Below are positions 1 through 64,000 of a DNA stretch of 64,000 nt, in pieces. How positions within the stretch are numbered: position 1 is the first letter of the stretch; each line of letters opens with the position of its first letter. The DNA comes from an uncultured Ignavibacteriaceae bacterium (GTDB taxonomy: Bacteria; Bacteroidota; Ignavibacteria; Tepidaquicellales; Tepidaquicellaceae), in the NCBI GenBank assembly GCA_964561045.1, contig CAZLOL010000001.1, forward strand, positions 23,450-87,449. The letters are read 5' to 3'. Position numbers and translations under genes: made by a program. Under the pieces are notes generated by a model that ran no database searches, had not been told where the DNA came from, and saw only the letters and a program-made list of their open reading frames with translations.

Positions 1-797
1 TCAAATCACCTGAAGAACTTGAAAGTAAAGGTGCGAGTGTACTTTCCTGGATCCCCAAAATTGAAGCAATAGGTAAAAACGGTCAGAGCACTCCTGAATT
101 TATCGTAGGTAATAAATCAAATTCAGCTGCTTCAGAAGCATTTAAGGCATTAAGAACGAGAATACAATTCTCAAAGCTTGAATCTGAACAATTGAAGACA
201 ATTCTTGTAACAAGTTCCATTCCGTTTGAAGGAAAGACAATTGTAGCTTCGAATCTTGCAGGGTCATTTGCACAGGCTGGTAAAAAAGTATTAATAGTTG
301 ATTGTGATTTAAGAAAACCAAGAATTCATAATGTATTTGAAACTGATAAATTTCCGGGACTGAGTGATTATTTGTTCACCAATGTTACTCTTGAAGATAT
401 TACCAAACGAACACCGATGGATAATTTATATTTTATCACAAGCGGAACCATACCTCCGAATCCGTCAGAGCTTCTGGGTTCGGTACAGATGAAGCAGTTT
501 ATTCATAAGCTTAAGGAAATTTATGACATAATCATAATTGACTCTCCTCCGTTTATTACAGTTACTGATTCGGAAATTCTTTATAACATAACTGATGGTA
601 CTGTGCTCGTTTGTCAGGCTAATAAAACTCCTGCTGATGCTTTCTGGAAAACCTATGACAGACTGAGCAAGAAGTATCCGCATCATCTCCTTGGTTGCGT
701 ACTGAATAACTTCAACTTTAAGAGCTCTTACGGCTATTATTATAATTACTATTATTATTATTCTCAGCCGGAAGCAAATAAAAAAATATTAAAGTAA
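1..797 (+). CDS. wzc: Tyrosine-protein kinase (BY-kinase, fused Wzc/Etk type), C-terminal part; 5' end outside window
   Basis: Frame +3 is open from base 3 with no stop, so the ORF-track TTG at 192 is internal. The upstream translation KSPEELESKGASVLSWIP...SEAFKALRTRIQF matches the Wzc linker and kinase entry. Walker A PFEGKT, Walker A' VLIVDCDLRKP and Walker B IIIIDSPP are present. The C-terminal Tyr cluster reads SSYGYYYNYYYYYS. Confidence 0.85.
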   Translation, partial: KSPEELESKGASVLSWIPKIEAIGKNGQSTPEFIVGNKSNSAASEAFKALRTRIQFSKLESEQLKTILVTSSIPFEGKTIVASNLAGSFAQAGKKVLIVDCDLRKPRIHNVFETDKFPGLSDYLFTNVTLEDITKRTPMDNLYFITSGTIPPNPSELLGSVQMKQFIHKLKEIYDIIIIDSPPFITVTDSEILYNITDGTVLVCQANKTPADAFWKTYDRLSKKYPHHLLGCVLNNFNFKSSYGYYYNYYYYYSQPEANKKILK

Positions 798-935
798 ATA
801 ATGTTTAGCTTTAGTATTCTAATCAAACATTTAAAAATTTTTTTCTAAAATTTTTTTATATCTTTTTTTCACAGAATTTCTGAATAACGGATAATTATTT
901 TATGCAAAGCCTGAATATAAATTTATGATAAGTAA

Positions 936-1793
936 ATGAGTAAAATTACTTCTGAATCCGACTGGACTTTAGAAATAAAACCTGTTTCAGGTTGGTTCAA
1001 CTTTCATCTCAAGGACGTATGGAGATACCGCGATCTGCTTTTTATGTTTGTAAGAAGAGATTTTGTTTCAGTATATAAACAGACAATTCTTGGACCATTC
1101 TGGTTTTTCCTTCAGCCAATCTTAACTACCATCACTTTTACGATTGTTTTCGGAAACATAGCAAAAATACCGACGGATGGAATTCCTCCTATACTTTTTT
1201 ATATGTCAGGAATTGTATGCTGGGGTTATTTTGCGGATTGCCTGACAAGAACGTCTTCAACTTTTATTGCCAATGCAAATATTTTCGGTAAAGTTTATTT
1301 TCCTAGGCTAGTAAGCCCTCTGTCTAATATAATTTCATTGCTGATGAAATTTGGAATTCAGATGTTACTTTTGATTGGATTCCTTATATATTTTAAATTA
1401 AACGGTTCTGATGTAAATCCAAATATATACATACTTTTAACACCTTATCTGATCTTTCTAATGGCAGGACTCGGGCTTGGATTTGGAATCATTGTATCTT
1501 CTCTTACAACAAAATACAGAGATTTGTCTTTTCTTGTAGGATTTGGAGTGCAGCTTCTAATGTACGCCACGCCGGTTATATATCCTTTATCGGCAGCACC
1601 GGAAAAATACCGATGGATAATTCTGGCAAATCCAATGACTGCAATAATTGATACATTCAGGTTTGCTTATCTTGGTGCAGGTACATTTAATGCCGGAAAT
1701 TTAATTTACAGCTCTGTTTTTATGCTGATAGTGATGGCAATAGGAATAGTGATATTTAACAGAGTTGAGAAAACATTTATGGATACTGTATAA
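936..1793 (+). CDS. wzm: ABC-2 type polysaccharide exporter permease (Wzm/TagG/KpsM family)
   Basis: 285 aa with about 6 hydrophobic helices. The N-terminal WRYRDLLFMFVRRDFVSVYKQTILGPFWFFLQP is the typical ABC-2 permease signature region. It lies directly upstream of a Wzt-type ATPase. Confidence 0.85.
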   Translation: MSKITSESDWTLEIKPVSGWFNFHLKDVWRYRDLLFMFVRRDFVSVYKQTILGPFWFFLQPILTTITFTIVFGNIAKIPTDGIPPILFYMSGIVCWGYFADCLTRTSSTFIANANIFGKVYFPRLVSPLSNIISLLMKFGIQMLLLIGFLIYFKLNGSDVNPNIYILLTPYLIFLMAGLGLGFGIIVSSLTTKYRDLSFLVGFGVQLLMYATPVIYPLSAAPEKYRWIILANPMTAIIDTFRFAYLGAGTFNAGNLIYSSVFMLIVMAIGIVIFNRVEKTFMDTV

Positions 1794-1803
1794 AAAATAT
1801 ACT

Positions 1804-2524
1804 ATGAGTGAAGTCATCAGAGTAGACGGTCTTTCCAAGTTATACAGGCTAGGACTTGTCGGTACAAGAACTATAGCTGAAGACCTTAACAGGTTATGGG
1901 CTAGATTTACCGGCAAAGAAGATCCGTATTTGAAAATAGGTGAAACAAACAACAGAATAGTAAAAGGTAAAACTGAATTTGTATGGGCTTTAAATGATAT
2001 TAATTTCGGGGTTAATCACGGCGAAAGATTCGGCATAATCGGAAAAAACGGTGCCGGAAAATCTACTTTATTGAAAATTCTTTCAAGAGTAGCTAGTCCT
2101 ACTAAAGGTTCTGTCAAAGTGAAAGGAAGAGTAGCAAGTCTTCTTGAAGTCGGTACCGGATTTCATCCTGAACTTACGGGAAGAGATAATATTTTTCTAA
2201 ACGGTTCAATTCTTGGTATGTCCCAAACTGAAATAAAAGGTAAGTTTGACAGTATAGTGGATTTCTCGGGAGTGGAAAGATATATAGACACACCGGTCAA
2301 AAGATATTCATCAGGAATGTATGTAAGACTGGCATTTGCAGTAGCAGCACATCTGGAACCGGAGATACTGATAGTAGATGAAGTGCTTGCAGTAGGGGAT
2401 GCGGAATTTCAAAAAAAATGTCTTGGCAAAATGCATGATGTATCCGAAAATGAAGGCAGAACAGTTCTTTTTGTAAGTCATAATTTACAGGCAATTAAGA
2501 ACCTGTGTCAGAAAACAATTATTT
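1804..2524 (+). repeat. Paralogous ~0.7-kb wzt NBD-coding segment, copy 1 of 3 (end approximate)
   Basis: It shares long nucleotide-identical runs with copy 2, e.g. aaaagatattcatcaggaatgtatgtaag and tttcaaaaaaaatgtcttgg. Its protein is colinear with copies 2 and 3. Confidence 0.7.
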
Positions 2525-3135
2525 TAAACAACGGGGAATTGTTTGCAAGCGGTCCGACTGCAGAGACATTAAATTCCTACAATGAACTTGTAAGGGATAT
2601 AAAAATAGATTCAAAAACTGAAGTAAATAATATTCTCAACAGAAGAGGAAACGGCAATATAAGATTTTCGGGGATTGATGTAATTGACAGACAGGGGAAG
2701 AGAAGATTTCAATATGATATAGGTGAGAGCATAAGATTTAAAATTTCCTATGAAGTATTTAAGGAGATGAAGGGTATCAGGATTATTGTTGCGCTTTTAT
2801 CGGGATTGTCAAGAGAATGTCTGACAGCAGCAAATTTTGAATTAACAAACAAAAGGATCTATCCGGGTTCAAAAGGAGAAATAGAACTGGAGTTTCCGGA
2901 CATATACATCAAACCCGGTGAGTATCCGTTATATTTTGAATTAATAGATTCAGAATTCAACTCATATTCAAAGGATGTTCTGGATGACTTAACAGCTCCG
3001 CTTGTCATTAAAGGCGGATCAAATGTCCGAAACACAGATTTTCATCCGGACATTCCATCGGGATTTTTTGCCATACCTTCCAGGATACTGGCAAATGAAG
3101 TAATATCTCACAGTATATTAAACGAGTCTGCTTAG
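1804..3135 (+). CDS. wzt: Polysaccharide ABC exporter ATP-binding protein with C-terminal extension (Wzt/TagH type), copy 1
   Basis: The ORF-track start 1765 overlaps wzm. The ATG at 1804 gives MSEVIRVDGLSKLYRLG, colinear with the two paralogs. Walker A GKNGAGKST, signature YSSGM, Walker B ILIVDEVLAVGD and H-loop FVSHN are present. About 190 aa of extra C-terminal domain follow the NBD. Confidence 0.9.
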   Translation: MSEVIRVDGLSKLYRLGLVGTRTIAEDLNRLWARFTGKEDPYLKIGETNNRIVKGKTEFVWALNDINFGVNHGERFGIIGKNGAGKSTLLKILSRVASPTKGSVKVKGRVASLLEVGTGFHPELTGRDNIFLNGSILGMSQTEIKGKFDSIVDFSGVERYIDTPVKRYSSGMYVRLAFAVAAHLEPEILIVDEVLAVGDAEFQKKCLGKMHDVSENEGRTVLFVSHNLQAIKNLCQKTIILNNGELFASGPTAETLNSYNELVRDIKIDSKTEVNNILNRRGNGNIRFSGIDVIDRQGKRRFQYDIGESIRFKISYEVFKEMKGIRIIVALLSGLSRECLTAANFELTNKRIYPGSKGEIELEFPDIYIKPGEYPLYFELIDSEFNSYSKDVLDDLTAPLVIKGGSNVRNTDFHPDIPSGFFAIPSRILANEVISHSILNESA

Positions 3136-3220
3136 TTCTGATTTTAAAGTACGGTATTGAATAATATTATATTTAAAAAAGTTTTCTTTTTTTAAAATAT
3201 TAAATAATACAAGTTAAATT

Positions 3221-4210
3221 ATGAGAACATTATTAAGTGATGATTTTTTAGACAAATCACCACCTCTTTATTCGGGAGGGGTCATATCAAATGTGCTTGG
3301 TCTTCATATTTTAAGAACAGTTTATTTAAATATCTGGAGAATGAAACCCAGAAAAGTCAGAAAGGAGATCAGACATTATGTTAATACTCTTGAAAAGGAA
3401 GGGATACTTATCATTCCGGATTTTTTCCCGAAAGAGCAATTCGATGAGATAAAAAAAGAATTTGATCAGACTTATTCAGGCTGGTCACCGTTTGACTTTA
3501 AGAAGGAAGAATTCTCAAAGAGACAAAATGATTTTCCTGAATATTTCCAGACGATAGCAGAAAAAATTACATCGCCAAATACACCTGCTTTCACAAAGTA
3601 TTTTGTCAACAATCCTTTAATAGATGAAATTACTTCTGCAGTTGTGCACAGGAAAAACCGTTTAACTCCGCATTATCATTTCTGGTATCTTCAGCGCAGG
3701 ACACTTGAGAACGAAAATGCAGATCACCTTCATTCAGCTGCTTTTCCTCATGCAGATGTACCTTACCCTACAATAAAAGTTTTTATGTATCTAAATGATG
3801 TGGATGAATCCAATGCTGCATACATTTACGCCAAAGGTTCACACAAGCTTACACTGAAAAGACTGCTGTTTGAATATAAGCTAAGCGTCAGATATGCAAA
3901 GACAAAAAATGACATTGTTACCAATGAGGATATTGCTTCGCTCGGATATTATCCTGAGAATATATGCGGAAAAGCAAACACATTATTTATTTCAAATAAC
4001 ATGGGCTATCACAACAGAGGAGAGTTTAAAACACTTGAGCCCAGACTTACAGCCCAGCTGGATTACAGGCATCTTGAAACATGGAGAAACAAATTAGCAA
4101 GGAAAGATTCATCTCTGATTTCAAAAATATCCAGAAGAATAGTAAAATCCATAGACAAAGCTAAAAAAGAAAAACTGCGTGCAAGTCTCAGTCATAATAA
4201 CATGTCATAA
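3221..4210 (+). CDS. PhyH-like Fe(II)/2-oxoglutarate dioxygenase family protein (motif-level call)
   Basis: 329 aa. It has an HxD motif (AAFPHADVPY) and a distal His/Arg region (NNMGYHNRGEF), with the spacing expected for the PhyH double-stranded beta-helix fold. Confidence 0.45.
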   Translation: MRTLLSDDFLDKSPPLYSGGVISNVLGLHILRTVYLNIWRMKPRKVRKEIRHYVNTLEKEGILIIPDFFPKEQFDEIKKEFDQTYSGWSPFDFKKEEFSKRQNDFPEYFQTIAEKITSPNTPAFTKYFVNNPLIDEITSAVVHRKNRLTPHYHFWYLQRRTLENENADHLHSAAFPHADVPYPTIKVFMYLNDVDESNAAYIYAKGSHKLTLKRLLFEYKLSVRYAKTKNDIVTNEDIASLGYYPENICGKANTLFISNNMGYHNRGEFKTLEPRLTAQLDYRHLETWRNKLARKDSSLISKISRRIVKSIDKAKKEKLRASLSHNNMS

Positions 4211-4823
4211 TTACGCCCGTTATCTTTCAAGGGCAATAAGAAGTGTTATCAATCAAACGCTTGACAGGGATGATTATGAGATCATAGTGGTAAACGATGC
4301 GAGCACAGATGAAACCGAAAAAGTAATGAAAACTTATTCGGGGAGGATCAAGCCTTTAACTTTAACAAAAAATGCCGGGCTTGCCGCCGCTCGAAATGAG
4401 GGCATTAAATCTGCTCTCGGAAGATATGTAGTAAATCTGGATGCTGACGATTATGTTGATGAAAATTTATTGCTGGTTGAAATGTTATTCCTCAATTTTA
4501 ATTCAACATGGGATGCTGTATCATGTGACTATTATTTAGTAGATGAAAATGAAAAGCATATAGGCAGGATCAGCGGTTCAGAAAAGCCGATTGCCTGCGG
4601 TGTAATGTTCAGAACGGATCTTCTATTTGGAATTGGTTTGTACGATGAAAATTTTAAAATGAGGGAAGATGAGGATCTGCGTTTAAGATTTGAAAAGAAT
4701 CATAATATAAAAAATTTAGAACTACCGCTTTACAGATACAGGAAGCATGACAATAACATGACAAATAATAAGGAAGGCATGGCTAAATACAAAAAAATAC
4801 TTAAGTCCAAACACAAAGATTAA
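4179..4823 (+). CDS. Glycosyltransferase family 2 (short, GT-A domain only)
   Basis: GTG start with a 32-nt overlap on the upstream gene. Motifs: VSVIITCHNYARYLSRAIRSVINQT, YEIIVVNDASTDET, NLDADD. Confidence 0.8.
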   Translation: MQVSVIITCHNYARYLSRAIRSVINQTLDRDDYEIIVVNDASTDETEKVMKTYSGRIKPLTLTKNAGLAAARNEGIKSALGRYVVNLDADDYVDENLLLVEMLFLNFNSTWDAVSCDYYLVDENEKHIGRISGSEKPIACGVMFRTDLLFGIGLYDENFKMREDEDLRLRFEKNHNIKNLELPLYRYRKHDNNMTNNKEGMAKYKKILKSKHKD

Positions 4824-4844
4824 CAACAATCCCCTTCTTTAAAT

Positions 4845-5585
4845 TTGAGTAACATTGCCTTCATAGCTGCAAGGATGGGTTCAGAAAGACTGCCCGGTAA
4901 AGTAATCAAAAAACTCTGCGGAATTCCTTCTTTAGTTCATATTTTTAATATATTAAAAGATTGCAGGAAGCTTGATGATTTTGCAGTTGTCACAACTGTG
5001 CTTGCAGAAGATGATATTATTGAAAAGATCTGCAGAGACAATTCCGTAAAAATAATAAGAGGTTCAGTTCATGATGTGCTGGACAGATTCAGGTTAGCAG
5101 CAGAAATATTGAAACCGGACAGGATCGTCAGGGTTACGGGTGATGATCCGTTAATGGATCCTGAAATCATTGATCATGTAATAGAAGAGCACTGCAAGGG
5201 AAACTTTGATTATACATCAAACATTGTTGATCGGACATATCCCAGAGGGATGGATACGGAAGTGATCGAGCTCGAAGCGCTTAAAAGATGCTGGAGGAGT
5301 TCTTCGGATAAAGATGATCATGAACACGTAACTCTTTATATAAGAAGACACCCTGAACTTTTCAGGATTCATAGTGTCAGAAAAGAAGGAAAATCCATTG
5401 ATGATCTCAGATTATGTCTTGATACCGAGGAGGATTACAATTTAATTTCAGAAATTTACAATAGTCTTTATAAGAACGAACCTATAAGGCTGAAAGACAT
5501 TAATGAATTTCTTGAAAAAAATCCTGAGCTCAGTGAATTAAATTCCTGTATAGAACAAAAAGCAGTTAAGGGAAAAATTTTTTAA
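4845..5585 (+). CDS. Cytidylyltransferase, CMP-KDO/CMP-nonulosonate synthetase family (SpsF/PseF-like), copy 1
   Basis: TTG start is forced, because the conserved IAFIAARMGSERLPGKV begins at residue 4. Further motifs: VTGDDPLMDP, PRGMDTEV, DHEHVTLY, LRLCLDTEEDY. Confidence 0.8.
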   Translation: MSNIAFIAARMGSERLPGKVIKKLCGIPSLVHIFNILKDCRKLDDFAVVTTVLAEDDIIEKICRDNSVKIIRGSVHDVLDRFRLAAEILKPDRIVRVTGDDPLMDPEIIDHVIEEHCKGNFDYTSNIVDRTYPRGMDTEVIELEALKRCWRSSSDKDDHEHVTLYIRRHPELFRIHSVRKEGKSIDDLRLCLDTEEDYNLISEIYNSLYKNEPIRLKDINEFLEKNPELSELNSCIEQKAVKGKIF

Positions 5586-5616
5586 TTAAAAAATATACTA
5601 ATCTACATAAATCTTA

Positions 5617-6279
5617 ATGATTAAACTTCCGGATTTCAGCAGGGCTTACGAGTATGAGAATGAATTTTATCTCTCCTGCGACAAGCAGAGAATTGGCAAA
5701 CTAATAGCTCATTATGAACTTTTTAAAATGTCACAGAACACAGAGGGTGAAATTATTGAATGCGGCGTATTTAAAGGAGCATCACTCGTGAGGTTTGCAA
5801 TGTTCAGAAAATTATTTCAAAGTAAATTTGAAAAGAAGATTATAGGTTTTGATTCATTTGCAGAATTTCCGCATACTGATTTTGAAGCTGATAAAAAGTT
5901 AAGGGATCACATTGTAAAGGAAGCAGGCGAGCAAAGCATATCGACCGATCAGCTGATGGAAGTTCTGAAAAATAAGAGCTGTGATTATTCAGTTGAACTG
6001 ATAGCAGGAGACATTACATTAACTTTACCTGAATATGTTAAAAAGAATCCTGACCTGAAAATATCACTTCTGAATCTTGATACTGATATTTACGAACCAT
6101 CCGTTACGATCCTTGAAAACTTATACCCGAGGCTGCAGAAAGGCGGAATACTTATTCTTGATGATTACAATGTCTTTCCGGGAGAGACAAAAGCAGCGGA
6201 TGATTATTTCAAAGGAAAGAATGTAAGCATAAAAAATTTTCCATTCAGCAATACTCCATATTATCTTATAAAAGAATAA
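5617..6279 (+). CDS. TylF/MycF-family (macrocin-type) SAM-dependent O-methyltransferase
   Basis: Motifs: ECGVFKGASLVRF ... LNLDTDIYEPSVTILENLYPRLQKGGILILDDY. Confidence 0.7.
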   Translation: MIKLPDFSRAYEYENEFYLSCDKQRIGKLIAHYELFKMSQNTEGEIIECGVFKGASLVRFAMFRKLFQSKFEKKIIGFDSFAEFPHTDFEADKKLRDHIVKEAGEQSISTDQLMEVLKNKSCDYSVELIAGDITLTLPEYVKKNPDLKISLLNLDTDIYEPSVTILENLYPRLQKGGILILDDYNVFPGETKAADDYFKGKNVSIKNFPFSNTPYYLIKE

Positions 6280-6306
6280 TAATTATTAAAAAATTTTTAA
6301 ATTAGT

Positions 6307-7281
6307 TTGACAATTCTTTTCATCGGTCTTGGTTCGATAGGTCAGAGACATCTGAGAATATTAAAAAATATTGGAGAGCATAGTATTTTAGCAATTCGTT
6401 CCGGAAAAGGAAAGAATGCTGCCTCTGCGTTGGTTGAAACTGAATATGCTGACATTAAAGAACTCGCCGGTACAGATATTGACGGGGCAGTGATATCCAA
6501 TCCTACGTCATTACATATTGAAACAGCCATAGAAATTGCAAAGCTTGGGATACCACTATTCATAGAAAAACCTCTTGGAAAAAACCTTGACAGGATAAAT
6601 GAATTAGAGAAAATTGTAAAAGAGAAAAATGTTCCTGTTCTAATGGGTTATAATCTGTTGCATCATCCGTGTATTGAGGCCATAAAAAAATTTACGGACG
6701 AAGGAAGAATCGGAAAAGTCATTGCAGCAAGATCTCAATTCGGAACATTTATGCCTGACTGGCATAAAGATGAAGATTTTAAAAATTCTTATGCTGCAAA
6801 AGTATCTCTGGGCGGAGGCGTTATTTTAACATCTATTCACGAGCAGAACTATTTGACCGACTTATTCGGGAAAGCAGAGCATGTGAAGGCAATGGAGGTC
6901 GGCGGAAAAAATATTGGCATAGAAGCGGAAGAAGGTGTTGAGATTTTAATGAAACATACAAGCGGAGTTGTTTCCAACATTCATCTGAATTTTTTTCAAA
7001 AGCCGTATTACAGAAATTGCCAGGTTATAGGAACAGAGGGAACTTTGTTCTGGGATTTTATGATTCCCGAATTAAAAATAATGTATAAAGATAAAACGGA
7101 AATAATTAAATTTGGAAACGGTCCTATGGAATTATTAGAAGCAAGTTATATAAAACAAATGCAGCATTTTCTGGATATCATCGAAAATAGATCTGAACCA
7201 AGAATGAATCTGACAAGCGGAATAGAAGATTTGAAAGTTGCTTTAAAAATATTATCGGAAACAGGAAGAAATTATAATTAA
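6307..7281 (+). CDS. Gfo/Idh/MocA family NAD(P)-dependent oxidoreductase, copy 1
   Basis: TTG start. The N-terminal Rossmann motif ILFIGLGSIGQRHL begins at residue 3, and FIEKP is present. Confidence 0.8.
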   Translation: MTILFIGLGSIGQRHLRILKNIGEHSILAIRSGKGKNAASALVETEYADIKELAGTDIDGAVISNPTSLHIETAIEIAKLGIPLFIEKPLGKNLDRINELEKIVKEKNVPVLMGYNLLHHPCIEAIKKFTDEGRIGKVIAARSQFGTFMPDWHKDEDFKNSYAAKVSLGGGVILTSIHEQNYLTDLFGKAEHVKAMEVGGKNIGIEAEEGVEILMKHTSGVVSNIHLNFFQKPYYRNCQVIGTEGTLFWDFMIPELKIMYKDKTEIIKFGNGPMELLEASYIKQMQHFLDIIENRSEPRMNLTSGIEDLKVALKILSETGRNYN

Positions 7282-7287
7282 AAAAAT

Positions 7288-8109
7288 ATGGAATTAAGAA
7301 CAACAAATCCCGAAGAAATAGATTTCAGGAAAAAATTTGATCTGAAAGATAAAGTTATTATAGTAACAGGCGGAATGGGGTTGATAGGCAGGGCATTTGC
7401 CGAAGGATGCGCTCAGTACGGAGCAAATGTTGTAATAGCAGACAGAAAAGGTGCAGGATCAGAAGAGCATGCAGGCAATATGGCAAAAAGATTTAACAGA
7501 GAGATGCTCGGAGTTACTTTTGATGTTGGTAAAAGAGAGGATGTCGAAAAGTTGAAGTCTTATGTACTTGATAAATTCGGAAGGATAGACGGACTTGTGA
7601 ACTGTCATCAGAATAAGACAGCAAAATTTTTTGCAAAGTATGAAGAATATAAGGATGAGGACTGGGATGCTGTGATCGAAACAAATCTGAAAGGCACATA
7701 TCTTACCTGTCAGGTTATCGGCTGTTATATGGCAGAGATAGGAAGAGGATCCATAATAAATATGCCGTCAACATATTCAGTAGTTGCGCCAAATCAGAAT
7801 TTATACAAAGGAACAAGCATAGGTTGTCCTGCTGCATATTCGGCATCTAAAGGAGGTGTAATGGCACTGTCGCAGTATCTGTCTACATACTGGGCAGATA
7901 AAGGAGTGCGTGTAAATCAAATCACGCCTCACGGAGTATGGAACAATCATGAGGAACAGTTTGAAAAGAATTTTGCCAACTTCTCTCCATTGAAAAGAAT
8001 GAGTTACAATCATGAAGTAGCCGGAGCGGCTATTTTTTTATTGTCGGATGCTTCGAGTTATGTGACGGGACATAACCTTGTAGTTGACGGCGGATGGACG
8101 GCGTGGTAA
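7288..8109 (+). CDS. Classical short-chain dehydrogenase/reductase (SDR)
   Basis: Glycine-rich loop VTGGMGLIGRAF and active site YSASKGG (YxxxK). Confidence 0.85.
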   Translation: MELRTTNPEEIDFRKKFDLKDKVIIVTGGMGLIGRAFAEGCAQYGANVVIADRKGAGSEEHAGNMAKRFNREMLGVTFDVGKREDVEKLKSYVLDKFGRIDGLVNCHQNKTAKFFAKYEEYKDEDWDAVIETNLKGTYLTCQVIGCYMAEIGRGSIINMPSTYSVVAPNQNLYKGTSIGCPAAYSASKGGVMALSQYLSTYWADKGVRVNQITPHGVWNNHEEQFEKNFANFSPLKRMSYNHEVAGAAIFLLSDASSYVTGHNLVVDGGWTAW

Positions 8110-8151
8110 AACATAATTTCAAATTACAAATTACTAATAGATAAAATAAAA

Positions 8152-8460
8152 TTGGTAAGATATACTTTTCTGATATGTATTACGCTGGTCAATTACTTAT
8201 TAATTTTAAATTTTATTTTTGATAACAATAAATATTACAACAAAGAGTTGTTTGTAGATTCATTATGGGTATTTGTTTCTCCTGTTATATTTTTTATTCT
8301 GATGTTAATACTTTTTGTTGAAACATTTTTTAATATAAATAAATTGAAAAATAATAATATTTGCAAATTGTCTTATTCTTATAACTTAATACTTTCTATT
8401 ATTCATACTTTTAATTCCTTCAGGTATATTAATGCAATGGTTGACGGAGGATTGATTTGA
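8152..8460 (+). CDS. Doubtful small hydrophobic ORF in a very AT-rich gap (may be non-coding)
   Basis: TTG start, 102 aa, rich in Asn/Ile/Leu/Phe, with 2-3 hydrophobic stretches and no recognisable motif. It sits in the only ~400-bp gap of this gene block. Confidence 0.2.
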   Translation: MVRYTFLICITLVNYLLILNFIFDNNKYYNKELFVDSLWVFVSPVIFFILMLILFVETFFNINKLKNNNICKLSYSYNLILSIIHTFNSFRYINAMVDGGLI

Positions 8461-8511
8461 AAAAAACTAAGTCTATTTATTTTTTATGATTACAGAAATT
8501 TAAAAATATTT

Positions 8512-9564
8512 ATGAATCTTTTAGAGATATTTAAAAATTACGATCCTGATATCATAAGCAGACCTTATGTGATAGCTGAAGCAGGTGTGAATCATGAAGG
8601 CAGCATGGATCTTGCAAAGAGGCTGATAGATGAAGCTGCTCACGGCGGAGCTGCTGCAATAAAATTTCAAACCTATAAAGCTGAATCATTAGCATCAAAA
8701 GAAAGTCCTTCTTACTGGGATCTGAATAAAGAACCAACGAGAAATCAGGTAGAGCTCTTTAAGAAGTATGATAAATTCTGGAAGAAAGAATACGAACAAT
8801 TAAAGGTAGAATGTGACAATGCCGGAATAGAGTTTCTTTCAACTCCATTCGATATCGATGCAGCGGATTTTTTAAACGATCTGATGCCGGCTTTTAAGAT
8901 ATCTTCATCTGACATTACGAATCTTCCTTTTATTAATTATATGTGTAAATTCGGCAAGCCGGTTATTTTATCTACGGGTGCGTCTGCGGTATGGGAAATT
9001 CAGCAGGCAGTAGAGCTGATAGAAGGATGCGGAAATCCGTTATCTTTGCTGCATTGTGTTTTGAACTATCCTACACTGGATGAGAATGCAAATCTGGGAA
9101 TGATACTCGATCAGAAGATCAAATTTCCGAAAGCTGTACCCGGATATTCGGATCATACACTGCCCGGAACAATGGAAGTTCTGAAGATAGCAAATCTGCT
9201 TGGAGCAGTAATACTTGAGAAGCATTTTACTTTTGACAAATCACTACCCGGAAATGATCATTATCATGCCATGGACATAAATGACCTTAAATATTTTTAT
9301 AAAGATATGGACAGGGTATTTATGTTAATAGGTGAATTTAAAAAGAAGCCTTTGTTAACCGAAGAAGATTCCATTAAAAATGCAAGAAGAAGTCTGGTCT
9401 CTAAAAGAAATATCCAGGCAGGTGAGACAGTAAGATTTGAGGATCTTACATGGAAGCGTCCCGGATCCGGTATAAGCCCAAGGCATATTGAAAGTGTTAT
9501 TGGAAAGAGAGCAGTTACTGACATAGCAGAAGATTCAGTCCTTAAGTGGAATATGTTTGAATAA
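8512..9564 (+). CDS. Nonulosonic acid synthase, NeuB/PseI/LegI/SpsE family
   Basis: The N-terminal YVIAEAGVNHEGSMDLAKRLIDEAAHGGAAAIKFQTYK is the NeuB TIM-barrel N-terminus. The C-terminal RRSLVSKRNIQAGETVRFEDLTWKRPGSG is a SAF-like domain. Confidence 0.9.
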   Translation: MNLLEIFKNYDPDIISRPYVIAEAGVNHEGSMDLAKRLIDEAAHGGAAAIKFQTYKAESLASKESPSYWDLNKEPTRNQVELFKKYDKFWKKEYEQLKVECDNAGIEFLSTPFDIDAADFLNDLMPAFKISSSDITNLPFINYMCKFGKPVILSTGASAVWEIQQAVELIEGCGNPLSLLHCVLNYPTLDENANLGMILDQKIKFPKAVPGYSDHTLPGTMEVLKIANLLGAVILEKHFTFDKSLPGNDHYHAMDINDLKYFYKDMDRVFMLIGEFKKKPLLTEEDSIKNARRSLVSKRNIQAGETVRFEDLTWKRPGSGISPRHIESVIGKRAVTDIAEDSVLKWNMFE

Positions 9565-9611
9565 GAAATTATAAATATAAATTAAAAAAAATTAATTAGG
9601 AGAATTATAAA

Positions 9612-10250
9612 ATGAAGCAAACATCACAGGAAGAAGTATGGAAAACAAAATTCGGAGAAGAGTATAATAACAGAAACATATTTGATAATAAAGCACTTGA
9701 TGAAGTTTATATAAGCGACATAAATATTTCCAGAACAGCGATGAACGAAAAATTCATTGGAGAACTTGACCGTGAATTGAAAATTCTTGAAGTCGGCTGT
9801 AACATAGGATTGCAGCTGACGAATCTTCAGGAGATGGGATTCAGAAATTTATACGGAATAGAACTGCAGCCCCACGCAGTTGAGCTGGCAAAGCAGAGAA
9901 CAAAAGGGATGAACATCATACAGGCAACCGCTTATGACATTCCCTTCAAGGATAAATATTTTGATCTGGTTTTTACCAGCAGGGTATTGATTCATCTGAA
10001 CCCTGAAGAAATAAACAAAGCAATAAAAGAAATCGTACGCTGTTCAAGTAATTATATTTACGGAAATGAATACTATGCCGATGAGCTTACTGAAATAAAA
10101 AATTATCATGGTCAGAACAATATTGCCTGGAAGAGAAATTTTCCACAGCTGTACCTGGATCTTTTTCCAAACCTGAAGCTTCTGAAAGAGGAAAAATATA
10201 AGTATACATTTAATGATGATCTTGATACAACATATTTGTTACAGAAATAG
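9612..10250 (+). CDS. Class I SAM-dependent methyltransferase, resembling the pseudaminic-acid-biosynthesis-associated methylase family
   Basis: Motif I is ILEVGCNIGLQL. The N-terminal VWKTKFGEEYNNRN resembles that family's N-terminus (from memory, not searched). An AGGAG sits about 10 nt upstream of the ATG. Confidence 0.65.
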   Translation: MKQTSQEEVWKTKFGEEYNNRNIFDNKALDEVYISDINISRTAMNEKFIGELDRELKILEVGCNIGLQLTNLQEMGFRNLYGIELQPHAVELAKQRTKGMNIIQATAYDIPFKDKYFDLVFTSRVLIHLNPEEINKAIKEIVRCSSNYIYGNEYYADELTEIKNYHGQNNIAWKRNFPQLYLDLFPNLKLLKEEKYKYTFNDDLDTTYLLQK

Positions 10251-10252
10251 TA

Positions 10253-11041
10253 ATGAGCAGGAAACCGAAAATAGTCGCGTGCATTGAAGCAAGGATGGGT
10301 TCAAGCAGACTTCCGGGAAAGGTATTAATGGATATCGGGGGAAAGCCGGCTTTGCAGATATTAACGGAACGGCTTTCTCAATCTAAATATATTGATGAAG
10401 TAATCATAGCAACAACAGTAAGTCCCGCGGATGAAAAGATCGAAGAGTTCGGAAAAAGATCAGGCATACATGTTTACAGAGGAAGTGAAGAAGATGTGCT
10501 TGGAAGAGTTGTCGGAGCTGTGGAATCAGTCAATGGCGAGATCATAGTGGAGATAACAGGTGATTGTCCGCTTATGGATCCCGGCGTTCTTGATAGTGTT
10601 CTCGATGAGTATTTCAGTAATTTTCCTGAATATGATTATGTGACCAATATCGGCTATGTAAAAGATCATAAAAGGGAAATTCCTTTAGGTATGGATGTCC
10701 GTGTATTTACATATAAAGATCTGAAGTACATCAGTGAAATAACAAATGATCCTGAAGACAGGGAGCATGTTTCTTTGTATTTCTTCAGAACAGGCAAAGA
10801 TAAATACAGGCTATTCAATATAAAGACGCCTGAGAAGTGGAAAAGAGATTACAATCCGAGATTATGCCTTGATACAAAAGAAGACCTTGAAGTAATAAGA
10901 AAAATTTATGAGTCATTAATCAAAGATAAAAAAGATTTTAATCTTGAGGATATTTTAAATTTTACAGACAAGAACAGAGACATAACCAGAATCAATTCTG
11001 AAGTAAAACAGAAGACAGTAAGCAATCTTGAGCAGATATAA
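10253..11041 (+). CDS. Cytidylyltransferase, CMP-KDO/CMP-nonulosonate synthetase family (SpsF/PseF-like), copy 2
   Basis: Motifs IVACIEARMGSSRLPGKV, ITGDCPLMDP, PLGMDVRV, DREHVSLY and PRLCLDTKEDL are motif-for-motif colinear with 4845..5585. Confidence 0.8.
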   Translation: MSRKPKIVACIEARMGSSRLPGKVLMDIGGKPALQILTERLSQSKYIDEVIIATTVSPADEKIEEFGKRSGIHVYRGSEEDVLGRVVGAVESVNGEIIVEITGDCPLMDPGVLDSVLDEYFSNFPEYDYVTNIGYVKDHKREIPLGMDVRVFTYKDLKYISEITNDPEDREHVSLYFFRTGKDKYRLFNIKTPEKWKRDYNPRLCLDTKEDLEVIRKIYESLIKDKKDFNLEDILNFTDKNRDITRINSEVKQKTVSNLEQI

Positions 11042-11987
11042 AGTAAGTATAATCGGTTGCGGGGACATTGGATTTCTGTTTGATCACAAAAAGGATATCA
11101 AAGGAGCTTTGACACATTTCAAAGCATTCAACGATTCGGATAAGTTTGAAATAGTTTCTGTTTGTGATTTTAAGGAAGAGGTAAGGCAAATCATAAAAAG
11201 TGAACATAAGATTAAAGTATATGATGATTATCCAAAAATGTTTGAAGAAACATATCCTGAAGTAATCATAATTGCATCGAATGATGAATCACATTTTGAG
11301 ATTTTAAAAAAGATAACTGTTTACAAACCAAAGCTTGTTTTTTGCGAGAAGCCTGTAACGCTTGATTACAATGAAACAAAGGAAATTGTAAAACTATATG
11401 AAGATAATAATATTCCGCTTCAGGTAAATTACACGAGGAGATTTCTTAATGAATTTTATGAAATAGGGAATATGATCAGGCAAAAAGATATCGGAGAGCT
11501 GGAGTCGGTTACTTTTTATTATTCACGCGGGCTTACGCATAATGCTTCACATTATCTTGACCTTATAGACTGGTATATAGGGGAAACGGAAAAAAATCTA
11601 ATCAATATTTCAATTAAAGATGGAATAAGCAAAACAGATGGGACATACAGCTTTGATATGATATACGAAAACGGACTTGAGATCAGATTCATAGGTTTGA
11701 ATCCAACTAAACTTTCATTTGCTGAAGTTGATTTTATCGGAACAAAAGGGAGAGTCAGGATAAACTATAAAAATGAAATTGAGAAATATGATATAAAAGA
11801 AAATAGAATGTTCAAGGGTTATTCAGCATATAATTTATATGAAAGCAAGCCTATCAGATTTGAAGAAGCACTGCCGAATGCAGTGGAGAATATATACAAT
11901 ACATTAAGAAGCAGAGAGGATTTAAAATCACCTGCTTCTAATTCGATTAAAATTTTTGAATTAATAAACAGAATCAAGGAGAAATAA
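11028..11987 (+). CDS. Gfo/Idh/MocA family oxidoreductase, copy 2
   Basis: TTG start with a 14-nt overlap on the upstream gene. Rossmann motif KVSIIGCGDIG and FCEKP. Confidence 0.75.
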   Translation: MSRYKVSIIGCGDIGFLFDHKKDIKGALTHFKAFNDSDKFEIVSVCDFKEEVRQIIKSEHKIKVYDDYPKMFEETYPEVIIIASNDESHFEILKKITVYKPKLVFCEKPVTLDYNETKEIVKLYEDNNIPLQVNYTRRFLNEFYEIGNMIRQKDIGELESVTFYYSRGLTHNASHYLDLIDWYIGETEKNLINISIKDGISKTDGTYSFDMIYENGLEIRFIGLNPTKLSFAEVDFIGTKGRVRINYKNEIEKYDIKENRMFKGYSAYNLYESKPIRFEEALPNAVENIYNTLRSREDLKSPASNSIKIFELINRIKEK

Positions 11988-11989
11988 CT

Positions 11990-13309
11990 ATGTCAAGATT
12001 AGCCTTACTCGGGGGAGATCCCGTACGTACAAAAATATTTCCGCAGAGCAATACAATTGGGGAAGAAGAGAAAAAAGCAGTAATGAAAGTTCTTGATTCC
12101 GGAAATCTTTCTCAGTATGTAGGTTCTTGGAACAAGGATTTCAAAGGCGGTCCGACTGTTCAGCAGTTTGAAAATGACTGGGCGGAAGCATTCGGAGTAA
12201 AATACTGCCATGCCGTTAACTCAAACACTTCGGGTTTATATGCCTGTATCGGGGCATGTGATATAGGTCCCGGAGATGAAGTAATAGTATCTCCATATAC
12301 AATGACAGCAGGAGCAATTGCTCCTTTGATATACGGAGCCGTTCCTGTTTTTGCAGATATAGATGAAGATATATTCTGTCTTGATCCAAAAAGCATTGAA
12401 GCGAACATTACCTCAAGGACTAAAGCAATATTAGTAGTCCATATATGCGGTCATCCGACGGATATGGATGAAGTTATGGCAATTGCAAAAAAATATAATT
12501 TAAAGGTAATTGAGGACTGCGCTCAGTCACCAATGTCAACATACAAAGGCAGGTTTGTCGGAACGATCGGTGATGTAGGGATTTTCAGTCTGAATTACCA
12601 TAAGCACATTCACACAGGAGAGGGGGGAATGATAGTTACGAATGATCCTGTGATTGCCGAGAAAGTAGAATTGATAAGGAATCACGGAGAGGCAGTAGTT
12701 GAAGGAAAGAAAACGAAGGATTTATGGAATACATTCGGATTTAATTACAGAATGACAGAGATGGAAGCAGCAGTTGGAATAGAGCAGTTAAAAAAGCTGC
12801 CTGATCTGATCAACAGGAGAATAGCAAATGCAAATTATCTTTCAAAGATACTTGGAGAACTTCCGGGAATAATTCCGCCTATGGTTAAAGAAAACTGCAA
12901 GCATGTATTTTATCAGCAGACATTCAAATTCAAAAGAGATATTATCGGGATTCACAGAAATACATTCATAGATGCGATGAAAGCAGAACTGCCTACAATG
13001 GTTTTGAGGGAATCAACTCCTATAATCGGATGTGGATTTGCTCCGCCTCTTTATTTGCAGCCGATTTATCAGCAGAGACTTCATAAGTGTTCATTTAACT
13101 GTCCGAGATATGACGGTTCAGTCTCTTATGAAAAAGGGCTTTGTCCTGTCACAGAGAAGATGTTCTATGAGGAAGTTTTTACACATGAGTATATGAGACC
13201 GAGTTTTTCACAGAGAGATCTCGAAGATGTAGTTAAAGCTTATGAGAAAGTTTATGAGCATGTATCTGATCTGAAAGAATATGAAATGAAAAACACAGTC
13301 ACGGCTTAA
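11990..13309 (+). CDS. DegT/DnrJ/EryC1/StrS family PLP-dependent sugar aminotransferase (long form, 439 aa)
   Basis: LNYHKHIHTGEGGMIVTND contains the Schiff-base Lys motif. NSNTSGLYACIGA is also present, and AGGAG lies upstream of the ATG. Confidence 0.85.
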   Translation: MSRLALLGGDPVRTKIFPQSNTIGEEEKKAVMKVLDSGNLSQYVGSWNKDFKGGPTVQQFENDWAEAFGVKYCHAVNSNTSGLYACIGACDIGPGDEVIVSPYTMTAGAIAPLIYGAVPVFADIDEDIFCLDPKSIEANITSRTKAILVVHICGHPTDMDEVMAIAKKYNLKVIEDCAQSPMSTYKGRFVGTIGDVGIFSLNYHKHIHTGEGGMIVTNDPVIAEKVELIRNHGEAVVEGKKTKDLWNTFGFNYRMTEMEAAVGIEQLKKLPDLINRRIANANYLSKILGELPGIIPPMVKENCKHVFYQQTFKFKRDIIGIHRNTFIDAMKAELPTMVLRESTPIIGCGFAPPLYLQPIYQQRLHKCSFNCPRYDGSVSYEKGLCPVTEKMFYEEVFTHEYMRPSFSQRDLEDVVKAYEKVYEHVSDLKEYEMKNTVTA

Positions 13310-14356
13310 ATGCAGAAGAAAATTCTGATGGCATTTGATGATCCCGGCGGCGGGCTCGCAGTAAGTTCGCTTATAGAAAGATTACAGCATGAAGAAATTG
13401 ATCTTGAAATATATTCAGGGAAACTCAGCGAAAAATTTTTAGAAAAAGATAAAACGGTTTACAATAAAATTGATTCTAAGATAACAAGGGAAGATGCAGC
13501 GGTTATAATTGATAATGTTCAGCCTGATCTACTGATTACGGGCACAGGCGGGGGCAATGCAGAGCAGGAGCTTAGAAATGCGGCCTATAAAAAGAACATA
13601 AAGAGCATAGTAATACTTGATTTCTGGAAAGACTATTCGAGACGCTGGCTTTATGCTGCTTATTCACTGGCTGAAATGAAGGATAAGATTTGTGTAATGG
13701 ATGAATTTACAAAAGAAGAAATGACCGGTGAAAATTTTCCCTGTGAAAATATTGTAGTTACGGGTCATCCTTACCTGGATGAAATATTCAACCATAGAAA
13801 GAACAATTCTGAGCAAATTAATTTCAGGAAAAATCATATATTATTTCTTTCACAGCCATTGCAAATAATTGGTTTAAAAGATTACAAAATTCATCCGCTT
13901 AAAACCCTTCTTGAAAGTTTAATAAGGCTGACTTCTGAAAATAATTCTGAATACACTTTGAAAATTAAGCTTCATCCTTCTGAAGAAATGACAACTGAGA
14001 TTGAAGACTTAAAAAGATCTTATGATTCGAAATATCTCCGGATTAATTTTGCTGACAAATCCTCGTCACTGGAAGAGCAGATACTTGAATCAGAAATAAT
14101 TGCAGGTTATAATACAATTGCTATGTTTGAAAGCAGGGCAATGAACAGGAGAACGGTAAGTTTAAAAGTCGCTCCTGTCAGAAAGTCGCTTTCAATAGCT
14201 ATGGAAACAGCCGGAATAGAGATCATAAATGCTGATGAGGAAAGTATAATTGAATGTCTTAAAAATTCAAAGTCCGGATCATACAGGAAAGGAATTTTCA
14301 AAGGCGGAATTGACAATTGTGTTAAATTAATATTAAGTGAATTAAATCTGAATTAA
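13310..14356 (+). CDS. Uncharacterised two-Rossmann (GT-B-like) protein; candidate for the missing nucleotide-sugar hydrolase/epimerase or a transferase
   Basis: The ATG abuts the upstream stop. Motifs ILMAFDDPGGG, ITGTGGGNAEQE, VVTGHPYLDEI and IKLHPSEE suggest a GT-B-type fold. No family was recognised with certainty. Confidence 0.3.
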   Translation: MQKKILMAFDDPGGGLAVSSLIERLQHEEIDLEIYSGKLSEKFLEKDKTVYNKIDSKITREDAAVIIDNVQPDLLITGTGGGNAEQELRNAAYKKNIKSIVILDFWKDYSRRWLYAAYSLAEMKDKICVMDEFTKEEMTGENFPCENIVVTGHPYLDEIFNHRKNNSEQINFRKNHILFLSQPLQIIGLKDYKIHPLKTLLESLIRLTSENNSEYTLKIKLHPSEEMTTEIEDLKRSYDSKYLRINFADKSSSLEEQILESEIIAGYNTIAMFESRAMNRRTVSLKVAPVRKSLSIAMETAGIEIINADEESIIECLKNSKSGSYRKGIFKGGIDNCVKLILSELNLN

Positions 14357-14367
14357 CAATAAATTTA

Positions 14368-14943
14368 ATGTCCATGAAAAATCCATTCTTAACAGGCGAA
14401 AAAATTTATTTATCTCCATTGACAAAAGAAGACATTTCTGCAGATTATATCGGCTGGCTTAATGACAGTGAAGTCTGTAAAGACAATTCACATGCAACAT
14501 TTCCTAATACTTATTCTAAAACTTTGTCCTATGTAGAATCTGTTGAGAAGAGCGGAAATGAAATTGTATTTGCAATCAGATGGAAAAAAAATGATATTCA
14601 CATCGGGAATATTTCATTGCAAAATATAAACTGGATAAACAGATCTGCGGAGATTGCCATAATAATCGGGAATAAGAAATACTGGAATAAAGGTGTTGGC
14701 AGTGAGGCATACAAACTTGTTATAGGATACGGATTCCGGACACTTAATTTAAACAGACTTTCTTCAGGGCAGACTGTAACTAACAGAGGAATGATAAGTG
14801 TCTGTGAAAAAAACGGATTGAAAAAGGAAGGAACTTTAAGAGAAGTATTATTCAAAAACGGAGAATACAATGACGCAGTGATATACTCAATTTTATTTAA
14901 AGATTTCAGGAAAAAAGCAAACATAAAACAAAATGAAGGATAA
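14368..14943 (+). CDS. GNAT family N-acetyltransferase (RimJ/RimL-like; PseH-like by context)
   Basis: Motifs IAIIIGNKKYWNKGVGSEAYKL and LNLNRLSSGQTVTNRGMISVCEKNGLKKEGTLRE. Confidence 0.8.
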   Translation: MSMKNPFLTGEKIYLSPLTKEDISADYIGWLNDSEVCKDNSHATFPNTYSKTLSYVESVEKSGNEIVFAIRWKKNDIHIGNISLQNINWINRSAEIAIIIGNKKYWNKGVGSEAYKLVIGYGFRTLNLNRLSSGQTVTNRGMISVCEKNGLKKEGTLREVLFKNGEYNDAVIYSILFKDFRKKANIKQNEG

Positions 14944-16132
14944 AGATTACGGAAAGCCTCAGATGGAAGGTGTACAGTATTGTATAAGATGCTGTATCCC
15001 TTCAACACAGGAGCTGGTAATGTTCGATGAAATGGGAATTTGTCAGGCATGTCAGTCATCCGAGCAGAAGATACACATCAACTGGGTTGAAAAGGAAAAG
15101 AAGTTAAGAGAGATATTAGAGAATGCAAAAGCTAAAGCAGGAAGCAACTATGACTGCATTGTTCCTATCAGCGGCGGCAAGGACAGTACTTTTCAACTTT
15201 ATGTATTGACTCAGATATACGGAATGAAACCTCTCGCAGTAACATTCAGCCATAACTGGTACAGTGAAACAGGGTGGTATAATCTTTTAAATTCTCTTGA
15301 AAAATTTAATGTTGATCACATCATGTTTACACCTAACAGGGATCTTGTAAACAGAATAGCAAAGCGGTCACTTGAGGCAATAGGAGATACTTGCTGGCAT
15401 TGTCATGCAGGAGTAGGTGCATTTCCTCTTCAGGTAGCTGTAAGATTCAATATTCCCCTTTTGATTTACGGAGAATCAATAGCTGAATCATCAGGAAGAT
15501 CTTCTTATAAAAATCCTCTGATGGAATTCAATGTAGATTATTTCATGAAGGTCTCTACAAAGCGGAATCCAAGAGAGATGGTATGCAGCTATATTTCGGA
15601 AAAAGACATGAAGCCTTTCTTTTTTCCGACAATTGAAGAACTGGAAACAGCGGGTGTCAGACTAATGCATCTCGGAGATTACATTTTCTGGGATGATGAG
15701 AGACAGATGGAATTTGTAAGAGATAATTACGGATGGAAGGAGACAGAAGTTGAAGGTACTTATAAAGGATATAAAAGTGCAGAGTGCATTATGCCGGGAA
15801 TGCATGATTTTACAAACTATCTTAAGCGCGGATACGGGAGGTCAACATATCAGGCAAGTGTGGATGTCAGGAATGGTTTGCTTTCGAGGGATGAAGGTTT
15901 CGAATTATCAAGAAAATATGACAGTGAGATCCCCGAGTCACTTGAATATTATCTTAAAATAACCGGCATGACAAAGGAGGAATTTTATGAAATGATGTTG
16001 GAAAAAAGATTACCTGAGATCAAGCATTTACAGCTGCCTGTGACAGTCAAATCAAGAAAGAACAAAGAGAGAATTTTACCATATCCGGAACAATTAATAG
16101 AAAAAGAGGAAAACAGAAGAAGCAATGAATGA
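14933..16132 (+). CDS. N-acetyl sugar amidotransferase (PP-loop; WbuX/WbpG/PseA family)
   Basis: A Cys-rich N-terminus (CIRCCIPS...GICQACQ) is followed by the PP-loop PISGGKDST. There is an 11-nt overlap with the upstream GNAT gene. Confidence 0.8.
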   Translation: MKDKDYGKPQMEGVQYCIRCCIPSTQELVMFDEMGICQACQSSEQKIHINWVEKEKKLREILENAKAKAGSNYDCIVPISGGKDSTFQLYVLTQIYGMKPLAVTFSHNWYSETGWYNLLNSLEKFNVDHIMFTPNRDLVNRIAKRSLEAIGDTCWHCHAGVGAFPLQVAVRFNIPLLIYGESIAESSGRSSYKNPLMEFNVDYFMKVSTKRNPREMVCSYISEKDMKPFFFPTIEELETAGVRLMHLGDYIFWDDERQMEFVRDNYGWKETEVEGTYKGYKSAECIMPGMHDFTNYLKRGYGRSTYQASVDVRNGLLSRDEGFELSRKYDSEIPESLEYYLKITGMTKEEFYEMMLEKRLPEIKHLQLPVTVKSRKNKERILPYPEQLIEKEENRRSNE

Positions 16133-17516
16133 TACACTTAGTAAGATAGAAAAAAATATTTTTCTGGAACAAAGCATTAAGGAAATTACTGAAAAAATTT
16201 CTTCCGGGGAAATTACTCCTCTTGACATTGCACTTGAAAGCATAGAGCGGATCGAGAAGTATAACGAGAGATACAAAGTATGGGTTTGTTATGACAGAGA
16301 AATTCTTTTTAAGCAGGCAATGAAAATTTCAGAGAGACTGAATGAGGGCGGTAAGATTAGAGCATTGGAAGGAATACCTGCTGGTATAAAAGATATTTTC
16401 AATACATATGATTTTCCGACACAGATGGGAAGTCCTTTATGGCAGGGATTTACGTCGGGAAATGACTCAAGGGTTGTATATTATCTGAAACAGGCAGGAG
16501 CAGTAGTGCCGGGAAAGACAGACACCGCAGAATTTGCAGTACATGCAATCGGAAACTGTCTGAATCCTCATGATATAACAAAAACACCCGGAACCTCATC
16601 AAGCGGATCTTCCGTAGCAGTTTCACTAGGAATGGTACCTGTCTCAATAGGAACACAAACAGCAGGCTCGATAGTGAGACCAGCAAGTTTCTGCGGAGTT
16701 TACGGTTGCAAGCCTTCATTCGGACTTATTCCAAGGACCGGAATGCTGAAGACAACTGACAGTTTGGATACAATTGGATTTTTTACTTCTAAATATGAAG
16801 ACCTTGAAAGAGTATTTGAAATTGTAAGAGTACACGGATCAAATTATCCGATAAGCAATGATGCATTGAGCGATAAAAAGCGGCAGAACAAGGCTGCGGA
16901 CAGAACATGGAAAATTGCCTTTGTGAAAACTCATACTTGGGATCATGCATTTGATTATGCTAAGGATGCTATTTTAAAATTTGTAAAAAAATTATCAGAA
17001 ACAGATGGCATAGAAATAACTGAGGCAGAATTACCTGAAGATATTCAGTCAGCACACAAAGTACATGAAAGAATTTATGACAAAACATTAGCATATTATT
17101 TTCAGGAAGAATTCAAAAAACCCGAGCATGTTTCATCTATAATGAACGAGATCATAAACAGAGGAAATCTGATCTCAGTAAGTGAATATCATCAGGCATT
17201 AAAAGATCAGGAAAAAATAGTATCCTGCATGGATGATTTCTTTGATGATCATGATATAATTGTTTCTTTGAGTACAGCAGGAGAAGCACCGGACAGAAAT
17301 GAAACAGAAAGACCTGATCCGTCCCTGATTTGGACATTATCGCATTTACCTGTAGTAAGTTCACCGGCATTTATTTCACCGGACGGATTACCATTTGGAG
17401 TACAATTTGCAGCCAGAAAATACAACGACCTGTTGTTATTCAGATTTTTAGACAGATTACGTGAATCTTGTCTTATACCTGATGGAGCAAACCCTCTTCC
17501 AAACGTACATCACTAA
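16125..17516 (+). CDS. Amidase-signature family enzyme (GatA-like amidase/glutaminase)
   Basis: The Ser-cisSer-Lys elements are intact: PAGIKDIF, GTSSSGSSVAV, GTQTAGSIVRPASFCG. The 8-nt ATGAATGA start/stop overlap with the amidotransferase gene indicates translational coupling. Confidence 0.85.
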   Translation: MNDTLSKIEKNIFLEQSIKEITEKISSGEITPLDIALESIERIEKYNERYKVWVCYDREILFKQAMKISERLNEGGKIRALEGIPAGIKDIFNTYDFPTQMGSPLWQGFTSGNDSRVVYYLKQAGAVVPGKTDTAEFAVHAIGNCLNPHDITKTPGTSSSGSSVAVSLGMVPVSIGTQTAGSIVRPASFCGVYGCKPSFGLIPRTGMLKTTDSLDTIGFFTSKYEDLERVFEIVRVHGSNYPISNDALSDKKRQNKAADRTWKIAFVKTHTWDHAFDYAKDAILKFVKKLSETDGIEITEAELPEDIQSAHKVHERIYDKTLAYYFQEEFKKPEHVSSIMNEIINRGNLISVSEYHQALKDQEKIVSCMDDFFDDHDIIVSLSTAGEAPDRNETERPDPSLIWTLSHLPVVSSPAFISPDGLPFGVQFAARKYNDLLLFRFLDRLRESCLIPDGANPLPNVHH

Positions 17517-17550
17517 TAAATTTCGAAACTCATTGAGTATAAAAGATCAA

Positions 17551-19197
17551 ATGAAAAGATTACTGCTTAGAAATAAATATGTCAAAAAATTAAACATTAG
17601 TCTCAAGCTTAAAAAATTTTATAGTAACGGATTAAAGGGGGATGAAAATTCATCCCGAGTATTATTCTGGTCTACTGGAGGAATGATAATTCAGACAAAT
17701 CTGGAAGCCGCTATTGCAGTTTCTTTAAAACTCAGGGGGCATAAAGTAAAAATGATTCTTTGTGACGGAGTATATAAAGCCTGTGCAAAGAGAGTGGATT
17801 TTCCTGATGTGCCAATAAATGACTGGGGTAAATTTTGCCGAAGCTGTATTCATCAGAATTCAAAACTGCTGGAAAGATTAGGAGTTGATATCGGCTATAT
17901 AGGTGAATATGTTTCTGAAGAGAAAGCTTTATTATTAAGGGAGAAAGCAGGAAAAGTAAATTTTGATAATTACAGAAATCTATCTTATGATGGAATTGAA
18001 CTGGGAAGTCATCTGGAATCCGCAATGACAAGACATACAAGAGGAGGTTCATTTGAAGGTCTGGAATATTTACTTAAAGAGTATGCATTTGCAGTTTTAG
18101 TAAATGCTGAAGCGGCAAAAAATGCAATGAATGAATTCAAACCTGAAAGAGTATATATGTCACACGGAATTTATGCCGACTGGGGTCCTGCTTTAAGCGT
18201 ATTCCTGCACAATAAGATTCCGATTGTCTCATACATTTGCTGTTATCTGGCAGCGCATTTTTTCTTCGGAACTGTCAGGGAGCTCAAGGAGACTTTTTTA
18301 ACGATAAGCGAAAGCTCCTGGAATAAAAATAAGGAAGCAGAGCTTACAGAATTAAAATTAAAGAGGTTAAGTAATTTTCTTGACAGAAGATATTTAAGCA
18401 ATGTAACTCATGACATGAAAGGACTTCTTAAAGATTTCACCGGAGACAAAGAAATTTATTATAAAAAATACGGGCTTAACAGGAACAAAAAAGTCTGGGG
18501 AATTATGACTCATATTAACTGGGATGCAGCCTCAGATTATTTCGGAATGATACATAAAAATTTTGATGAATGGCTTTATGATACGATAAAAGTAATTTAC
18601 AACATAACAGATGTTCAATGGTTAATAAAAATACATCCATCGGAGCTTAATGATAACCCCGAAACCGGATGCCAGAAATTCATTGAGAATAATTTTCCTG
18701 ATCTGCCGTCTCATATAAAAGTAGTAAAAATGGATGATGACATAAGCCCTCTAGATTTTTATAATCTGTTAGACGGAGGAGTGACAGTAATGGGAACGGG
18801 CGGTCTGGAGTTAAGTTTAAAAGGGAAACCTGTTATACTTGCCGGCGATGCACATTATTCGGGCAAAGGTTTTACCAATGATGCAACAGACAAAACGAAT
18901 TACAGAAAATTGTTATATGAAACATTGAGCATGGAAAAATTAGATCCGGAGAAAATTTTATTAGCATCAAAGTATGCATATATATATTTTATACAGAAGC
19001 AGATACCCTTGCTGCCAACAATTTCTGAAGAACTTCTGATTGATTTCAGTAAATTAAATTATCTGATCCCTGGGCACAACAAATTCATGGATTTTGTATG
19101 TGAAAAATTAATAAGCGGTGAAGATTTCATTCTTCCCGAAGAACTGGTTGAACTGACACATATAACAGACCTTGATCAGATTAGACAATCCGCATAA
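17551..19197 (+). CDS. Capsule_synth-like (KpsC/KpsS-type) putative keto-sugar-acid transferase
   Basis: The ORF-track start 17461 overlaps the amidase gene, whereas ATG 17551 (MKRLLLRNKY) follows its stop. The C-terminal half, WLIKIHPSE...TVMGTGGLELSLKGKPVILAGDAHYSGKGFT, resembles the KpsC/KpsS pattern. Confidence 0.45.
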   Translation: MKRLLLRNKYVKKLNISLKLKKFYSNGLKGDENSSRVLFWSTGGMIIQTNLEAAIAVSLKLRGHKVKMILCDGVYKACAKRVDFPDVPINDWGKFCRSCIHQNSKLLERLGVDIGYIGEYVSEEKALLLREKAGKVNFDNYRNLSYDGIELGSHLESAMTRHTRGGSFEGLEYLLKEYAFAVLVNAEAAKNAMNEFKPERVYMSHGIYADWGPALSVFLHNKIPIVSYICCYLAAHFFFGTVRELKETFLTISESSWNKNKEAELTELKLKRLSNFLDRRYLSNVTHDMKGLLKDFTGDKEIYYKKYGLNRNKKVWGIMTHINWDAASDYFGMIHKNFDEWLYDTIKVIYNITDVQWLIKIHPSELNDNPETGCQKFIENNFPDLPSHIKVVKMDDDISPLDFYNLLDGGVTVMGTGGLELSLKGKPVILAGDAHYSGKGFTNDATDKTNYRKLLYETLSMEKLDPEKILLASKYAYIYFIQKQIPLLPTISEELLIDFSKLNYLIPGHNKFMDFVCEKLISGEDFILPEELVELTHITDLDQIRQSA

Positions 19198-19227
19198 ATA
19201 TTCCAAAAAAAATATTAATCCAAAATT

Positions 19228-19911
19228 ATGATTTTAATCACAGGAGCTTCCAGGGGAATCGGAAAATTCCTATTTGGTGAGTTTATTAAGGCAGGAGAAG
19301 AAGTGTACGGTACATATTATTCTGAGAACAAAGAGTTTGAAAATAATGACAGATATTTCCGGCTGGATGTTTCAGACTATGAGCAGGCGGAAAAGACAGT
19401 CAGCAGACTGGAAGAAAAAATAAATAAATTTAAATTAATAAACTGCGCCGGGAATAATTACAGTTGTTTCACACATAAGTCTTCTCCTCAAAAATGGAAT
19501 GACGTGATTGTTACAAATCTTATCGGAACATACAACATGATCCGTGCTTCATTACCAATTATGAGGGAGCAAGGTTACGGAAGGATAATAAATTTCTCAT
19601 CAATTGTTGCAGAAACCGGAATACCGGGAACAAGCGCATATGCAGCATCCAAAGCAGGGTTGTGGGGAATGACAAGAAGCATAGCCGTGGAGAATGCAAT
19701 GAAAGGAATCACAATTAATAATTTGAATTTAGGATATTTTGATATCGGAATGATAGAAGAAGTAAGTGAGGAATATCAGAAGATAGTAAAGAGTAAAATC
19801 CCGACCGGTAAATTCGGTGATCCAAAAAATATTTACAATGCTGTGAAATTCATTATAGACTCTGAATATATTAACGGAACTTCAGTGGATATAAACGGAG
19901 CAATATATTAA
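19228..19911 (+). CDS. Classical SDR (FabG-like reductase)
   Basis: Motifs ILITGASRGIGK, NCAGN and YAASKAG. Confidence 0.85.
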   Translation: MILITGASRGIGKFLFGEFIKAGEEVYGTYYSENKEFENNDRYFRLDVSDYEQAEKTVSRLEEKINKFKLINCAGNNYSCFTHKSSPQKWNDVIVTNLIGTYNMIRASLPIMREQGYGRIINFSSIVAETGIPGTSAYAASKAGLWGMTRSIAVENAMKGITINNLNLGYFDIGMIEEVSEEYQKIVKSKIPTGKFGDPKNIYNAVKFIIDSEYINGTSVDINGAIY

Positions 19912-19936
19912 GGAATTTGAATTTGAAGAAACGGAA

Positions 19937-20926
19937 ATGAAAGTCTCAGTCATCATAACAACTTATAACAGAGCAGGAATAATACCAATGTGCATGGATT
20001 CACTGATCAAACAGAATTTTCCTAAATCAGATTATGAAATTATAATAGTAAATAATAATTCATCTGATAATACTGAAGAAGTAATTGAAAATTATATTGA
20101 GAAATATCCTGATACAAATATAAAATATTACTATATACCAAAACCAGGACAGGTATATGCCAGGCAGATAGGAATTCTTGCTTCGCAATATGAGATACTT
20201 AGTTTTACTGATGATGACGGAATCCTTTCACCTGACTGGATTCGGGAAATAGTAAATGCATTTGAACTTAACAAGAATGCTGTTGGTGTAGCAGGAAAGA
20301 TAAATATCAAGTGGGATGAGCCGCCTCCCGAATGGATTTATGAATACGAAAACTATCTCGGCAAACTTGATTACGGTGATGAAATAAAATTTGAAAAAGG
20401 AATGTATATGAATGCCGGAAATTTAAGCATTAAAAAAGATGTGCTTATAGAAGTAGGCGGATTCAATCCTGAAATGATCGGCGACTGGCTTGTTGGTGAT
20501 GGGGAAACGGGACTTTGGATAAAATTAAAAAAGAAAGGGTACATCATTGGATGGGCACCAAAAGCATTAATGGAGCATTACCAGATAGCTAAAAAAAATG
20601 CAACGGTTGAGGATATAAAAAGAAGATTTATTAATAACGGGATATGCATTCCTTATAATATATATGCTATTGATAAGGAAGGAAATATGGCATTGTTAAA
20701 AAACATGTTTTTTTCTTTTAAGCATAAACTTAAGTGGTATTTAAGAATACTGAAATTCAGAGTTAAAGGGGATGAGAAAAACAAAAATTATTCGATTTTC
20801 AGAGAAGCCTTTTATTCTGCTCAGATAAATTACACTTTAAAATTAATTTTTGACAAAGAATTCAGATCAGCGTTAACAAAAGGTGACTGGTTAATTACAA
20901 AACAAAAGGAGAATGTCATAGCATGA
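19937..20926 (+). CDS. Glycosyltransferase family 2
   Basis: Motifs [42 protein letters not shown] and FTDDDG. Confidence 0.85.
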
Positions 20927-22224
20927 GTAAAACAGTATATGTAGGAATGAGCGCAGACCTTATTCACCCCGGTCATCTGAATATAATAAATGAAGCCAGG
21001 AAGTTAGGTGAAGTCACGATCGGCTTGCTGACAGACAGGGCAATTGCGAGTTATAAGAGACTTCCTTTTCTGACTTATGAACAGAGAAAGCTGATCATAG
21101 AGAACATCAAAGGTGTTCATATAGTAATACCACAGGAAACTTTAGATTATGTTCCCAATTTGAAATTAACAAAGCCGGATTATGTTGTTCATGGTGACGA
21201 CTGGAAAACCGGAGTTCAGAAACAGACCAGGGATAAAGTAATTGAGGCTCTGAAGGAATGGGGAGGAAAATTAGTTGAAGTAGAGTATACGAGAGGAATC
21301 TCATCTACACAAATGATAAACAGTCTGAAAGAAATAGGGACTACACCGGAGATAAGAATGAAAAGATTAAGAAGGTTACTTGAAGTAAAGCCTATAGTTA
21401 GATTAATAGAAGCTCACAACGGATTAACAGGGCTGATCGCAGAAAACATTCAGACAATAAAAGACAATCAGCCAAGAGAGTTTGACGGAATGTGGCTGAG
21501 CAGTCTTACAGATTCGACAGCAAAAGGCAAGCCTGATATTGAGGCAGTTGATGTAACGGCAAGGATGCAGACGCTGAATGATATAGTAGAAGTAACAACC
21601 AAGCCGATCATATATGACGGAGATACAGGCGGCCGAGCCGAGCATTTTGTTTTTACCGTAAAGACGCTTGAGCGTCTTGGAGTGTCAGCAGTGATAATTG
21701 AAGATAAGATCGGTTTAAAAAAGAACTCTCTTTTTGGAACAGACGTGGATCAAACGCAGGACAGTATTGAGGATTTCAGCCATAAACTATCAATGGGAAA
21801 GAAGTCTCAGATCACAAAAGAATTTATGATCATCGCAAGAGTAGAAAGTCTGATTTTAAAAAAGGGAGCAGATGATGCGCTGACTAGATCCAAAGCTTAT
21901 ATTGAGGCAGGTGCAGACGGCATAATGATACACAGCAAAGAAAAGAAACCGGACGAGATACTAGAATTCTGTAAAGGATATAAGAGCTTTGAAAAGAAAG
22001 TACCGCTGGTAGCCGTTCCTTCTTCATATAATACTATTTATGAAAAAGAACTTATTGAAGCCGGTGTAAATATTGTAATTTATGCGAATCAGTTATTACG
22101 AAGTGCATATCCTGCAATGGTTGATACTGCAAAATCTATTCTTGAAAATGAAAGATCTTACGAAGCTGACAGCAGTATGATGCCGATAAATGAGATACTA
22201 AACTTAATTCCGGGCGGAAAATAA
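20923..22224 (+). CDS. ppm: Bifunctional HIGH-type cytidylyltransferase / phosphoenolpyruvate phosphomutase
   Basis: The N-terminal ~130 aa, [23 protein letters not shown], are TagD/ECT-like with an HxGH motif. The C-terminal domain carries [13 protein letters not shown] and [13 protein letters not shown], the EDKxxxxxNS PEP mutase discriminator. There is a 4-nt overlap with the upstream GT2 gene. Confidence 0.85.
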
Positions 22225-22227
22225 TTC

Positions 22228-23355
22228 ATGATTAGTCCCAAGAGATTTTTTGAGATATTAAACAGCAACGGCATAAATTTTTTTACTGGTGTTCCTGATT
22301 CTCTGTTAAAAGATTTTTGTGGATACGTGACGGATAATGTTTCAGAGAAAGATCATATAATAAATTCAAATGAAGGTGCTGCAATAGCATTAGCTAGCGG
22401 ACATTACATTGCAACCGGAAAACCTGGACTGGTCTATATGCAGAATTCCGGATTAGGGAATGCAGTCAACCCATTGCTTTCTTTAGCTGATTCCGAAGTT
22501 TACAGCATCCCTATTCTTTTGGTAATTGGCTGGAGAGGTGAGCCGGGAAAGAAAGATGAACCACAGCATATAAAACAGGGAAAGGTCATGCTGGATTTGC
22601 TGAAAGCTATGAATATCAGTTATGATATAATTAACAGTTCGACCTGCAACATAGAAGAGATATTAAGAAAAGCATATTCAGCGATGACAGAACTATCATG
22701 TCCGTATGCATTGATAATTTCAGAAGGATCATTTGAAGAATACAAGATGGTCCATGATATGCAATCAGATTATCAGTTTAACAGAGAAGAAGCCATTAAG
22801 TTAATACTGGATGATCTCAGCAATAATGAAATTATAGTTTCCACAACCGGTAAAACATCAAGGGAAGTATTTGAGTACAGGAAAAAGAATAATCAGGGAC
22901 ATCAGAATGATTTTCTGACTGTCGGATCAATGGGACATTGTTCACAGATCGCGCTTGGTATTGCCCTTGAGAAAAACAGAAAACAAGTTTACGTATTAGA
23001 CGGTGACGGAGCTGTAATCATGCAGATGGGATCACTTGCAATATTAGGAAGCGAAGCTCCGGAAAACTTCAGGCATATATTACTTAATAATGGTGCTCAT
23101 GACTCGGTAGGCGGACAGCCGACTGCCGGGTTCAAAACTGATTTTTCTGCAATAGCTAATGCCTGCGGATATAATCTTGCGATCAGAGCAGAGACCGAAA
23201 AGGAGATAAAGGACGGATTATCAAAGATGAAAGAAATACCGGGACCGGCATTCCTTGAGATCAGAGTTAATAAAGGAGCACGAAAAGAACTGGGAAGACC
23301 TACATCAACTCCTTTGGAGAATAAATTAACTTTAATGGATAATCTTTTAAAATGA
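22228..23355 (+). CDS. ppd: Phosphonopyruvate decarboxylase (ThDP-dependent)
   Basis: The N-terminus reads INFFTGVPDSLLKDFCGYV. The ThDP motif is LDGDGAVIMQMGSL...LLNNGAHDSVGGQPT. It follows ppm directly. Confidence 0.85.
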   Translation: MISPKRFFEILNSNGINFFTGVPDSLLKDFCGYVTDNVSEKDHIINSNEGAAIALASGHYIATGKPGLVYMQNSGLGNAVNPLLSLADSEVYSIPILLVIGWRGEPGKKDEPQHIKQGKVMLDLLKAMNISYDIINSSTCNIEEILRKAYSAMTELSCPYALIISEGSFEEYKMVHDMQSDYQFNREEAIKLILDDLSNNEIIVSTTGKTSREVFEYRKKNNQGHQNDFLTVGSMGHCSQIALGIALEKNRKQVYVLDGDGAVIMQMGSLAILGSEAPENFRHILLNNGAHDSVGGQPTAGFKTDFSAIANACGYNLAIRAETEKEIKDGLSKMKEIPGPAFLEIRVNKGARKELGRPTSTPLENKLTLMDNLLK

Positions 23356-24488
23356 TTCAGGCTGAATATTCCGGAACAGGCTGCATAAAAAATCTTACAG
23401 AAATATTATCAAACATAAAACCCCGGAATATATTTCTAGTTGCAGGGAAAAATTCATACAAAACATCCGGAGCTGAAGGAATACTTGGTGAATTATTAAA
23501 TGAATATACAGTAACACTCTTTAATGAAGTCAGCGGTGATCCTTTAATCGAAAACATTATTAAAGGGATGGATATTTTTTTAGAATCAGATTGTGACATA
23601 GTTATAGCTATCGGCGGCGGAAGTGTAATAGATACGGCAAAATCAATAAATGTTTTAAGCAGTCAGGAAATAAATCCTAGGCATATTATAGAAGGCAAGG
23701 AGAAGATAGTAAATAAAGGCAAACCATTGATTGCAATACCAACTACATCCGGAGCCGGCAGCGAGTCTACACATTTTGCAGTTATTTATATGGAGAAAGA
23801 GAAGTATTCTTTGGCACATGAATATATTTTACCTCAATATTCAATTGTTGATCCGCAGCTTACTTTTGATCTGCCTTCAGGAATTACGGCAACATCAGGA
23901 ATAGATGCATTCTCACAGGCTATAGAATCTTTCTGGAATGTAAATGCGAATGATGAATCAAGAGAATATTCTGAAAAGGCAATCAAGCTTATCCTTGAAA
24001 ATATTAAGTCTGCTGTAAATGAACCAACGGAATACAGCAGGGAAAATATGTCAAAAGCCGCACATCTTGCCGGGAAAGCAATCAACATTACAAAGACAAC
24101 CGGTCCGCATGCAGTATCATACGCAATGACTTCATATTACGGGATACCTCACGGGCAGGCGGTTAGCGTCACACTTGCGGAATTTCTGGAATTTAATTTT
24201 AATGTAACGGAATCAGATCTAATGCCCGGGTTAAATTTAAATGAAGTCAGAGCTAGCCATGAAAAACTTCTGAGGATACTTAAATGCAGAGATATTAGTG
24301 AAGGAAAAAATCTAATCAATGAACTGATTAAATGTATCGGATTAAAAACAAAATTATCCGAGCTCAACATCAGGTCACAGGAAGATCTAAAGATAATTAT
24401 TGAAAGTGTAAACTTAGAAAGATTAATGAACAATCCGAGATCAGTTTCTAAAGAAGACCTTGGCAGAATATTAGAAAAAATTTTATAG
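23352..24488 (+). CDS. Group III iron-containing alcohol dehydrogenase; phosphonoacetaldehyde reductase by context (2-hydroxyethylphosphonate-forming)
   Basis: Motifs IAIGGGSVIDTAKS, IAIPTTSGAGSESTHF and IPHGQAVS. A 4-nt overlap links it to ppd. The family call is firm, but the substrate is inferred from position. Confidence 0.65.
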   Translation: MIQAEYSGTGCIKNLTEILSNIKPRNIFLVAGKNSYKTSGAEGILGELLNEYTVTLFNEVSGDPLIENIIKGMDIFLESDCDIVIAIGGGSVIDTAKSINVLSSQEINPRHIIEGKEKIVNKGKPLIAIPTTSGAGSESTHFAVIYMEKEKYSLAHEYILPQYSIVDPQLTFDLPSGITATSGIDAFSQAIESFWNVNANDESREYSEKAIKLILENIKSAVNEPTEYSRENMSKAAHLAGKAINITKTTGPHAVSYAMTSYYGIPHGQAVSVTLAEFLEFNFNVTESDLMPGLNLNEVRASHEKLLRILKCRDISEGKNLINELIKCIGLKTKLSELNIRSQEDLKIIIESVNLERLMNNPRSVSKEDLGRILEKIL

Positions 24489-25685
24489 TTGAGTCCGAAG
24501 AAGAATTCCTTATCAAAAATCCTTGAAATGAAACTAAGGATGCTCATTGACAGAATAAAAGGAAAAAAAATTATAATTCTGGATATTGAGGAAACATCTT
24601 TCATTCCTTACATACTTCCGATATACAATGCTTTGATTAAAAAGACAAACAGAATTTCTTATTACATTGCAACTCACTATGAAGGAAATGAGCAGCTGAA
24701 GGAATTCAACATCCCTCTGAAAAAACAGTTCAATGTAAATCTTAGCAGGGAATTCGGCAGTGCTGATATATTCTTATCACCACATATATATGGTATAGGG
24801 AACATCAGATCAAAAAAAATTCACATTAATCATAATCAGCCGGTAAAATATGAATCCTATCAGAAAAATGATTTCGTCAATTTTGACGTTCACTTTCTCA
24901 CGAGTCCTTTACACCGCGATCAGACAGAGAATACAATTAAAAAATATAATCTTGAGGACAGGGATATTAAATTATATAATATCGGTTATTCAAAATCCGA
25001 TGCTCTTTTACAGGGTAAATATAGCAGGGAAGATGTAATAAATCAATTAAAGCTAAATCCTTTATTTAAAACTGTTTTATATGCTCCTTCCTGGGATGAG
25101 GGGCTTTCATTAAGAACATTCGGAGAAGATGTGATTAATAATATTTTAGAAATTCAAAATATTAATTTGATTGTTAAGCTTCATCCAATAAGCTATTGTC
25201 CGGCTGACGGACCTAATTATTTATTTTATACCGGCGGAATTGACTGGGTAAAAAGTTTTTCAAAATATAATTCATATCCGAACTTCAGACATATTCCTTC
25301 AAATAATATTGATCCTTTGCTAACTGCTGCTGATGTAATGGTTACAGATCTCAGCAGTGTTGCTCTTGAGTTCATAATGCTGGACAAACCTGTTATATAT
25401 ATTGACTGCCCGGAATTTTTTGAGAAGACACTGAAGAAAACTTATTCAAACTTTGGAGATACAACGGAAGAATTTGTAAGAAACGATCCGAAAGCAAATG
25501 CAGGAAGACATGTAGGATATGTAATTTCCGGTCCGGATAAATTGCCTGAAGCAATAAGAAAATGTCTCGATAATCCGGAAGAGTTATCCGGCAAAAGAAA
25601 GGAGTTTGCGGGGCAGCTTAGTTACAATCCCGGCAATGCTTCAAATATTGCAGCGCAAAAAATTTTAGAAATTCTCGGTATATGA
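24489..25685 (+). CDS. CDP-glycerol glycerophosphotransferase family (TagB/TagF-like) transferase
   Basis: The TTG start lies on the base after the upstream stop; an alternative ATG is at 24528. Motifs IVKLHP and ADVMVTDLSSVALEFIMLDKPVIYIDCPEFF form the Glyphos_transf C-terminal pattern. Confidence 0.6.
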   Translation: MSPKKNSLSKILEMKLRMLIDRIKGKKIIILDIEETSFIPYILPIYNALIKKTNRISYYIATHYEGNEQLKEFNIPLKKQFNVNLSREFGSADIFLSPHIYGIGNIRSKKIHINHNQPVKYESYQKNDFVNFDVHFLTSPLHRDQTENTIKKYNLEDRDIKLYNIGYSKSDALLQGKYSREDVINQLKLNPLFKTVLYAPSWDEGLSLRTFGEDVINNILEIQNINLIVKLHPISYCPADGPNYLFYTGGIDWVKSFSKYNSYPNFRHIPSNNIDPLLTAADVMVTDLSSVALEFIMLDKPVIYIDCPEFFEKTLKKTYSNFGDTTEEFVRNDPKANAGRHVGYVISGPDKLPEAIRKCLDNPEELSGKRKEFAGQLSYNPGNASNIAAQKILEILGI

Positions 25686-26500
25686 CAGACACTATTAATC
25701 CGGCAGATATAATTCAAAAAGCAGTAACTGATCTTGCAGCTTCATGGAAAGAGAGCGGAATTGAAGAGGGAGATACGGTTCTGCTGCACAGTTCACTTTC
25801 CGGATTTATAAAAAAATACAGAACAGAGGGGATTCCAATCTTACCCAATGATATTCTGAAGTCATTCATGATTTCTGCAGGAGAAAAAGGGACACTGATC
25901 TTTCCGACATATAATTTTGATTTTACAAAGGGCAGGACATTCGATATTCTGAATACAAGATCAGAAACCGGAGCATTGTCCGAAGCAGCAAGACTTCATC
26001 CTGAGTCTGTAAGAACAGGTCATCCTCTTTTTTCATTTGCCGTAATCGGATATCACAGGAATATTTTTGAGGATCTCAGCAATTACAGCGCATTCGGGAA
26101 GGATTCGCCTTTTGCAAAACTGCTTGAGCTAAAGGGGAAAATAGCTGCGCTTGATGTTGCAGGGGAAAACTGCATGACATTTTATCATCATGTGGAAGAG
26201 ATGGAAAATGCACCAAACAGATACCATAAGATATTCAGAGGAAATTACATAGATAAGCACGGAGTCCAAAGTGAAAAAGAATTTAATGTTTACTCACGAA
26301 AAATTGATGAGGGAGTTGAGACGGATGTCAAGCCAATGGAAGAATATCTTTGGTCAAAGAGAATGTATTCTGGAAACCGGCCAGGAGAAGGAAACTGTCT
26401 TCATGTGATCAAAGCTGAAAGGGTTTATGAAGAAGCATCCGCAGTCATAAGAGGAGGAAGATCACTTGGTATGCTTTATAAAATCACTAAAGACAATTGA
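25682..26500 (+). CDS. AAC(3)-family (aminoglycoside 3-N-acetyltransferase-like) N-acyltransferase
   Basis: Motifs VLLHSSLSGF, GTLIFPTYNFDF and TGALSEAARLHPESVRTGHPLFSFAVIG. There is a 4-nt overlap with the upstream gene. Confidence 0.6.
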   Translation: MTDTINPADIIQKAVTDLAASWKESGIEEGDTVLLHSSLSGFIKKYRTEGIPILPNDILKSFMISAGEKGTLIFPTYNFDFTKGRTFDILNTRSETGALSEAARLHPESVRTGHPLFSFAVIGYHRNIFEDLSNYSAFGKDSPFAKLLELKGKIAALDVAGENCMTFYHHVEEMENAPNRYHKIFRGNYIDKHGVQSEKEFNVYSRKIDEGVETDVKPMEEYLWSKRMYSGNRPGEGNCLHVIKAERVYEEASAVIRGGRSLGMLYKITKDN

Positions 26501-27780
26501 AGGAACAGATCGAAAAATATTTTGACAGATTATGGCCGCTGAACAGAAGCCTGACGGGCAATGGAAACCGTGAGACACTAAAAATATTATCAGAGTTAGC
26601 AGATATAAAGATCACAGAAGTCCCGTCAGGAACTGAATGCTTTGACTGGACAGTTCCTCCTGAATGGAATGTAAAAGAAGCCTGGATAAAGGACAGCAAT
26701 GGAAATATAATAGCAGATTTCAGTGCTAACAATTTGCAACTGCTTGGATATTCTGAAAAATTCTCAGGACATTTAAGTTTGAATGAGTTAAAAGAGCATC
26801 TGTATTCTTTGCCGGAACAGCCCGAAGTAATTCCATATCTTACCTCTTATTATAAAAAGCGATGGGGATTTTGCATTAGTCATAATCAGCTTATTAAATT
26901 AAAGGAAGGAACTTATGAAGTATTAATCGATTCTGAATTAGATCAGGATGGATCTATGACAATTGGTGAAGCAATTCTGGATGGAGACACAGACAAAGAA
27001 ATTTTATTATCCACTTATATATGCCATCCATCAATGGCAAACAATGAACTCTCCGGACCATTGACCGCTTCATTTATTTACAAAAAATTAAAAGAAAAGA
27101 AAAACAGAAGATATACTTACAGAATACTTTATGTTCCTGAAACCATCGGCAGCATTTATTATTTATCCAGGCACGGAGATCATTTGAAAAAAAAATTAGC
27201 AGCAGGATTTGTAATAACTTGTGCGGGTGACAAAGGTAATTTCACTTACAAGAAGAGCAGATCCGGAAATACAGTAACAGACAGAGCTTCAGAGCTGATC
27301 TTGAAAGAGACGGAAAGAAATTATAACATTGAAGATTTTTTTCCTACCGGCAGTGATGAAAGGCAGTATTGTTCACCAGGATTTAATCTCCCTGTCGGGT
27401 CATTAATGAGAACAAGATACGGAAAGTATAAAGAATATCACACTTCTGCCGATAATAAAGAATTTATTTCTTTCAAAGCAATGGAGGAATCAGTTTATAA
27501 GTATCTTGAAATATTAGATTTAATTGAAAATAATTTTACATACATCAACAGACTGCCTCACTGTGAACCTCAGCTTGGGAAGCGAGGACTTTATCCTACA
27601 TTAGGTTCGCAAAAAGATACTGCTGAATTTGTAAATGCCTTAATGTGGGTATTGAATTTAACAGACGGTTCAAATGATCTTATAGATATTTCAAACAGAA
27701 GCAGCATACCAGTTAAAGTTATGATCAAAGCTGCGGAAGGGCTGCTGAGTAGCGGACTAATTGAAATCAAATCTGAATAA
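26497..27780 (+). CDS. Aminopeptidase-like (M28-related) domain protein, DUF4910/COG4310-like
   Basis: TTGA start/stop overlap. Motifs YFDRLWPLNRSLTGNGNRETL, EVPSGTECFDWTVPPEWN and ICHPSMANNELSGP. Confidence 0.5.
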   Translation: MKEQIEKYFDRLWPLNRSLTGNGNRETLKILSELADIKITEVPSGTECFDWTVPPEWNVKEAWIKDSNGNIIADFSANNLQLLGYSEKFSGHLSLNELKEHLYSLPEQPEVIPYLTSYYKKRWGFCISHNQLIKLKEGTYEVLIDSELDQDGSMTIGEAILDGDTDKEILLSTYICHPSMANNELSGPLTASFIYKKLKEKKNRRYTYRILYVPETIGSIYYLSRHGDHLKKKLAAGFVITCAGDKGNFTYKKSRSGNTVTDRASELILKETERNYNIEDFFPTGSDERQYCSPGFNLPVGSLMRTRYGKYKEYHTSADNKEFISFKAMEESVYKYLEILDLIENNFTYINRLPHCEPQLGKRGLYPTLGSQKDTAEFVNALMWVLNLTDGSNDLIDISNRSSIPVKVMIKAAEGLLSSGLIEIKSE

Positions 27781-27791
27781 ATGAAATTGCA

Positions 27792-28781
27792 GTGGTAAAA
27801 TATTTAATCACAGGATCATCGGGATTTGTAGGGAAGAATTTTTTAGAATATCTGAATGATAATACATCAGATACTTCCGTACTTGGAATTGACATTGCTG
27901 AAACTGAGTACAATACGAAGGAATACAGTAATCTTAAGTTTAAATTTGTAAGAGCTGATTTAAGAGAGAGGGACAAGGTCAGCAAGCTTATTTATGATTT
28001 CAATCCGAAATATATACTTCATCTTGCTTCATACAGCAGTGTAGCAGGAAGCTGGAGAAATCCAAACAATTGTTTCCAGAATAATGTGAATATCTTTTTA
28101 AATCTACTTGAAGATATAAGAAAGACCGGTACTGACTGCAGAATTATTTCTGTAGGTTCTTCGGATGTATACGGGATCGTAAAATTTTCAGAACTGCCGA
28201 TAAGGGAAGAGCAGTGTTTGAATCCATTGAGTCCTTTTGGAATCGCCAGACAAAGCCAGGAATTACTTTCACAACTGTATTCTAATATATACGGAATGGA
28301 CATAGTAATTACAAGATCATTTAATCATATAGGTCCCGGTCAGAATGAGAGTTTTGCAATATCATCTTTTGCAAAACAGATAATGGATTTAAAAAGAAAT
28401 AACGGAAATGAATTCATAGTAACAGGAGATGTATCCGTAGTAAGGGATTTCATTGATGTCAGGGATGTGGTTAGGGCATATCATCAGTTATTTTTAAAAG
28501 GTAAAAGAGGTGAGATCTATAATGTATGCAGCGGTTGTGGAATTTCCCTGCACAATATAATACAGATGCTTTGTGAAATTATGGACATCAGATTCAGCAT
28601 CAGGGAAGATAAAAAATTAAGAAGACCGGCGGATATACCTGTGATTGTGGGATGCAATGACAAGTTAAAGAAACAGACAAGCTGGACAAACGAAATAATG
28701 CTTGAGGACAGCCTGAGAGATATTCTGAAATATTATTTAAACCGTGATATTAAAGTCAAGAAGCCAGTGTACAGAAATTAA
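27792..28781 (+). CDS. Extended SDR (NAD-dependent epimerase/dehydratase fold) with non-canonical active-site residues
   Basis: GTG start. The fold motifs ITGSSGFVGKNF, VGSSDVYG and RSFNHIGPGQ are present. However, the YxxxK position reads SPFGIARQ (cct ttt gga atc gcc aga). Confidence 0.75.
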   Translation: MVKYLITGSSGFVGKNFLEYLNDNTSDTSVLGIDIAETEYNTKEYSNLKFKFVRADLRERDKVSKLIYDFNPKYILHLASYSSVAGSWRNPNNCFQNNVNIFLNLLEDIRKTGTDCRIISVGSSDVYGIVKFSELPIREEQCLNPLSPFGIARQSQELLSQLYSNIYGMDIVITRSFNHIGPGQNESFAISSFAKQIMDLKRNNGNEFIVTGDVSVVRDFIDVRDVVRAYHQLFLKGKRGEIYNVCSGCGISLHNIIQMLCEIMDIRFSIREDKKLRRPADIPVIVGCNDKLKKQTSWTNEIMLEDSLRDILKYYLNRDIKVKKPVYRN

Positions 28782-28816
28782 TTTTCAAATTTTATATTTA
28801 GATTAGGATCGACTTT

Positions 28817-29537
28817 ATGAGCGTCGTTATAAAAGCAGAAAATATATCAAAACTTTACAGACTTGGGATTCTTTCTTCAAGAACCATTGCTCAGGATGTT
28901 AATCGTTTTATTGCGAGGATTAGAGGTAAGGAAGATCCTTATTTGAAAGTTGGTGAAATAAATAACAGAGAAAAAAAAAGCAGCGGTCAGTTTATATGGG
29001 CATTAAAGGACATTAATTTTAAAATTAATTCAGGTGAAATAATCGGTATAATCGGAAAAAACGGAGCTGGTAAATCAACATTATTAAAGATCTTATCTAG
29101 AGTTACAACACCGACAACAGGTAATGTCAGAATCAAAGGAAGAGTTGCAAGTCTACTGGAAGTTGGAACCGGCTTTCATCAGGACCTTAGCGGAAAAGAA
29201 AATATATTTCTGAACGGTTCAATACTTGGCATGACAAAAAATGAAATAAAGTCAAAGTATGATGAGATAGTTGAGTTCTCCGGTGTGGAAAAATTTATTG
29301 ATACACCTGTAAAAAGATATTCATCAGGAATGTATGTAAGGCTTGCATTTGCAGTTGCAGCATATTTAGAACCGGAGATATTAATAGTTGATGAAGTATT
29401 AGCCGTAGGCGATGCAGAGTTTCAAAAAAAATGTCTTGGGAAAATGCACGATGTGTCAGCTAAGGAAGGAAGGACGGTAATTTTTGTAAGCCATAATATG
29501 GGAGCAGTCAGGAGTCTTTGCACTTCATCAATTTTAC
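28817..29537 (+). repeat. Paralogous wzt NBD-coding segment, copy 2 of 3 (end approximate)
   Basis: Nucleotide-identical runs with copy 1, and a protein colinear with copies 1 and 3. Confidence 0.7.
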
Positions 29538-30109
29538 TTGAAAGAGGGATGATAAAGAACATCGGGAATACAGAAAGTATAATAACTGAATATCTTAATA
29601 TAAGTTCGGAAAACTTTGAAGCATACAGAGAATTCAATGATCAGAATTCAGAGACTTACTTTAAAAAAATATCAGTGAAACCTGAAAATTCAAACTTTGC
29701 ATGCAGTGAAATAGAAGTATTGAAATCATTTAATGTTGAATTTAATTATTTTCTGAAAAAAAATATTCCCGGTCTAAGTCTTGGATTTTCAATTTATTCA
29801 AAGAACGGAATGAAAATACTTTACGACTCACAGGCAGTTAAAAAGCTTTCAGGAGATGCGGAAAACAGATCCGGATATTTCACAGCGGAAGTAACAATTC
29901 CGGGCATGTTTCTTGCACCCGGCAGTTATTTCATTAATGCAGCACTTCATATAGAAAATGTGCAGCTTCTTGATTTTAAAGAAAATGTAATAAGTTTCAA
30001 CATTATTGAAAGCGGCTCACAGCTTCAAAAATTCAGCGGAAAAGATATGGGTGTAATCATAGCTGATTTCAAATGGAGAAGTATAAATGAAAACATTACA
30101 ACTAACTAA
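28817..30109 (+). CDS. wzt: Wzt/TagH-type ABC exporter ATP-binding protein with distinct C-terminal domain, copy 2 (no adjacent permease)
   Basis: Motifs MSVVIKAENISKLYRLG, GKNGAGKST, YSSGMYVRLAFAVAA, ILIVDEVLAVGDAEFQKKCLGK and FVSHN. The C-terminal ~180 aa are unlike those of copies 1 and 3. Confidence 0.9.
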   Translation: MSVVIKAENISKLYRLGILSSRTIAQDVNRFIARIRGKEDPYLKVGEINNREKKSSGQFIWALKDINFKINSGEIIGIIGKNGAGKSTLLKILSRVTTPTTGNVRIKGRVASLLEVGTGFHQDLSGKENIFLNGSILGMTKNEIKSKYDEIVEFSGVEKFIDTPVKRYSSGMYVRLAFAVAAYLEPEILIVDEVLAVGDAEFQKKCLGKMHDVSAKEGRTVIFVSHNMGAVRSLCTSSILLERGMIKNIGNTESIITEYLNISSENFEAYREFNDQNSETYFKKISVKPENSNFACSEIEVLKSFNVEFNYFLKKNIPGLSLGFSIYSKNGMKILYDSQAVKKLSGDAENRSGYFTAEVTIPGMFLAPGSYFINAALHIENVQLLDFKENVISFNIIESGSQLQKFSGKDMGVIIADFKWRSINENITTN

Positions 30110-31180
30110 GTGATAAAGATATTCATAAGTTTTGATTATTACGGAGCAGGAAATATTGGAGATGATCTGATGCTGGACGGATTTTTGAAAGAAATGAAAT
30201 CTTCTAATTTTGAATTTTACTGTTCACTTCCAAGAGATCCATATTCGCAGAAAATAAGGTTTCCTGAAATAAATTTCGTAAGCAGTGAAGACCGGGTTGA
30301 AGCAGCTAATCTTTGCAATATCTGGATCGGGATCGGAGATACTCCAATTCAGGTCAAATCAGGAAACTGGTTTCTGGATCATTTGCTAAAAGATTCAGAG
30401 CTTAAAAAGGGAAAGAAAATAAAATATTATTTTATCGGAATAGGTGCTGAATCTGAAGCCGTTTCGGAAAAAGCAAATTACAAAATCGTTCTGGATGAAA
30501 TAGATCACATATGGACAAGAGATAAAGCAACGACTGATACTTTAATAAATGGGATCGGCATAAGTGCTGAAAGAATTACAACTTCATCTGATTTGGCAAA
30601 TATATCTTTAAGTAATATATACCTAAGCAGAGCAAGAAATGAAAAAAACAAATATGATATTGGAATGTGTTATTTTGATGAAAATGCTGAATCCGTAAAT
30701 TTGGATGCAGTAAAGATATTTTTAAAAAATGCTGTTAGGAATAGCAAAAGAGTTCTTGCTTTCGGAAATGAAGTCAGAGAAAAAGGAAAGTATGAATACA
30801 GAATCTATATGAATATGTTTACAAGGCTTGAAAGATTATTTGGAGGTGTAAAATATTATCAGCCTGATTATTACAACCTGAATAATGTTTCAGATCTTGT
30901 CCGGCATTACTCAACATGTGAAGTAATAATGACATCAAGATTTCATTCATTATTAACTGCAGCTTGGGCTGGCTGTAAAGTAGTTGCTCTTGAGCGCTCT
31001 TCAAAAGTAACTGCATTGGCGGAAGACTTAGGCATTAAAGAAGTTAAAAAACCATTTACTGCTGAAAAATTAATGCAGTCTTATAATGAATCTGCCGTAA
31101 TAGATATAAACATTCTCAAAAGATTTCATGAGCAGGCTGTGCGCAGTACAGAAAGTTTGAAAAAACATATATTCAGTTAA
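30110..31180 (+). CDS. Polysaccharide pyruvyl transferase family protein (CsaB/WcaK-like)
   Basis: The GTG start abuts the wzt copy 2 stop. Motifs FDYYGAGNIGDDLMLDGF and IMTSRFHSLLTAAWAGCKVVAL. Confidence 0.6.
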   Translation: MIKIFISFDYYGAGNIGDDLMLDGFLKEMKSSNFEFYCSLPRDPYSQKIRFPEINFVSSEDRVEAANLCNIWIGIGDTPIQVKSGNWFLDHLLKDSELKKGKKIKYYFIGIGAESEAVSEKANYKIVLDEIDHIWTRDKATTDTLINGIGISAERITTSSDLANISLSNIYLSRARNEKNKYDIGMCYFDENAESVNLDAVKIFLKNAVRNSKRVLAFGNEVREKGKYEYRIYMNMFTRLERLFGGVKYYQPDYYNLNNVSDLVRHYSTCEVIMTSRFHSLLTAAWAGCKVVALERSSKVTALAEDLGIKEVKKPFTAEKLMQSYNESAVIDINILKRFHEQAVRSTESLKKHIFS

Positions 31181-31219
31181 AATACATCCAGAGAAAAAAT
31201 TAATTTATTTATTTATACA

Positions 31220-32401
31220 TTGATCAGAGATGTAAAAATATTCATCAGGGAATTTCTTAAAGATATTTTAAATAAATATTTTAGGAGAAAATCAATTTTT
31301 ACAAAAAAGAATACTTTACTGATAGTAAGAATAGATGCCATTGGCGATTATATATTGTTCAGGAATTTCATAAAAGTTATTAAAGAATCTGAAAGATTCA
31401 AAAATTACAGTATAACATTATTAGGTAATAAAATCTGGAAAGATCTTGCTGAAGAACTTGACAAAAAATATATAGATAAATTTATCTGGATTGATGTTAA
31501 TAATTTTTTTAAAAATTCAGAATGGGCACAAACTTATTCTGTCTTATTTAAATTACATTATTTCGGTTTTGAAACAATATTGATCCCTAAAGATACGCGG
31601 AACTGGAGAAGTGAATTTATTGCTGATCATGCAGGAGCTAAGAATATACTTATGGATGAAAATAATTCATTCATTCCCGAAAACGAATCCGGTAATGTAT
31701 TAGATAATTCCCATAAAGGATCATTAAGTAATCATCAATCTTTATTATTTCAGTTTAACAGAAATAAGTATTTTACTGAGAAATTGATCAGAAGCAGTGT
31801 TCACATTCAAAAGCCATTTATTGAGGATGTAAGACCGGAAAAATTAAATGGTAATTTAAGGAGAGATTATATAGTAGTATTTCCGGGAGCGAGTGATATA
31901 AAAAAAATGTGGTCAGCGGAAAATTTCGGAATTCTTTGTAAAAAAATTAATGAAGTTTATAATATAAGTATATTGATCTGCGGAAGTGAATCTGATAAAG
32001 CTGCGGCAAAAAAAATAATGGAAATAGCAGGAATTCAAAACATAGAAGATAAAACAAGAGACGGAAGCTTATCTGAACTTGTAACCTTAATATCAAATGC
32101 AAAATTATTAATAACAAATGATACTTGTGCCCTTCATATAGGAGCAGCATTAAATACAAAAACAATCTGTATAACCAACGGTCTACATTTCGGAAGATTT
32201 CATCCTTATCCTGAAGATATGTCGGATTTTGTAAGGACATTGTATCCCGATAAAGATCTTATCATAAACGGGAACTTTGAATATCTTGCGAGAAAATTTC
32301 ATTTAAGCTCTGATCTTGATATAAATCTAATTTCCCCTGACGAGGTTTTTTATTCTGTCAGAGAATTCTTACAAACAGAAAGCGCAATTCAATTTGGATA
32401 A
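31220..32401 (+). CDS. Glycosyltransferase family 9 (heptosyltransferase-like)
   Basis: TTG start. Motifs LLIVRIDAIGDYILF, VVFPGASDIKKMWSAENF and LISNAKLLITNDTCALHIGAALNTKTICI. Confidence 0.7.
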   Translation: MIRDVKIFIREFLKDILNKYFRRKSIFTKKNTLLIVRIDAIGDYILFRNFIKVIKESERFKNYSITLLGNKIWKDLAEELDKKYIDKFIWIDVNNFFKNSEWAQTYSVLFKLHYFGFETILIPKDTRNWRSEFIADHAGAKNILMDENNSFIPENESGNVLDNSHKGSLSNHQSLLFQFNRNKYFTEKLIRSSVHIQKPFIEDVRPEKLNGNLRRDYIVVFPGASDIKKMWSAENFGILCKKINEVYNISILICGSESDKAAAKKIMEIAGIQNIEDKTRDGSLSELVTLISNAKLLITNDTCALHIGAALNTKTICITNGLHFGRFHPYPEDMSDFVRTLYPDKDLIINGNFEYLARKFHLSSDLDINLISPDEVFYSVREFLQTESAIQFG

Positions 32402-32425
32402 AATGAAAAAAGTACAGAAAAAGAA

Positions 32426-33146
32426 ATGAGCGTAGTTATAAGAGCAGAGAACATTTCTAAACTTTACAGGTTAGGGATAATAACCTCAAAGTCCATAGCA
32501 CAGGATCTAAACCGGTTTATTGCCAGGATAAGAGGAAAAGAAGATCCTTATTTAAAAGTTGGACAGTTAAATGAAAGAGATAAGAAAACCGAAGGTCAGT
32601 TTGTCTGGGCGCTGAAAGATATAAATTTCGAAGTTCTGGACGGTGAGATTCTTGGGATCATAGGAAATAACGGAGCAGGTAAATCGACATTATTAAAAAT
32701 ATTATCACGAGTTTCATCGCCTACTACAGGTGATATTAAAATAAAAGGGAGAGTAGCAAGCCTTCTGGAAGTTGGCACGGGATTTCATCCTGAGCTTACC
32801 GGTACAGAGAATATATTCCTTAACGGATCAATCCTTGGAATGACAAGAAATGAAATAAAAAAAAAATTCGATGAGATAGTGGACTTTTCTGGAGTTGAGA
32901 AATTTATAGACACACCCGTAAAAAGATATTCATCGGGAATGCATGTACGGCTGGCGTTTGCTGTTGCAGCTCATCTTGATCCTGAAATACTTATTGTAGA
33001 TGAAGTGCTTGCCGTCGGTGATGCGGAATTTCAGAAGAAATGTCTTGGAAAGATTCAGGATGTTTCGAGTAAAGACGGGAGAACAGTTTTGTTTGTGAGT
33101 CATAATATGGCTGTATTGTCAAATTTATGTTCATCTGTAATCGTAC
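32426..33146 (+). repeat. Paralogous wzt NBD-coding segment, copy 3 of 3 (end approximate; most diverged at third codon positions)
   Basis: The protein is colinear with copies 1 and 2, but the nucleotide similarity is visibly lower. Confidence 0.6.
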
Positions 33147-33715
33147 TTAAAAACGGGATGATTGATTTTCCAAAAGGACAGGCTAAAGAAGGGATTCAGT
33201 TTTATTTAACTGACAGAAAAGAAAAAACTAAAATATCGCTGAGAGACAGAAAAGACAGGAAGGGGGATGGAAAGATAAGGCTTACACATTTTGAAATATT
33301 GAACTCCGATAATATAAATCTAGAAACAACGATCTCAGGGCAGCATATAAAGTTCAGGATCATGTATGAATGTGTAGATAATCCAAACCCGAAAAATATT
33401 AGTACTGCACTTTCAATTACACGTTCAGATGGATTTCTTGTAACTGTCTTAAGCAATGAAATTTCCTCTGCTCAATTCCCATCAATTCCACAGAAGGGAA
33501 GTTTTATTTGTACTCTCGATAAGCTGCCGTTAACTTCAGGTAATTATTTAATTAATTTAATAGTACATCAGAATAACATAATACAGGACTGGATACAGGA
33601 AGCGGCATTTTTCAATGTTGAGGACGGAGATTTTTATAATACCGGAAAGATAGTTCCTTCAACTCATAGAAGTATTTTACTGGAACAGCAATGGCAAACG
33701 GAGGCAATAAATTAA
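32426..33715 (+). CDS. wzt: Wzt/TagH-type ABC exporter ATP-binding protein with distinct C-terminal domain, copy 3 (no adjacent permease)
   Basis: Motifs MSVVIRAENISKLYRLG, GNNGAGKST, YSSGMHVRLAFAVAA, ILIVDEVLAVGDAEFQKKCLGK and FVSHN. The C-terminal domain is divergent (RKGDGKIRLTHFEILNSD...). Confidence 0.9.
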   Translation: MSVVIRAENISKLYRLGIITSKSIAQDLNRFIARIRGKEDPYLKVGQLNERDKKTEGQFVWALKDINFEVLDGEILGIIGNNGAGKSTLLKILSRVSSPTTGDIKIKGRVASLLEVGTGFHPELTGTENIFLNGSILGMTRNEIKKKFDEIVDFSGVEKFIDTPVKRYSSGMHVRLAFAVAAHLDPEILIVDEVLAVGDAEFQKKCLGKIQDVSSKDGRTVLFVSHNMAVLSNLCSSVIVLKNGMIDFPKGQAKEGIQFYLTDRKEKTKISLRDRKDRKGDGKIRLTHFEILNSDNINLETTISGQHIKFRIMYECVDNPNPKNISTALSITRSDGFLVTVLSNEISSAQFPSIPQKGSFICTLDKLPLTSGNYLINLIVHQNNIIQDWIQEAAFFNVEDGDFYNTGKIVPSTHRSILLEQQWQTEAIN

Positions 33716-33718
33716 TTT

Positions 33719-34471
33719 ATGATCAAAAAAAAAATAAATGATTTCCTTTCGCTGTTCGGAGTTGGCATTTTCCGTCTGAAGAAACCCGAACTTGGGAAAA
33801 ACGGGAATTTGTCTAAGAAAGCGAAGTGGAGTGATTTTGAGATTAAATCTCCGTTAGATCATAATACATCTGAGAGAATGAATGATTTTTTTTCAGATTC
33901 AAGGATGCTGGAACAATATCTGGGAGAGGAAAGGATTGATTTTTACCTAGAGATAGTCGGAATAGTAAAAGAATTTAATATTGATCTGAATAATAAGGAT
34001 GCAATAGATGTCGGAACCGGTACGGGACATTTGTTATCTTTTTTCCATGAGAATTATAATTTTAGAAGTATAACAGGAGTTGATTTTTCTGAATCTGCCA
34101 TTGAAGTAGCAAAAAAAACCCTTCCGGAAGGTAAGTTTTTTGTACATGATCTCTATCAGAAATTAGAAAAAAAATATGATCTGATATTATGCACGGAGGT
34201 CATTGAGCATTTACTTTACCCGGATCTTGCTTTAAGAAATATCATTGATATGATGAGCAAGGATTCAATATGTCTGATAACTGTACCAAACGGCAGGACT
34301 GATCAGTATGAAGGACATATTAATTTCTGGAGTCCGGAAAGCTGGGAGGTTTTTATCAGAAATAACTGCAAGGGACTTTCAGTCAGGACGGGTACCATAA
34401 AAGATGGGAAAAATAATTATGCTATAATCTGCAACAGAGAAATAAGTAAGACAACCAATAAAGATATATGA
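33719..34471 (+). CDS. Class I SAM-dependent methyltransferase
   Basis: Motif I is AIDVGTGTGHLL, followed by DLILCTEVIEHL. It starts 3 nt after the wzt copy 3 stop. Confidence 0.8.
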   Translation: MIKKKINDFLSLFGVGIFRLKKPELGKNGNLSKKAKWSDFEIKSPLDHNTSERMNDFFSDSRMLEQYLGEERIDFYLEIVGIVKEFNIDLNNKDAIDVGTGTGHLLSFFHENYNFRSITGVDFSESAIEVAKKTLPEGKFFVHDLYQKLEKKYDLILCTEVIEHLLYPDLALRNIIDMMSKDSICLITVPNGRTDQYEGHINFWSPESWEVFIRNNCKGLSVRTGTIKDGKNNYAIICNREISKTTNKDI

Positions 34472-34544
34472 TAAAATTTATTACAATAATTATTCACATT
34501 AATACACTTAAAATTTTTAAAACAATTCATATTTCCGGAGAAAC

Positions 34545-35699
34545 TTGAAACTAAGATTATTAAAATTCGACACAATAAATCCCCAAATTTATTTAGACAA
34601 AAAAATAGAAGAGCACAAAGAACTTATCGGAAAGATGAGCAGAAAGGATTTGCTGGAATGGATCATTTCAACAAGGGGTAATTTTTCGGATTTTTATACA
34701 TACAATTTGAAAAAGCTGGGCTGGGAGACTGAAGAATTTTTTACAAATGATCATTACATTGACAAGGTTGCAGATGAAGTTTACGGCTCAGGAAAAAAAT
34801 ACAGGTATTTTGTTCAGTCTATCAGAAATAAAATAAAACCGGTCAAAGACAGAATAAAACTAAACGTGATACATGCTTATGTTGAAAAGTATAAACCGGA
34901 TGTGATACTTGTCAGAGAGCAGACAGGAATTCCAAGTTACTTCTGGAAAAGTTTCGACAGCAGTACTTTACTGGTGTCCAGACTTGCCGCACCGGTACCC
35001 AGGCACTGGTATCCATCTGACTGGGATCTCATACTTTCATCAACAGAAGCTTACAAAACTTTCTTTGAGCTCAATGGAGTTCCTACTTATATAAATCAAA
35101 ATGGATTTGATGAAAGAGTATTAGCTGAATTAAAAGATGAAGGAAAAAAATATGAAGTAACATTTGCTGGAGGATTAGGAGACAGATACTGGATTAAAAG
35201 GACAAAATGTTTTGAATTTGTTGCTGAAAATCTTGACTTCAAATGGTGGGGATACAATTACAATAAGAAATCCGCTGAAAATCATTTGAATAAAACATGG
35301 CAGGGACTTACATCAGGACTTGAAATGCTGCAGATCTATAAGAACTCAAAGATAGTTCTGAATGATTACGGACAAATAGCCGGCGGTGTAGGAGTTAATC
35401 AAAGATTATTTGAAACCTTAGGTGTAGGTACATTCCTGCTTACTCGGTATTCAGAAAATTTAGTTAAGCAATATCCTGCGAATATTTTTATGACCTTTAA
35501 AGATGAAAAAGATTGTGTGGACAAGGCAAAGTACTTTCTGAGCAACGGAGAAGAAAGAGAAGAGATAGCACTGGCAGGTCAGAAATTTGTACTGGAAAAT
35601 TTTAATTATGATATTCTGATGAAAGATCTCAATGAAGTTTTAAAAGAATCATATGAAAAAAAATTCAAACTAAATGGTAGAGCACATAAAAAACAATGA
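34545..35699 (+). CDS. CgeB-like glycosyltransferase (Glyco_trans_1_2-type C-terminal domain)
   Basis: TTG start with GGAG about 5 nt upstream. The C-terminus reads IVLNDYG...NQRLFETLGVGTFLLT...FKDEKDCVDKAKYFLSNGEEREEIALAGQKFVLENFNY. Confidence 0.5.
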   Translation: MKLRLLKFDTINPQIYLDKKIEEHKELIGKMSRKDLLEWIISTRGNFSDFYTYNLKKLGWETEEFFTNDHYIDKVADEVYGSGKKYRYFVQSIRNKIKPVKDRIKLNVIHAYVEKYKPDVILVREQTGIPSYFWKSFDSSTLLVSRLAAPVPRHWYPSDWDLILSSTEAYKTFFELNGVPTYINQNGFDERVLAELKDEGKKYEVTFAGGLGDRYWIKRTKCFEFVAENLDFKWWGYNYNKKSAENHLNKTWQGLTSGLEMLQIYKNSKIVLNDYGQIAGGVGVNQRLFETLGVGTFLLTRYSENLVKQYPANIFMTFKDEKDCVDKAKYFLSNGEEREEIALAGQKFVLENFNYDILMKDLNEVLKESYEKKFKLNGRAHKKQ

Positions 35700-36102
35700 C
35701 AGGCTTTTAGCTTTGATCATAAAAAATGATTTTAATAAGGAAGGAATTCATTTCTTTACTCCGAATGATCTGTCACAGCAGCTGGCTTACATGCACCACC
35801 CCGCAGGAAAAGTCATTGATCCGCATGTTCATAATCCTTTGCCCAGAGAAGTTCAATATACACAGGAAGTACTTTTTATAAAAAAAGGAAAACTTAGAGT
35901 TGATTTTTATGATGATAAGAAAATATATCTTGAAAGCAGGATCCTTGAAAAAGGCGATGTTATCCTGCTTGCAACAGGCGGTCATGGATTTGAAGTACTA
36001 GAAGAAATAGAAATGATAGAAGTAAAGCAGGGACCATATGCCGGTGATGAAGATAAGACAAGGTTTACAGGAATAAATAAGGATAAAACAATTGTAAAAT
36101 AG
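35674..36102 (+). CDS. Small cupin-fold protein (sugar isomerase/WbuC-like by context)
   Basis: 142 aa. Motifs HHPAGKVIDPHVHN ... EVLFIKKGKLRVDFYDD ... GDVILLATGGHGFEV. There is a 26-nt overlap with the upstream gene. Confidence 0.45.
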   Translation: MVEHIKNNDRLLALIIKNDFNKEGIHFFTPNDLSQQLAYMHHPAGKVIDPHVHNPLPREVQYTQEVLFIKKGKLRVDFYDDKKIYLESRILEKGDVILLATGGHGFEVLEEIEMIEVKQGPYAGDEDKTRFTGINKDKTIVK

Positions 36103-37218
36103 ATGAATGATTTTATACCGGTGAATGAGCCACTGCTGAACGGAAATGAAAAAAAATATCTTTCCGAATGTATTGATACGGGATGGATATCTTCAGAGGG
36201 TCCGTTTGTAAATAGACTCGAAGAAAGTTTCGCAAAACGGGTCGGCAGGAAATACGGGATAGCAGTCTGTAACGGAACAGCAGCACTGGAAGCTGCTGTG
36301 ATTGCAGTTGGGATAAAGAAAGGAGATGAAGTGATCATGCCTTCATTTACAATTATTTCCTGTGCATCTGCTGTAATCAGAGCAGGCGGTGTACCAGTGC
36401 TTGTTGATTCAGAACCGGAAACATGGAACATGAATACAGAACAGATTGAAAGCAAAATAACATCAAGAACAAAGGCGATAATGGCTGTTCATATTTACGG
36501 TATGCCGGTCGATATGAATCCTTTAATTCAGATAGCGGAAAAATATGAACTTAAGATAATTGAAGATGCAGCTGAACTGATAGGGCAGACTTATTTCGGC
36601 AAACAATGCGGAAGTTTTGGCGATGTAAGTACTTTCAGCTTTTATCCCAACAAGCATATTACAACAGGAGAAGGAGGAATGATCGTAACTGACAGTGAGG
36701 AGATAGCTGAAAGATGCAGGTCACTTCGCAATTTGTGTTTCAAGCCGGAGAAGAGATTTGTACATGATGAATTAGGATTTAATTTCAGAATGACAAATTT
36801 ACAGGCAGCATTGGGAGTTGCACAGATGGAAAGGCTGGATGAATTCATTGATATAAAAAGGAGAAACGGCGAATTGTATTATGAAGGGCTTAAAGATGTT
36901 CCGTACATTGAACTTCCTTTAAGGAAAAATGAATACTCAGAAAACATATACTGGGTGTATGGGATTGTTTTAAAAGGGGATGCCGGCATAAATGCTGAAC
37001 AGGCGATGAGGAAATTAAACGGGAAAAAAATCGGAACCCGTCCGTTCTTTTATCCAATGCATCTTCAGCCGGTTTTTATGAAAATGGGATTCTTTAAGAA
37101 TGAATCTTATCAGGTGTCTGAAAAAATATCCGAATACGGATTTTATATACCAAGCGGTCTGGCACTTTCGAAAGAGCAGATAGAAATTACAATAGATGCT
37201 GTAAAAAAATTATTATAA
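36103..37218 (+). CDS. DegT/DnrJ/EryC1/StrS family sugar aminotransferase
   Basis: Motifs CNGTAALEAAV and FSFYPNKHITTGEGGMIVTD. The ATG abuts the upstream stop. Confidence 0.9.
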   Translation: MNDFIPVNEPLLNGNEKKYLSECIDTGWISSEGPFVNRLEESFAKRVGRKYGIAVCNGTAALEAAVIAVGIKKGDEVIMPSFTIISCASAVIRAGGVPVLVDSEPETWNMNTEQIESKITSRTKAIMAVHIYGMPVDMNPLIQIAEKYELKIIEDAAELIGQTYFGKQCGSFGDVSTFSFYPNKHITTGEGGMIVTDSEEIAERCRSLRNLCFKPEKRFVHDELGFNFRMTNLQAALGVAQMERLDEFIDIKRRNGELYYEGLKDVPYIELPLRKNEYSENIYWVYGIVLKGDAGINAEQAMRKLNGKKIGTRPFFYPMHLQPVFMKMGFFKNESYQVSEKISEYGFYIPSGLALSKEQIEITIDAVKKLL

Positions 37219-37241
37219 AATATATTAATTTAAAAATAAAA

Positions 37242-38246
37242 ATGAATATAGGGATAATCGGATTTGGATACTGGGGAACAAATCTTGTAAGGAATTTTGC
37301 CAGTCTAAAAAATGTAAATTTAAAAATGGTTGTTGATTCCAGAAAAGAACGTGAAGCTGCATTATCGAAACTATGTCCGGCTGCAGCATTTTCAGCTTCA
37401 GCAGATGACATTATTAACAATCCTGAAATTGATGCATTGGTAATTGCTACTCCTGTATTTTCACACTTTGATCTAGCATTAAAAGCTCTTCAAAACGACA
37501 AGCACGTTTTGATAGAAAAGCCGATGGTATCTAGTACGGATCAGGCAAAGAAATTAATTGATCTTGCTGATAAAAAAAATAAAGTCCTGATGGTAGATCA
37601 TACGTTCCTTTATACAGGAGCAGTTCAGAAAATGAAATCATTGATAGACAGCGGTGACATAGGTATTATAAAATATTTTGATTCTACAAGGATTAATTTA
37701 GGGCTCTTTCAGCCAGATGTAAATGTTCTCTGGGATCTTGCGCCTCATGACATTTCAATACTCAATTATCTAGTTAATGAAAAGCCTTACAGTGTAAATG
37801 CAAACGGAGTATCACATACAAACAACGGTATAGAGAATATTGCATACATTAATGTAAATTATAACTCAGGATTTATTGCACACTTCAGCTGTTCATGGAG
37901 CTCGCCTGTAAAGATCAGAATGATGCTGATCGGAGGTGACAAAAAAATGATAGTATTCAATGACATAGAGCCGACCGAAAAAATAAAAGTTTATGATACA
38001 GGCTACGATCACAAGACAGACGAAGATAAAAAGAAAGTGCTTGTAGATTACAGGACAGGAGACATCTACACGCCTAAGTTAGATCCTAAAGAAGCTCTAT
38101 CAGGGATGGCATCAGATTTTGTTTCAGCAATTGTTAACGGGCATAAGCCAATTTCCGATTTTGATTCCGGTCTTGAGGTAATAAAGATCCTTGAAGCATC
38201 ACAGGAATCAATAAAGAATTCCGGCAGAGAAGTGCTGATCAAATAA
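37242..38246 (+). CDS. Gfo/Idh/MocA family oxidoreductase, copy 3 (WbpB-like nucleotide-sugar dehydrogenase by context)
   Basis: Motifs MNIGIIGFGYWGTNLVRNF and LIEKPM. It lies next to an aminotransferase. Confidence 0.8.
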   Translation: MNIGIIGFGYWGTNLVRNFASLKNVNLKMVVDSRKEREAALSKLCPAAAFSASADDIINNPEIDALVIATPVFSHFDLALKALQNDKHVLIEKPMVSSTDQAKKLIDLADKKNKVLMVDHTFLYTGAVQKMKSLIDSGDIGIIKYFDSTRINLGLFQPDVNVLWDLAPHDISILNYLVNEKPYSVNANGVSHTNNGIENIAYINVNYNSGFIAHFSCSWSSPVKIRMMLIGGDKKMIVFNDIEPTEKIKVYDTGYDHKTDEDKKKVLVDYRTGDIYTPKLDPKEALSGMASDFVSAIVNGHKPISDFDSGLEVIKILEASQESIKNSGREVLIK

Positions 38247-38320
38247 ATATTCAGACATATATCCGGATTGTTATATGTATATGCCGGAATAAATTAAATA
38301 ATAATCCAAAAATATTCTGT

Positions 38321-39841
38321 ATGATTGAAAAAAGGAAGAATATATTTCATTATTTCTGGGAGTATCCTCAGTACAGCATGCTGGCACTTATAGCAGTCTG
38401 GTCGTTTTTTTATTTTTTTTACGGATATGTTTTATCTGTAAATGACGGGTTCGGATATGACGGAAACTATTACGGGACAACTGCTAAAAAATTCTATCAG
38501 CAGGTATTCGGAGGGGAGCTGACATTTTACAGGATACAGAGAATATTTCCGTCCTTTATAATGAGCTGTCTGCTGACAATTCTTAACTTACCAAAGGAAA
38601 ACTATTATGTCGTTAAACTCTGGCAGATTTATCACATGGTTCTGCTTCAGGTTTGCGTGCTAATATGGATAAGGATCGCAAACATGTACAAACTGGATCT
38701 GAGATATATCTGGCTGGGATTTTTTCTTGGTTTTGTAAATTTTGCAAATGTAATGGTAACATTCTGGTATCCGGTATTAACAGATCTGACAGCTTTTACT
38801 TTAGGTTTTTTATTATTGTATTTTCATCTTAAAAATAATTTAACAGGAAAAATAATTATATCGATCTTAGGAGCATTGACCTGGCCAAGTTTTATGTATT
38901 ACGGGATATTAATGATTATTTTTCCAATGAATTCTAATGTAGTCTTTTCTGAAAAATATGAGAAACATAAAATTAACATGTTAGCTTTCCTGATCCCGCT
39001 GCCGTTCCTTGCTTTGAGCTCATATTACATCTATAAGTATATGGCGTTTGGCCAGTTGTTTCCATATGTGAAAAAAGCTGTACCGTTTATAGATTCATTA
39101 TTATTCATTGCCTCTGTTTTGAATTATATACTCATGGTATATATATTCAGAATATTCCTGCCATCATTTAATATTTCAAAATATTTTCAGTTTGTAAAGA
39201 ATTTAATTTCAGGAATTAAACTTAAGCATGTATTAATCAGTGCGGTGATGTATGCCATTGTATTCATACCTTTAAAATATCTGAGTAATCCAGAAGCCGG
39301 GGGACAGAGTTCTTCTTTTATGAAAGTATTCTATTGCATTTCACTGTACAGTACTCTCAAACCTTTAGGGTATATTATTGTAGCAATAACCTGCTATGGT
39401 CCGCTATTTATAATGATGTATTTTTTCATGAGCAGATACAAAGAAATAATAGAGAGTTTTGGATTCGGTGTACTGGTTTCATTTATAATTACTGTTTTGC
39501 TGATGTTTACATCTGAGACCAGATTAGTTTCAAATTTTATTCCATTCATTTTATTGTTCACTATACTGGTATTAAAGGAAATGAACATGAGTAATAGACT
39601 CTTCGGCGTACTTATTGTGTTCTCGTTTATACTTTCAAAAATGTACATTTCTCTGGACGGAATACCGATCGAAAGTCAGTCAGCATATGATTTTCCGAAC
39701 CAGCTTGCTTTTATGAACACATTTACTTTCTCAAACCTTGCTTATTACATTCAGCTTCCGGTCATCGCATTAATGTCAGTAATAGTAATTTACTTAGGAA
39801 AAAAAGATATTCAGGCAAGTATGAATACAGAAAGCAAATAA
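38321..39841 (+). CDS. Polytopic integral membrane protein, GT-C-like (ArnT/PMT_2-like) or polymerase-like
   Basis: 506 aa with at least 10 hydrophobic segments and no soluble domain. The first loop after TM1 is acidic (SVNDGFGYDGNYYG), as in GT-C enzymes. Confidence 0.4.
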   Translation: MIEKRKNIFHYFWEYPQYSMLALIAVWSFFYFFYGYVLSVNDGFGYDGNYYGTTAKKFYQQVFGGELTFYRIQRIFPSFIMSCLLTILNLPKENYYVVKLWQIYHMVLLQVCVLIWIRIANMYKLDLRYIWLGFFLGFVNFANVMVTFWYPVLTDLTAFTLGFLLLYFHLKNNLTGKIIISILGALTWPSFMYYGILMIIFPMNSNVVFSEKYEKHKINMLAFLIPLPFLALSSYYIYKYMAFGQLFPYVKKAVPFIDSLLFIASVLNYILMVYIFRIFLPSFNISKYFQFVKNLISGIKLKHVLISAVMYAIVFIPLKYLSNPEAGGQSSSFMKVFYCISLYSTLKPLGYIIVAITCYGPLFIMMYFFMSRYKEIIESFGFGVLVSFIITVLLMFTSETRLVSNFIPFILLFTILVLKEMNMSNRLFGVLIVFSFILSKMYISLDGIPIESQSAYDFPNQLAFMNTFTFSNLAYYIQLPVIALMSVIVIYLGKKDIQASMNTESK

Positions 39842-39888
39842 ATGAATACCCGAAATAATTTTCTTTCTTTTTATTAAAATAAGAAACT

Positions 39889-40821
39889 ATGAGCAGGTTT
39901 TCATTTATCGGAGGAACAAAAAGGGGATATAAACTTCTGAGTGCTTTAATCGAAAAAAAATACTTTCCTGTTTTTGCAGTCATATTAAAAGAAGACGAGC
40001 ACGAAAAAGAAAAATTTTCTGTGAAAATCTCAGAGCTTCTTAAAGACAGAGGCATTCCATTTCAGATCAGAAAAAAGCTGTCAGAATCAGATTACAAAGA
40101 AATCGAGAATTCAAACTCCGATTTTGTAATTGTGTTTGGATGGCGAACACTTATAGACACTAAAGTAAATTCATATTTGAAAACGGGGCTTATAGCTTCG
40201 CATTTTTCACTTCTGCCAAAGTACAGAGGTTTTGCTCCGGTACAGTGGGCTATGATAAATGGAGAGACCGAGTCCGGTGTTACACTGTTTTTGATCAATG
40301 ACGGAGAAATTGATTCCGGGAAGATAATTTCTCAGATAAAAGTATCTATAGCATCCGGTGATTATTCGGCTGATGTGGATTTAAAAATGACAGAGGGAGC
40401 AATTGAATTATTCCTGAAGCTCTTTAATGAAATAGAGTCCAACTGTATTACGTACAAAGAACAAAATGAAGCGGATGCAACATACACATGTCGACGAATT
40501 CCTGAAGACGGCAAAATATTTTGGAATAAATCATCGGCTGATATTTTTAATCTGATAAGAGCTGTTGCTCATCCAAACCCCGGAGCTTTCTGTTTTTTCG
40601 ATGGAAATAAGTATATAATTAACAAAGCCAGAACAGGGGATATGAATGATAAAGTATTTTCAGGATGCATTCCCGGAAGAGTAATTAAAATTGATAATGA
40701 AGGAGTGGAAATTTTATGCAGCTCCGGGACAATAAAAATTACAGAATGGGAAGACACAGTTACAGGTTTAGTTTCAAATCCAAATGTTGTAATAAAGTCT
40801 ATTACAGTTACAATAAAATAA
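39889..40821 (+). CDS. Formyltransferase (Fmt/ArnA-N-like, with C-terminal Fmt-type domain)
   Basis: The core motif SHFSLLPKYRGFAPVQWAMINGETESGVTLFLINDGEIDSGKII is HxSLLPxxRG...D. About 100 aa of C-terminal domain follow. Confidence 0.75.
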   Translation: MSRFSFIGGTKRGYKLLSALIEKKYFPVFAVILKEDEHEKEKFSVKISELLKDRGIPFQIRKKLSESDYKEIENSNSDFVIVFGWRTLIDTKVNSYLKTGLIASHFSLLPKYRGFAPVQWAMINGETESGVTLFLINDGEIDSGKIISQIKVSIASGDYSADVDLKMTEGAIELFLKLFNEIESNCITYKEQNEADATYTCRRIPEDGKIFWNKSSADIFNLIRAVAHPNPGAFCFFDGNKYIINKARTGDMNDKVFSGCIPGRVIKIDNEGVEILCSSGTIKITEWEDTVTGLVSNPNVVIKSITVTIK

Positions 40822-40852
40822 TGTTTTCATTATGAATAAAGTGAGATAACAG

Positions 40853-41890
40853 TTGAGAAAGGTTTTATATAAAATAAAAAAGCAGATAGATGAACTTGCT
40901 TTGAATTTATCAGATAAAGTTCTTTTAACTGAAGCTGCATCGGGACCATATATTGTTACATCAATTTTCGGTGCCTTAGCAGGAGCAAAAGTATTTGCTT
41001 TTGCAAAAGATTCAAGATATGGATCTGCAAGCAAAGTTTTTGATACTAACAGAAAAATACTAAAAGATCTGAAGCTTGAATTAGATATTATCTACATAGA
41101 CAGACTTGACAGCAGCATTATTTCAGAAGCAGACATCATAACTAATTCAGGGCATCTCAGACCACTCAACAGGAATATACTTCAGCATGTAAAAAAAGGA
41201 TGTGTAATTCCTTTAATGTATGAATCCTGGGAGCTTCGGGAATCTGATCTGGATATTGAATACTGCAAGGAAAATAGTATTCCTGTTGGAGCTACTAATG
41301 AACGGCATCCGGATATAAATGTTTTCAGCTATCTTGGTGATATGGCAATAAAGCAGATATTAGATTCCGGAGTCTGTCTTTATGAAAACAGTTTTGTTCT
41401 GATCAGCAACAATCAATTTGGTCCATACATTGCAAAGACACTGAGTAAAGTCTGTAAAAATCTCGGAGTAATTGATTTGCAAGAGAGAAGAGGAGCTTAT
41501 GAAGACAACATTGACTGGCTATCGGATTTTCCGGAGATAAAAATATCAGATAAGTACAAAGACTGTGAAGCAATAATATTCACTGCATATCCTTTTGACA
41601 TAAGCTGGATCGGCGAAGAACGAAGCGTAATTCCGGTATCAAGGCTGTTCACAGAATTCAATGATCCGTATCTTCTGAGATTTGCGGGTGATATTGATTC
41701 TGTAATATCTGATGACAAAGGTTTGAAGTATTTCCCCGGGAAAGTACAGAGCGGTCATATGGGAGTTCTTCCTTCTGACATCGGATTTGATCCTGTAATA
41801 AAACTTCAGTCAGGAGGATTAAAAGCGGGTGAATTAATGCTTCAGGGAAAAACGGAATATAAAGATGAAATACTTGTGGATTTATTATAA
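40853..41890 (+). CDS. Hypothetical protein (no family recognised)
   Basis: TTG start, 345 aa, soluble-looking. Possible nucleotide-binding-like stretch LLTEAASGPYIVTSIFGALAGAKVFAF. Confidence 0.3.
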   Translation: MRKVLYKIKKQIDELALNLSDKVLLTEAASGPYIVTSIFGALAGAKVFAFAKDSRYGSASKVFDTNRKILKDLKLELDIIYIDRLDSSIISEADIITNSGHLRPLNRNILQHVKKGCVIPLMYESWELRESDLDIEYCKENSIPVGATNERHPDINVFSYLGDMAIKQILDSGVCLYENSFVLISNNQFGPYIAKTLSKVCKNLGVIDLQERRGAYEDNIDWLSDFPEIKISDKYKDCEAIIFTAYPFDISWIGEERSVIPVSRLFTEFNDPYLLRFAGDIDSVISDDKGLKYFPGKVQSGHMGVLPSDIGFDPVIKLQSGGLKAGELMLQGKTEYKDEILVDLL

Positions 41891-41896
41891 TTATTA

Positions 41897-42898
41897 ATGG
41901 CAGATTTTAAAGTTGAAATATTAAGAGAGAATACTGAGGATAAGGAGCTTGAATCATTTTTGAGTAATTCACAGAACTGTACGATCTTCCACAGACCTTT
42001 GTTTTTAGCTTACCATGATAAATCTAAGTTCACCTCTATGAAAGAATTCTCTTTTCGTCACTTTGTTTTCAGGAATGAAAAAAATAATATTACAGCTTTT
42101 ATTCCAGGGGCTGAATATCTGTCCGGGGAAAACAAGAAGATATTCAAGACACCATTCTATTCTTCATACGGAGGAATGGTATATGATACAAAACTTAAGT
42201 TTGATGTTTTTGAAAAAATCATAGATCTGTTTCTTGACAATCTCAGAGCAGATAACATTAGCGAGATATTTTTTGCTCAGACTGCTGACTGCTATTGCGG
42301 TGATCAAAGTGAAAAGAATAATTACATAAGCTATATACTGAAATTAAAAGGATTCGATCTGATAAATATTGAATTGATTCTGGTAAAAAAGACTGAGGGG
42401 GATCTTACGGGAAATTTTCACAGTACTATTCAAAGGCAGATTAAACAGGCATTGAAGAATGATCTTGTTTTTAAAGCTGAAAAAGAAATCCTGTACGAAT
42501 CATACAAACTTCTGGAAAAAAGTCAGGCCAGACTAGGAGGTAAGCCGACACACAGTTTTGAGGAACTAAAAATAATTCAGGATTTATTTCCGGAAAACAT
42601 TATAACCTTTTCAACTTTACGAAAAGATAAAGTCATATCGGGCATAATAGGAATACTGGGAAATCAAAATACTTTAAACACATTTTACATCTATGATGAT
42701 GAAGAACAGAGAGAGCTCAAAGGTATGCAGTTCACTTACTATAATGTATTGAACTGGGCAAAGGACAGAAATATTAAGTACGTTGATTTCGGTCCGGCTA
42801 CTTTCGGACTCAAACCTCATTACTCTCTTATAAATTATAAAGAAAAGTATGGCAGCATTCCTATGCTGAGAAATACATATTTTGTAAAGTATGAGTAA
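41897..42898 (+). CDS. FemAB-like / Acetyltransf_6 (CelD/BioF2-like) GNAT-fold acyl- or aminoacyl-transferase
   Basis: The N-terminal NCTIFHRPLFLAYH and the C-terminal TFYIYDDEEQRELKGMQFTYYNVLNWAKDRNIKYVDFGPAT match that family's pattern. Confidence 0.5.
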   Translation: MADFKVEILRENTEDKELESFLSNSQNCTIFHRPLFLAYHDKSKFTSMKEFSFRHFVFRNEKNNITAFIPGAEYLSGENKKIFKTPFYSSYGGMVYDTKLKFDVFEKIIDLFLDNLRADNISEIFFAQTADCYCGDQSEKNNYISYILKLKGFDLINIELILVKKTEGDLTGNFHSTIQRQIKQALKNDLVFKAEKEILYESYKLLEKSQARLGGKPTHSFEELKIIQDLFPENIITFSTLRKDKVISGIIGILGNQNTLNTFYIYDDEEQRELKGMQFTYYNVLNWAKDRNIKYVDFGPATFGLKPHYSLINYKEKYGSIPMLRNTYFVKYE

Positions 42899-43799
42899 AA
42901 AGAGCATAATTATATTAGGCGGAAGCACACTGGCATTGGAGATAGGAAAGCAGATTTATGATTCCAAAAAACTGGACCTGACAGGTTTTATAAAAGAGAA
43001 AAATGAGGATGTGCTTGACGGTTTTACTCAATTTGATCTGGGAGCAGAAATTGACATTTTAAACAAATTGAAACCTGATCTGTGTCTAGCTCTTGATTAT
43101 CACAAAATTATTCCAGCCAGAATAATTAGTTCTTTCAGAATTATAAATTCACACGGAGGAATACTTCCTGATAACAGAGGCTATCACACGCTTGGCTGGG
43201 GTTTCATTAATGGTTACAAAGAGTTAGGCTATACTCTTCATTTAATGGATGAAGGATTAGACAGCGGGGATATAATATATACATTCAGGTACACTGTTAA
43301 AAAGAAAACGACATTTACAGATGTCAAAAACGCAATTGATCTGGATCAGAAAAAAAATATTGTCAGAGTTATTGGTGACTATGTTAACGGTAAAATTAAA
43401 ACCACCAGACAGAAAACAAAATATCCGAAATATTTTTCCAAACGAAATATTTCGGACTGCATGATCGACTGGAATAATGAAGCCGTATTCATTGAAAGAT
43501 TCATAAGAGCTTTATCAATACCTGCAGGACCCGGTGCATTTACATTGTATAATAATAAACTCCTGACCGTTCTTACTTCTGAAATATATCCATGTGAAGA
43601 TTATATCGAAGTTCCGGGACATGTTGTTTATAAAACAAATGAACGAATTCTGGTAAAGACAAAAGACAAATGCATCTGGATAGAAGATGTTATTTACAAC
43701 AATGTAAAATCCAAGGCAGGCAGTGTGATCAGAAAAAACGGAGTTCGTCTGGGGTTAAACATTACCGAAGAAATACTCAAAGAAAGGAAGATCATTTAA
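42891..43799 (+). CDS. Formyltransferase family protein, second copy
   Basis: Core motif IINSHGGILPDNRGYHTLGWGFINGYKELGYTLHLMDEGLDSGDII. There is an 8-nt overlap with the upstream gene. Confidence 0.7.
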   Translation: MSKKSIIILGGSTLALEIGKQIYDSKKLDLTGFIKEKNEDVLDGFTQFDLGAEIDILNKLKPDLCLALDYHKIIPARIISSFRIINSHGGILPDNRGYHTLGWGFINGYKELGYTLHLMDEGLDSGDIIYTFRYTVKKKTTFTDVKNAIDLDQKKNIVRVIGDYVNGKIKTTRQKTKYPKYFSKRNISDCMIDWNNEAVFIERFIRALSIPAGPGAFTLYNNKLLTVLTSEIYPCEDYIEVPGHVVYKTNERILVKTKDKCIWIEDVIYNNVKSKAGSVIRKNGVRLGLNITEEILKERKII

Positions 43800-44767
43800 T
43801 GGAAAAGATAACTGTAATAATACCCTTTCTGAATGAGGAGGAGAATTTAAGACTGGCTGAAGAGCTTTTGTATAAACCCTTGTCTGTAAATAATTTTAAA
43901 TATGAGATAATATTTGTTAATGACGGCGGCACGGATGATTCCGAAAATGTGCTGAGAGCAATTGATCCTGATAAATATCCGAACATAAGTTCGAAGATAA
44001 TAAGGTTTTCAAAGAATTTCGGATCACATGCAGCGATATTTTCAGGGATAAAAAATTCAACCGGGGATTATGTAACGGTTTTGTCCGGAGATTTTCAGGA
44101 CAATGCATCAGTCATAAATAAAATGTATGATGAATCCAAAAAGGGATTTGACATTGTATTTCCATTAAGGGAGATATCCGGTCAGAACATCTTAGTCCGG
44201 ATGTTTTCAAACATGTATGCAACTTTAATAAGAAAGATTGCAATCAAGAACTATCCCAATAAGAATTTCGATTTGTTTTTTATAAACAGGAAAGCAGCAG
44301 ATCATGTAATAGAGACCTATGAAATCAACACCTCTCTTTTTCTTGATATTATGAACATAGGATTCAGACAGTCTTTTATTCATTACGAGAGAGAAAACCG
44401 GAAAAGCGGAAAATCCAAATGGACATTTTCAAAGAAAGTAAAATTGATGATAGACTCAGTTATAGGCTTTTCATATACACCTATAAGGCTTGTTACATTA
44501 GTTGGTCTCATTTTTCTGATGACAGGAATCATATGGTCTTTAATAATAGTACTCAGGAAAATACTTTTTAATGATATAGCTCAGGGGTGGACACTAATGT
44601 CATCGATATTATTTCTCGGATTCGGAATCACAAATCTGTCTTTGGGGATAATAGCTGAGTATCTGTGGCGTACACTGGATGCAAGCAGGAACAGGCCATT
44701 ATATATCATAGATGAAATTATTGATCTCAACGGGGTCAAAAATAAATTAATTAAAAGTCAGGAATAA
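43799..44767 (+). CDS. GT2 polyprenyl-phosphate glycosyltransferase (ArnC/GtrB/DPM1-like), copy 1
   Basis: The ORF-track N-terminal extension (43670) overlaps the upstream gene. ATG 43799, within a TAATG overlap, gives MEKITVIIPFLNEEENL. Motifs VNDGGTDDS, RFSKNFGSHAAIFSG and SGDFQD are present. There are two C-terminal TM helices and an RPLYIIDE tail. Confidence 0.8.
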   Translation: MEKITVIIPFLNEEENLRLAEELLYKPLSVNNFKYEIIFVNDGGTDDSENVLRAIDPDKYPNISSKIIRFSKNFGSHAAIFSGIKNSTGDYVTVLSGDFQDNASVINKMYDESKKGFDIVFPLREISGQNILVRMFSNMYATLIRKIAIKNYPNKNFDLFFINRKAADHVIETYEINTSLFLDIMNIGFRQSFIHYERENRKSGKSKWTFSKKVKLMIDSVIGFSYTPIRLVTLVGLIFLMTGIIWSLIIVLRKILFNDIAQGWTLMSSILFLGFGITNLSLGIIAEYLWRTLDASRNRPLYIIDEIIDLNGVKNKLIKSQE

Positions 44768-44786
44768 ACAATTATAAAATAATAAT

Positions 44787-45764
44787 TTGGAAAAGAACAA
44801 AATAAGCGGCAGTACAATACTAGTTACAGGCGGGGCAGGATTTATCGGCTCATATTTAACAGAGGAAATTTTAAAGTACTCACCTGCAAAGGTCATTATA
44901 GTTGACAATCTTATCAGGGGAAATTTCGAAAACATGAAAGAATTCATTGACAACCCGGCAGTAGAATTTATAGAAGGGGACATAAAGAATGAATCCTTGA
45001 TTGAAAAATGTATTTCACAGAGTGATTATATCTTTCATATGGCGGCATTACGGATTAACGCCTGCGCAGCGGATCCTACCGACGGATTTGAAACAATGGT
45101 AAGAGCGCCGTTCATAATAGCAGAGCTTGCAAGAAAATATAAAATTAAAAAAATAATATACAGCTCAAGCGCTTCTGTATATGGACTTGCTCAGCATTTT
45201 CCAACACCTGAATCTGATAATCCTTATGACAATCAGACATTCTACGGAGCTGCAAAATTATTCGGAGAGCAGCTTTTCAGAAGCTACAAATTCATGTTCG
45301 GTATGGATTATGTTGCACTAAGATATTTCAACGTTTATGGTCCGAGAATGGACACTGACGGTAAGTATACTGAAGTTATGATAAAATGGCTGGACTGTAT
45401 CAGAGACAACAAAGCTCCTGTGATTCACGGGGACGGCAGTACATCAATGGATTTTATATATGTGAAAGATGTAGCAGAAGCAAATGTAATGGCACTATTA
45501 TCAGAAGTAACAGATGAAAACTTTAACATCGGCTACAGCCGTGAGACAAGCTTAAAAGAGCTGCTTGAGCTGATGATCAAAATAAATGAAAGTAAGATCA
45601 AACCAGTGTTTACGGAAAGCAATGCTGTCAACCCTGTAAGCAGAAGACTTTCCGACAACAAAAAAGCCGGAAAACTTTTAAAATTTTATCCCAAGACAAA
45701 ACTTGAGCAAGGGTTAAAAGAATTAAGCGAGTGGTATTTTGAGAAAACAAAAATAACAAATTAG
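44787..45764 (+). CDS. Extended SDR, NAD-dependent nucleotide-sugar epimerase/dehydratase/decarboxylase family (canonical active site)
   Basis: TTG start is forced by ILVTGGAGFIGSYL at residue 10. Motifs SSSASVYG and YGAAKLFGE (YxxxK). Confidence 0.85.
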   Translation: MEKNKISGSTILVTGGAGFIGSYLTEEILKYSPAKVIIVDNLIRGNFENMKEFIDNPAVEFIEGDIKNESLIEKCISQSDYIFHMAALRINACAADPTDGFETMVRAPFIIAELARKYKIKKIIYSSSASVYGLAQHFPTPESDNPYDNQTFYGAAKLFGEQLFRSYKFMFGMDYVALRYFNVYGPRMDTDGKYTEVMIKWLDCIRDNKAPVIHGDGSTSMDFIYVKDVAEANVMALLSEVTDENFNIGYSRETSLKELLELMIKINESKIKPVFTESNAVNPVSRRLSDNKKAGKLLKFYPKTKLEQGLKELSEWYFEKTKITN

Positions 45765-45765
45765 C

Positions 45766-46896
45766 ATGATCCCAATAGCAAAACCGTATTTAACTAAAGA
45801 TGAAGCACAAAGTGCATATGATACTATATTATCAGGCTGGGTAACACAAGGACCCAGGGTAGAAGAGTTTGAGAGAAAATTCTGTGAATACACAGGGGCA
45901 GAATTTGCAGTCGCTGTATCAAACTGCACAACAGCGCTTCATCTCGCGATGATCGCAGCAGGAATAGGCAAAGATGATGAAGTGATCTGTCCATCCATGA
46001 GCTATATTGCTACAGCCAACTGTATAAAGTATGTAGGTGCGAAGCCTGTATTTGCTGAAGTAGAAAAAGATACATATAACATAAGCGTAAATCATACAGA
46101 AGAATTAATTACTGAAAAAACAAAAGCAGTCCTAATTGTACATCAGATCGGAATGCCGGCTGACATTGATTCTTTCAAATCTTTGTGTGATAAATATAAA
46201 ATTAAACTTATAGAGGATGCAGCTTGTGCTATCGGGTCTTCATATAAGGGAAAGAAGATAGGCTCACATTCCGAACTTGTTTGCTTTTCATTTCATCCAA
46301 GAAAAGTAATTACAACAGGTGAAGGCGGTATGATCGCCACTTCAAATGAGAAATATTACAGCAGATTAAAACTTCTGAGACAGCATGCAATGTCAGTCAA
46401 TGACAGAGTGAGACATCAGTCCGATAAGATAATATTTGAAGACCATCTGGAACTGGGATACAATTACCGCATGACGGATTTCCAGGCAGCAGTAGGATTA
46501 AGGCAGCTGGAAAAACTTGACTGGATAGTGAATGAAAGAAGAAAGATAGCATTGAAATATATAAGTGAATTAAAATACATTGACTGCATAAGATTACCGG
46601 AAGAAAAGGAAGGCTATTTCTCAAATTATCAGTCTTTCAGTATTTATCTGAAAGAAAACTGTCCGGTAAACAGAAATGATCTGATGCAGAAATTACTGGA
46701 TGGAGGTATTTCCTCAAGACGGGGAATTATGACCAGCCACAGAGAAACTGCTTTCAGGGATGAGTACAAGTCAGTGAAATTACCGGATTCTGAAGATGCA
46801 AGTGACAGGAGCATCATGATACCTATTTACATACCTATGGATAATAATGAAGTTGATCAGGTAATTGGTAATCTTAAAAAAATAATTTCTTCTTAA
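45766..46896 (+). CDS. DegT/DnrJ/EryC1/StrS family sugar aminotransferase (ArnB-like by context)
   Basis: Motifs SNCTTALHLAM and FSFHPRKVITTGEGGMIATS. Confidence 0.9.
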   Translation: MIPIAKPYLTKDEAQSAYDTILSGWVTQGPRVEEFERKFCEYTGAEFAVAVSNCTTALHLAMIAAGIGKDDEVICPSMSYIATANCIKYVGAKPVFAEVEKDTYNISVNHTEELITEKTKAVLIVHQIGMPADIDSFKSLCDKYKIKLIEDAACAIGSSYKGKKIGSHSELVCFSFHPRKVITTGEGGMIATSNEKYYSRLKLLRQHAMSVNDRVRHQSDKIIFEDHLELGYNYRMTDFQAAVGLRQLEKLDWIVNERRKIALKYISELKYIDCIRLPEEKEGYFSNYQSFSIYLKENCPVNRNDLMQKLLDGGISSRRGIMTSHRETAFRDEYKSVKLPDSEDASDRSIMIPIYIPMDNNEVDQVIGNLKKIISS

Positions 46897-46912
46897 AATA
46901 TCAGTAAAAGTC

Positions 46913-47698
46913 ATGAATAAGTATCTGGAAAAGCATATCTGGAAGAATAAATACAAAAATCTTTTGAGCTACAAAATCCCTTTTCCGGAAAATAAATTTG
47001 TAATTTACACCAGAGGAAGAACAGGAAGCACAGTACTTACTGATTTGCTGAATTGTCATCCGGACATTTTCTGCGATGTAGAAATATTTAATTTCATGTA
47101 TTCAAAAGGTGTAGTAGCATTTCCAATATCATACATAAAAAGCTGCAGTAAAAGAGCGGCTTTATATAAAAGATCAACTTATGGTTTTAAGGTTAAGATA
47201 GCCCAGTTAAGATATGAACATAAGTACAGTAATTATGAAAAGATACTGAGAGATCTGAATTCTGACGGATGGAAATTCATTTATCTGAAAAGAGAGAATT
47301 TTCTCAGACATAAGTTATCAAATATAGTATCATCAGAATCTAAAATATTTCATTTAAAGAATTCAGATAAAGTTAAGCCGCTGAAGATCAGAATAGACTG
47401 CAATTCATTACTGGATGGAATAAAATTCAGTGAAGAAGTAGAAAAGACAGAAAAAGAAAATCTAAGAAACATTCCTCATTTGACACTAATATACGAAAAT
47501 GACATTATAGATAATTCAAAACATCAGGAGACAGCTGACAGTGTTTTTAGTTATTTAGGTCTGAAATCCTGCAGAGTATCAACAAATTATAAGAGGATAA
47601 TTCCTGATAATCTTGATGAGACCATACAGAACTATGATGAAGTATATGGCTTTTTTAAAGATACGGAATACTCAAAGTATCTAAATAAACATTTCTGA
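46913..47698 (+). CDS. Putative PAPS-dependent sulfotransferase (Stf0-like)
   Basis: IYTRGRTGSTVLTDLL is a 5'-PSB-like loop, and FIYLKRENFLRHKLSNIVS is 3'-PB-like (RxxxxxxxS). This is a motif-level call only. Confidence 0.45.
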   Translation: MNKYLEKHIWKNKYKNLLSYKIPFPENKFVIYTRGRTGSTVLTDLLNCHPDIFCDVEIFNFMYSKGVVAFPISYIKSCSKRAALYKRSTYGFKVKIAQLRYEHKYSNYEKILRDLNSDGWKFIYLKRENFLRHKLSNIVSSESKIFHLKNSDKVKPLKIRIDCNSLLDGIKFSEEVEKTEKENLRNIPHLTLIYENDIIDNSKHQETADSVFSYLGLKSCRVSTNYKRIIPDNLDETIQNYDEVYGFFKDTEYSKYLNKHF

Positions 47699-48465
47699 TG
47701 AAAGTATTTGACGGATATGCGAAATATTACGATCTGCTTTATAAAGAAAAGGATTACAGATCAGAAGCTGAATATATAATTAAGATTATAAAAGATTGTG
47801 TTCCGGAAGCAAGGAATATATTGGACCTGGGTTGTGGAACAGGAAAACACGATCTTATTTTTGTAAAAAACAATTACCAGGTTACGGGTGTTGAACTATC
47901 ACAAAAAATGACAGATCTTGCCAATAGTAATATTCTTTCTGAGACAGGGGGAAGTCAGGAAATAAAATTCATAAACGGAGATTTAAGAAGTATAAGGCTT
48001 AATCAAAAATTTGATATAATTACATCTTTGTTTCATGTGATCAACTACCAGACAACCAATGAAGATCTGAGAGCAGCATTCAGAACAGTAAAAGAACATC
48101 TCAGTCCAAATGGCAAGTTTATTTTTGATTTCTGGTACGGACCCGCAGTCTTGAGTGACAGACCGGTATCAAGGATCAGGAAAATGGAAGATGAAGAATG
48201 CATTATTGAAAGGCATACAGAACCGGTCATTAATGTAAATGAGAATTATGTTGATGTAAATTTTAGGATATCGATAACTGAAAAACAAAGGACTACGAAA
48301 CAGGAATTAAATGAAACTCACAGGATGAGATATTTATTTTTACCGGAGATAATTTTATTTCTGGAAGAGCAAAACATGAAGATTGAACACTGTGAAGAGT
48401 GGATGAAAGATAATTGCTTATCAGATAGAAGCTGGTACGGAATAGCTGTAGCCGGTAATATGTAA
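47698..48465 (+). CDS. Class I SAM-dependent methyltransferase
   Basis: Motif I is ILDLGCGTGKHDL, with FDIITSLFHVINY. There is a TGATG start/stop overlap. Confidence 0.85.
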   Translation: MKVFDGYAKYYDLLYKEKDYRSEAEYIIKIIKDCVPEARNILDLGCGTGKHDLIFVKNNYQVTGVELSQKMTDLANSNILSETGGSQEIKFINGDLRSIRLNQKFDIITSLFHVINYQTTNEDLRAAFRTVKEHLSPNGKFIFDFWYGPAVLSDRPVSRIRKMEDEECIIERHTEPVINVNENYVDVNFRISITEKQRTTKQELNETHRMRYLFLPEIILFLEEQNMKIEHCEEWMKDNCLSDRSWYGIAVAGNM

Positions 48466-48487
48466 TAATAATAACAAATTCCCCAAA

Positions 48488-49696
48488 ATGAAATCAATAG
48501 CAATTATAACTCCAAAAACCGACACGTTCAGTAATCCTTCTCTTATTCTTTTGTTTGAAAGATTAATAAAAGAAAATTATAAAATACTTTTTTTTGCATT
48601 TGATCAGCTTTTTATTCCCCGTGAAATCAGGGAAAAGATTGAGATCCATGAAATTCCGTTCAATTACTTTTCATTTTTTAAAAGACCCAAGCTTTACAGA
48701 AGACCTTATGATCTGATGAAAATGATAAAGCAATACAGGGAAATTCACAGATTGTTTAAAGTAAAAAATAAAGTTGATACAATGATTTGCATAGACCCTA
48801 TGGGTATGGTTTATGGCGGACGAATAAAGAAATTTATTGATGTTAATATCATTTATTTTTCTTTCGAAATATTCTTTGAAGATGAATTCTATGATGAAGA
48901 AAAAAAGCTGATTAAAACACTAGAAAAAAAATATTCCCGCAAAGCAGATTCTGTCATCGTGCAGGATAAAACAAGGGAGAAATTACTCAGGGAGGAAAAC
49001 AATTTTAAAGAAGGCGTTAAATATTTTCATGTACCTGTTTCCCCTGAATATTCCTCAATAAATAAGGCTGAATATGATATTTACAGCGAGTTAAATATTC
49101 CCCGGAATAAAACAATTGTTGTATATTCCGGAAATCTGCAGAGATGGAGCGGTATAAATGAGATCATAGATCTTTTTCCTGAAAAATGGAATAATGACTT
49201 TTGGTTTGTTATTCACTCTCATTTTATTATGAATAAGGACAGTGTTTTAAGAATAAGATTAGAGGATATGATTAAGGATAACATGAATATTTCTTTTCAT
49301 AATAAGCCTTTCTATCATACTAAAGATTACTATGAATTTTTATCCTGCTGTCATATAGGGGTGGCAATATACATTCCTAATACAATCGATTTCTTTGCAG
49401 GCAGGAATATTTCAGAAATCGGACTTTCATCAGGAAAATTTTCAACATATATGATGCTTGGTCTTCCTACAGTTACAACCTCAAACAGCATATATAAGGA
49501 GCTTAATGGAGTTTACAATTTTGGGGAGACCATAAATGATATAGAAGAGATTCCCGCTAAACTTACAGAGATCAAAAATAATTATGATCAAAAGAAGAAG
49601 GGATGCAGGGATGTTTTCGAAAAGGAGCTTGATCCTTTAGCAAAGATAGATTTATTAATGGATCAGATAGAAGAGTATTCAGAGTCATTAAAATGA
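48488..49696 (+). CDS. Divergent GT-B-fold glycosyltransferase (GT4-like)
   Basis: Motifs IVVYSGNLQRWSGINEIIDLF and GLSSGKFSTYMMLGLPTVTTSNSIY. The canonical EX7E motif is not obvious. Confidence 0.4.
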   Translation: MKSIAIITPKTDTFSNPSLILLFERLIKENYKILFFAFDQLFIPREIREKIEIHEIPFNYFSFFKRPKLYRRPYDLMKMIKQYREIHRLFKVKNKVDTMICIDPMGMVYGGRIKKFIDVNIIYFSFEIFFEDEFYDEEKKLIKTLEKKYSRKADSVIVQDKTREKLLREENNFKEGVKYFHVPVSPEYSSINKAEYDIYSELNIPRNKTIVVYSGNLQRWSGINEIIDLFPEKWNNDFWFVIHSHFIMNKDSVLRIRLEDMIKDNMNISFHNKPFYHTKDYYEFLSCCHIGVAIYIPNTIDFFAGRNISEIGLSSGKFSTYMMLGLPTVTTSNSIYKELNGVYNFGETINDIEEIPAKLTEIKNNYDQKKKGCRDVFEKELDPLAKIDLLMDQIEEYSESLK

Positions 49697-50862
49697 GACC
49701 AGAGGAAAAATATTTCAGCGAAAGCATGTTAAGCGCTCTTCCGGATCCACCTGAAGGAAATAAAGGATGGCCGTGGACAGAAGAAACTGACAGGAAAATT
49801 TACAAAGGCATAAGTTCTTTTCCAAGAATATCCATTGTTACTCCCAGTTATAATCAGGGAATGTATATAGAACAGACAATAAGATCAGTACTTCTCCAGA
49901 ATTATCCGGATCTTGAATACATAATCATTGATGGGGGAAGCAATGACAATACTATTGATATAATTAAAAAATATGAACCATGGTTAAAATATTGGGTAAG
50001 TGAAAAAGATCACGGGCAGACTAATGCAATAAACAAGGGAATTTTAAAATGTGATGGAGAAATATTCAACTGGCTAAACAGTGATGATTATTACAGCAAA
50101 GGATGCTTTAAATATCTGGCGGAAAATTTCGAAGATAAAAATACAGATATCGTTGCCGGCAAATACAGGTTCTTTTTTGAAAATGAGAATAAAGAGAAAG
50201 TCATAGAACTAAAACTGAGAAGTACGATTGAAGAATCCATAGCGTTAGTTGCTATGAATCAACCATCTACTTTTTTCAGGTTGCCTGTATTACGGTCTCT
50301 GGGAAAATTAGATGAGAACCTGAATTATCTGATGGATCAGGATATATGGAAAAAATATCTGTTTAAATTCGGACAGGACAAAATAAAGATAATAAATAAT
50401 ATCCTTGTATCATTCAGATACCATCCGGATTCCAAGACATCTCAATTTAATTTCATTAATGAATATTTCGGAATATTTTATTCAATTGCTGAGAAAGCGG
50501 GAATGCCAAAGCACCAGGAAGTTTTGAAAACAATCTACGGCGGAGATATTATTTCCGGATACAGTATCAGGTTCAGTTTTTCAAAAGATAAGTTAAAACT
50601 GGCCAGGAAAGTAATAAACAGTTTGTTTCTTTTTAATGCAAGAACTGCATATACGGAAAAAAACATTTCTCAGCTTAATTTGTGGCTTTCTGTAATTGAA
50701 AATAAGTGGTTAAATGAAAAGCAAAGAAATGATCTGTTAATATTAAAAGTAAAAGCAAATCTTATAAAATTTAAACTGGGTCCGGTGATAAGTATGATAA
50801 ACAGAAGAAACAACAGTTCAAAATCAAAACTAAAGCCGGCTGACTCTGTTAAAAGTATATAA
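49693..50862 (+). CDS. Glycosyltransferase family 2
   Basis: Motifs FPRISIVTPSYNQGMYIEQTIRSVLLQNYPDLEYIIIDGGSNDNT and LNSDDYY. Confidence 0.85.
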   Translation: MRPEEKYFSESMLSALPDPPEGNKGWPWTEETDRKIYKGISSFPRISIVTPSYNQGMYIEQTIRSVLLQNYPDLEYIIIDGGSNDNTIDIIKKYEPWLKYWVSEKDHGQTNAINKGILKCDGEIFNWLNSDDYYSKGCFKYLAENFEDKNTDIVAGKYRFFFENENKEKVIELKLRSTIEESIALVAMNQPSTFFRLPVLRSLGKLDENLNYLMDQDIWKKYLFKFGQDKIKIINNILVSFRYHPDSKTSQFNFINEYFGIFYSIAEKAGMPKHQEVLKTIYGGDIISGYSIRFSFSKDKLKLARKVINSLFLFNARTAYTEKNISQLNLWLSVIENKWLNEKQRNDLLILKVKANLIKFKLGPVISMINRRNNSSKSKLKPADSVKSI

Positions 50863-50898
50863 CTGACATCAGGGCTGCATTAAATAAATCCCAATATT

Positions 50899-52026
50899 TT
50901 GAATAAAATAGCATTTGTTTCCACAAACAAGTCTTCCTGGGGAGGAAGTGAGTATTTATGGTACCTGACAGCATTAAGACTAAAGGATTCAGGGAAAACA
51001 ATTATTGCAAGTGTTCCCCGGTGGAAGAATATTCCTGAGAACATAGATGAACTAAAAAGCAAAAACATTACTGTTCTATACAATACAGATTATCCGAAAT
51101 ATAAAAAATTAATTAACAGGATTGTCCCCAAATCTATTCAGCTAAATCATGAAGAAGACGGGTATAAATTTTTACTTGATTTCAAACCTGATATTGTAAT
51201 AGTATGCCAGGGAGGTAATACAGGCGGGATCGATCTTATGGAATACTGCATTAGGCATGATATGAAATTCGTAACAATTTCAAATGCAGCAAACGAAGCA
51301 AAATGGCCTTCAGATGAACTCAATAAGAGATTGTCCGCTGCGCTGCCAAGAGCTATAAAAAATTATTATGTCAGCAGGGCAAACTTAGAGCTTACGGAAA
51401 TACAAATAGGTCAAAGAATAACGAATTCAGGAATATTATTTAATCCATTCAATGTTGATTACAATAATGATATTCAGTATCCTGATGTTAAAGACAATTA
51501 CATCCTTGCAAATGTAGCCAGACATGAATTTTATGCAAAAGGCCAGGATATTTTATTTCAGGTACTGAATGAAAAAAAATGGAAGGAAAGAAATTTAATA
51601 GTAAACCTTTACGGCAAAGGAGAGAACACATATTCATTAAGAAAGCTTAAGAATTTTTATGACCTGAAAAATGTAAGCATTGAAGGTCATATTGATCCCA
51701 AGGAAATATGGAAACGCTGTCATGCTTTAATTTTGACTTCAAGATATGAAGGTCTTCCTCTTGCTCTTGTAGAAGCAATGTTATGCGGAAGATTCGGAAT
51801 AGTTACAAAAGTCAGCGGAAATCCCGAAGTAATCATTGATAATGAAAATGGTTTCCTTGCCAGAGCTGCCTCAGCAGAATTTGCAGATGAAGCCATGGAA
51901 AGAGCATGGCAGAAAAGAAAAGGGTGGGATATGATCGGAACCAAGTCGAAAGAATACATAAGATCACTCATTCCGGAAGATCCTGTCAAATATTTCTGCA
52001 ATGAACTTAATCAACTCAAATTATAA
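50899..52026 (+). CDS. Glycosyltransferase family 4 (GT-B)
   Basis: TTG start. Motif SRYEGLPLALVEAMLCGRFGIVTKVSGNPEVIIDNENGFL (EX7E region). Confidence 0.8.
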   Translation: MNKIAFVSTNKSSWGGSEYLWYLTALRLKDSGKTIIASVPRWKNIPENIDELKSKNITVLYNTDYPKYKKLINRIVPKSIQLNHEEDGYKFLLDFKPDIVIVCQGGNTGGIDLMEYCIRHDMKFVTISNAANEAKWPSDELNKRLSAALPRAIKNYYVSRANLELTEIQIGQRITNSGILFNPFNVDYNNDIQYPDVKDNYILANVARHEFYAKGQDILFQVLNEKKWKERNLIVNLYGKGENTYSLRKLKNFYDLKNVSIEGHIDPKEIWKRCHALILTSRYEGLPLALVEAMLCGRFGIVTKVSGNPEVIIDNENGFLARAASAEFADEAMERAWQKRKGWDMIGTKSKEYIRSLIPEDPVKYFCNELNQLKL

Positions 52027-52091
52027 AACAGAAAAATATTTCCGAATTAATTGTATTAAAATAAACTTTAAAAAACATCTGATAATTCTTA

Positions 52092-53327
52092 TTGAATTCC
52101 GAAAAGAAAAAATATAAAATCTGCATAGTTTCGGCGATACTACCTCCTGCATACGGAGGCGCTGAAGTTGCAGCATTTAAATATGCTAACAGGCTGAATA
52201 AAGATCCTGAATCTGAGGTAATAATCATAGGATGGGACAGAACCGGCGCATATAAACAGAGTGAGATAAAATATGATTTTGTTTATTCTGTAACTTTTCC
52301 GGAGAATCCAAAAGATGCAGATGGAATTCTTATATATTTTCAGCAGATGTATCACATGTGGAACTGTTTCTGGGCATTACTTAAACCAATGTACAAACTT
52401 AAAGACAATTATGAATATATACACAATTTTAATTCAGGATTTGCATTCAACCGGGTATCAATATTCATTGCAAAGATGTTAGGGAAAAAAGTTATAACTG
52501 AAACTTCATTAGTTGGAGATGATGATCCACTGTCTCTTGGCAGATTTCCTGACTGGAAAGATTATTTCAAACCAAAATATATAAGATATAGATTTTACAA
52601 AATGGCTGACAGGTATGTGAGTAAATCTGAAGTGATAACTGAAATTTTCGAGAAGTCTGAAATACCAATGAATAAAGTAGTAGAGATCCCTTATTCGGTA
52701 GATACAAATCTATATAAACCATTAAGCAGAGAAAGCAAATCAGAAATGAGAAAAAAGCTGGGATTATGGCCTGACGGAAAAATAATCCTTTTTGTTGGAG
52801 GAATAAACGTACGTAAAGGAGTTCATATTCTGCTAGATGCATTTATCTCACTTGAAAAAAAATATCCGGATATAAAACTATTGATAGTTGGTCCAACATA
52901 TAAATACGACAAGAAATATATTTCCGATATTAAGGAAAAGATAATAAATTTAAATTTATCCGGAAAAGTGATTCTTACTGAAAACAATATTTCGAATGTT
53001 CATGAATATATGCAGAGTTCGGATATATTCACGCTTCCATCCAGGCAGGAAGGATTCCCGATATCAATCCTTGAGGCAATGTCGAGCGGACTTATTGTTA
53101 TCGGTTCGGACATACCTGAAATAGCGCGTGCACAGATCACAAACGGAAAGGATGGTTTTGTATTTCCTGTCGGCAACTCACAAAATCTGGCAGAAGTCTT
53201 TGAAATAGTTTTAAATAATGATAGCTCTAATAAAAAGATTTCAGAAGAAGCACGTAATAAAGTGATCAGTAAATGGTCAACGGAAATTGTTGACAAATCA
53301 TATAAAGATCTCTACAGTTCTATTTAA
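52092..53327 (+). CDS. Glycosyltransferase family 4 (GT-B)
   Basis: TTG start. Motifs ILPPAYGGAEV and PSRQEGFPISILEAMSSGLIVIGSDIPEI...GKDGFVF. Confidence 0.85.
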   Translation: MNSEKKKYKICIVSAILPPAYGGAEVAAFKYANRLNKDPESEVIIIGWDRTGAYKQSEIKYDFVYSVTFPENPKDADGILIYFQQMYHMWNCFWALLKPMYKLKDNYEYIHNFNSGFAFNRVSIFIAKMLGKKVITETSLVGDDDPLSLGRFPDWKDYFKPKYIRYRFYKMADRYVSKSEVITEIFEKSEIPMNKVVEIPYSVDTNLYKPLSRESKSEMRKKLGLWPDGKIILFVGGINVRKGVHILLDAFISLEKKYPDIKLLIVGPTYKYDKKYISDIKEKIINLNLSGKVILTENNISNVHEYMQSSDIFTLPSRQEGFPISILEAMSSGLIVIGSDIPEIARAQITNGKDGFVFPVGNSQNLAEVFEIVLNNDSSNKKISEEARNKVISKWSTEIVDKSYKDLYSSI

Positions 53328-53365
53328 ATTAAATAATGAAACAGATTGATATAGCATAGAGTTGA

Positions 53366-54526
53366 ATGAAGAAAGAAATTCGAAAAAAAATCAGAATATT
53401 ATATACAATACCTAATTTTAATACGGCAGGAAGCGGCAAGGCTCTTATTAATGTCATATCAAGAATTGATAAAAATATTTTTGAACCTTATATATGCTGC
53501 CGACATGAAAGAGGAGATCTTTTTAACACCGCAAAATCACTCAACATTCCGATTTATATTTCAGAATTCTCCGCTCCTATGAAGCCAAGATTAAAAGGAA
53601 TGGAAAGTGTATATAAATTAACCAGGTTTTTTAAAGAAATTAATCCCGATATAATACATTCATATAACTATTCGGACGATTATTCAGAAGCACTAGCTGC
53701 AAAGCTGTCCGGTATAAAGTGGGTATATACAAAAAAGAATATGGGATGGGGAAGTAATGCATGGAAGATCAGAACAAAATTAGCGGATGCAATCATCCCT
53801 CAAAATCAGGAAATGGTAGAGGTATTTTTTAAAGGTATCAGAAAGTATTCACTTATCCCGATAGGAATTGATCTGGATGAATTTTCAGATATAAAAAAAG
53901 ATAAAGGTCTGGCTGAAAAGTACGGGCTGGAGAGTTCGTATCCTGTTGTTCTTACAATTGCAAATATTATTCCGATAAAAGGGATCGATTATTTAATAAA
54001 AGGTTTCAGCTTAATAAGTGAAGATTTTGAAAATCCGAAATTACTAATTGTTGGTGAAGATAAAACTGATTATGCAGACATGCTCAAAGAGAAAGTGAAG
54101 GAAATGGGATTTAATGACAGGATCATTTTTATGGGAAAACAGAGTAACATCAGATCATTTTTCAGCATAGCAGATATTTTCATATTATCTTCAATGAAGA
54201 CAGGAGAAGGCGGACCGATATCAGTACTTGAAGCTATGGCAAGCGGAGTATTAAGCTATGGCAGCAATGTGCCGGGTATAAGGGATCAGTTCAGGGAGTT
54301 TCAGGATCAGTTATTTGAATCTGAAAATCCGGGTTCAATAGCAAACAAGATCTTACATTTCTCCAAAATGAGTAAGGACGAAAAGGAAAAAAGAATAAAT
54401 GCACAAAGGGAGTTTATAAGGATCAATTATTCAATAGAGAATGAAATAATGAGACTTCAGCAGCTTTACGTAAAAGTGTACGAGTCAAAGAATAATACAA
54501 ATTTTAATTTTGAGGAATCCGTTTAA
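53366..54526 (+). CDS. Glycosyltransferase family 4 (GT-B)
   Basis: Motifs IPNFNTAGSGKAL and SSMKTGEGGPISVLEAMASGVLSYGSNVPGIRDQF. Confidence 0.85.
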   Translation: MKKEIRKKIRILYTIPNFNTAGSGKALINVISRIDKNIFEPYICCRHERGDLFNTAKSLNIPIYISEFSAPMKPRLKGMESVYKLTRFFKEINPDIIHSYNYSDDYSEALAAKLSGIKWVYTKKNMGWGSNAWKIRTKLADAIIPQNQEMVEVFFKGIRKYSLIPIGIDLDEFSDIKKDKGLAEKYGLESSYPVVLTIANIIPIKGIDYLIKGFSLISEDFENPKLLIVGEDKTDYADMLKEKVKEMGFNDRIIFMGKQSNIRSFFSIADIFILSSMKTGEGGPISVLEAMASGVLSYGSNVPGIRDQFREFQDQLFESENPGSIANKILHFSKMSKDEKEKRINAQREFIRINYSIENEIMRLQQLYVKVYESKNNTNFNFEESV

Positions 54527-55571
54527 CGCAATTAAATATCTGCCGCATTATCTGAGAAAAAAATTCAATGATAAATTAATTATAATAGAGAGCGATGACT
54601 GGGGAATGGAGAGAGCTTTAACGCAGGAATCTATTAAATGGATGGAAAAAAAATACGGCAAGGACAAACTTAGCAGATGGAGTTATGATTCTCTTGAAAC
54701 ACCTGAAGATCTCAAAGAACTATATGATGTTTTAAATAAATACAAATCTAAATTCGAATTTCCACCTGTTATCACAGCAAATTTTATAACACACAACGTA
54801 GATTATTCCTCCACAAATGAATTAAAATTTATTCCTCTTTCAGGGGGATTTAATATTGAGAACAAAAGACTGAAAGAATTATATACTGAAGGGATAAAAA
54901 ATGAAATTATTTTTCCACAGCTTCACGGATACAGTCATTTTAATCTAAATGCGTTGAAGGACTATTTTAATACAGACGAAGGCAGAGAATCATTTAAGAA
55001 TAATTTTCTTTCTGCAAAATCAACAATCAGGGGAAACCTGAGTTTTCTGCACGGAGAGCTCAGCTTAAAGAATCCGGATTCAGGGAAGCTCAGGGAAGCT
55101 GCAGAAGAATTCAAAAAGTATTTCGGATTTTATTCGAAATCTATAATCCCGCCTACATTTATTTTTGATAAGGAATTAACCAGCATTTTAAAAGAAAGCC
55201 GGATCTCACTTGTTCAATCATCAAACAGGCTTGAGTCATCTGAGAAGAAAAGACTGATTATCCCATATTTCAGGAAAAGCAAAGGATTATACTGGTCTGT
55301 AAGAAATGCAAGATTAGACCCGGATGAAAATTATAGATTCTATCACGATCAATGCTTTGCATCAATTGAAAAAGCTTTTGAAAGCAGAGTACCGGCAGTA
55401 ATAGATTTTCACAGAGTTAACTTTGCAGGGACATTCGCTCCGGAATACAGATCCAGAACTATCAGGGAATTAGATATGCTGTTTAATAAAATATATCAGA
55501 AATGGCCCGGCTCAAAATTCATACATTCACAAAAACTAAATGACATTTTATGGCAACAAGAAACCAGATAA
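54510..55571 (+). CDS. Uncharacterised protein with a CE4/NodB-like metal-site pattern (possible deacetylase/deformylase)
   Basis: TTG start with a 17-nt overlap. IIIESDDWG and later FPQLHGYSH (HxxxH) are present. Nothing else was recognised. Confidence 0.3.
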   Translation: MRNPFNAIKYLPHYLRKKFNDKLIIIESDDWGMERALTQESIKWMEKKYGKDKLSRWSYDSLETPEDLKELYDVLNKYKSKFEFPPVITANFITHNVDYSSTNELKFIPLSGGFNIENKRLKELYTEGIKNEIIFPQLHGYSHFNLNALKDYFNTDEGRESFKNNFLSAKSTIRGNLSFLHGELSLKNPDSGKLREAAEEFKKYFGFYSKSIIPPTFIFDKELTSILKESRISLVQSSNRLESSEKKRLIIPYFRKSKGLYWSVRNARLDPDENYRFYHDQCFASIEKAFESRVPAVIDFHRVNFAGTFAPEYRSRTIRELDMLFNKIYQKWPGSKFIHSQKLNDILWQQETR

Positions 55572-56206
55572 ATTTTATAGAAATGAATAAGGAGTTCATT
55601 TCAGAACCCATTCTTCTAGTAGGATCAAAGCAATACGAATATGACAGGGAAAATCTCAACACCAGTCTCATCAAAATGGGGTTTAAAAATATTACGGGTA
55701 TTGATCTGTTTGAAGGTGAGGGGGTTGATTTTGCAGTGGACATAACTGACAGCGGTTCAGATTTTGTTAATAATCACAAAGAATTTTATTCAACGGTCAT
55801 TTGTATGGAAGTACTCACAAATGTAAAAAATCCTTTCAAAGCCTCAGAAAACATAATTTCACTCCTGAAAAAAGGCGGGATATCTATAATGTCAGAATGC
55901 TATGTCAGAAAAATTTCAAAGATGCCGGTTGATCTCTGGAGATTTACATATGACGGAACTAAAGAACTCTTTTCCGGACTTGATTTCATGGATGCCAGAG
56001 CGATGATATCTCTTACCAGAGATAAAGAGGAAAGACTGCTTCCACTGAAGTATCCGCTTCCGCAGCTTCTATCAGAAAAGCACGAAGATGAAAGCTCTTT
56101 AGGATATATGATAAGAAGAATTCACAGAAAGTATTTCGGGAAGGGAATATTTAAGATCTCAAGGCTAATGCCCGAAACTACTATTTATTCAATTGCTAAA
56201 AAGTAA
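55550..56206 (+). CDS. Degenerate class I methyltransferase-like protein
   Basis: Motifs ILLVGSKQ, GIDLFEGEGVDFAVDITD and VICMEVLTNVKNP...LLKKGGISIM. The alternative start ATG 55583 lies after the upstream stop. Confidence 0.4.
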   Translation: MATRNQINFIEMNKEFISEPILLVGSKQYEYDRENLNTSLIKMGFKNITGIDLFEGEGVDFAVDITDSGSDFVNNHKEFYSTVICMEVLTNVKNPFKASENIISLLKKGGISIMSECYVRKISKMPVDLWRFTYDGTKELFSGLDFMDARAMISLTRDKEERLLPLKYPLPQLLSEKHEDESSLGYMIRRIHRKYFGKGIFKISRLMPETTIYSIAKK

Positions 56207-56213
56207 CCCTATT

Positions 56214-56927
56214 ATGTCGAAAGAAAACAGTATTTATGAAAAATTGAAAGACAATATTGCTTTCAGGATTTCCCGGAAAAATTTAAAAAAATTTTTACCG
56301 CCCGGCAATATAGATGCTGTATTAAATTCAATCGAGAATTACAGCGGAAGAGGATTTTATGACAAGATACGTTTAGCTCAGGAACGCAATGAACTTAAAA
56401 GCTTAAGCGAAAGAGTTATGTTGCATAATCCGAGAGTTATAGTAGAGATAGGAACATGGAACGGCGGAACGTTTTTTGTATGGAGCAGAATTTTTCCTAA
56501 TGCGAGTAAAATCATCAGTATAGATCTTCCGGACGGACAATACGGAGGCGGATATGATATAAAACGAATTAAATTTTTCAGGGAATTCATAAGTGACAGG
56601 ACAAATACAGCTATGCATTTTATCAGAGGAGATTCAAAATCTCCGGAATCGGTGTCCGGCTTAAAAAAAATCCTTGGAGATGATAAGATTGATTTTCTCT
56701 ATCTCGATGGTGACCATACTTATGAGGGAATAAAAAGGGATTTTGAAATTTACAAAGATTTAATGTCGGATGACGGGCTTATTGGATTTCATGATATAAA
56801 TACTTATAAGGACGGTCATGAAGTGCATAGATACTGGAATGAAATAAAAGAAGGCTATAAATATGAAGAGTTTATCAAACCCGGAAGCAAAACAATGGGT
56901 AACGGGTTATTATATATGAATAAATAG
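56214..56927 (+). CDS. Class I SAM-dependent methyltransferase (Methyltransf_24/CmcI-like)
   Basis: ATG 56214 (MSKENS) is preferred to TTG 56193, which overlaps the upstream gene. Motifs VEIGTWNGGTFFVW, IISIDLPDG, FLYLDGDHTYEGIKRDFEIY and GFHDI. Confidence 0.75.
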   Translation: MSKENSIYEKLKDNIAFRISRKNLKKFLPPGNIDAVLNSIENYSGRGFYDKIRLAQERNELKSLSERVMLHNPRVIVEIGTWNGGTFFVWSRIFPNASKIISIDLPDGQYGGGYDIKRIKFFREFISDRTNTAMHFIRGDSKSPESVSGLKKILGDDKIDFLYLDGDHTYEGIKRDFEIYKDLMSDDGLIGFHDINTYKDGHEVHRYWNEIKEGYKYEEFIKPGSKTMGNGLLYMNK

Positions 56928-56931
56928 TTAT

Positions 56932-57918
56932 ATGCCGAAGATTTCAATTATAACAACGCTTTTTAACGGATCGAAACTTTTCCTGGAGACAGCTGAAAGC
57001 GTACTGAGACAGGACTGCAAAGACTGGGAATGGATCTTATTTGATGACGGCAGCACTGACGGAACACAGGACATCGCGAAGAAACTTGCCGGAGAACATA
57101 GGGGAAATATCTTTTATTACGAACATGATGGCAACAGGAATTTCGGAACAGCTTTTACAAGAAACAGAGCCATTGAAAAATCATGCGGAGAAATAATCTC
57201 GTTCATTGATCAGGATGATATTTGGTACAGTACAAGATTGTCTCATCATTTCAATCTTTTTGACGAACTAAAAGATTGTGCGATGATATGGAGTCCGGCT
57301 TTATACTGGTATAAAGAGCGGTCATTCAAACAGCCGGTCGGAGAAAAGGGAAAAGGGCTTGAAAGTGGAATTTACGAACCACGGCAACTTATAGAAAACT
57401 TTCTCAGAGATCTCAGATGCACTCCGCTTCCGAGCGCAAGCATGGTCAGAAGAAAGCAATTCGATGAAGTAAAGGGATTTGAAGAATCTGTAAAAGGTTC
57501 TGAAGATATAGTGTTATGGATAAAACTTGCCAGCAAATACAGGATATTTTACGATGATGAAATTATTGTCAAATACAGAAAGCACTTTGATTCTACTTTG
57601 AGACAGGCGGCACAGAGCGGAAAGATGAATGAATGGAATCTGGTGTTTTACAGATGGGTGATAGAATTTCTGAAAAAAAATAATTTTGATAGAAGTCTGA
57701 CTGAAGAATATGAATTCTCTTACTATACCTGTCTCAAAAGGATCGCCGGCAAAAAAAAATATTTTGAGAGCAGAAAAGAATTGATAGACGGTTTAAATAA
57801 ATATCCTGAACTGAAAAACAGATTCAGAAAGGATTTTCTTCTGGACATTATGATGCCTTTTGATATGGCAACCAGGGTATCAGCAAAATTGAGATTTGAC
57901 TGGCTGAAAAAAAGCTGA
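56932..57918 (+). CDS. Glycosyltransferase family 2
   Basis: Motifs KISIITTLFNGSKLFLETAESVLRQD, ILFDDGSTDGT and IDQDD. Confidence 0.85.
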   Translation: MPKISIITTLFNGSKLFLETAESVLRQDCKDWEWILFDDGSTDGTQDIAKKLAGEHRGNIFYYEHDGNRNFGTAFTRNRAIEKSCGEIISFIDQDDIWYSTRLSHHFNLFDELKDCAMIWSPALYWYKERSFKQPVGEKGKGLESGIYEPRQLIENFLRDLRCTPLPSASMVRRKQFDEVKGFEESVKGSEDIVLWIKLASKYRIFYDDEIIVKYRKHFDSTLRQAAQSGKMNEWNLVFYRWVIEFLKKNNFDRSLTEEYEFSYYTCLKRIAGKKKYFESRKELIDGLNKYPELKNRFRKDFLLDIMMPFDMATRVSAKLRFDWLKKS

Positions 57919-57926
57919 ACAACATT

Positions 57927-59309
57927 TTGAAAACATCTATAATTCCTGAAAAGCAGATATTCGTAAAGAGAAAAGGTGATCCCGGTCTAAACTTAAAAGC
58001 AATATGCATATTTGCCGCAACCGGTTTCTTTTTGGAAAAGGATACATACTTTAATAATCTTGAAGCGCTGCAGCCCGCCACTGAATATCAGTTTGATGAA
58101 AATGAGCAAATCAAGATTTCAGCAGAATACTGGAAATGGCACTACTCTCCGGAAGATATTTCCTTAAAGCAGGCTACGGAAGAGTTCGCGCATTTATTTG
58201 AAAAGATCTGTAATGAAAAATTAAAAAATAAGAACATCATACTCCCCCTTTCCGGAGGTCTTGACAGCAGGACACAGGCAGCAGTTTTGAATGATGGAGC
58301 AAGTATAAGGAGTTATTCATATAAATTTGAGAACAGTTTTGATGAGACAAAGTACGGAAAGGAAATCTCAAATATAAAATCATTTCCTTTTAAAGAGTAC
58401 ATTATTCCAAAAGGATATCTGTGGAAAGTTATAGAAAAGCTTGCTAAGATAAATAAGTGTTATGCCGATTTCACAAATCCGCGTCAGATGGCAGTAATAG
58501 AAGATATTTCCTCATTAGGAAATGTTTTTTTTCTTGGACACTGGGGTGATGTTTTATTTGATGGGTCTGGAATTGAAGATAACATATCCTTTGAAAATCA
58601 GAAAAATGTTATCATTAAAAAAATACTGAAGAGAAGCGGGACAGAACTTGCAGAGTCATTATGGAAAGTCTGGGGACTGGATGGAAATTTCAAATCATAT
58701 CTTAATGATAGAATATCGAATCTTCTGGTCAATATAAAAATTGAAAATGCAAATTCAAGAATAAGGGCTTTTAAGTCCTTGTACTGGGCTCCGAGATGGA
58801 CAAGCGCTAACATGAATATTTTCGGCATCTATCATCCTATGGTTTTACCTTATTATGATGACGAGATGTGCAGGTTTATTTGCAGGATACCTGAGAATTT
58901 GCTTTCAGGAAGACAGATACAGATAAATTACATAAAAATAAAAAATCCCGGACTTGCCCGGATACCATGGCAGGATTATGCTCCGTTCAATCTTTATGAT
59001 TACATGGATTTTCACAGGAAGTCACGTTTACCTGTCAGAGCAATTAAAAAAGGTATCAGAGAAGTAAAGCAAAGAGTATTCGGAAGGAAGCTGGTACTAC
59101 GCAACTGGGAAATCCAGTTTTTAGGTGAAGATAATGAACGACATCTTAAGGAGCATCTCTTTGAAAAAAAATCTTTTTCTTCATTGATACCTGCTTCAAT
59201 TGTCAAAGAATATTATTCAAAATTCAAAACTGAAAACCCTGTTTACTATTCTCATTCTGTCAGTATTCTGTTAACTTTATCAATGTTTTCCGGAACACAG
59301 CAAAATTAA
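57927..59309 (+). CDS. Asparagine synthase-like PP-loop amidotransferase lacking a recognisable N-terminal glutaminase domain
   Basis: TTG start. The PP-loop ILPLSGGLDSRT lies only about 100 aa from the N-terminus. Residue 2 is Lys, not the Ntn Cys. Confidence 0.65.
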   Translation: MKTSIIPEKQIFVKRKGDPGLNLKAICIFAATGFFLEKDTYFNNLEALQPATEYQFDENEQIKISAEYWKWHYSPEDISLKQATEEFAHLFEKICNEKLKNKNIILPLSGGLDSRTQAAVLNDGASIRSYSYKFENSFDETKYGKEISNIKSFPFKEYIIPKGYLWKVIEKLAKINKCYADFTNPRQMAVIEDISSLGNVFFLGHWGDVLFDGSGIEDNISFENQKNVIIKKILKRSGTELAESLWKVWGLDGNFKSYLNDRISNLLVNIKIENANSRIRAFKSLYWAPRWTSANMNIFGIYHPMVLPYYDDEMCRFICRIPENLLSGRQIQINYIKIKNPGLARIPWQDYAPFNLYDYMDFHRKSRLPVRAIKKGIREVKQRVFGRKLVLRNWEIQFLGEDNERHLKEHLFEKKSFSSLIPASIVKEYYSKFKTENPVYYSHSVSILLTLSMFSGTQQN

Positions 59310-59324
59310 AAATCAATTTTATAT

Positions 59325-60506
59325 TTGAAAGTAGCAATTTATTCGGGTAATATACCGTCAACAACATTTATTGAAAATCTTATAGACGGATTATCGCAAT
59401 CCGGAATAGAGATATTGTTATTTGGTAAGCAGACAGCAGATGTCAGCTATAAGGGAAAAGTTAAAATATTTCCATTGCCGGTAAGGGGAGCAAGACTGAT
59501 CATTCATGTTATAAAGCATTCAATATCTTTGTTCTTCAAGAGTCCTGATCTATTTTTTAAATGTCATAGAATTTTAAAAGGTAAAAAAAAGAAGATTAAA
59601 AAGATCATTAAAGAAGCCGGTGTAGTTTTTCCTATGGTAAATAATCAACCGGATATATTTCATATACAATGGGCAAAGACAGTTGAGCAGCATCCTGAAC
59701 TATTTGATATGCTTGACTGTAAATTCATAGTTAGCTTAAGAGGCGCGCATATAAATTACTCTCCGATATTAGACACAAAATTAGCCGATGCATACAGAAA
59801 ACATTTTCCGGCAGTAGACGGATTCCATGCTGTTTCCGAAGAGATAGGCAGAGAAGCCATGAAATACGGAGCTGATAAAAACAAGATCAGGGTCATTCAT
59901 TCAAGTATCAAAGACGAACTGCTGAATATGAACTCCGAATTATATAAAAAAGGAAATAAGCTGAAAATTATATCGGTCGGAAGATTTCATTGGAAGAAAG
60001 GATATCATTACGCTCTTGACTCAATGAGAATTCTAGATGAGAGAAATGTGGATTTTATATATACAATTATTGCGCAGGGAAAAATCCCGGAAGAAATAAC
60101 ATTTCTTATTAATGAATATAAACTTAATGAGAAAGTAAAGATAATCCAGGGAATGAATCACAACGAACTGATCACAAAACTTCAGAACTCGCATATGCTG
60201 ATCCTACCAAGTGTAGAAGAAGGAATTGCCAATGTAGTGCTGGAAGCAATGGCTATAGGAGTTCCCGTATTGACAACTGACTGCGGAGGAATGGCTGAAG
60301 TAGTTGAAGACAAGATCAACGGATATATAGTTACCGTTAGAAATCCTGATTTGCTGGCTGAGCGGATAATGTCATTCATAAATACTGACATGGACTTTAA
60401 AAATAATTTAACAAAAAGGGCAAAGGATGTAATTGCCAAAGAATTCGGCAGGGATAAACAGATTCGTGAATTTTCAGATTTTTATCAATCAATTCTCGGT
60501 AAATAA
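59325..60506 (+). CDS. Glycosyltransferase family 4 (GT-B)
   Basis: TTG start. Motif PSVEEGIANVVLEAMAIGVPVLTTDCGGMAEVVEDKINGYIV. Confidence 0.85.
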   Translation: MKVAIYSGNIPSTTFIENLIDGLSQSGIEILLFGKQTADVSYKGKVKIFPLPVRGARLIIHVIKHSISLFFKSPDLFFKCHRILKGKKKKIKKIIKEAGVVFPMVNNQPDIFHIQWAKTVEQHPELFDMLDCKFIVSLRGAHINYSPILDTKLADAYRKHFPAVDGFHAVSEEIGREAMKYGADKNKIRVIHSSIKDELLNMNSELYKKGNKLKIISVGRFHWKKGYHYALDSMRILDERNVDFIYTIIAQGKIPEEITFLINEYKLNEKVKIIQGMNHNELITKLQNSHMLILPSVEEGIANVVLEAMAIGVPVLTTDCGGMAEVVEDKINGYIVTVRNPDLLAERIMSFINTDMDFKNNLTKRAKDVIAKEFGRDKQIREFSDFYQSILGK

Positions 60507-60508
60507 AA

Positions 60509-61684
60509 ATGAGAATTGGACTTGTATTACCTGAAGCACCGCAATATTCAGAAACATTTTTTAATCATAAGATAAAAGGTCTGAAGGAATCAGGGTTTGA
60601 GGTAATTGTATTCAGTAACAAGAAGGAAAAGAAAAAATACGGTTACGAAATCAGAAGCGCTTATCCGGTATATGAAAATGATAATTTAAAACAGATCGTT
60701 ATGTTCATCTGGGTTTTAAGTAAAACTTACATTAAAGCCCGTAGGAGATTTGTTAAATTATATAGACTTGAAAAGGAATCCGGCAGAACATTAACTGAGT
60801 CTCTCAAATCAGTTTACATTAACTCTCATATTCTTACAAATGTTACTGATCATCTACATTTTGGATTTGCTACCATGGCATTAAAGAGGGAGAATACAGC
60901 AGAAGCAGCAGGTTCAAAAATGAGTGTCAGTTTCAGAGGCTTTGATTTGAATGTATATCCTTTAAAAAATCCCGGCTGCTACGATCTATTATGGAAGAAA
61001 GTAGAAAAGGTTCATACTATTTCAGATTATCTTTATGCCAAAGCTCTCAAATCCGGTTTATCACCCGATATATTTTTCAGAAAGATCACTCCGGCAATTG
61101 ACATTTCATCATTCAGAATAAAGGAACAGCAGGGAATGATCGGGAAAAAGATAAAATTTCTTACCATTGGAAGGCTCAACTGGATCAAGGATTATGAAAC
61201 AGCAATATCTGCCATGAAGATTTTAAAGAACAAAGGATTTGATTTCATATACAATATTGTCGGTAATGGTACAGAGCTCGAACGTCTTTCTTTTGCTGTT
61301 TATCAATGCGGACTGCAGGATAATGTATTTTTTACAGGAAGGAAGGAGCACAAAGAAATAAATCAAATGATGAGAGAATCTGACATTTATATTCAGACAA
61401 GTTTACAGGAAGGATTTTGTGTGTCAGTGCTTGAAGCGCAGGCATCGGGGTTGTTATGTATTGTTAGTGATGCAGACGGTTTAAAGGAAAATGTAAAGGA
61501 CGGAGTTACTGGTTGGACCGTGAAGAGAAGGGAGCCCGGAGAGTTTGCATCAAAAATAGAATATGTTATAAATCTACCAGAAGAAAAGCGAAATGAGATT
61601 TCAATTAATGCCAGAAAAAGAGTACAGGATAATTTTACAATAGAAAAACAAAATTTATTATTTAAGGAATTTTTTAATTCATGA
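60509..61684 (+). CDS. Glycosyltransferase family 4 (GT-B)
   Basis: Motif TSLQEGFCVSVLEAQASGLLCIVSDADGLKENVKDGVTGW. Confidence 0.85.
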   Translation: MRIGLVLPEAPQYSETFFNHKIKGLKESGFEVIVFSNKKEKKKYGYEIRSAYPVYENDNLKQIVMFIWVLSKTYIKARRRFVKLYRLEKESGRTLTESLKSVYINSHILTNVTDHLHFGFATMALKRENTAEAAGSKMSVSFRGFDLNVYPLKNPGCYDLLWKKVEKVHTISDYLYAKALKSGLSPDIFFRKITPAIDISSFRIKEQQGMIGKKIKFLTIGRLNWIKDYETAISAMKILKNKGFDFIYNIVGNGTELERLSFAVYQCGLQDNVFFTGRKEHKEINQMMRESDIYIQTSLQEGFCVSVLEAQASGLLCIVSDADGLKENVKDGVTGWTVKRREPGEFASKIEYVINLPEEKRNEISINARKRVQDNFTIEKQNLLFKEFFNS

Positions 61685-62613
61685 ACCAAGCTAACAGATC
61701 AATATCCGTAGTAAGTCCTGTTTACAGATCAGAAAAAATTGTCGATGAGCTAGTAAGAAGATTATCCTCATCTCTTTCAAAGATAACGGATAATTACGAG
61801 ATTGTACTGGTAGAGGATGGAGGCGGGGATAATTCATGGAAGGAAATAGAAAAGAACTGCAGCTCGGATAAAAAAGTAAAAGGAATCAGACTCAGCAGAA
61901 ACTTTGGTCAGCATTATGCTATCACAGCCGGACTGAATGAAGCATCAGGGGATATTATAGTGATCATGGATTGTGATCTGCAGGATGACCCGGAGCATAT
62001 AGAGAAATTATTTAAAGAATTCAATAATGGATATGACGTTGTTTTTACAAAGAGGATTGGAAGGAAGCATTCTTTCTTTAAAATGATGACGGCAAAGATT
62101 TATAATTCCTTATTTAAAATATTTTCGGACAAGAATTATGATCTGGATGTTGGATCCATGACAATGATAAGCAAGAGAGTAAAGGATGAATTTATCAGGC
62201 TCAAAGATCAGGACAGATTGTACATACAGTTGCTTAAGTGGGTTGGATTCAGATCAACATATGTATCTGTAGAACACAGAGAAAGATACGAAGGTACTTC
62301 CACATATTCCCTTTCAAAACTTTTCGTGACTGCGATTCAGGGATGGACTTCATATTCTGACAAGTTGTTAAGACTGTCAATTTATTCCGGGCTTATAATT
62401 TCATTTCTTTCTTTACTTGCAGGAATGAGCATTGTATTAAGTTATTTTCTTTTAAAGTATCAGCCGGGGTGGCCAAGTCTGATAGTAGCTATTTTATTCT
62501 CAACCGGTTTGATCCTGATGAGCATCGGAATAACCGGAATATATATCGGCAAAATTTTCGAACAGACAAAAGAAAGACCGCTTTATATCATAGATGAAAA
62601 ATTAAATTTATAA
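61681..62613 (+). CDS. GT2 polyprenyl-phosphate glycosyltransferase (ArnC/GtrB/DPM1-like), copy 2
   Basis: Motifs ISVVSPVYRSEKIVDELVRRL, VEDGGGDNS, RLSRNFGQHYAITAG and DCDLQDDPE. There are two C-terminal TM helices and an RPLYIIDE tail. Confidence 0.8.
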   Translation: MNQANRSISVVSPVYRSEKIVDELVRRLSSSLSKITDNYEIVLVEDGGGDNSWKEIEKNCSSDKKVKGIRLSRNFGQHYAITAGLNEASGDIIVIMDCDLQDDPEHIEKLFKEFNNGYDVVFTKRIGRKHSFFKMMTAKIYNSLFKIFSDKNYDLDVGSMTMISKRVKDEFIRLKDQDRLYIQLLKWVGFRSTYVSVEHRERYEGTSTYSLSKLFVTAIQGWTSYSDKLLRLSIYSGLIISFLSLLAGMSIVLSYFLLKYQPGWPSLIVAILFSTGLILMSIGITGIYIGKIFEQTKERPLYIIDEKLNL

Positions 62614-62614
62614 A

Positions 62615-63304
62615 TTGAAAAAGATAATAATTACTCAATCTAATTATATTCCCTGGAAAGGATATTTCGATTCGATAAATACAGCAGATGAATTTATCCT
62701 GTACGACGACATGCAGTTTACAAGAAGGGACTGGCGAAACAGGAATCAGATAAAGACAAGAGACGGCATCAAATGGCTGACAATTCCTGTAGAAGTGAAA
62801 GGTAAATATTATCAGAAGATAAACGAAACAAAGATCAGTGAGCCTGATTGGGCAGAAAAGCACTGGAACACGATACTTCATAATTATTCCAAGGCGAAAT
62901 ATTTTAATGAATATAAAAAACTTTTCGAAGAGCTTTATATGAATAATAAAGAAGAATATCTCAGCAAAGTAAATTACAATTTCCTTAAAGCTGTGTGTGA
63001 AATACTCGGAATCAAAACAAAAATGATCTGGTCAGAAGAATTCAATCTCCTTGAAGAAAAGACTGAAAGGCTTGTTGATATCTGCAAGACAAGAGGGGCA
63101 ACTGATTATTATTCGGGTCCTGCCGCAAAAGCTTATATGAATGAAGAACTATTCGAAAAGGAAAACATTAAAGTTCATTATTTTGACTATTCCGGATATC
63201 CTGAATATTATCAGCTGCACGGTGATTTTACTCATGCAGTTAGCATTATTGATCTAATATTTAATGAAGGTCCAAATTCAACTAAATTTATGAAGTCATT
63301 TTAA
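62615..63304 (+). CDS. WbqC-family protein
   Basis: TTG start. Motif KIIITQSNYIPWKGYFD...YDDMQFTRRDWRNRNQIKTRDGIKWLTIPV. Confidence 0.7.
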   Translation: MKKIIITQSNYIPWKGYFDSINTADEFILYDDMQFTRRDWRNRNQIKTRDGIKWLTIPVEVKGKYYQKINETKISEPDWAEKHWNTILHNYSKAKYFNEYKKLFEELYMNNKEEYLSKVNYNFLKAVCEILGIKTKMIWSEEFNLLEEKTERLVDICKTRGATDYYSGPAAKAYMNEELFEKENIKVHYFDYSGYPEYYQLHGDFTHAVSIIDLIFNEGPNSTKFMKSF

Positions 63305-63307
63305 ACC

Positions 63308-63982
63308 ATGAATAATAAAAATAAAAAACTTATAATAATCGGAAATACTTCAAATGCCAGGCTGGCAAAGTATTTTTTTGAAACAGATTCAGAATATGAA
63401 GTGTCTGCGTTTTCGGTAAATGAAAAGTATATAACTTCTGAGACCTTTGAAGGATTGCCTATATCGCCGCTTGAAGATGCTGATAAAAGTCATCCTGCTT
63501 CAGAATATGATGCATTCGTTGCGGTCGGATATAATAATATGAATAAGATCAGGGAGAGTCTTTACAATGAATGCAAATCCAAAGGATACAAAATGGCAAA
63601 TTATATCAGCTCACATTGTTCATATTTGTCGCAGTTTCCGCCAGGTGATAATTGTTTTATTCTTGAAGATAATACAATTCAGCCTTATGTAAGGATCGGA
63701 AACAATGTAGTTCTCTGGAGCGGTAATCATATTGGACATGACGTAACGATAGAGGACCATAATTTTATTTCTTCCCATGTTGTTGTATCCGGATTCGTTA
63801 CAATAAAAAGAAACTGCTTTATCGGAGTAAATGCAACATTACGCGATGCAATTACAATTGCTCCTGAAACTTTGATAGCCGCTGGCGCAATAATAATGAA
63901 AGATACAGTGGAAAAAGGTGTTTACCTTCCTGCCCGATCGACACTGTTTGATAAAAAAAGTGACGAAATAAAAATATCATAG
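63308..63982 (+). CDS. NeuD/PglD-family sugar N/O-acetyltransferase (left-handed beta-helix)
   Basis: The N-terminal Rossmann-like KLIIIGNTSNARLA is followed by hexapeptide repeats IGNNVVLWSGNHIGHDVTIEDHNFISSHVVVSGFVTIKRNCFIGVNATL. Confidence 0.8.
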   Translation: MNNKNKKLIIIGNTSNARLAKYFFETDSEYEVSAFSVNEKYITSETFEGLPISPLEDADKSHPASEYDAFVAVGYNNMNKIRESLYNECKSKGYKMANYISSHCSYLSQFPPGDNCFILEDNTIQPYVRIGNNVVLWSGNHIGHDVTIEDHNFISSHVVVSGFVTIKRNCFIGVNATLRDAITIAPETLIAAGAIIMKDTVEKGVYLPARSTLFDKKSDEIKIS

Positions 63983-64000
63983 AAGTATAATGCAGAACTG

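Follow-up and report, generated by a model that had tools for sequence, protein, structure and literature searches.

A candidate reader-plus-writers cassette of wzt2, pyruvyl transferase and GT9 genes in a surface glycan locus with one Wzm and three Wzt subunits

How chain termination is coupled to ABC-dependent glycan export is understood for just three caps, methyl, methyl-phosphate and Kdo, which are read by the carbohydrate-binding domain (CBD, or CBM) of the Wzt subunit (PMC9445017, PMC11231755). In E. coli O9a and O8 (Klebsiella O3 and O5), the modifier WbdD is encoded beside a Wzm-Wzt transporter and caps the non-reducing end of the chain with methyl or methyl-phosphate before export. 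In K. pneumoniae O12 (WbbB, GT99) and O4 (ORF7), the chains end in Kdo, a unique acidic sugar that is attached by a dedicated glycosyltransferase and read by the Wzt CBM. A solved example is the WzmWzt of A. aeolicus (8dku, 7k2t, 6o14, 8dky), whose CBD dimer binds a 3-O-methyl-sugar cap. A pyruvate-based version of this coupling has been suggested, but never validated. In K. pneumoniae O1b, whose O antigen is ABC-exported, the PF04230-type enzyme WbbZ forms a pyruvate ketal on the last sugar at the non-reducing end, which halts polymerisation in vitro (PMC10629545); the O1b Wzt lacks a CBM, and pyruvate is dispensable for export (PMC11231755). B. vietnamiensis G4 and P. protegens, in which a CBM-bearing Wzt adjoins a pyruvyl transferase by description, have been named as unvalidated candidates for pyruvate-based termination (PMC10629545). 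A pyruvyl export cap, which an earlier note on this DNA had regarded as undescribed, would therefore be roughly new as a validated cap, but not as an idea.

The locus described here fills more than 60 kb of the window (the whole analysed stretch of 64,000 nt), with all genes on the same strand, and shares with the O9a/O8 systems an ABC-dependent transporter, a C-terminal carbohydrate-binding domain in Wzt, modifiers encoded beside the transporter, and the apparent logic of capping the non-reducing end and then exporting. It differs from them in encoding three Wzt subunits for one Wzm instead of one, in having small, single-domain modifiers without the coiled-coil ruler or kinase domain of WbdD, and in the cap proposed for Wzt2, a GT9-added pyruvylated sugar in place of methyl or methyl-phosphate (Table 1). 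In the source assembly (G000; 539 contigs, 91% complete), Wzm is present as a single copy and exactly three Wzt_C matches occur, all inside the locus. The wzm gene overlaps the start of wzt1, whereas no wzm lies beside wzt2 or wzt3. The gene arrangement reported in the earlier note holds throughout: the TAA stop of wzt2 abuts the GTG start of the pyruvyl transferase gene (PyrT), with the GT9 gene next; a 3-nt gap separates wzt3 from the ATG of a SAM methyltransferase; and wzt1 is followed by a PhyH-like gene (a weak Pfam match), a GT2 gene, and then the nonulosonic-acid (NeuB/CMP-transferase) module, with the Capsule_synth-like protein last. This arrangement recurs in related genomes and independent metagenome contigs, and is thus not due to chance. 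On balance, we favour an ABC-dependent surface glycan pathway in which a single Wzm channel would be served by three alternative cap-reading Wzt ATPase subunits, each most likely admitting chains with a different non-reducing end, and in which wzt2, PyrT and GT9 would form a reader-plus-writers cassette.

Table 1. Features of the glycan locus, with positions in the 64,000-nt window.
Feature	Position	Strand	Evidence or remark
wzm, ABC-2 permease	936-1793	+	Pfam ABC2_membrane, 57.7 bits
wzt1, ABC ATPase + clade-A Wzt_C domain; core Wzt	1765-3135	+	Pfam ABC_tran + Wzt_C
PhyH-like gene, downstream of wzt1	3221-4210	+	Pfam PhyH, weak (25 bits vs cut-off 22)
GT2, downstream of wzt1	4179-4823	+	Pfam
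Capsule_synth-like (KpsC/S-like) protein	17461-19197	+	Comes after NeuB/CMP-transferase module
Atypical extended SDR	27792-28781	+	Pfam Epimerase/GDP_Man_Dehyd; conserved left border of variable wzt slot
wzt2, ABC ATPase + clade-B Wzt_C domain	28817-30109	+	Pfam
Polysaccharide pyruvyl transferase (PyrT)	30110-31180	+	Pfam PS_pyruv_trans (PF04230), 59.9 bits vs cut-off 25.3, residues 15-297
GT9-family glycosyltransferase	31220-32401	+	Pfam Glyco_transf_9 (PF01075), 60.2 bits vs cut-off 22; match limited to profile positions 102-220 of 247
wzt3, ABC ATPase + clade-C Wzt_C domain	32426-33715	+	Pfam Wzt_C, 58 bits
Class I SAM methyltransferase, 250 aa	33719-34471	+	Pfam; single methyltransferase domain, residues 89-206
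GT-B-like glycosyltransferase (Glyco_trans_1_2)	34545-35699	+	Pfam; right border of slot

All three Wzt subunits match ABC_tran and exceed the Wzt_C cut-off of 30.4 bits (Pfam scores of 42.2, 48.3 and 58.0 bits for Wzt1, Wzt2 and Wzt3), and their alignment shows intact Walker A (G(K/N)NGAGKST), signature (YSSGM), Walker B (ILIVDE) and H-loop (VSHN) motifs in each. Identity among them is 72-79% in the ATPase halves (NBD) and 15-22% in the C-domains. A tree of the C-domains of 63 Wzts of the family resolved four discrete clades, which are kept across six genera, with Wzt1, Wzt2 and Wzt3 falling into three separate ones (A, with 27 rows; B; and C, with 8 rows). The dN/dS of the C-domains is 0.04-0.21 overall (0.06-0.21 for the Wzt2 type), indicating purifying selection, and values are well below 1 in both halves of the protein.

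The survey of co-occurrence covered 86 genomes from the same family, which as related genomes are non-independent samples with few independent events (about three cassette placements). A Wzt2-type (clade-B) C-domain is present in 12 of these genomes, and an orthologue of the GT9 gene was found in exactly the same 12, adjacent to wzt2 in every case, even though each genome harbors 10-20 other GT9-family candidates. PyrT orthologues occur in 11 of the 86 genomes, each directly after a clade-B wzt, and all PyrT-linked rows of the C-domain tree fall in clade B (support 97/92). The remaining clade-B genome, G432 (77% complete), carries no PyrT, with GT9 following wzt2 directly. The trio occupies the main-locus slot in genera g1, g14 and g15, with tight spacing on one strand, a housekeeping site flanked by cytidylate kinase and aspartyl protease genes on one side and Omp85 on the other in genus g8, and a dnaX/arginase site in G441, and its order is the same on 8 of 8 informative metagenome contigs. 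Its recurrence in three or more unrelated genomic settings, and on all of the informative contigs, indicates that it behaves as one unit, and since the Wzt2 type always accompanies GT9 and almost always PyrT, the three genes probably constitute a portable "cap chain, then export" cassette. Conservation of wzt-modifier pairs in relatives, which the earlier note had put forward as a check, is tight for Wzt2 and PyrT (11/12, and 12/12 with GT9) but loose for Wzt3 and its methyltransferase (5/8).

The functional unit behind the suggested pairing of a pyruvate ketal with Wzt2 is well supported, but a bare ketal on the backbone is not favoured. Because GT9 is the strictest partner of Wzt2 and PyrT is missing in G432, the cap is likely a terminal sugar added by GT9 and usually pyruvylated; given that G432 keeps wzt2 and GT9 alone, pyruvate may not be the recognised feature. 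The GT9 protein is probably a heptosyltransferase, although NCBIfam heptosyltransferase equivalogs all score far under their cut-offs against it. ADP-heptose appears a plausible donor: in Thermoflexibacter, a Wzx-like flippase gene, homologues of PyrT and GT9, and HldE-like and SIS/GmhA-like genes lie in a row, and the source genome itself encodes an hldE-like kinase and adenylyltransferase on contig C459 and a gmhA-like gene on contig C33. For PyrT, assignment as a CsaB equivalog was rejected (TIGR03609 score 52 bits, cut-off 213), and a sequence search found no solved relative. We propose GT9 as the first writer, which would add the terminating sugar, probably heptose from ADP-heptose, and PyrT as the second, which would usually convert this terminal sugar into its pyruvate ketal; the C-domain of Wzt2 would then bind the resulting terminus and license export through Wzm. 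K. pneumoniae O12 and O4 offer the best analogue for GT9 in this role, whether alone or together with PyrT, but the putative terminator here is a GT9-family protein, is accompanied by a separate pyruvyl transferase, and is not fused to a polymerase, and reader and writers move as a three-gene cassette. In contrast to O1b, PyrT is tied to a CBM-bearing Wzt. Compared by description with B. vietnamiensis G4 and P. protegens, for which pyruvate termination was likewise suggested, this locus adds an obligate GT9 partner, a multi-Wzt arrangement and cassette mobility.

The closest solved relative of Wzt2 is the A. aeolicus Wzt, with which its sequence aligns through the cap-binding CBD. The best fold matches of the modelled Wzt2 C-domain are the Wzt CBDs 8dl0, 6o14, 5hno and 2r5o, although the model is of low confidence (pLDDT 55) and no binding pocket could be assigned in it. 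The C-domains of Wzt2 and A. aeolicus Wzt are about 20% identical, and the methyl-stacking Trp362 of the latter aligns to a variable position in clade B. The clade-B trap loop is shorter than its A. aeolicus counterpart and carries an invariant IENxQ motif, whose Glu is unlike what would be expected of a carboxylate-binding site.

The suggested pairing of O-methylation with Wzt3 is weakly supported. Of the 8 genomes with a Wzt3-type gene, 5 have the methyltransferase orthologue behind it, and further observations loosen the link. Orthologues occur in only five other genomes, four times after a clade-C Wzt and once after a clade-D Wzt (G431); they are absent from the whole genomes of one subclade (G222, G438 and G439), where the Wzt3 C-domains remain under purifying selection (dN/dS 0.05-0.10) despite the loss; and at least five other methyltransferases are encoded in the window. 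The methyltransferase, which lacks the multidomain coiled-coil architecture of WbdD, was rejected as a WbdD-type terminator, and its protein gave no sequence match to WbdD structures. We propose that it acts as an optional decorator beside wzt3 and not as an obligatory cap writer. For Wzt1, whose type adjoins wzm in 30 of the 86 surveyed genomes, the PhyH-like gene follows in 22 of 27 genomes and is missing in 4, while the GT2 gene is retained. Both the Wzt1 type and the KpsC/S-like gene pass on with the whole locus, so that their co-inheritance discriminates nothing with regard to the suggested nonulosonate pairing.

The SDR gene precedes the slot Wzt in almost all relatives, whereas the Glyco_trans_1_2 gene follows a clade-C or clade-D Wzt and is absent where the clade-B cassette alone fills the slot (G275, G427 and G432). 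The slot between these borders is hypervariable, holding four Wzt types with various glycosyltransferase, epimerase and aminotransferase genes. This variability would also suit serotype cassettes without cap reading, in which internal or side-chain residues are the targets of PyrT, GT9 and the methyltransferase, the C-domains read a repeat-unit feature or nothing specific, and adjacency arises through block inheritance or exchange. Most characterised PF04230 enzymes indeed pyruvylate internal or side-chain sugars, export in K. pneumoniae O1b proceeds without a need for pyruvate, and the Wzt3 type persists after methyltransferase loss. Nevertheless, we consider this explanation rather unlikely, as all Wzt CBDs studied to date bind a terminal cap, and the 12/12 association of GT9 with clade B stands out against the many other GT9-family candidates. 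Moreover, the trio also stays intact on its own among housekeeping genes, far from other glycan genes, for which block inheritance of a serotype region gives no explanation.

The same unlinked placements in genus g8 and G441 could instead mean that the trio serves a glycoconjugate other than that of the large locus, such as a second polymer or a core-linked oligosaccharide that contains heptose, perhaps through another permease. The LPS core is the classical target of GT9 enzymes, the homologues in Thermoflexibacter adjoin a Wzx-type flippase and not a Wzt, and some relatives possess a second Wzm-Wzt pair elsewhere, which also speaks against the assumed sharing of a single Wzm. This alternative appears improbable, since in g1, g14 and g15 the trio is embedded in the main locus, closely spaced and co-oriented, the NBD of Wzt2 is similar enough to those of Wzt1 and Wzt3 to fit docking on the same Wzm, and no second Wzm occurs in the 91% complete source assembly. 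That the additional wzt genes are redundant or decaying and lack a specific role is highly improbable and already disfavoured by their intact ATPase motifs, conserved clades and low dN/dS. In its favour, wzt2 is broken into two ORFs in G427, and both wzt2 and wzt3 carry A9-A10 tracts in the source genome; however, the G427 break, which lies in a long-read assembly near a conserved A8 run, probably reflects misassembly, and the tracts are not conserved in orthologues.

Under the favoured reading of three cap-reading Wzt subunits on one Wzm, the locus offers a compact, testable candidate, with a three-gene unit beside two other readers presumed to act on the same channel. If confirmed, it would add a member to the list of known export caps, show that a small dedicated glycosyltransferase with a modifier can terminate chains in the absence of a ruler domain, and imply that exporter specificity is exchangeable through a swap of the ATPase subunit alone, which would be useful for glycoengineering. 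More tentatively, it is possible that swappable Wzt readers program one Wzm, that cassettes of wzt, GT9 and PyrT can insert anywhere in a genome and each add an exportable glycoform, that a pyruvylated heptose-type sugar represents a new chemical class of export cap, and that the mix of chain ends at the surface is set by the cassettes present. The GT9 gene has a GC content of 0.289, the lowest among the 62 ORFs of the window.

The assembly carrying the window (on contig C1) comprises 4.47 Mb in 539 contigs and is 91% complete; its relatives are uncultured Ignavibacteria or Bacteroidota MAGs, several originating in wastewater plants. The + strand carries nearly all window ORFs longer than 120 aa, and the junctions between them are short or overlapping. 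ORFs, junctions, and Pfam domains bore out the layout described in an earlier note, in which three Wzt-type ABC ATPases each adjoin modifier genes, with 0 nt separating wzt2, and 3 nt separating wzt3, from the following gene. Within this 91%-complete assembly, exactly three Wzt_C genes, all inside the locus, and one Wzm permease were identified, and the locus is a variant of the known cap-and-export system. Relatives additionally carry a second, divergent Wzm-Wzt pair (L120, G315:C3:96000-106000; L121, G441:C156:32000-42000; Wzm 37-39% identical), which adjoins a 1,470-1,500-aa protein that matched none of the window proteins; this pair was not found in the assembly carrying the window.

Gene order of the export locus as taken from Pfam annotation (window coordinates)
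Feature	Position (nt)	Place in order
Tyrosine-kinase-like ATPase fragment		first, before wzm
wzm	936-1793	
wzt1	1765-3135	
Weak PhyH-like gene, then GT2		after wzt1
Nonulosonate module: NeuB, two CMP-transferases, aminotransferases, amidotransferases		after GT2
Capsule_synth-like protein, 578 aa		after nonulosonate module
Phosphonate cassette with TagF-like transferase		after Capsule_synth-like gene
AAC(3)-like gene, DUF4910 gene, atypical SDR		after phosphonate cassette
wzt2	28817-30109	
PF04230 pyruvyl transferase (PyrT)	30110-31180	
GT9	31220-32401	
wzt3	32426-33715	
SAM methyltransferase	33719-34471	
About 25 more sugar-modifying and glycosyltransferase genes		downstream of SAM methyltransferase

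The three Wzt proteins have intact ATPase motifs and share 72-79% pairwise identity in their nucleotide-binding halves, but only 15-22% in their C-terminal domains (C-domains). Wzt2 is alignable with full-length A. aeolicus Wzt through the carbohydrate-binding domain (CBD), and the best structural matches of its modeled C-domain, a low-confidence model (pLDDT 55) used for fold class only, are Wzt CBDs: 8dl0 and 6o14 from A. aeolicus, 5hno, which binds Kdo, and 2r5o from E. coli O9a. The phmmer alignment of Wzt3 with A. aeolicus Wzt was confined to the nucleotide-binding domain and does not reach the cap pocket. When the Wzt2 C-domain served as query in a word-based search, the only homologues retrieved came from close Ignavibacteria relatives. 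Each C-domain, the pyruvyl transferase, GT9, and the methyltransferase were searched in 86 genomes of the same family, and Wzt2 additionally in 400 genomes of the class, with gene neighborhoods read in approximately 40 fetched loci.

A maximum-likelihood tree resolved 63 C-domains into four discrete clades. Clade A (Wzt1 type, 27 rows) has wzm adjacent in all rows, and a PhyH-like gene comes next in 22 and is missing in 4. The Wzt2 type forms a single clade B (support 97/92), with a pyruvyl transferase next in every tree row, while the Wzt3 type makes up clade C (8 rows). Clade D (13 rows) has no member in the genome under study; downstream of its genes lies either a GT4-like gene or an epimerase/aminotransferase set. 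Wzt1-type and KpsC/S-like genes share the same six genera as parts of one jointly inherited locus, a pattern expected with or without the nonulosonate cap that the earlier note proposed for Wzt1. The extra Wzts sit about 27 kb downstream of wzm-wzt1, in a variable slot extending from the atypical SDR to a Glyco_trans_1_2 gene and shared by six genera. This slot (27792-35699 in the window; L048-L105 in relatives) is hypervariable across these genera, holding wzt genes of clade B, C, or D in varied combinations, accompanied by GT4-like, epimerase, aminotransferase, or methyltransferase genes. In the G431 locus L099 (G431:C95, 2347-5545), DUF7033, ATP-grasp, and one more gene are inserted between DUF4910 and SDR.

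Clade-B Wzt was detected in 12 of the 86 family genomes, and a GT9 orthologue is found in these 12 and no others, adjacent every time, although each of them encodes 10-20 other GT9-family candidates. The pyruvyl transferase orthologue is present in 11 of these 12 and nowhere else among the 86; in the exception, G432 (77% complete), wzt2 is followed by GT9 after 91 nt (L122 and L123; G432:C273 and C265). The strict linkage thus supports the earlier proposal that Wzt2 is coupled to a pyruvyl writer, but identifies GT9 as the key partner, PyrT being absent in G432. In G432, the N-terminal part of the Wzt2 C-domain shows 39% identity, versus 65-70% in other members of its genus. We lean, with modest confidence, toward wzt2, PyrT, and GT9 forming a reader-plus-writers unit; that pyruvate itself is the group recognized by Wzt2 is a more tentative suggestion, with somewhat less than even chances.

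The trio is mobile and was found in three unrelated genomic places: in the main-locus slot of genera g1, g14, and g15; in genus g8, at a housekeeping site flanked upstream by cytidylate kinase and aspartyl protease genes and downstream by an Omp85 protein; and in G441, whose main locus carries wzt3 and the methyltransferase, at a site with arginase/dnaX on one side and a T9SS-tailed protein on the other. All eight informative metagenome contigs have the same trio order, and one of them, L124, nearly duplicates the full arrangement (wzt2, PyrT, GT9, wzt3, and methyltransferase). GT9 has the lowest GC content of the 62 window ORFs (0.289; median 0.352, sd 0.023), which is consistent with a mobile origin. 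The C-domain part of Wzt2 is also low in GC (0.316). It is unlikely, though with an appreciable chance, that PyrT, GT9, and the methyltransferase are serotype genes inherited as a block and modifying internal residues. Somewhat less probable still is a role of the trio in a separate glycoconjugate; two of its three places lie outside the main locus, and the single Wzm detected lies within it. The clade-B C-domains are under purifying selection (dN/dS 0.06-0.21), and it is very improbable that the extra wzt copies are decaying duplicates.

The caps read by CBD-bearing Wzt proteins are methyl, methyl-phosphate, or Kdo, and export depends on the CBD (PMC9445017, PMC11231755). In K. pneumoniae O1b, WbbZ adds a terminal 3,4-pyruvate ketal that shortens the products in vitro, but the O1/O2 transporter of this species, which has no CBM, exports chains with or without pyruvate (PMC10629545, PMC11231755). 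No description of several CBD-type Wzt proteins sharing one Wzm was found in the literature, an absence that is not proof of novelty. A Thermoflexibacter MAG from outside the class (L115, JALOMS010000101.1, 756-6771) encodes a Wzx-like flippase, PyrT (39% identical), GT9 (34%), HldE-like, and GmhA-like proteins consecutively, and this gene row points to heptose as the probable sugar transferred by GT9; hldE-like and gmhA-like genes are also carried by the genome under study. The Thermoflexibacter row itself is suggestive of a Wzx-dependent pathway that handles a pyruvylated heptose unit. Under the reader-plus-writers reading, the polymer would be assembled in the cytoplasm on a lipid carrier, GT9 would terminate a subset of chains with a heptose-type sugar, and PyrT would usually turn this terminal sugar into a pyruvate ketal. 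A Wzt2 dimer may then bind this end through its clade-B domain and, docked on Wzm, drive export, whereas differently ended chains would be exported by Wzt3 or Wzt1 through the same channel. The gene layout, clades, linkage, mobility, and selection are observed; the chemistry and binding in this scheme are inferred throughout.

For Wzt3, which the earlier note had matched with O-methyl from the adjacent gene, the case is weak. The methyltransferase orthologue directly follows clade-C Wzt in the genome under study, G367, G441, G269, and G440, but none was found in the whole genomes of G222, G438, and G439, which form one clade-C subclade and whose C-domains retain the clade C invariant residues (dN/dS 0.05-0.10). 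In G431 (L099), it follows a clade-D Wzt instead, and the window encodes no fewer than five other methyltransferases, one of them an RMNT/CmcI-type, rhamnosyl O-methyltransferase-like gene (56193-56927). For these reasons, the adjacent methyltransferase is not an obligatory writer, while a methyl cap for Wzt3 is possible. The conservation of wzt-modifier pairs expected among relatives held for clade B and only in part for clade C. The 250-aa methyltransferase lacks both a ruler and a kinase domain and shows no similarity to WbdD, and the relatives' loci contain no exclusive, consistent partner for the Wzt3 type, since the Glyco_trans_1_2 gene is always there but also accompanies clade D. Methyltransferases at 46913-48465 and 55550-56927 are candidate writers of methyl caps; they comprise one paired with a 261-aa unknown protein, a pair kept in all relatives, and the RMNT/CmcI-type gene.

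Five A9-A10 runs occur in the window (27187, 28971, 32857, 33725, and 57751), three of them within 28817-34471. Phase variation of wzt2, wzt3, and the methyltransferase via these tracts was rejected in favor of chance, as their count is close to that predicted from the window base composition and none of the wzt2 and wzt3 runs is conserved in orthologues. In the relative G427 (L097, G427:C12, 8308-9599), wzt2 is represented by two ORFs, 220 and 221 aa long, near a conserved A8 run (EFQKKC); this split is probably a homopolymer error because the contig derives from a long-read assembly.
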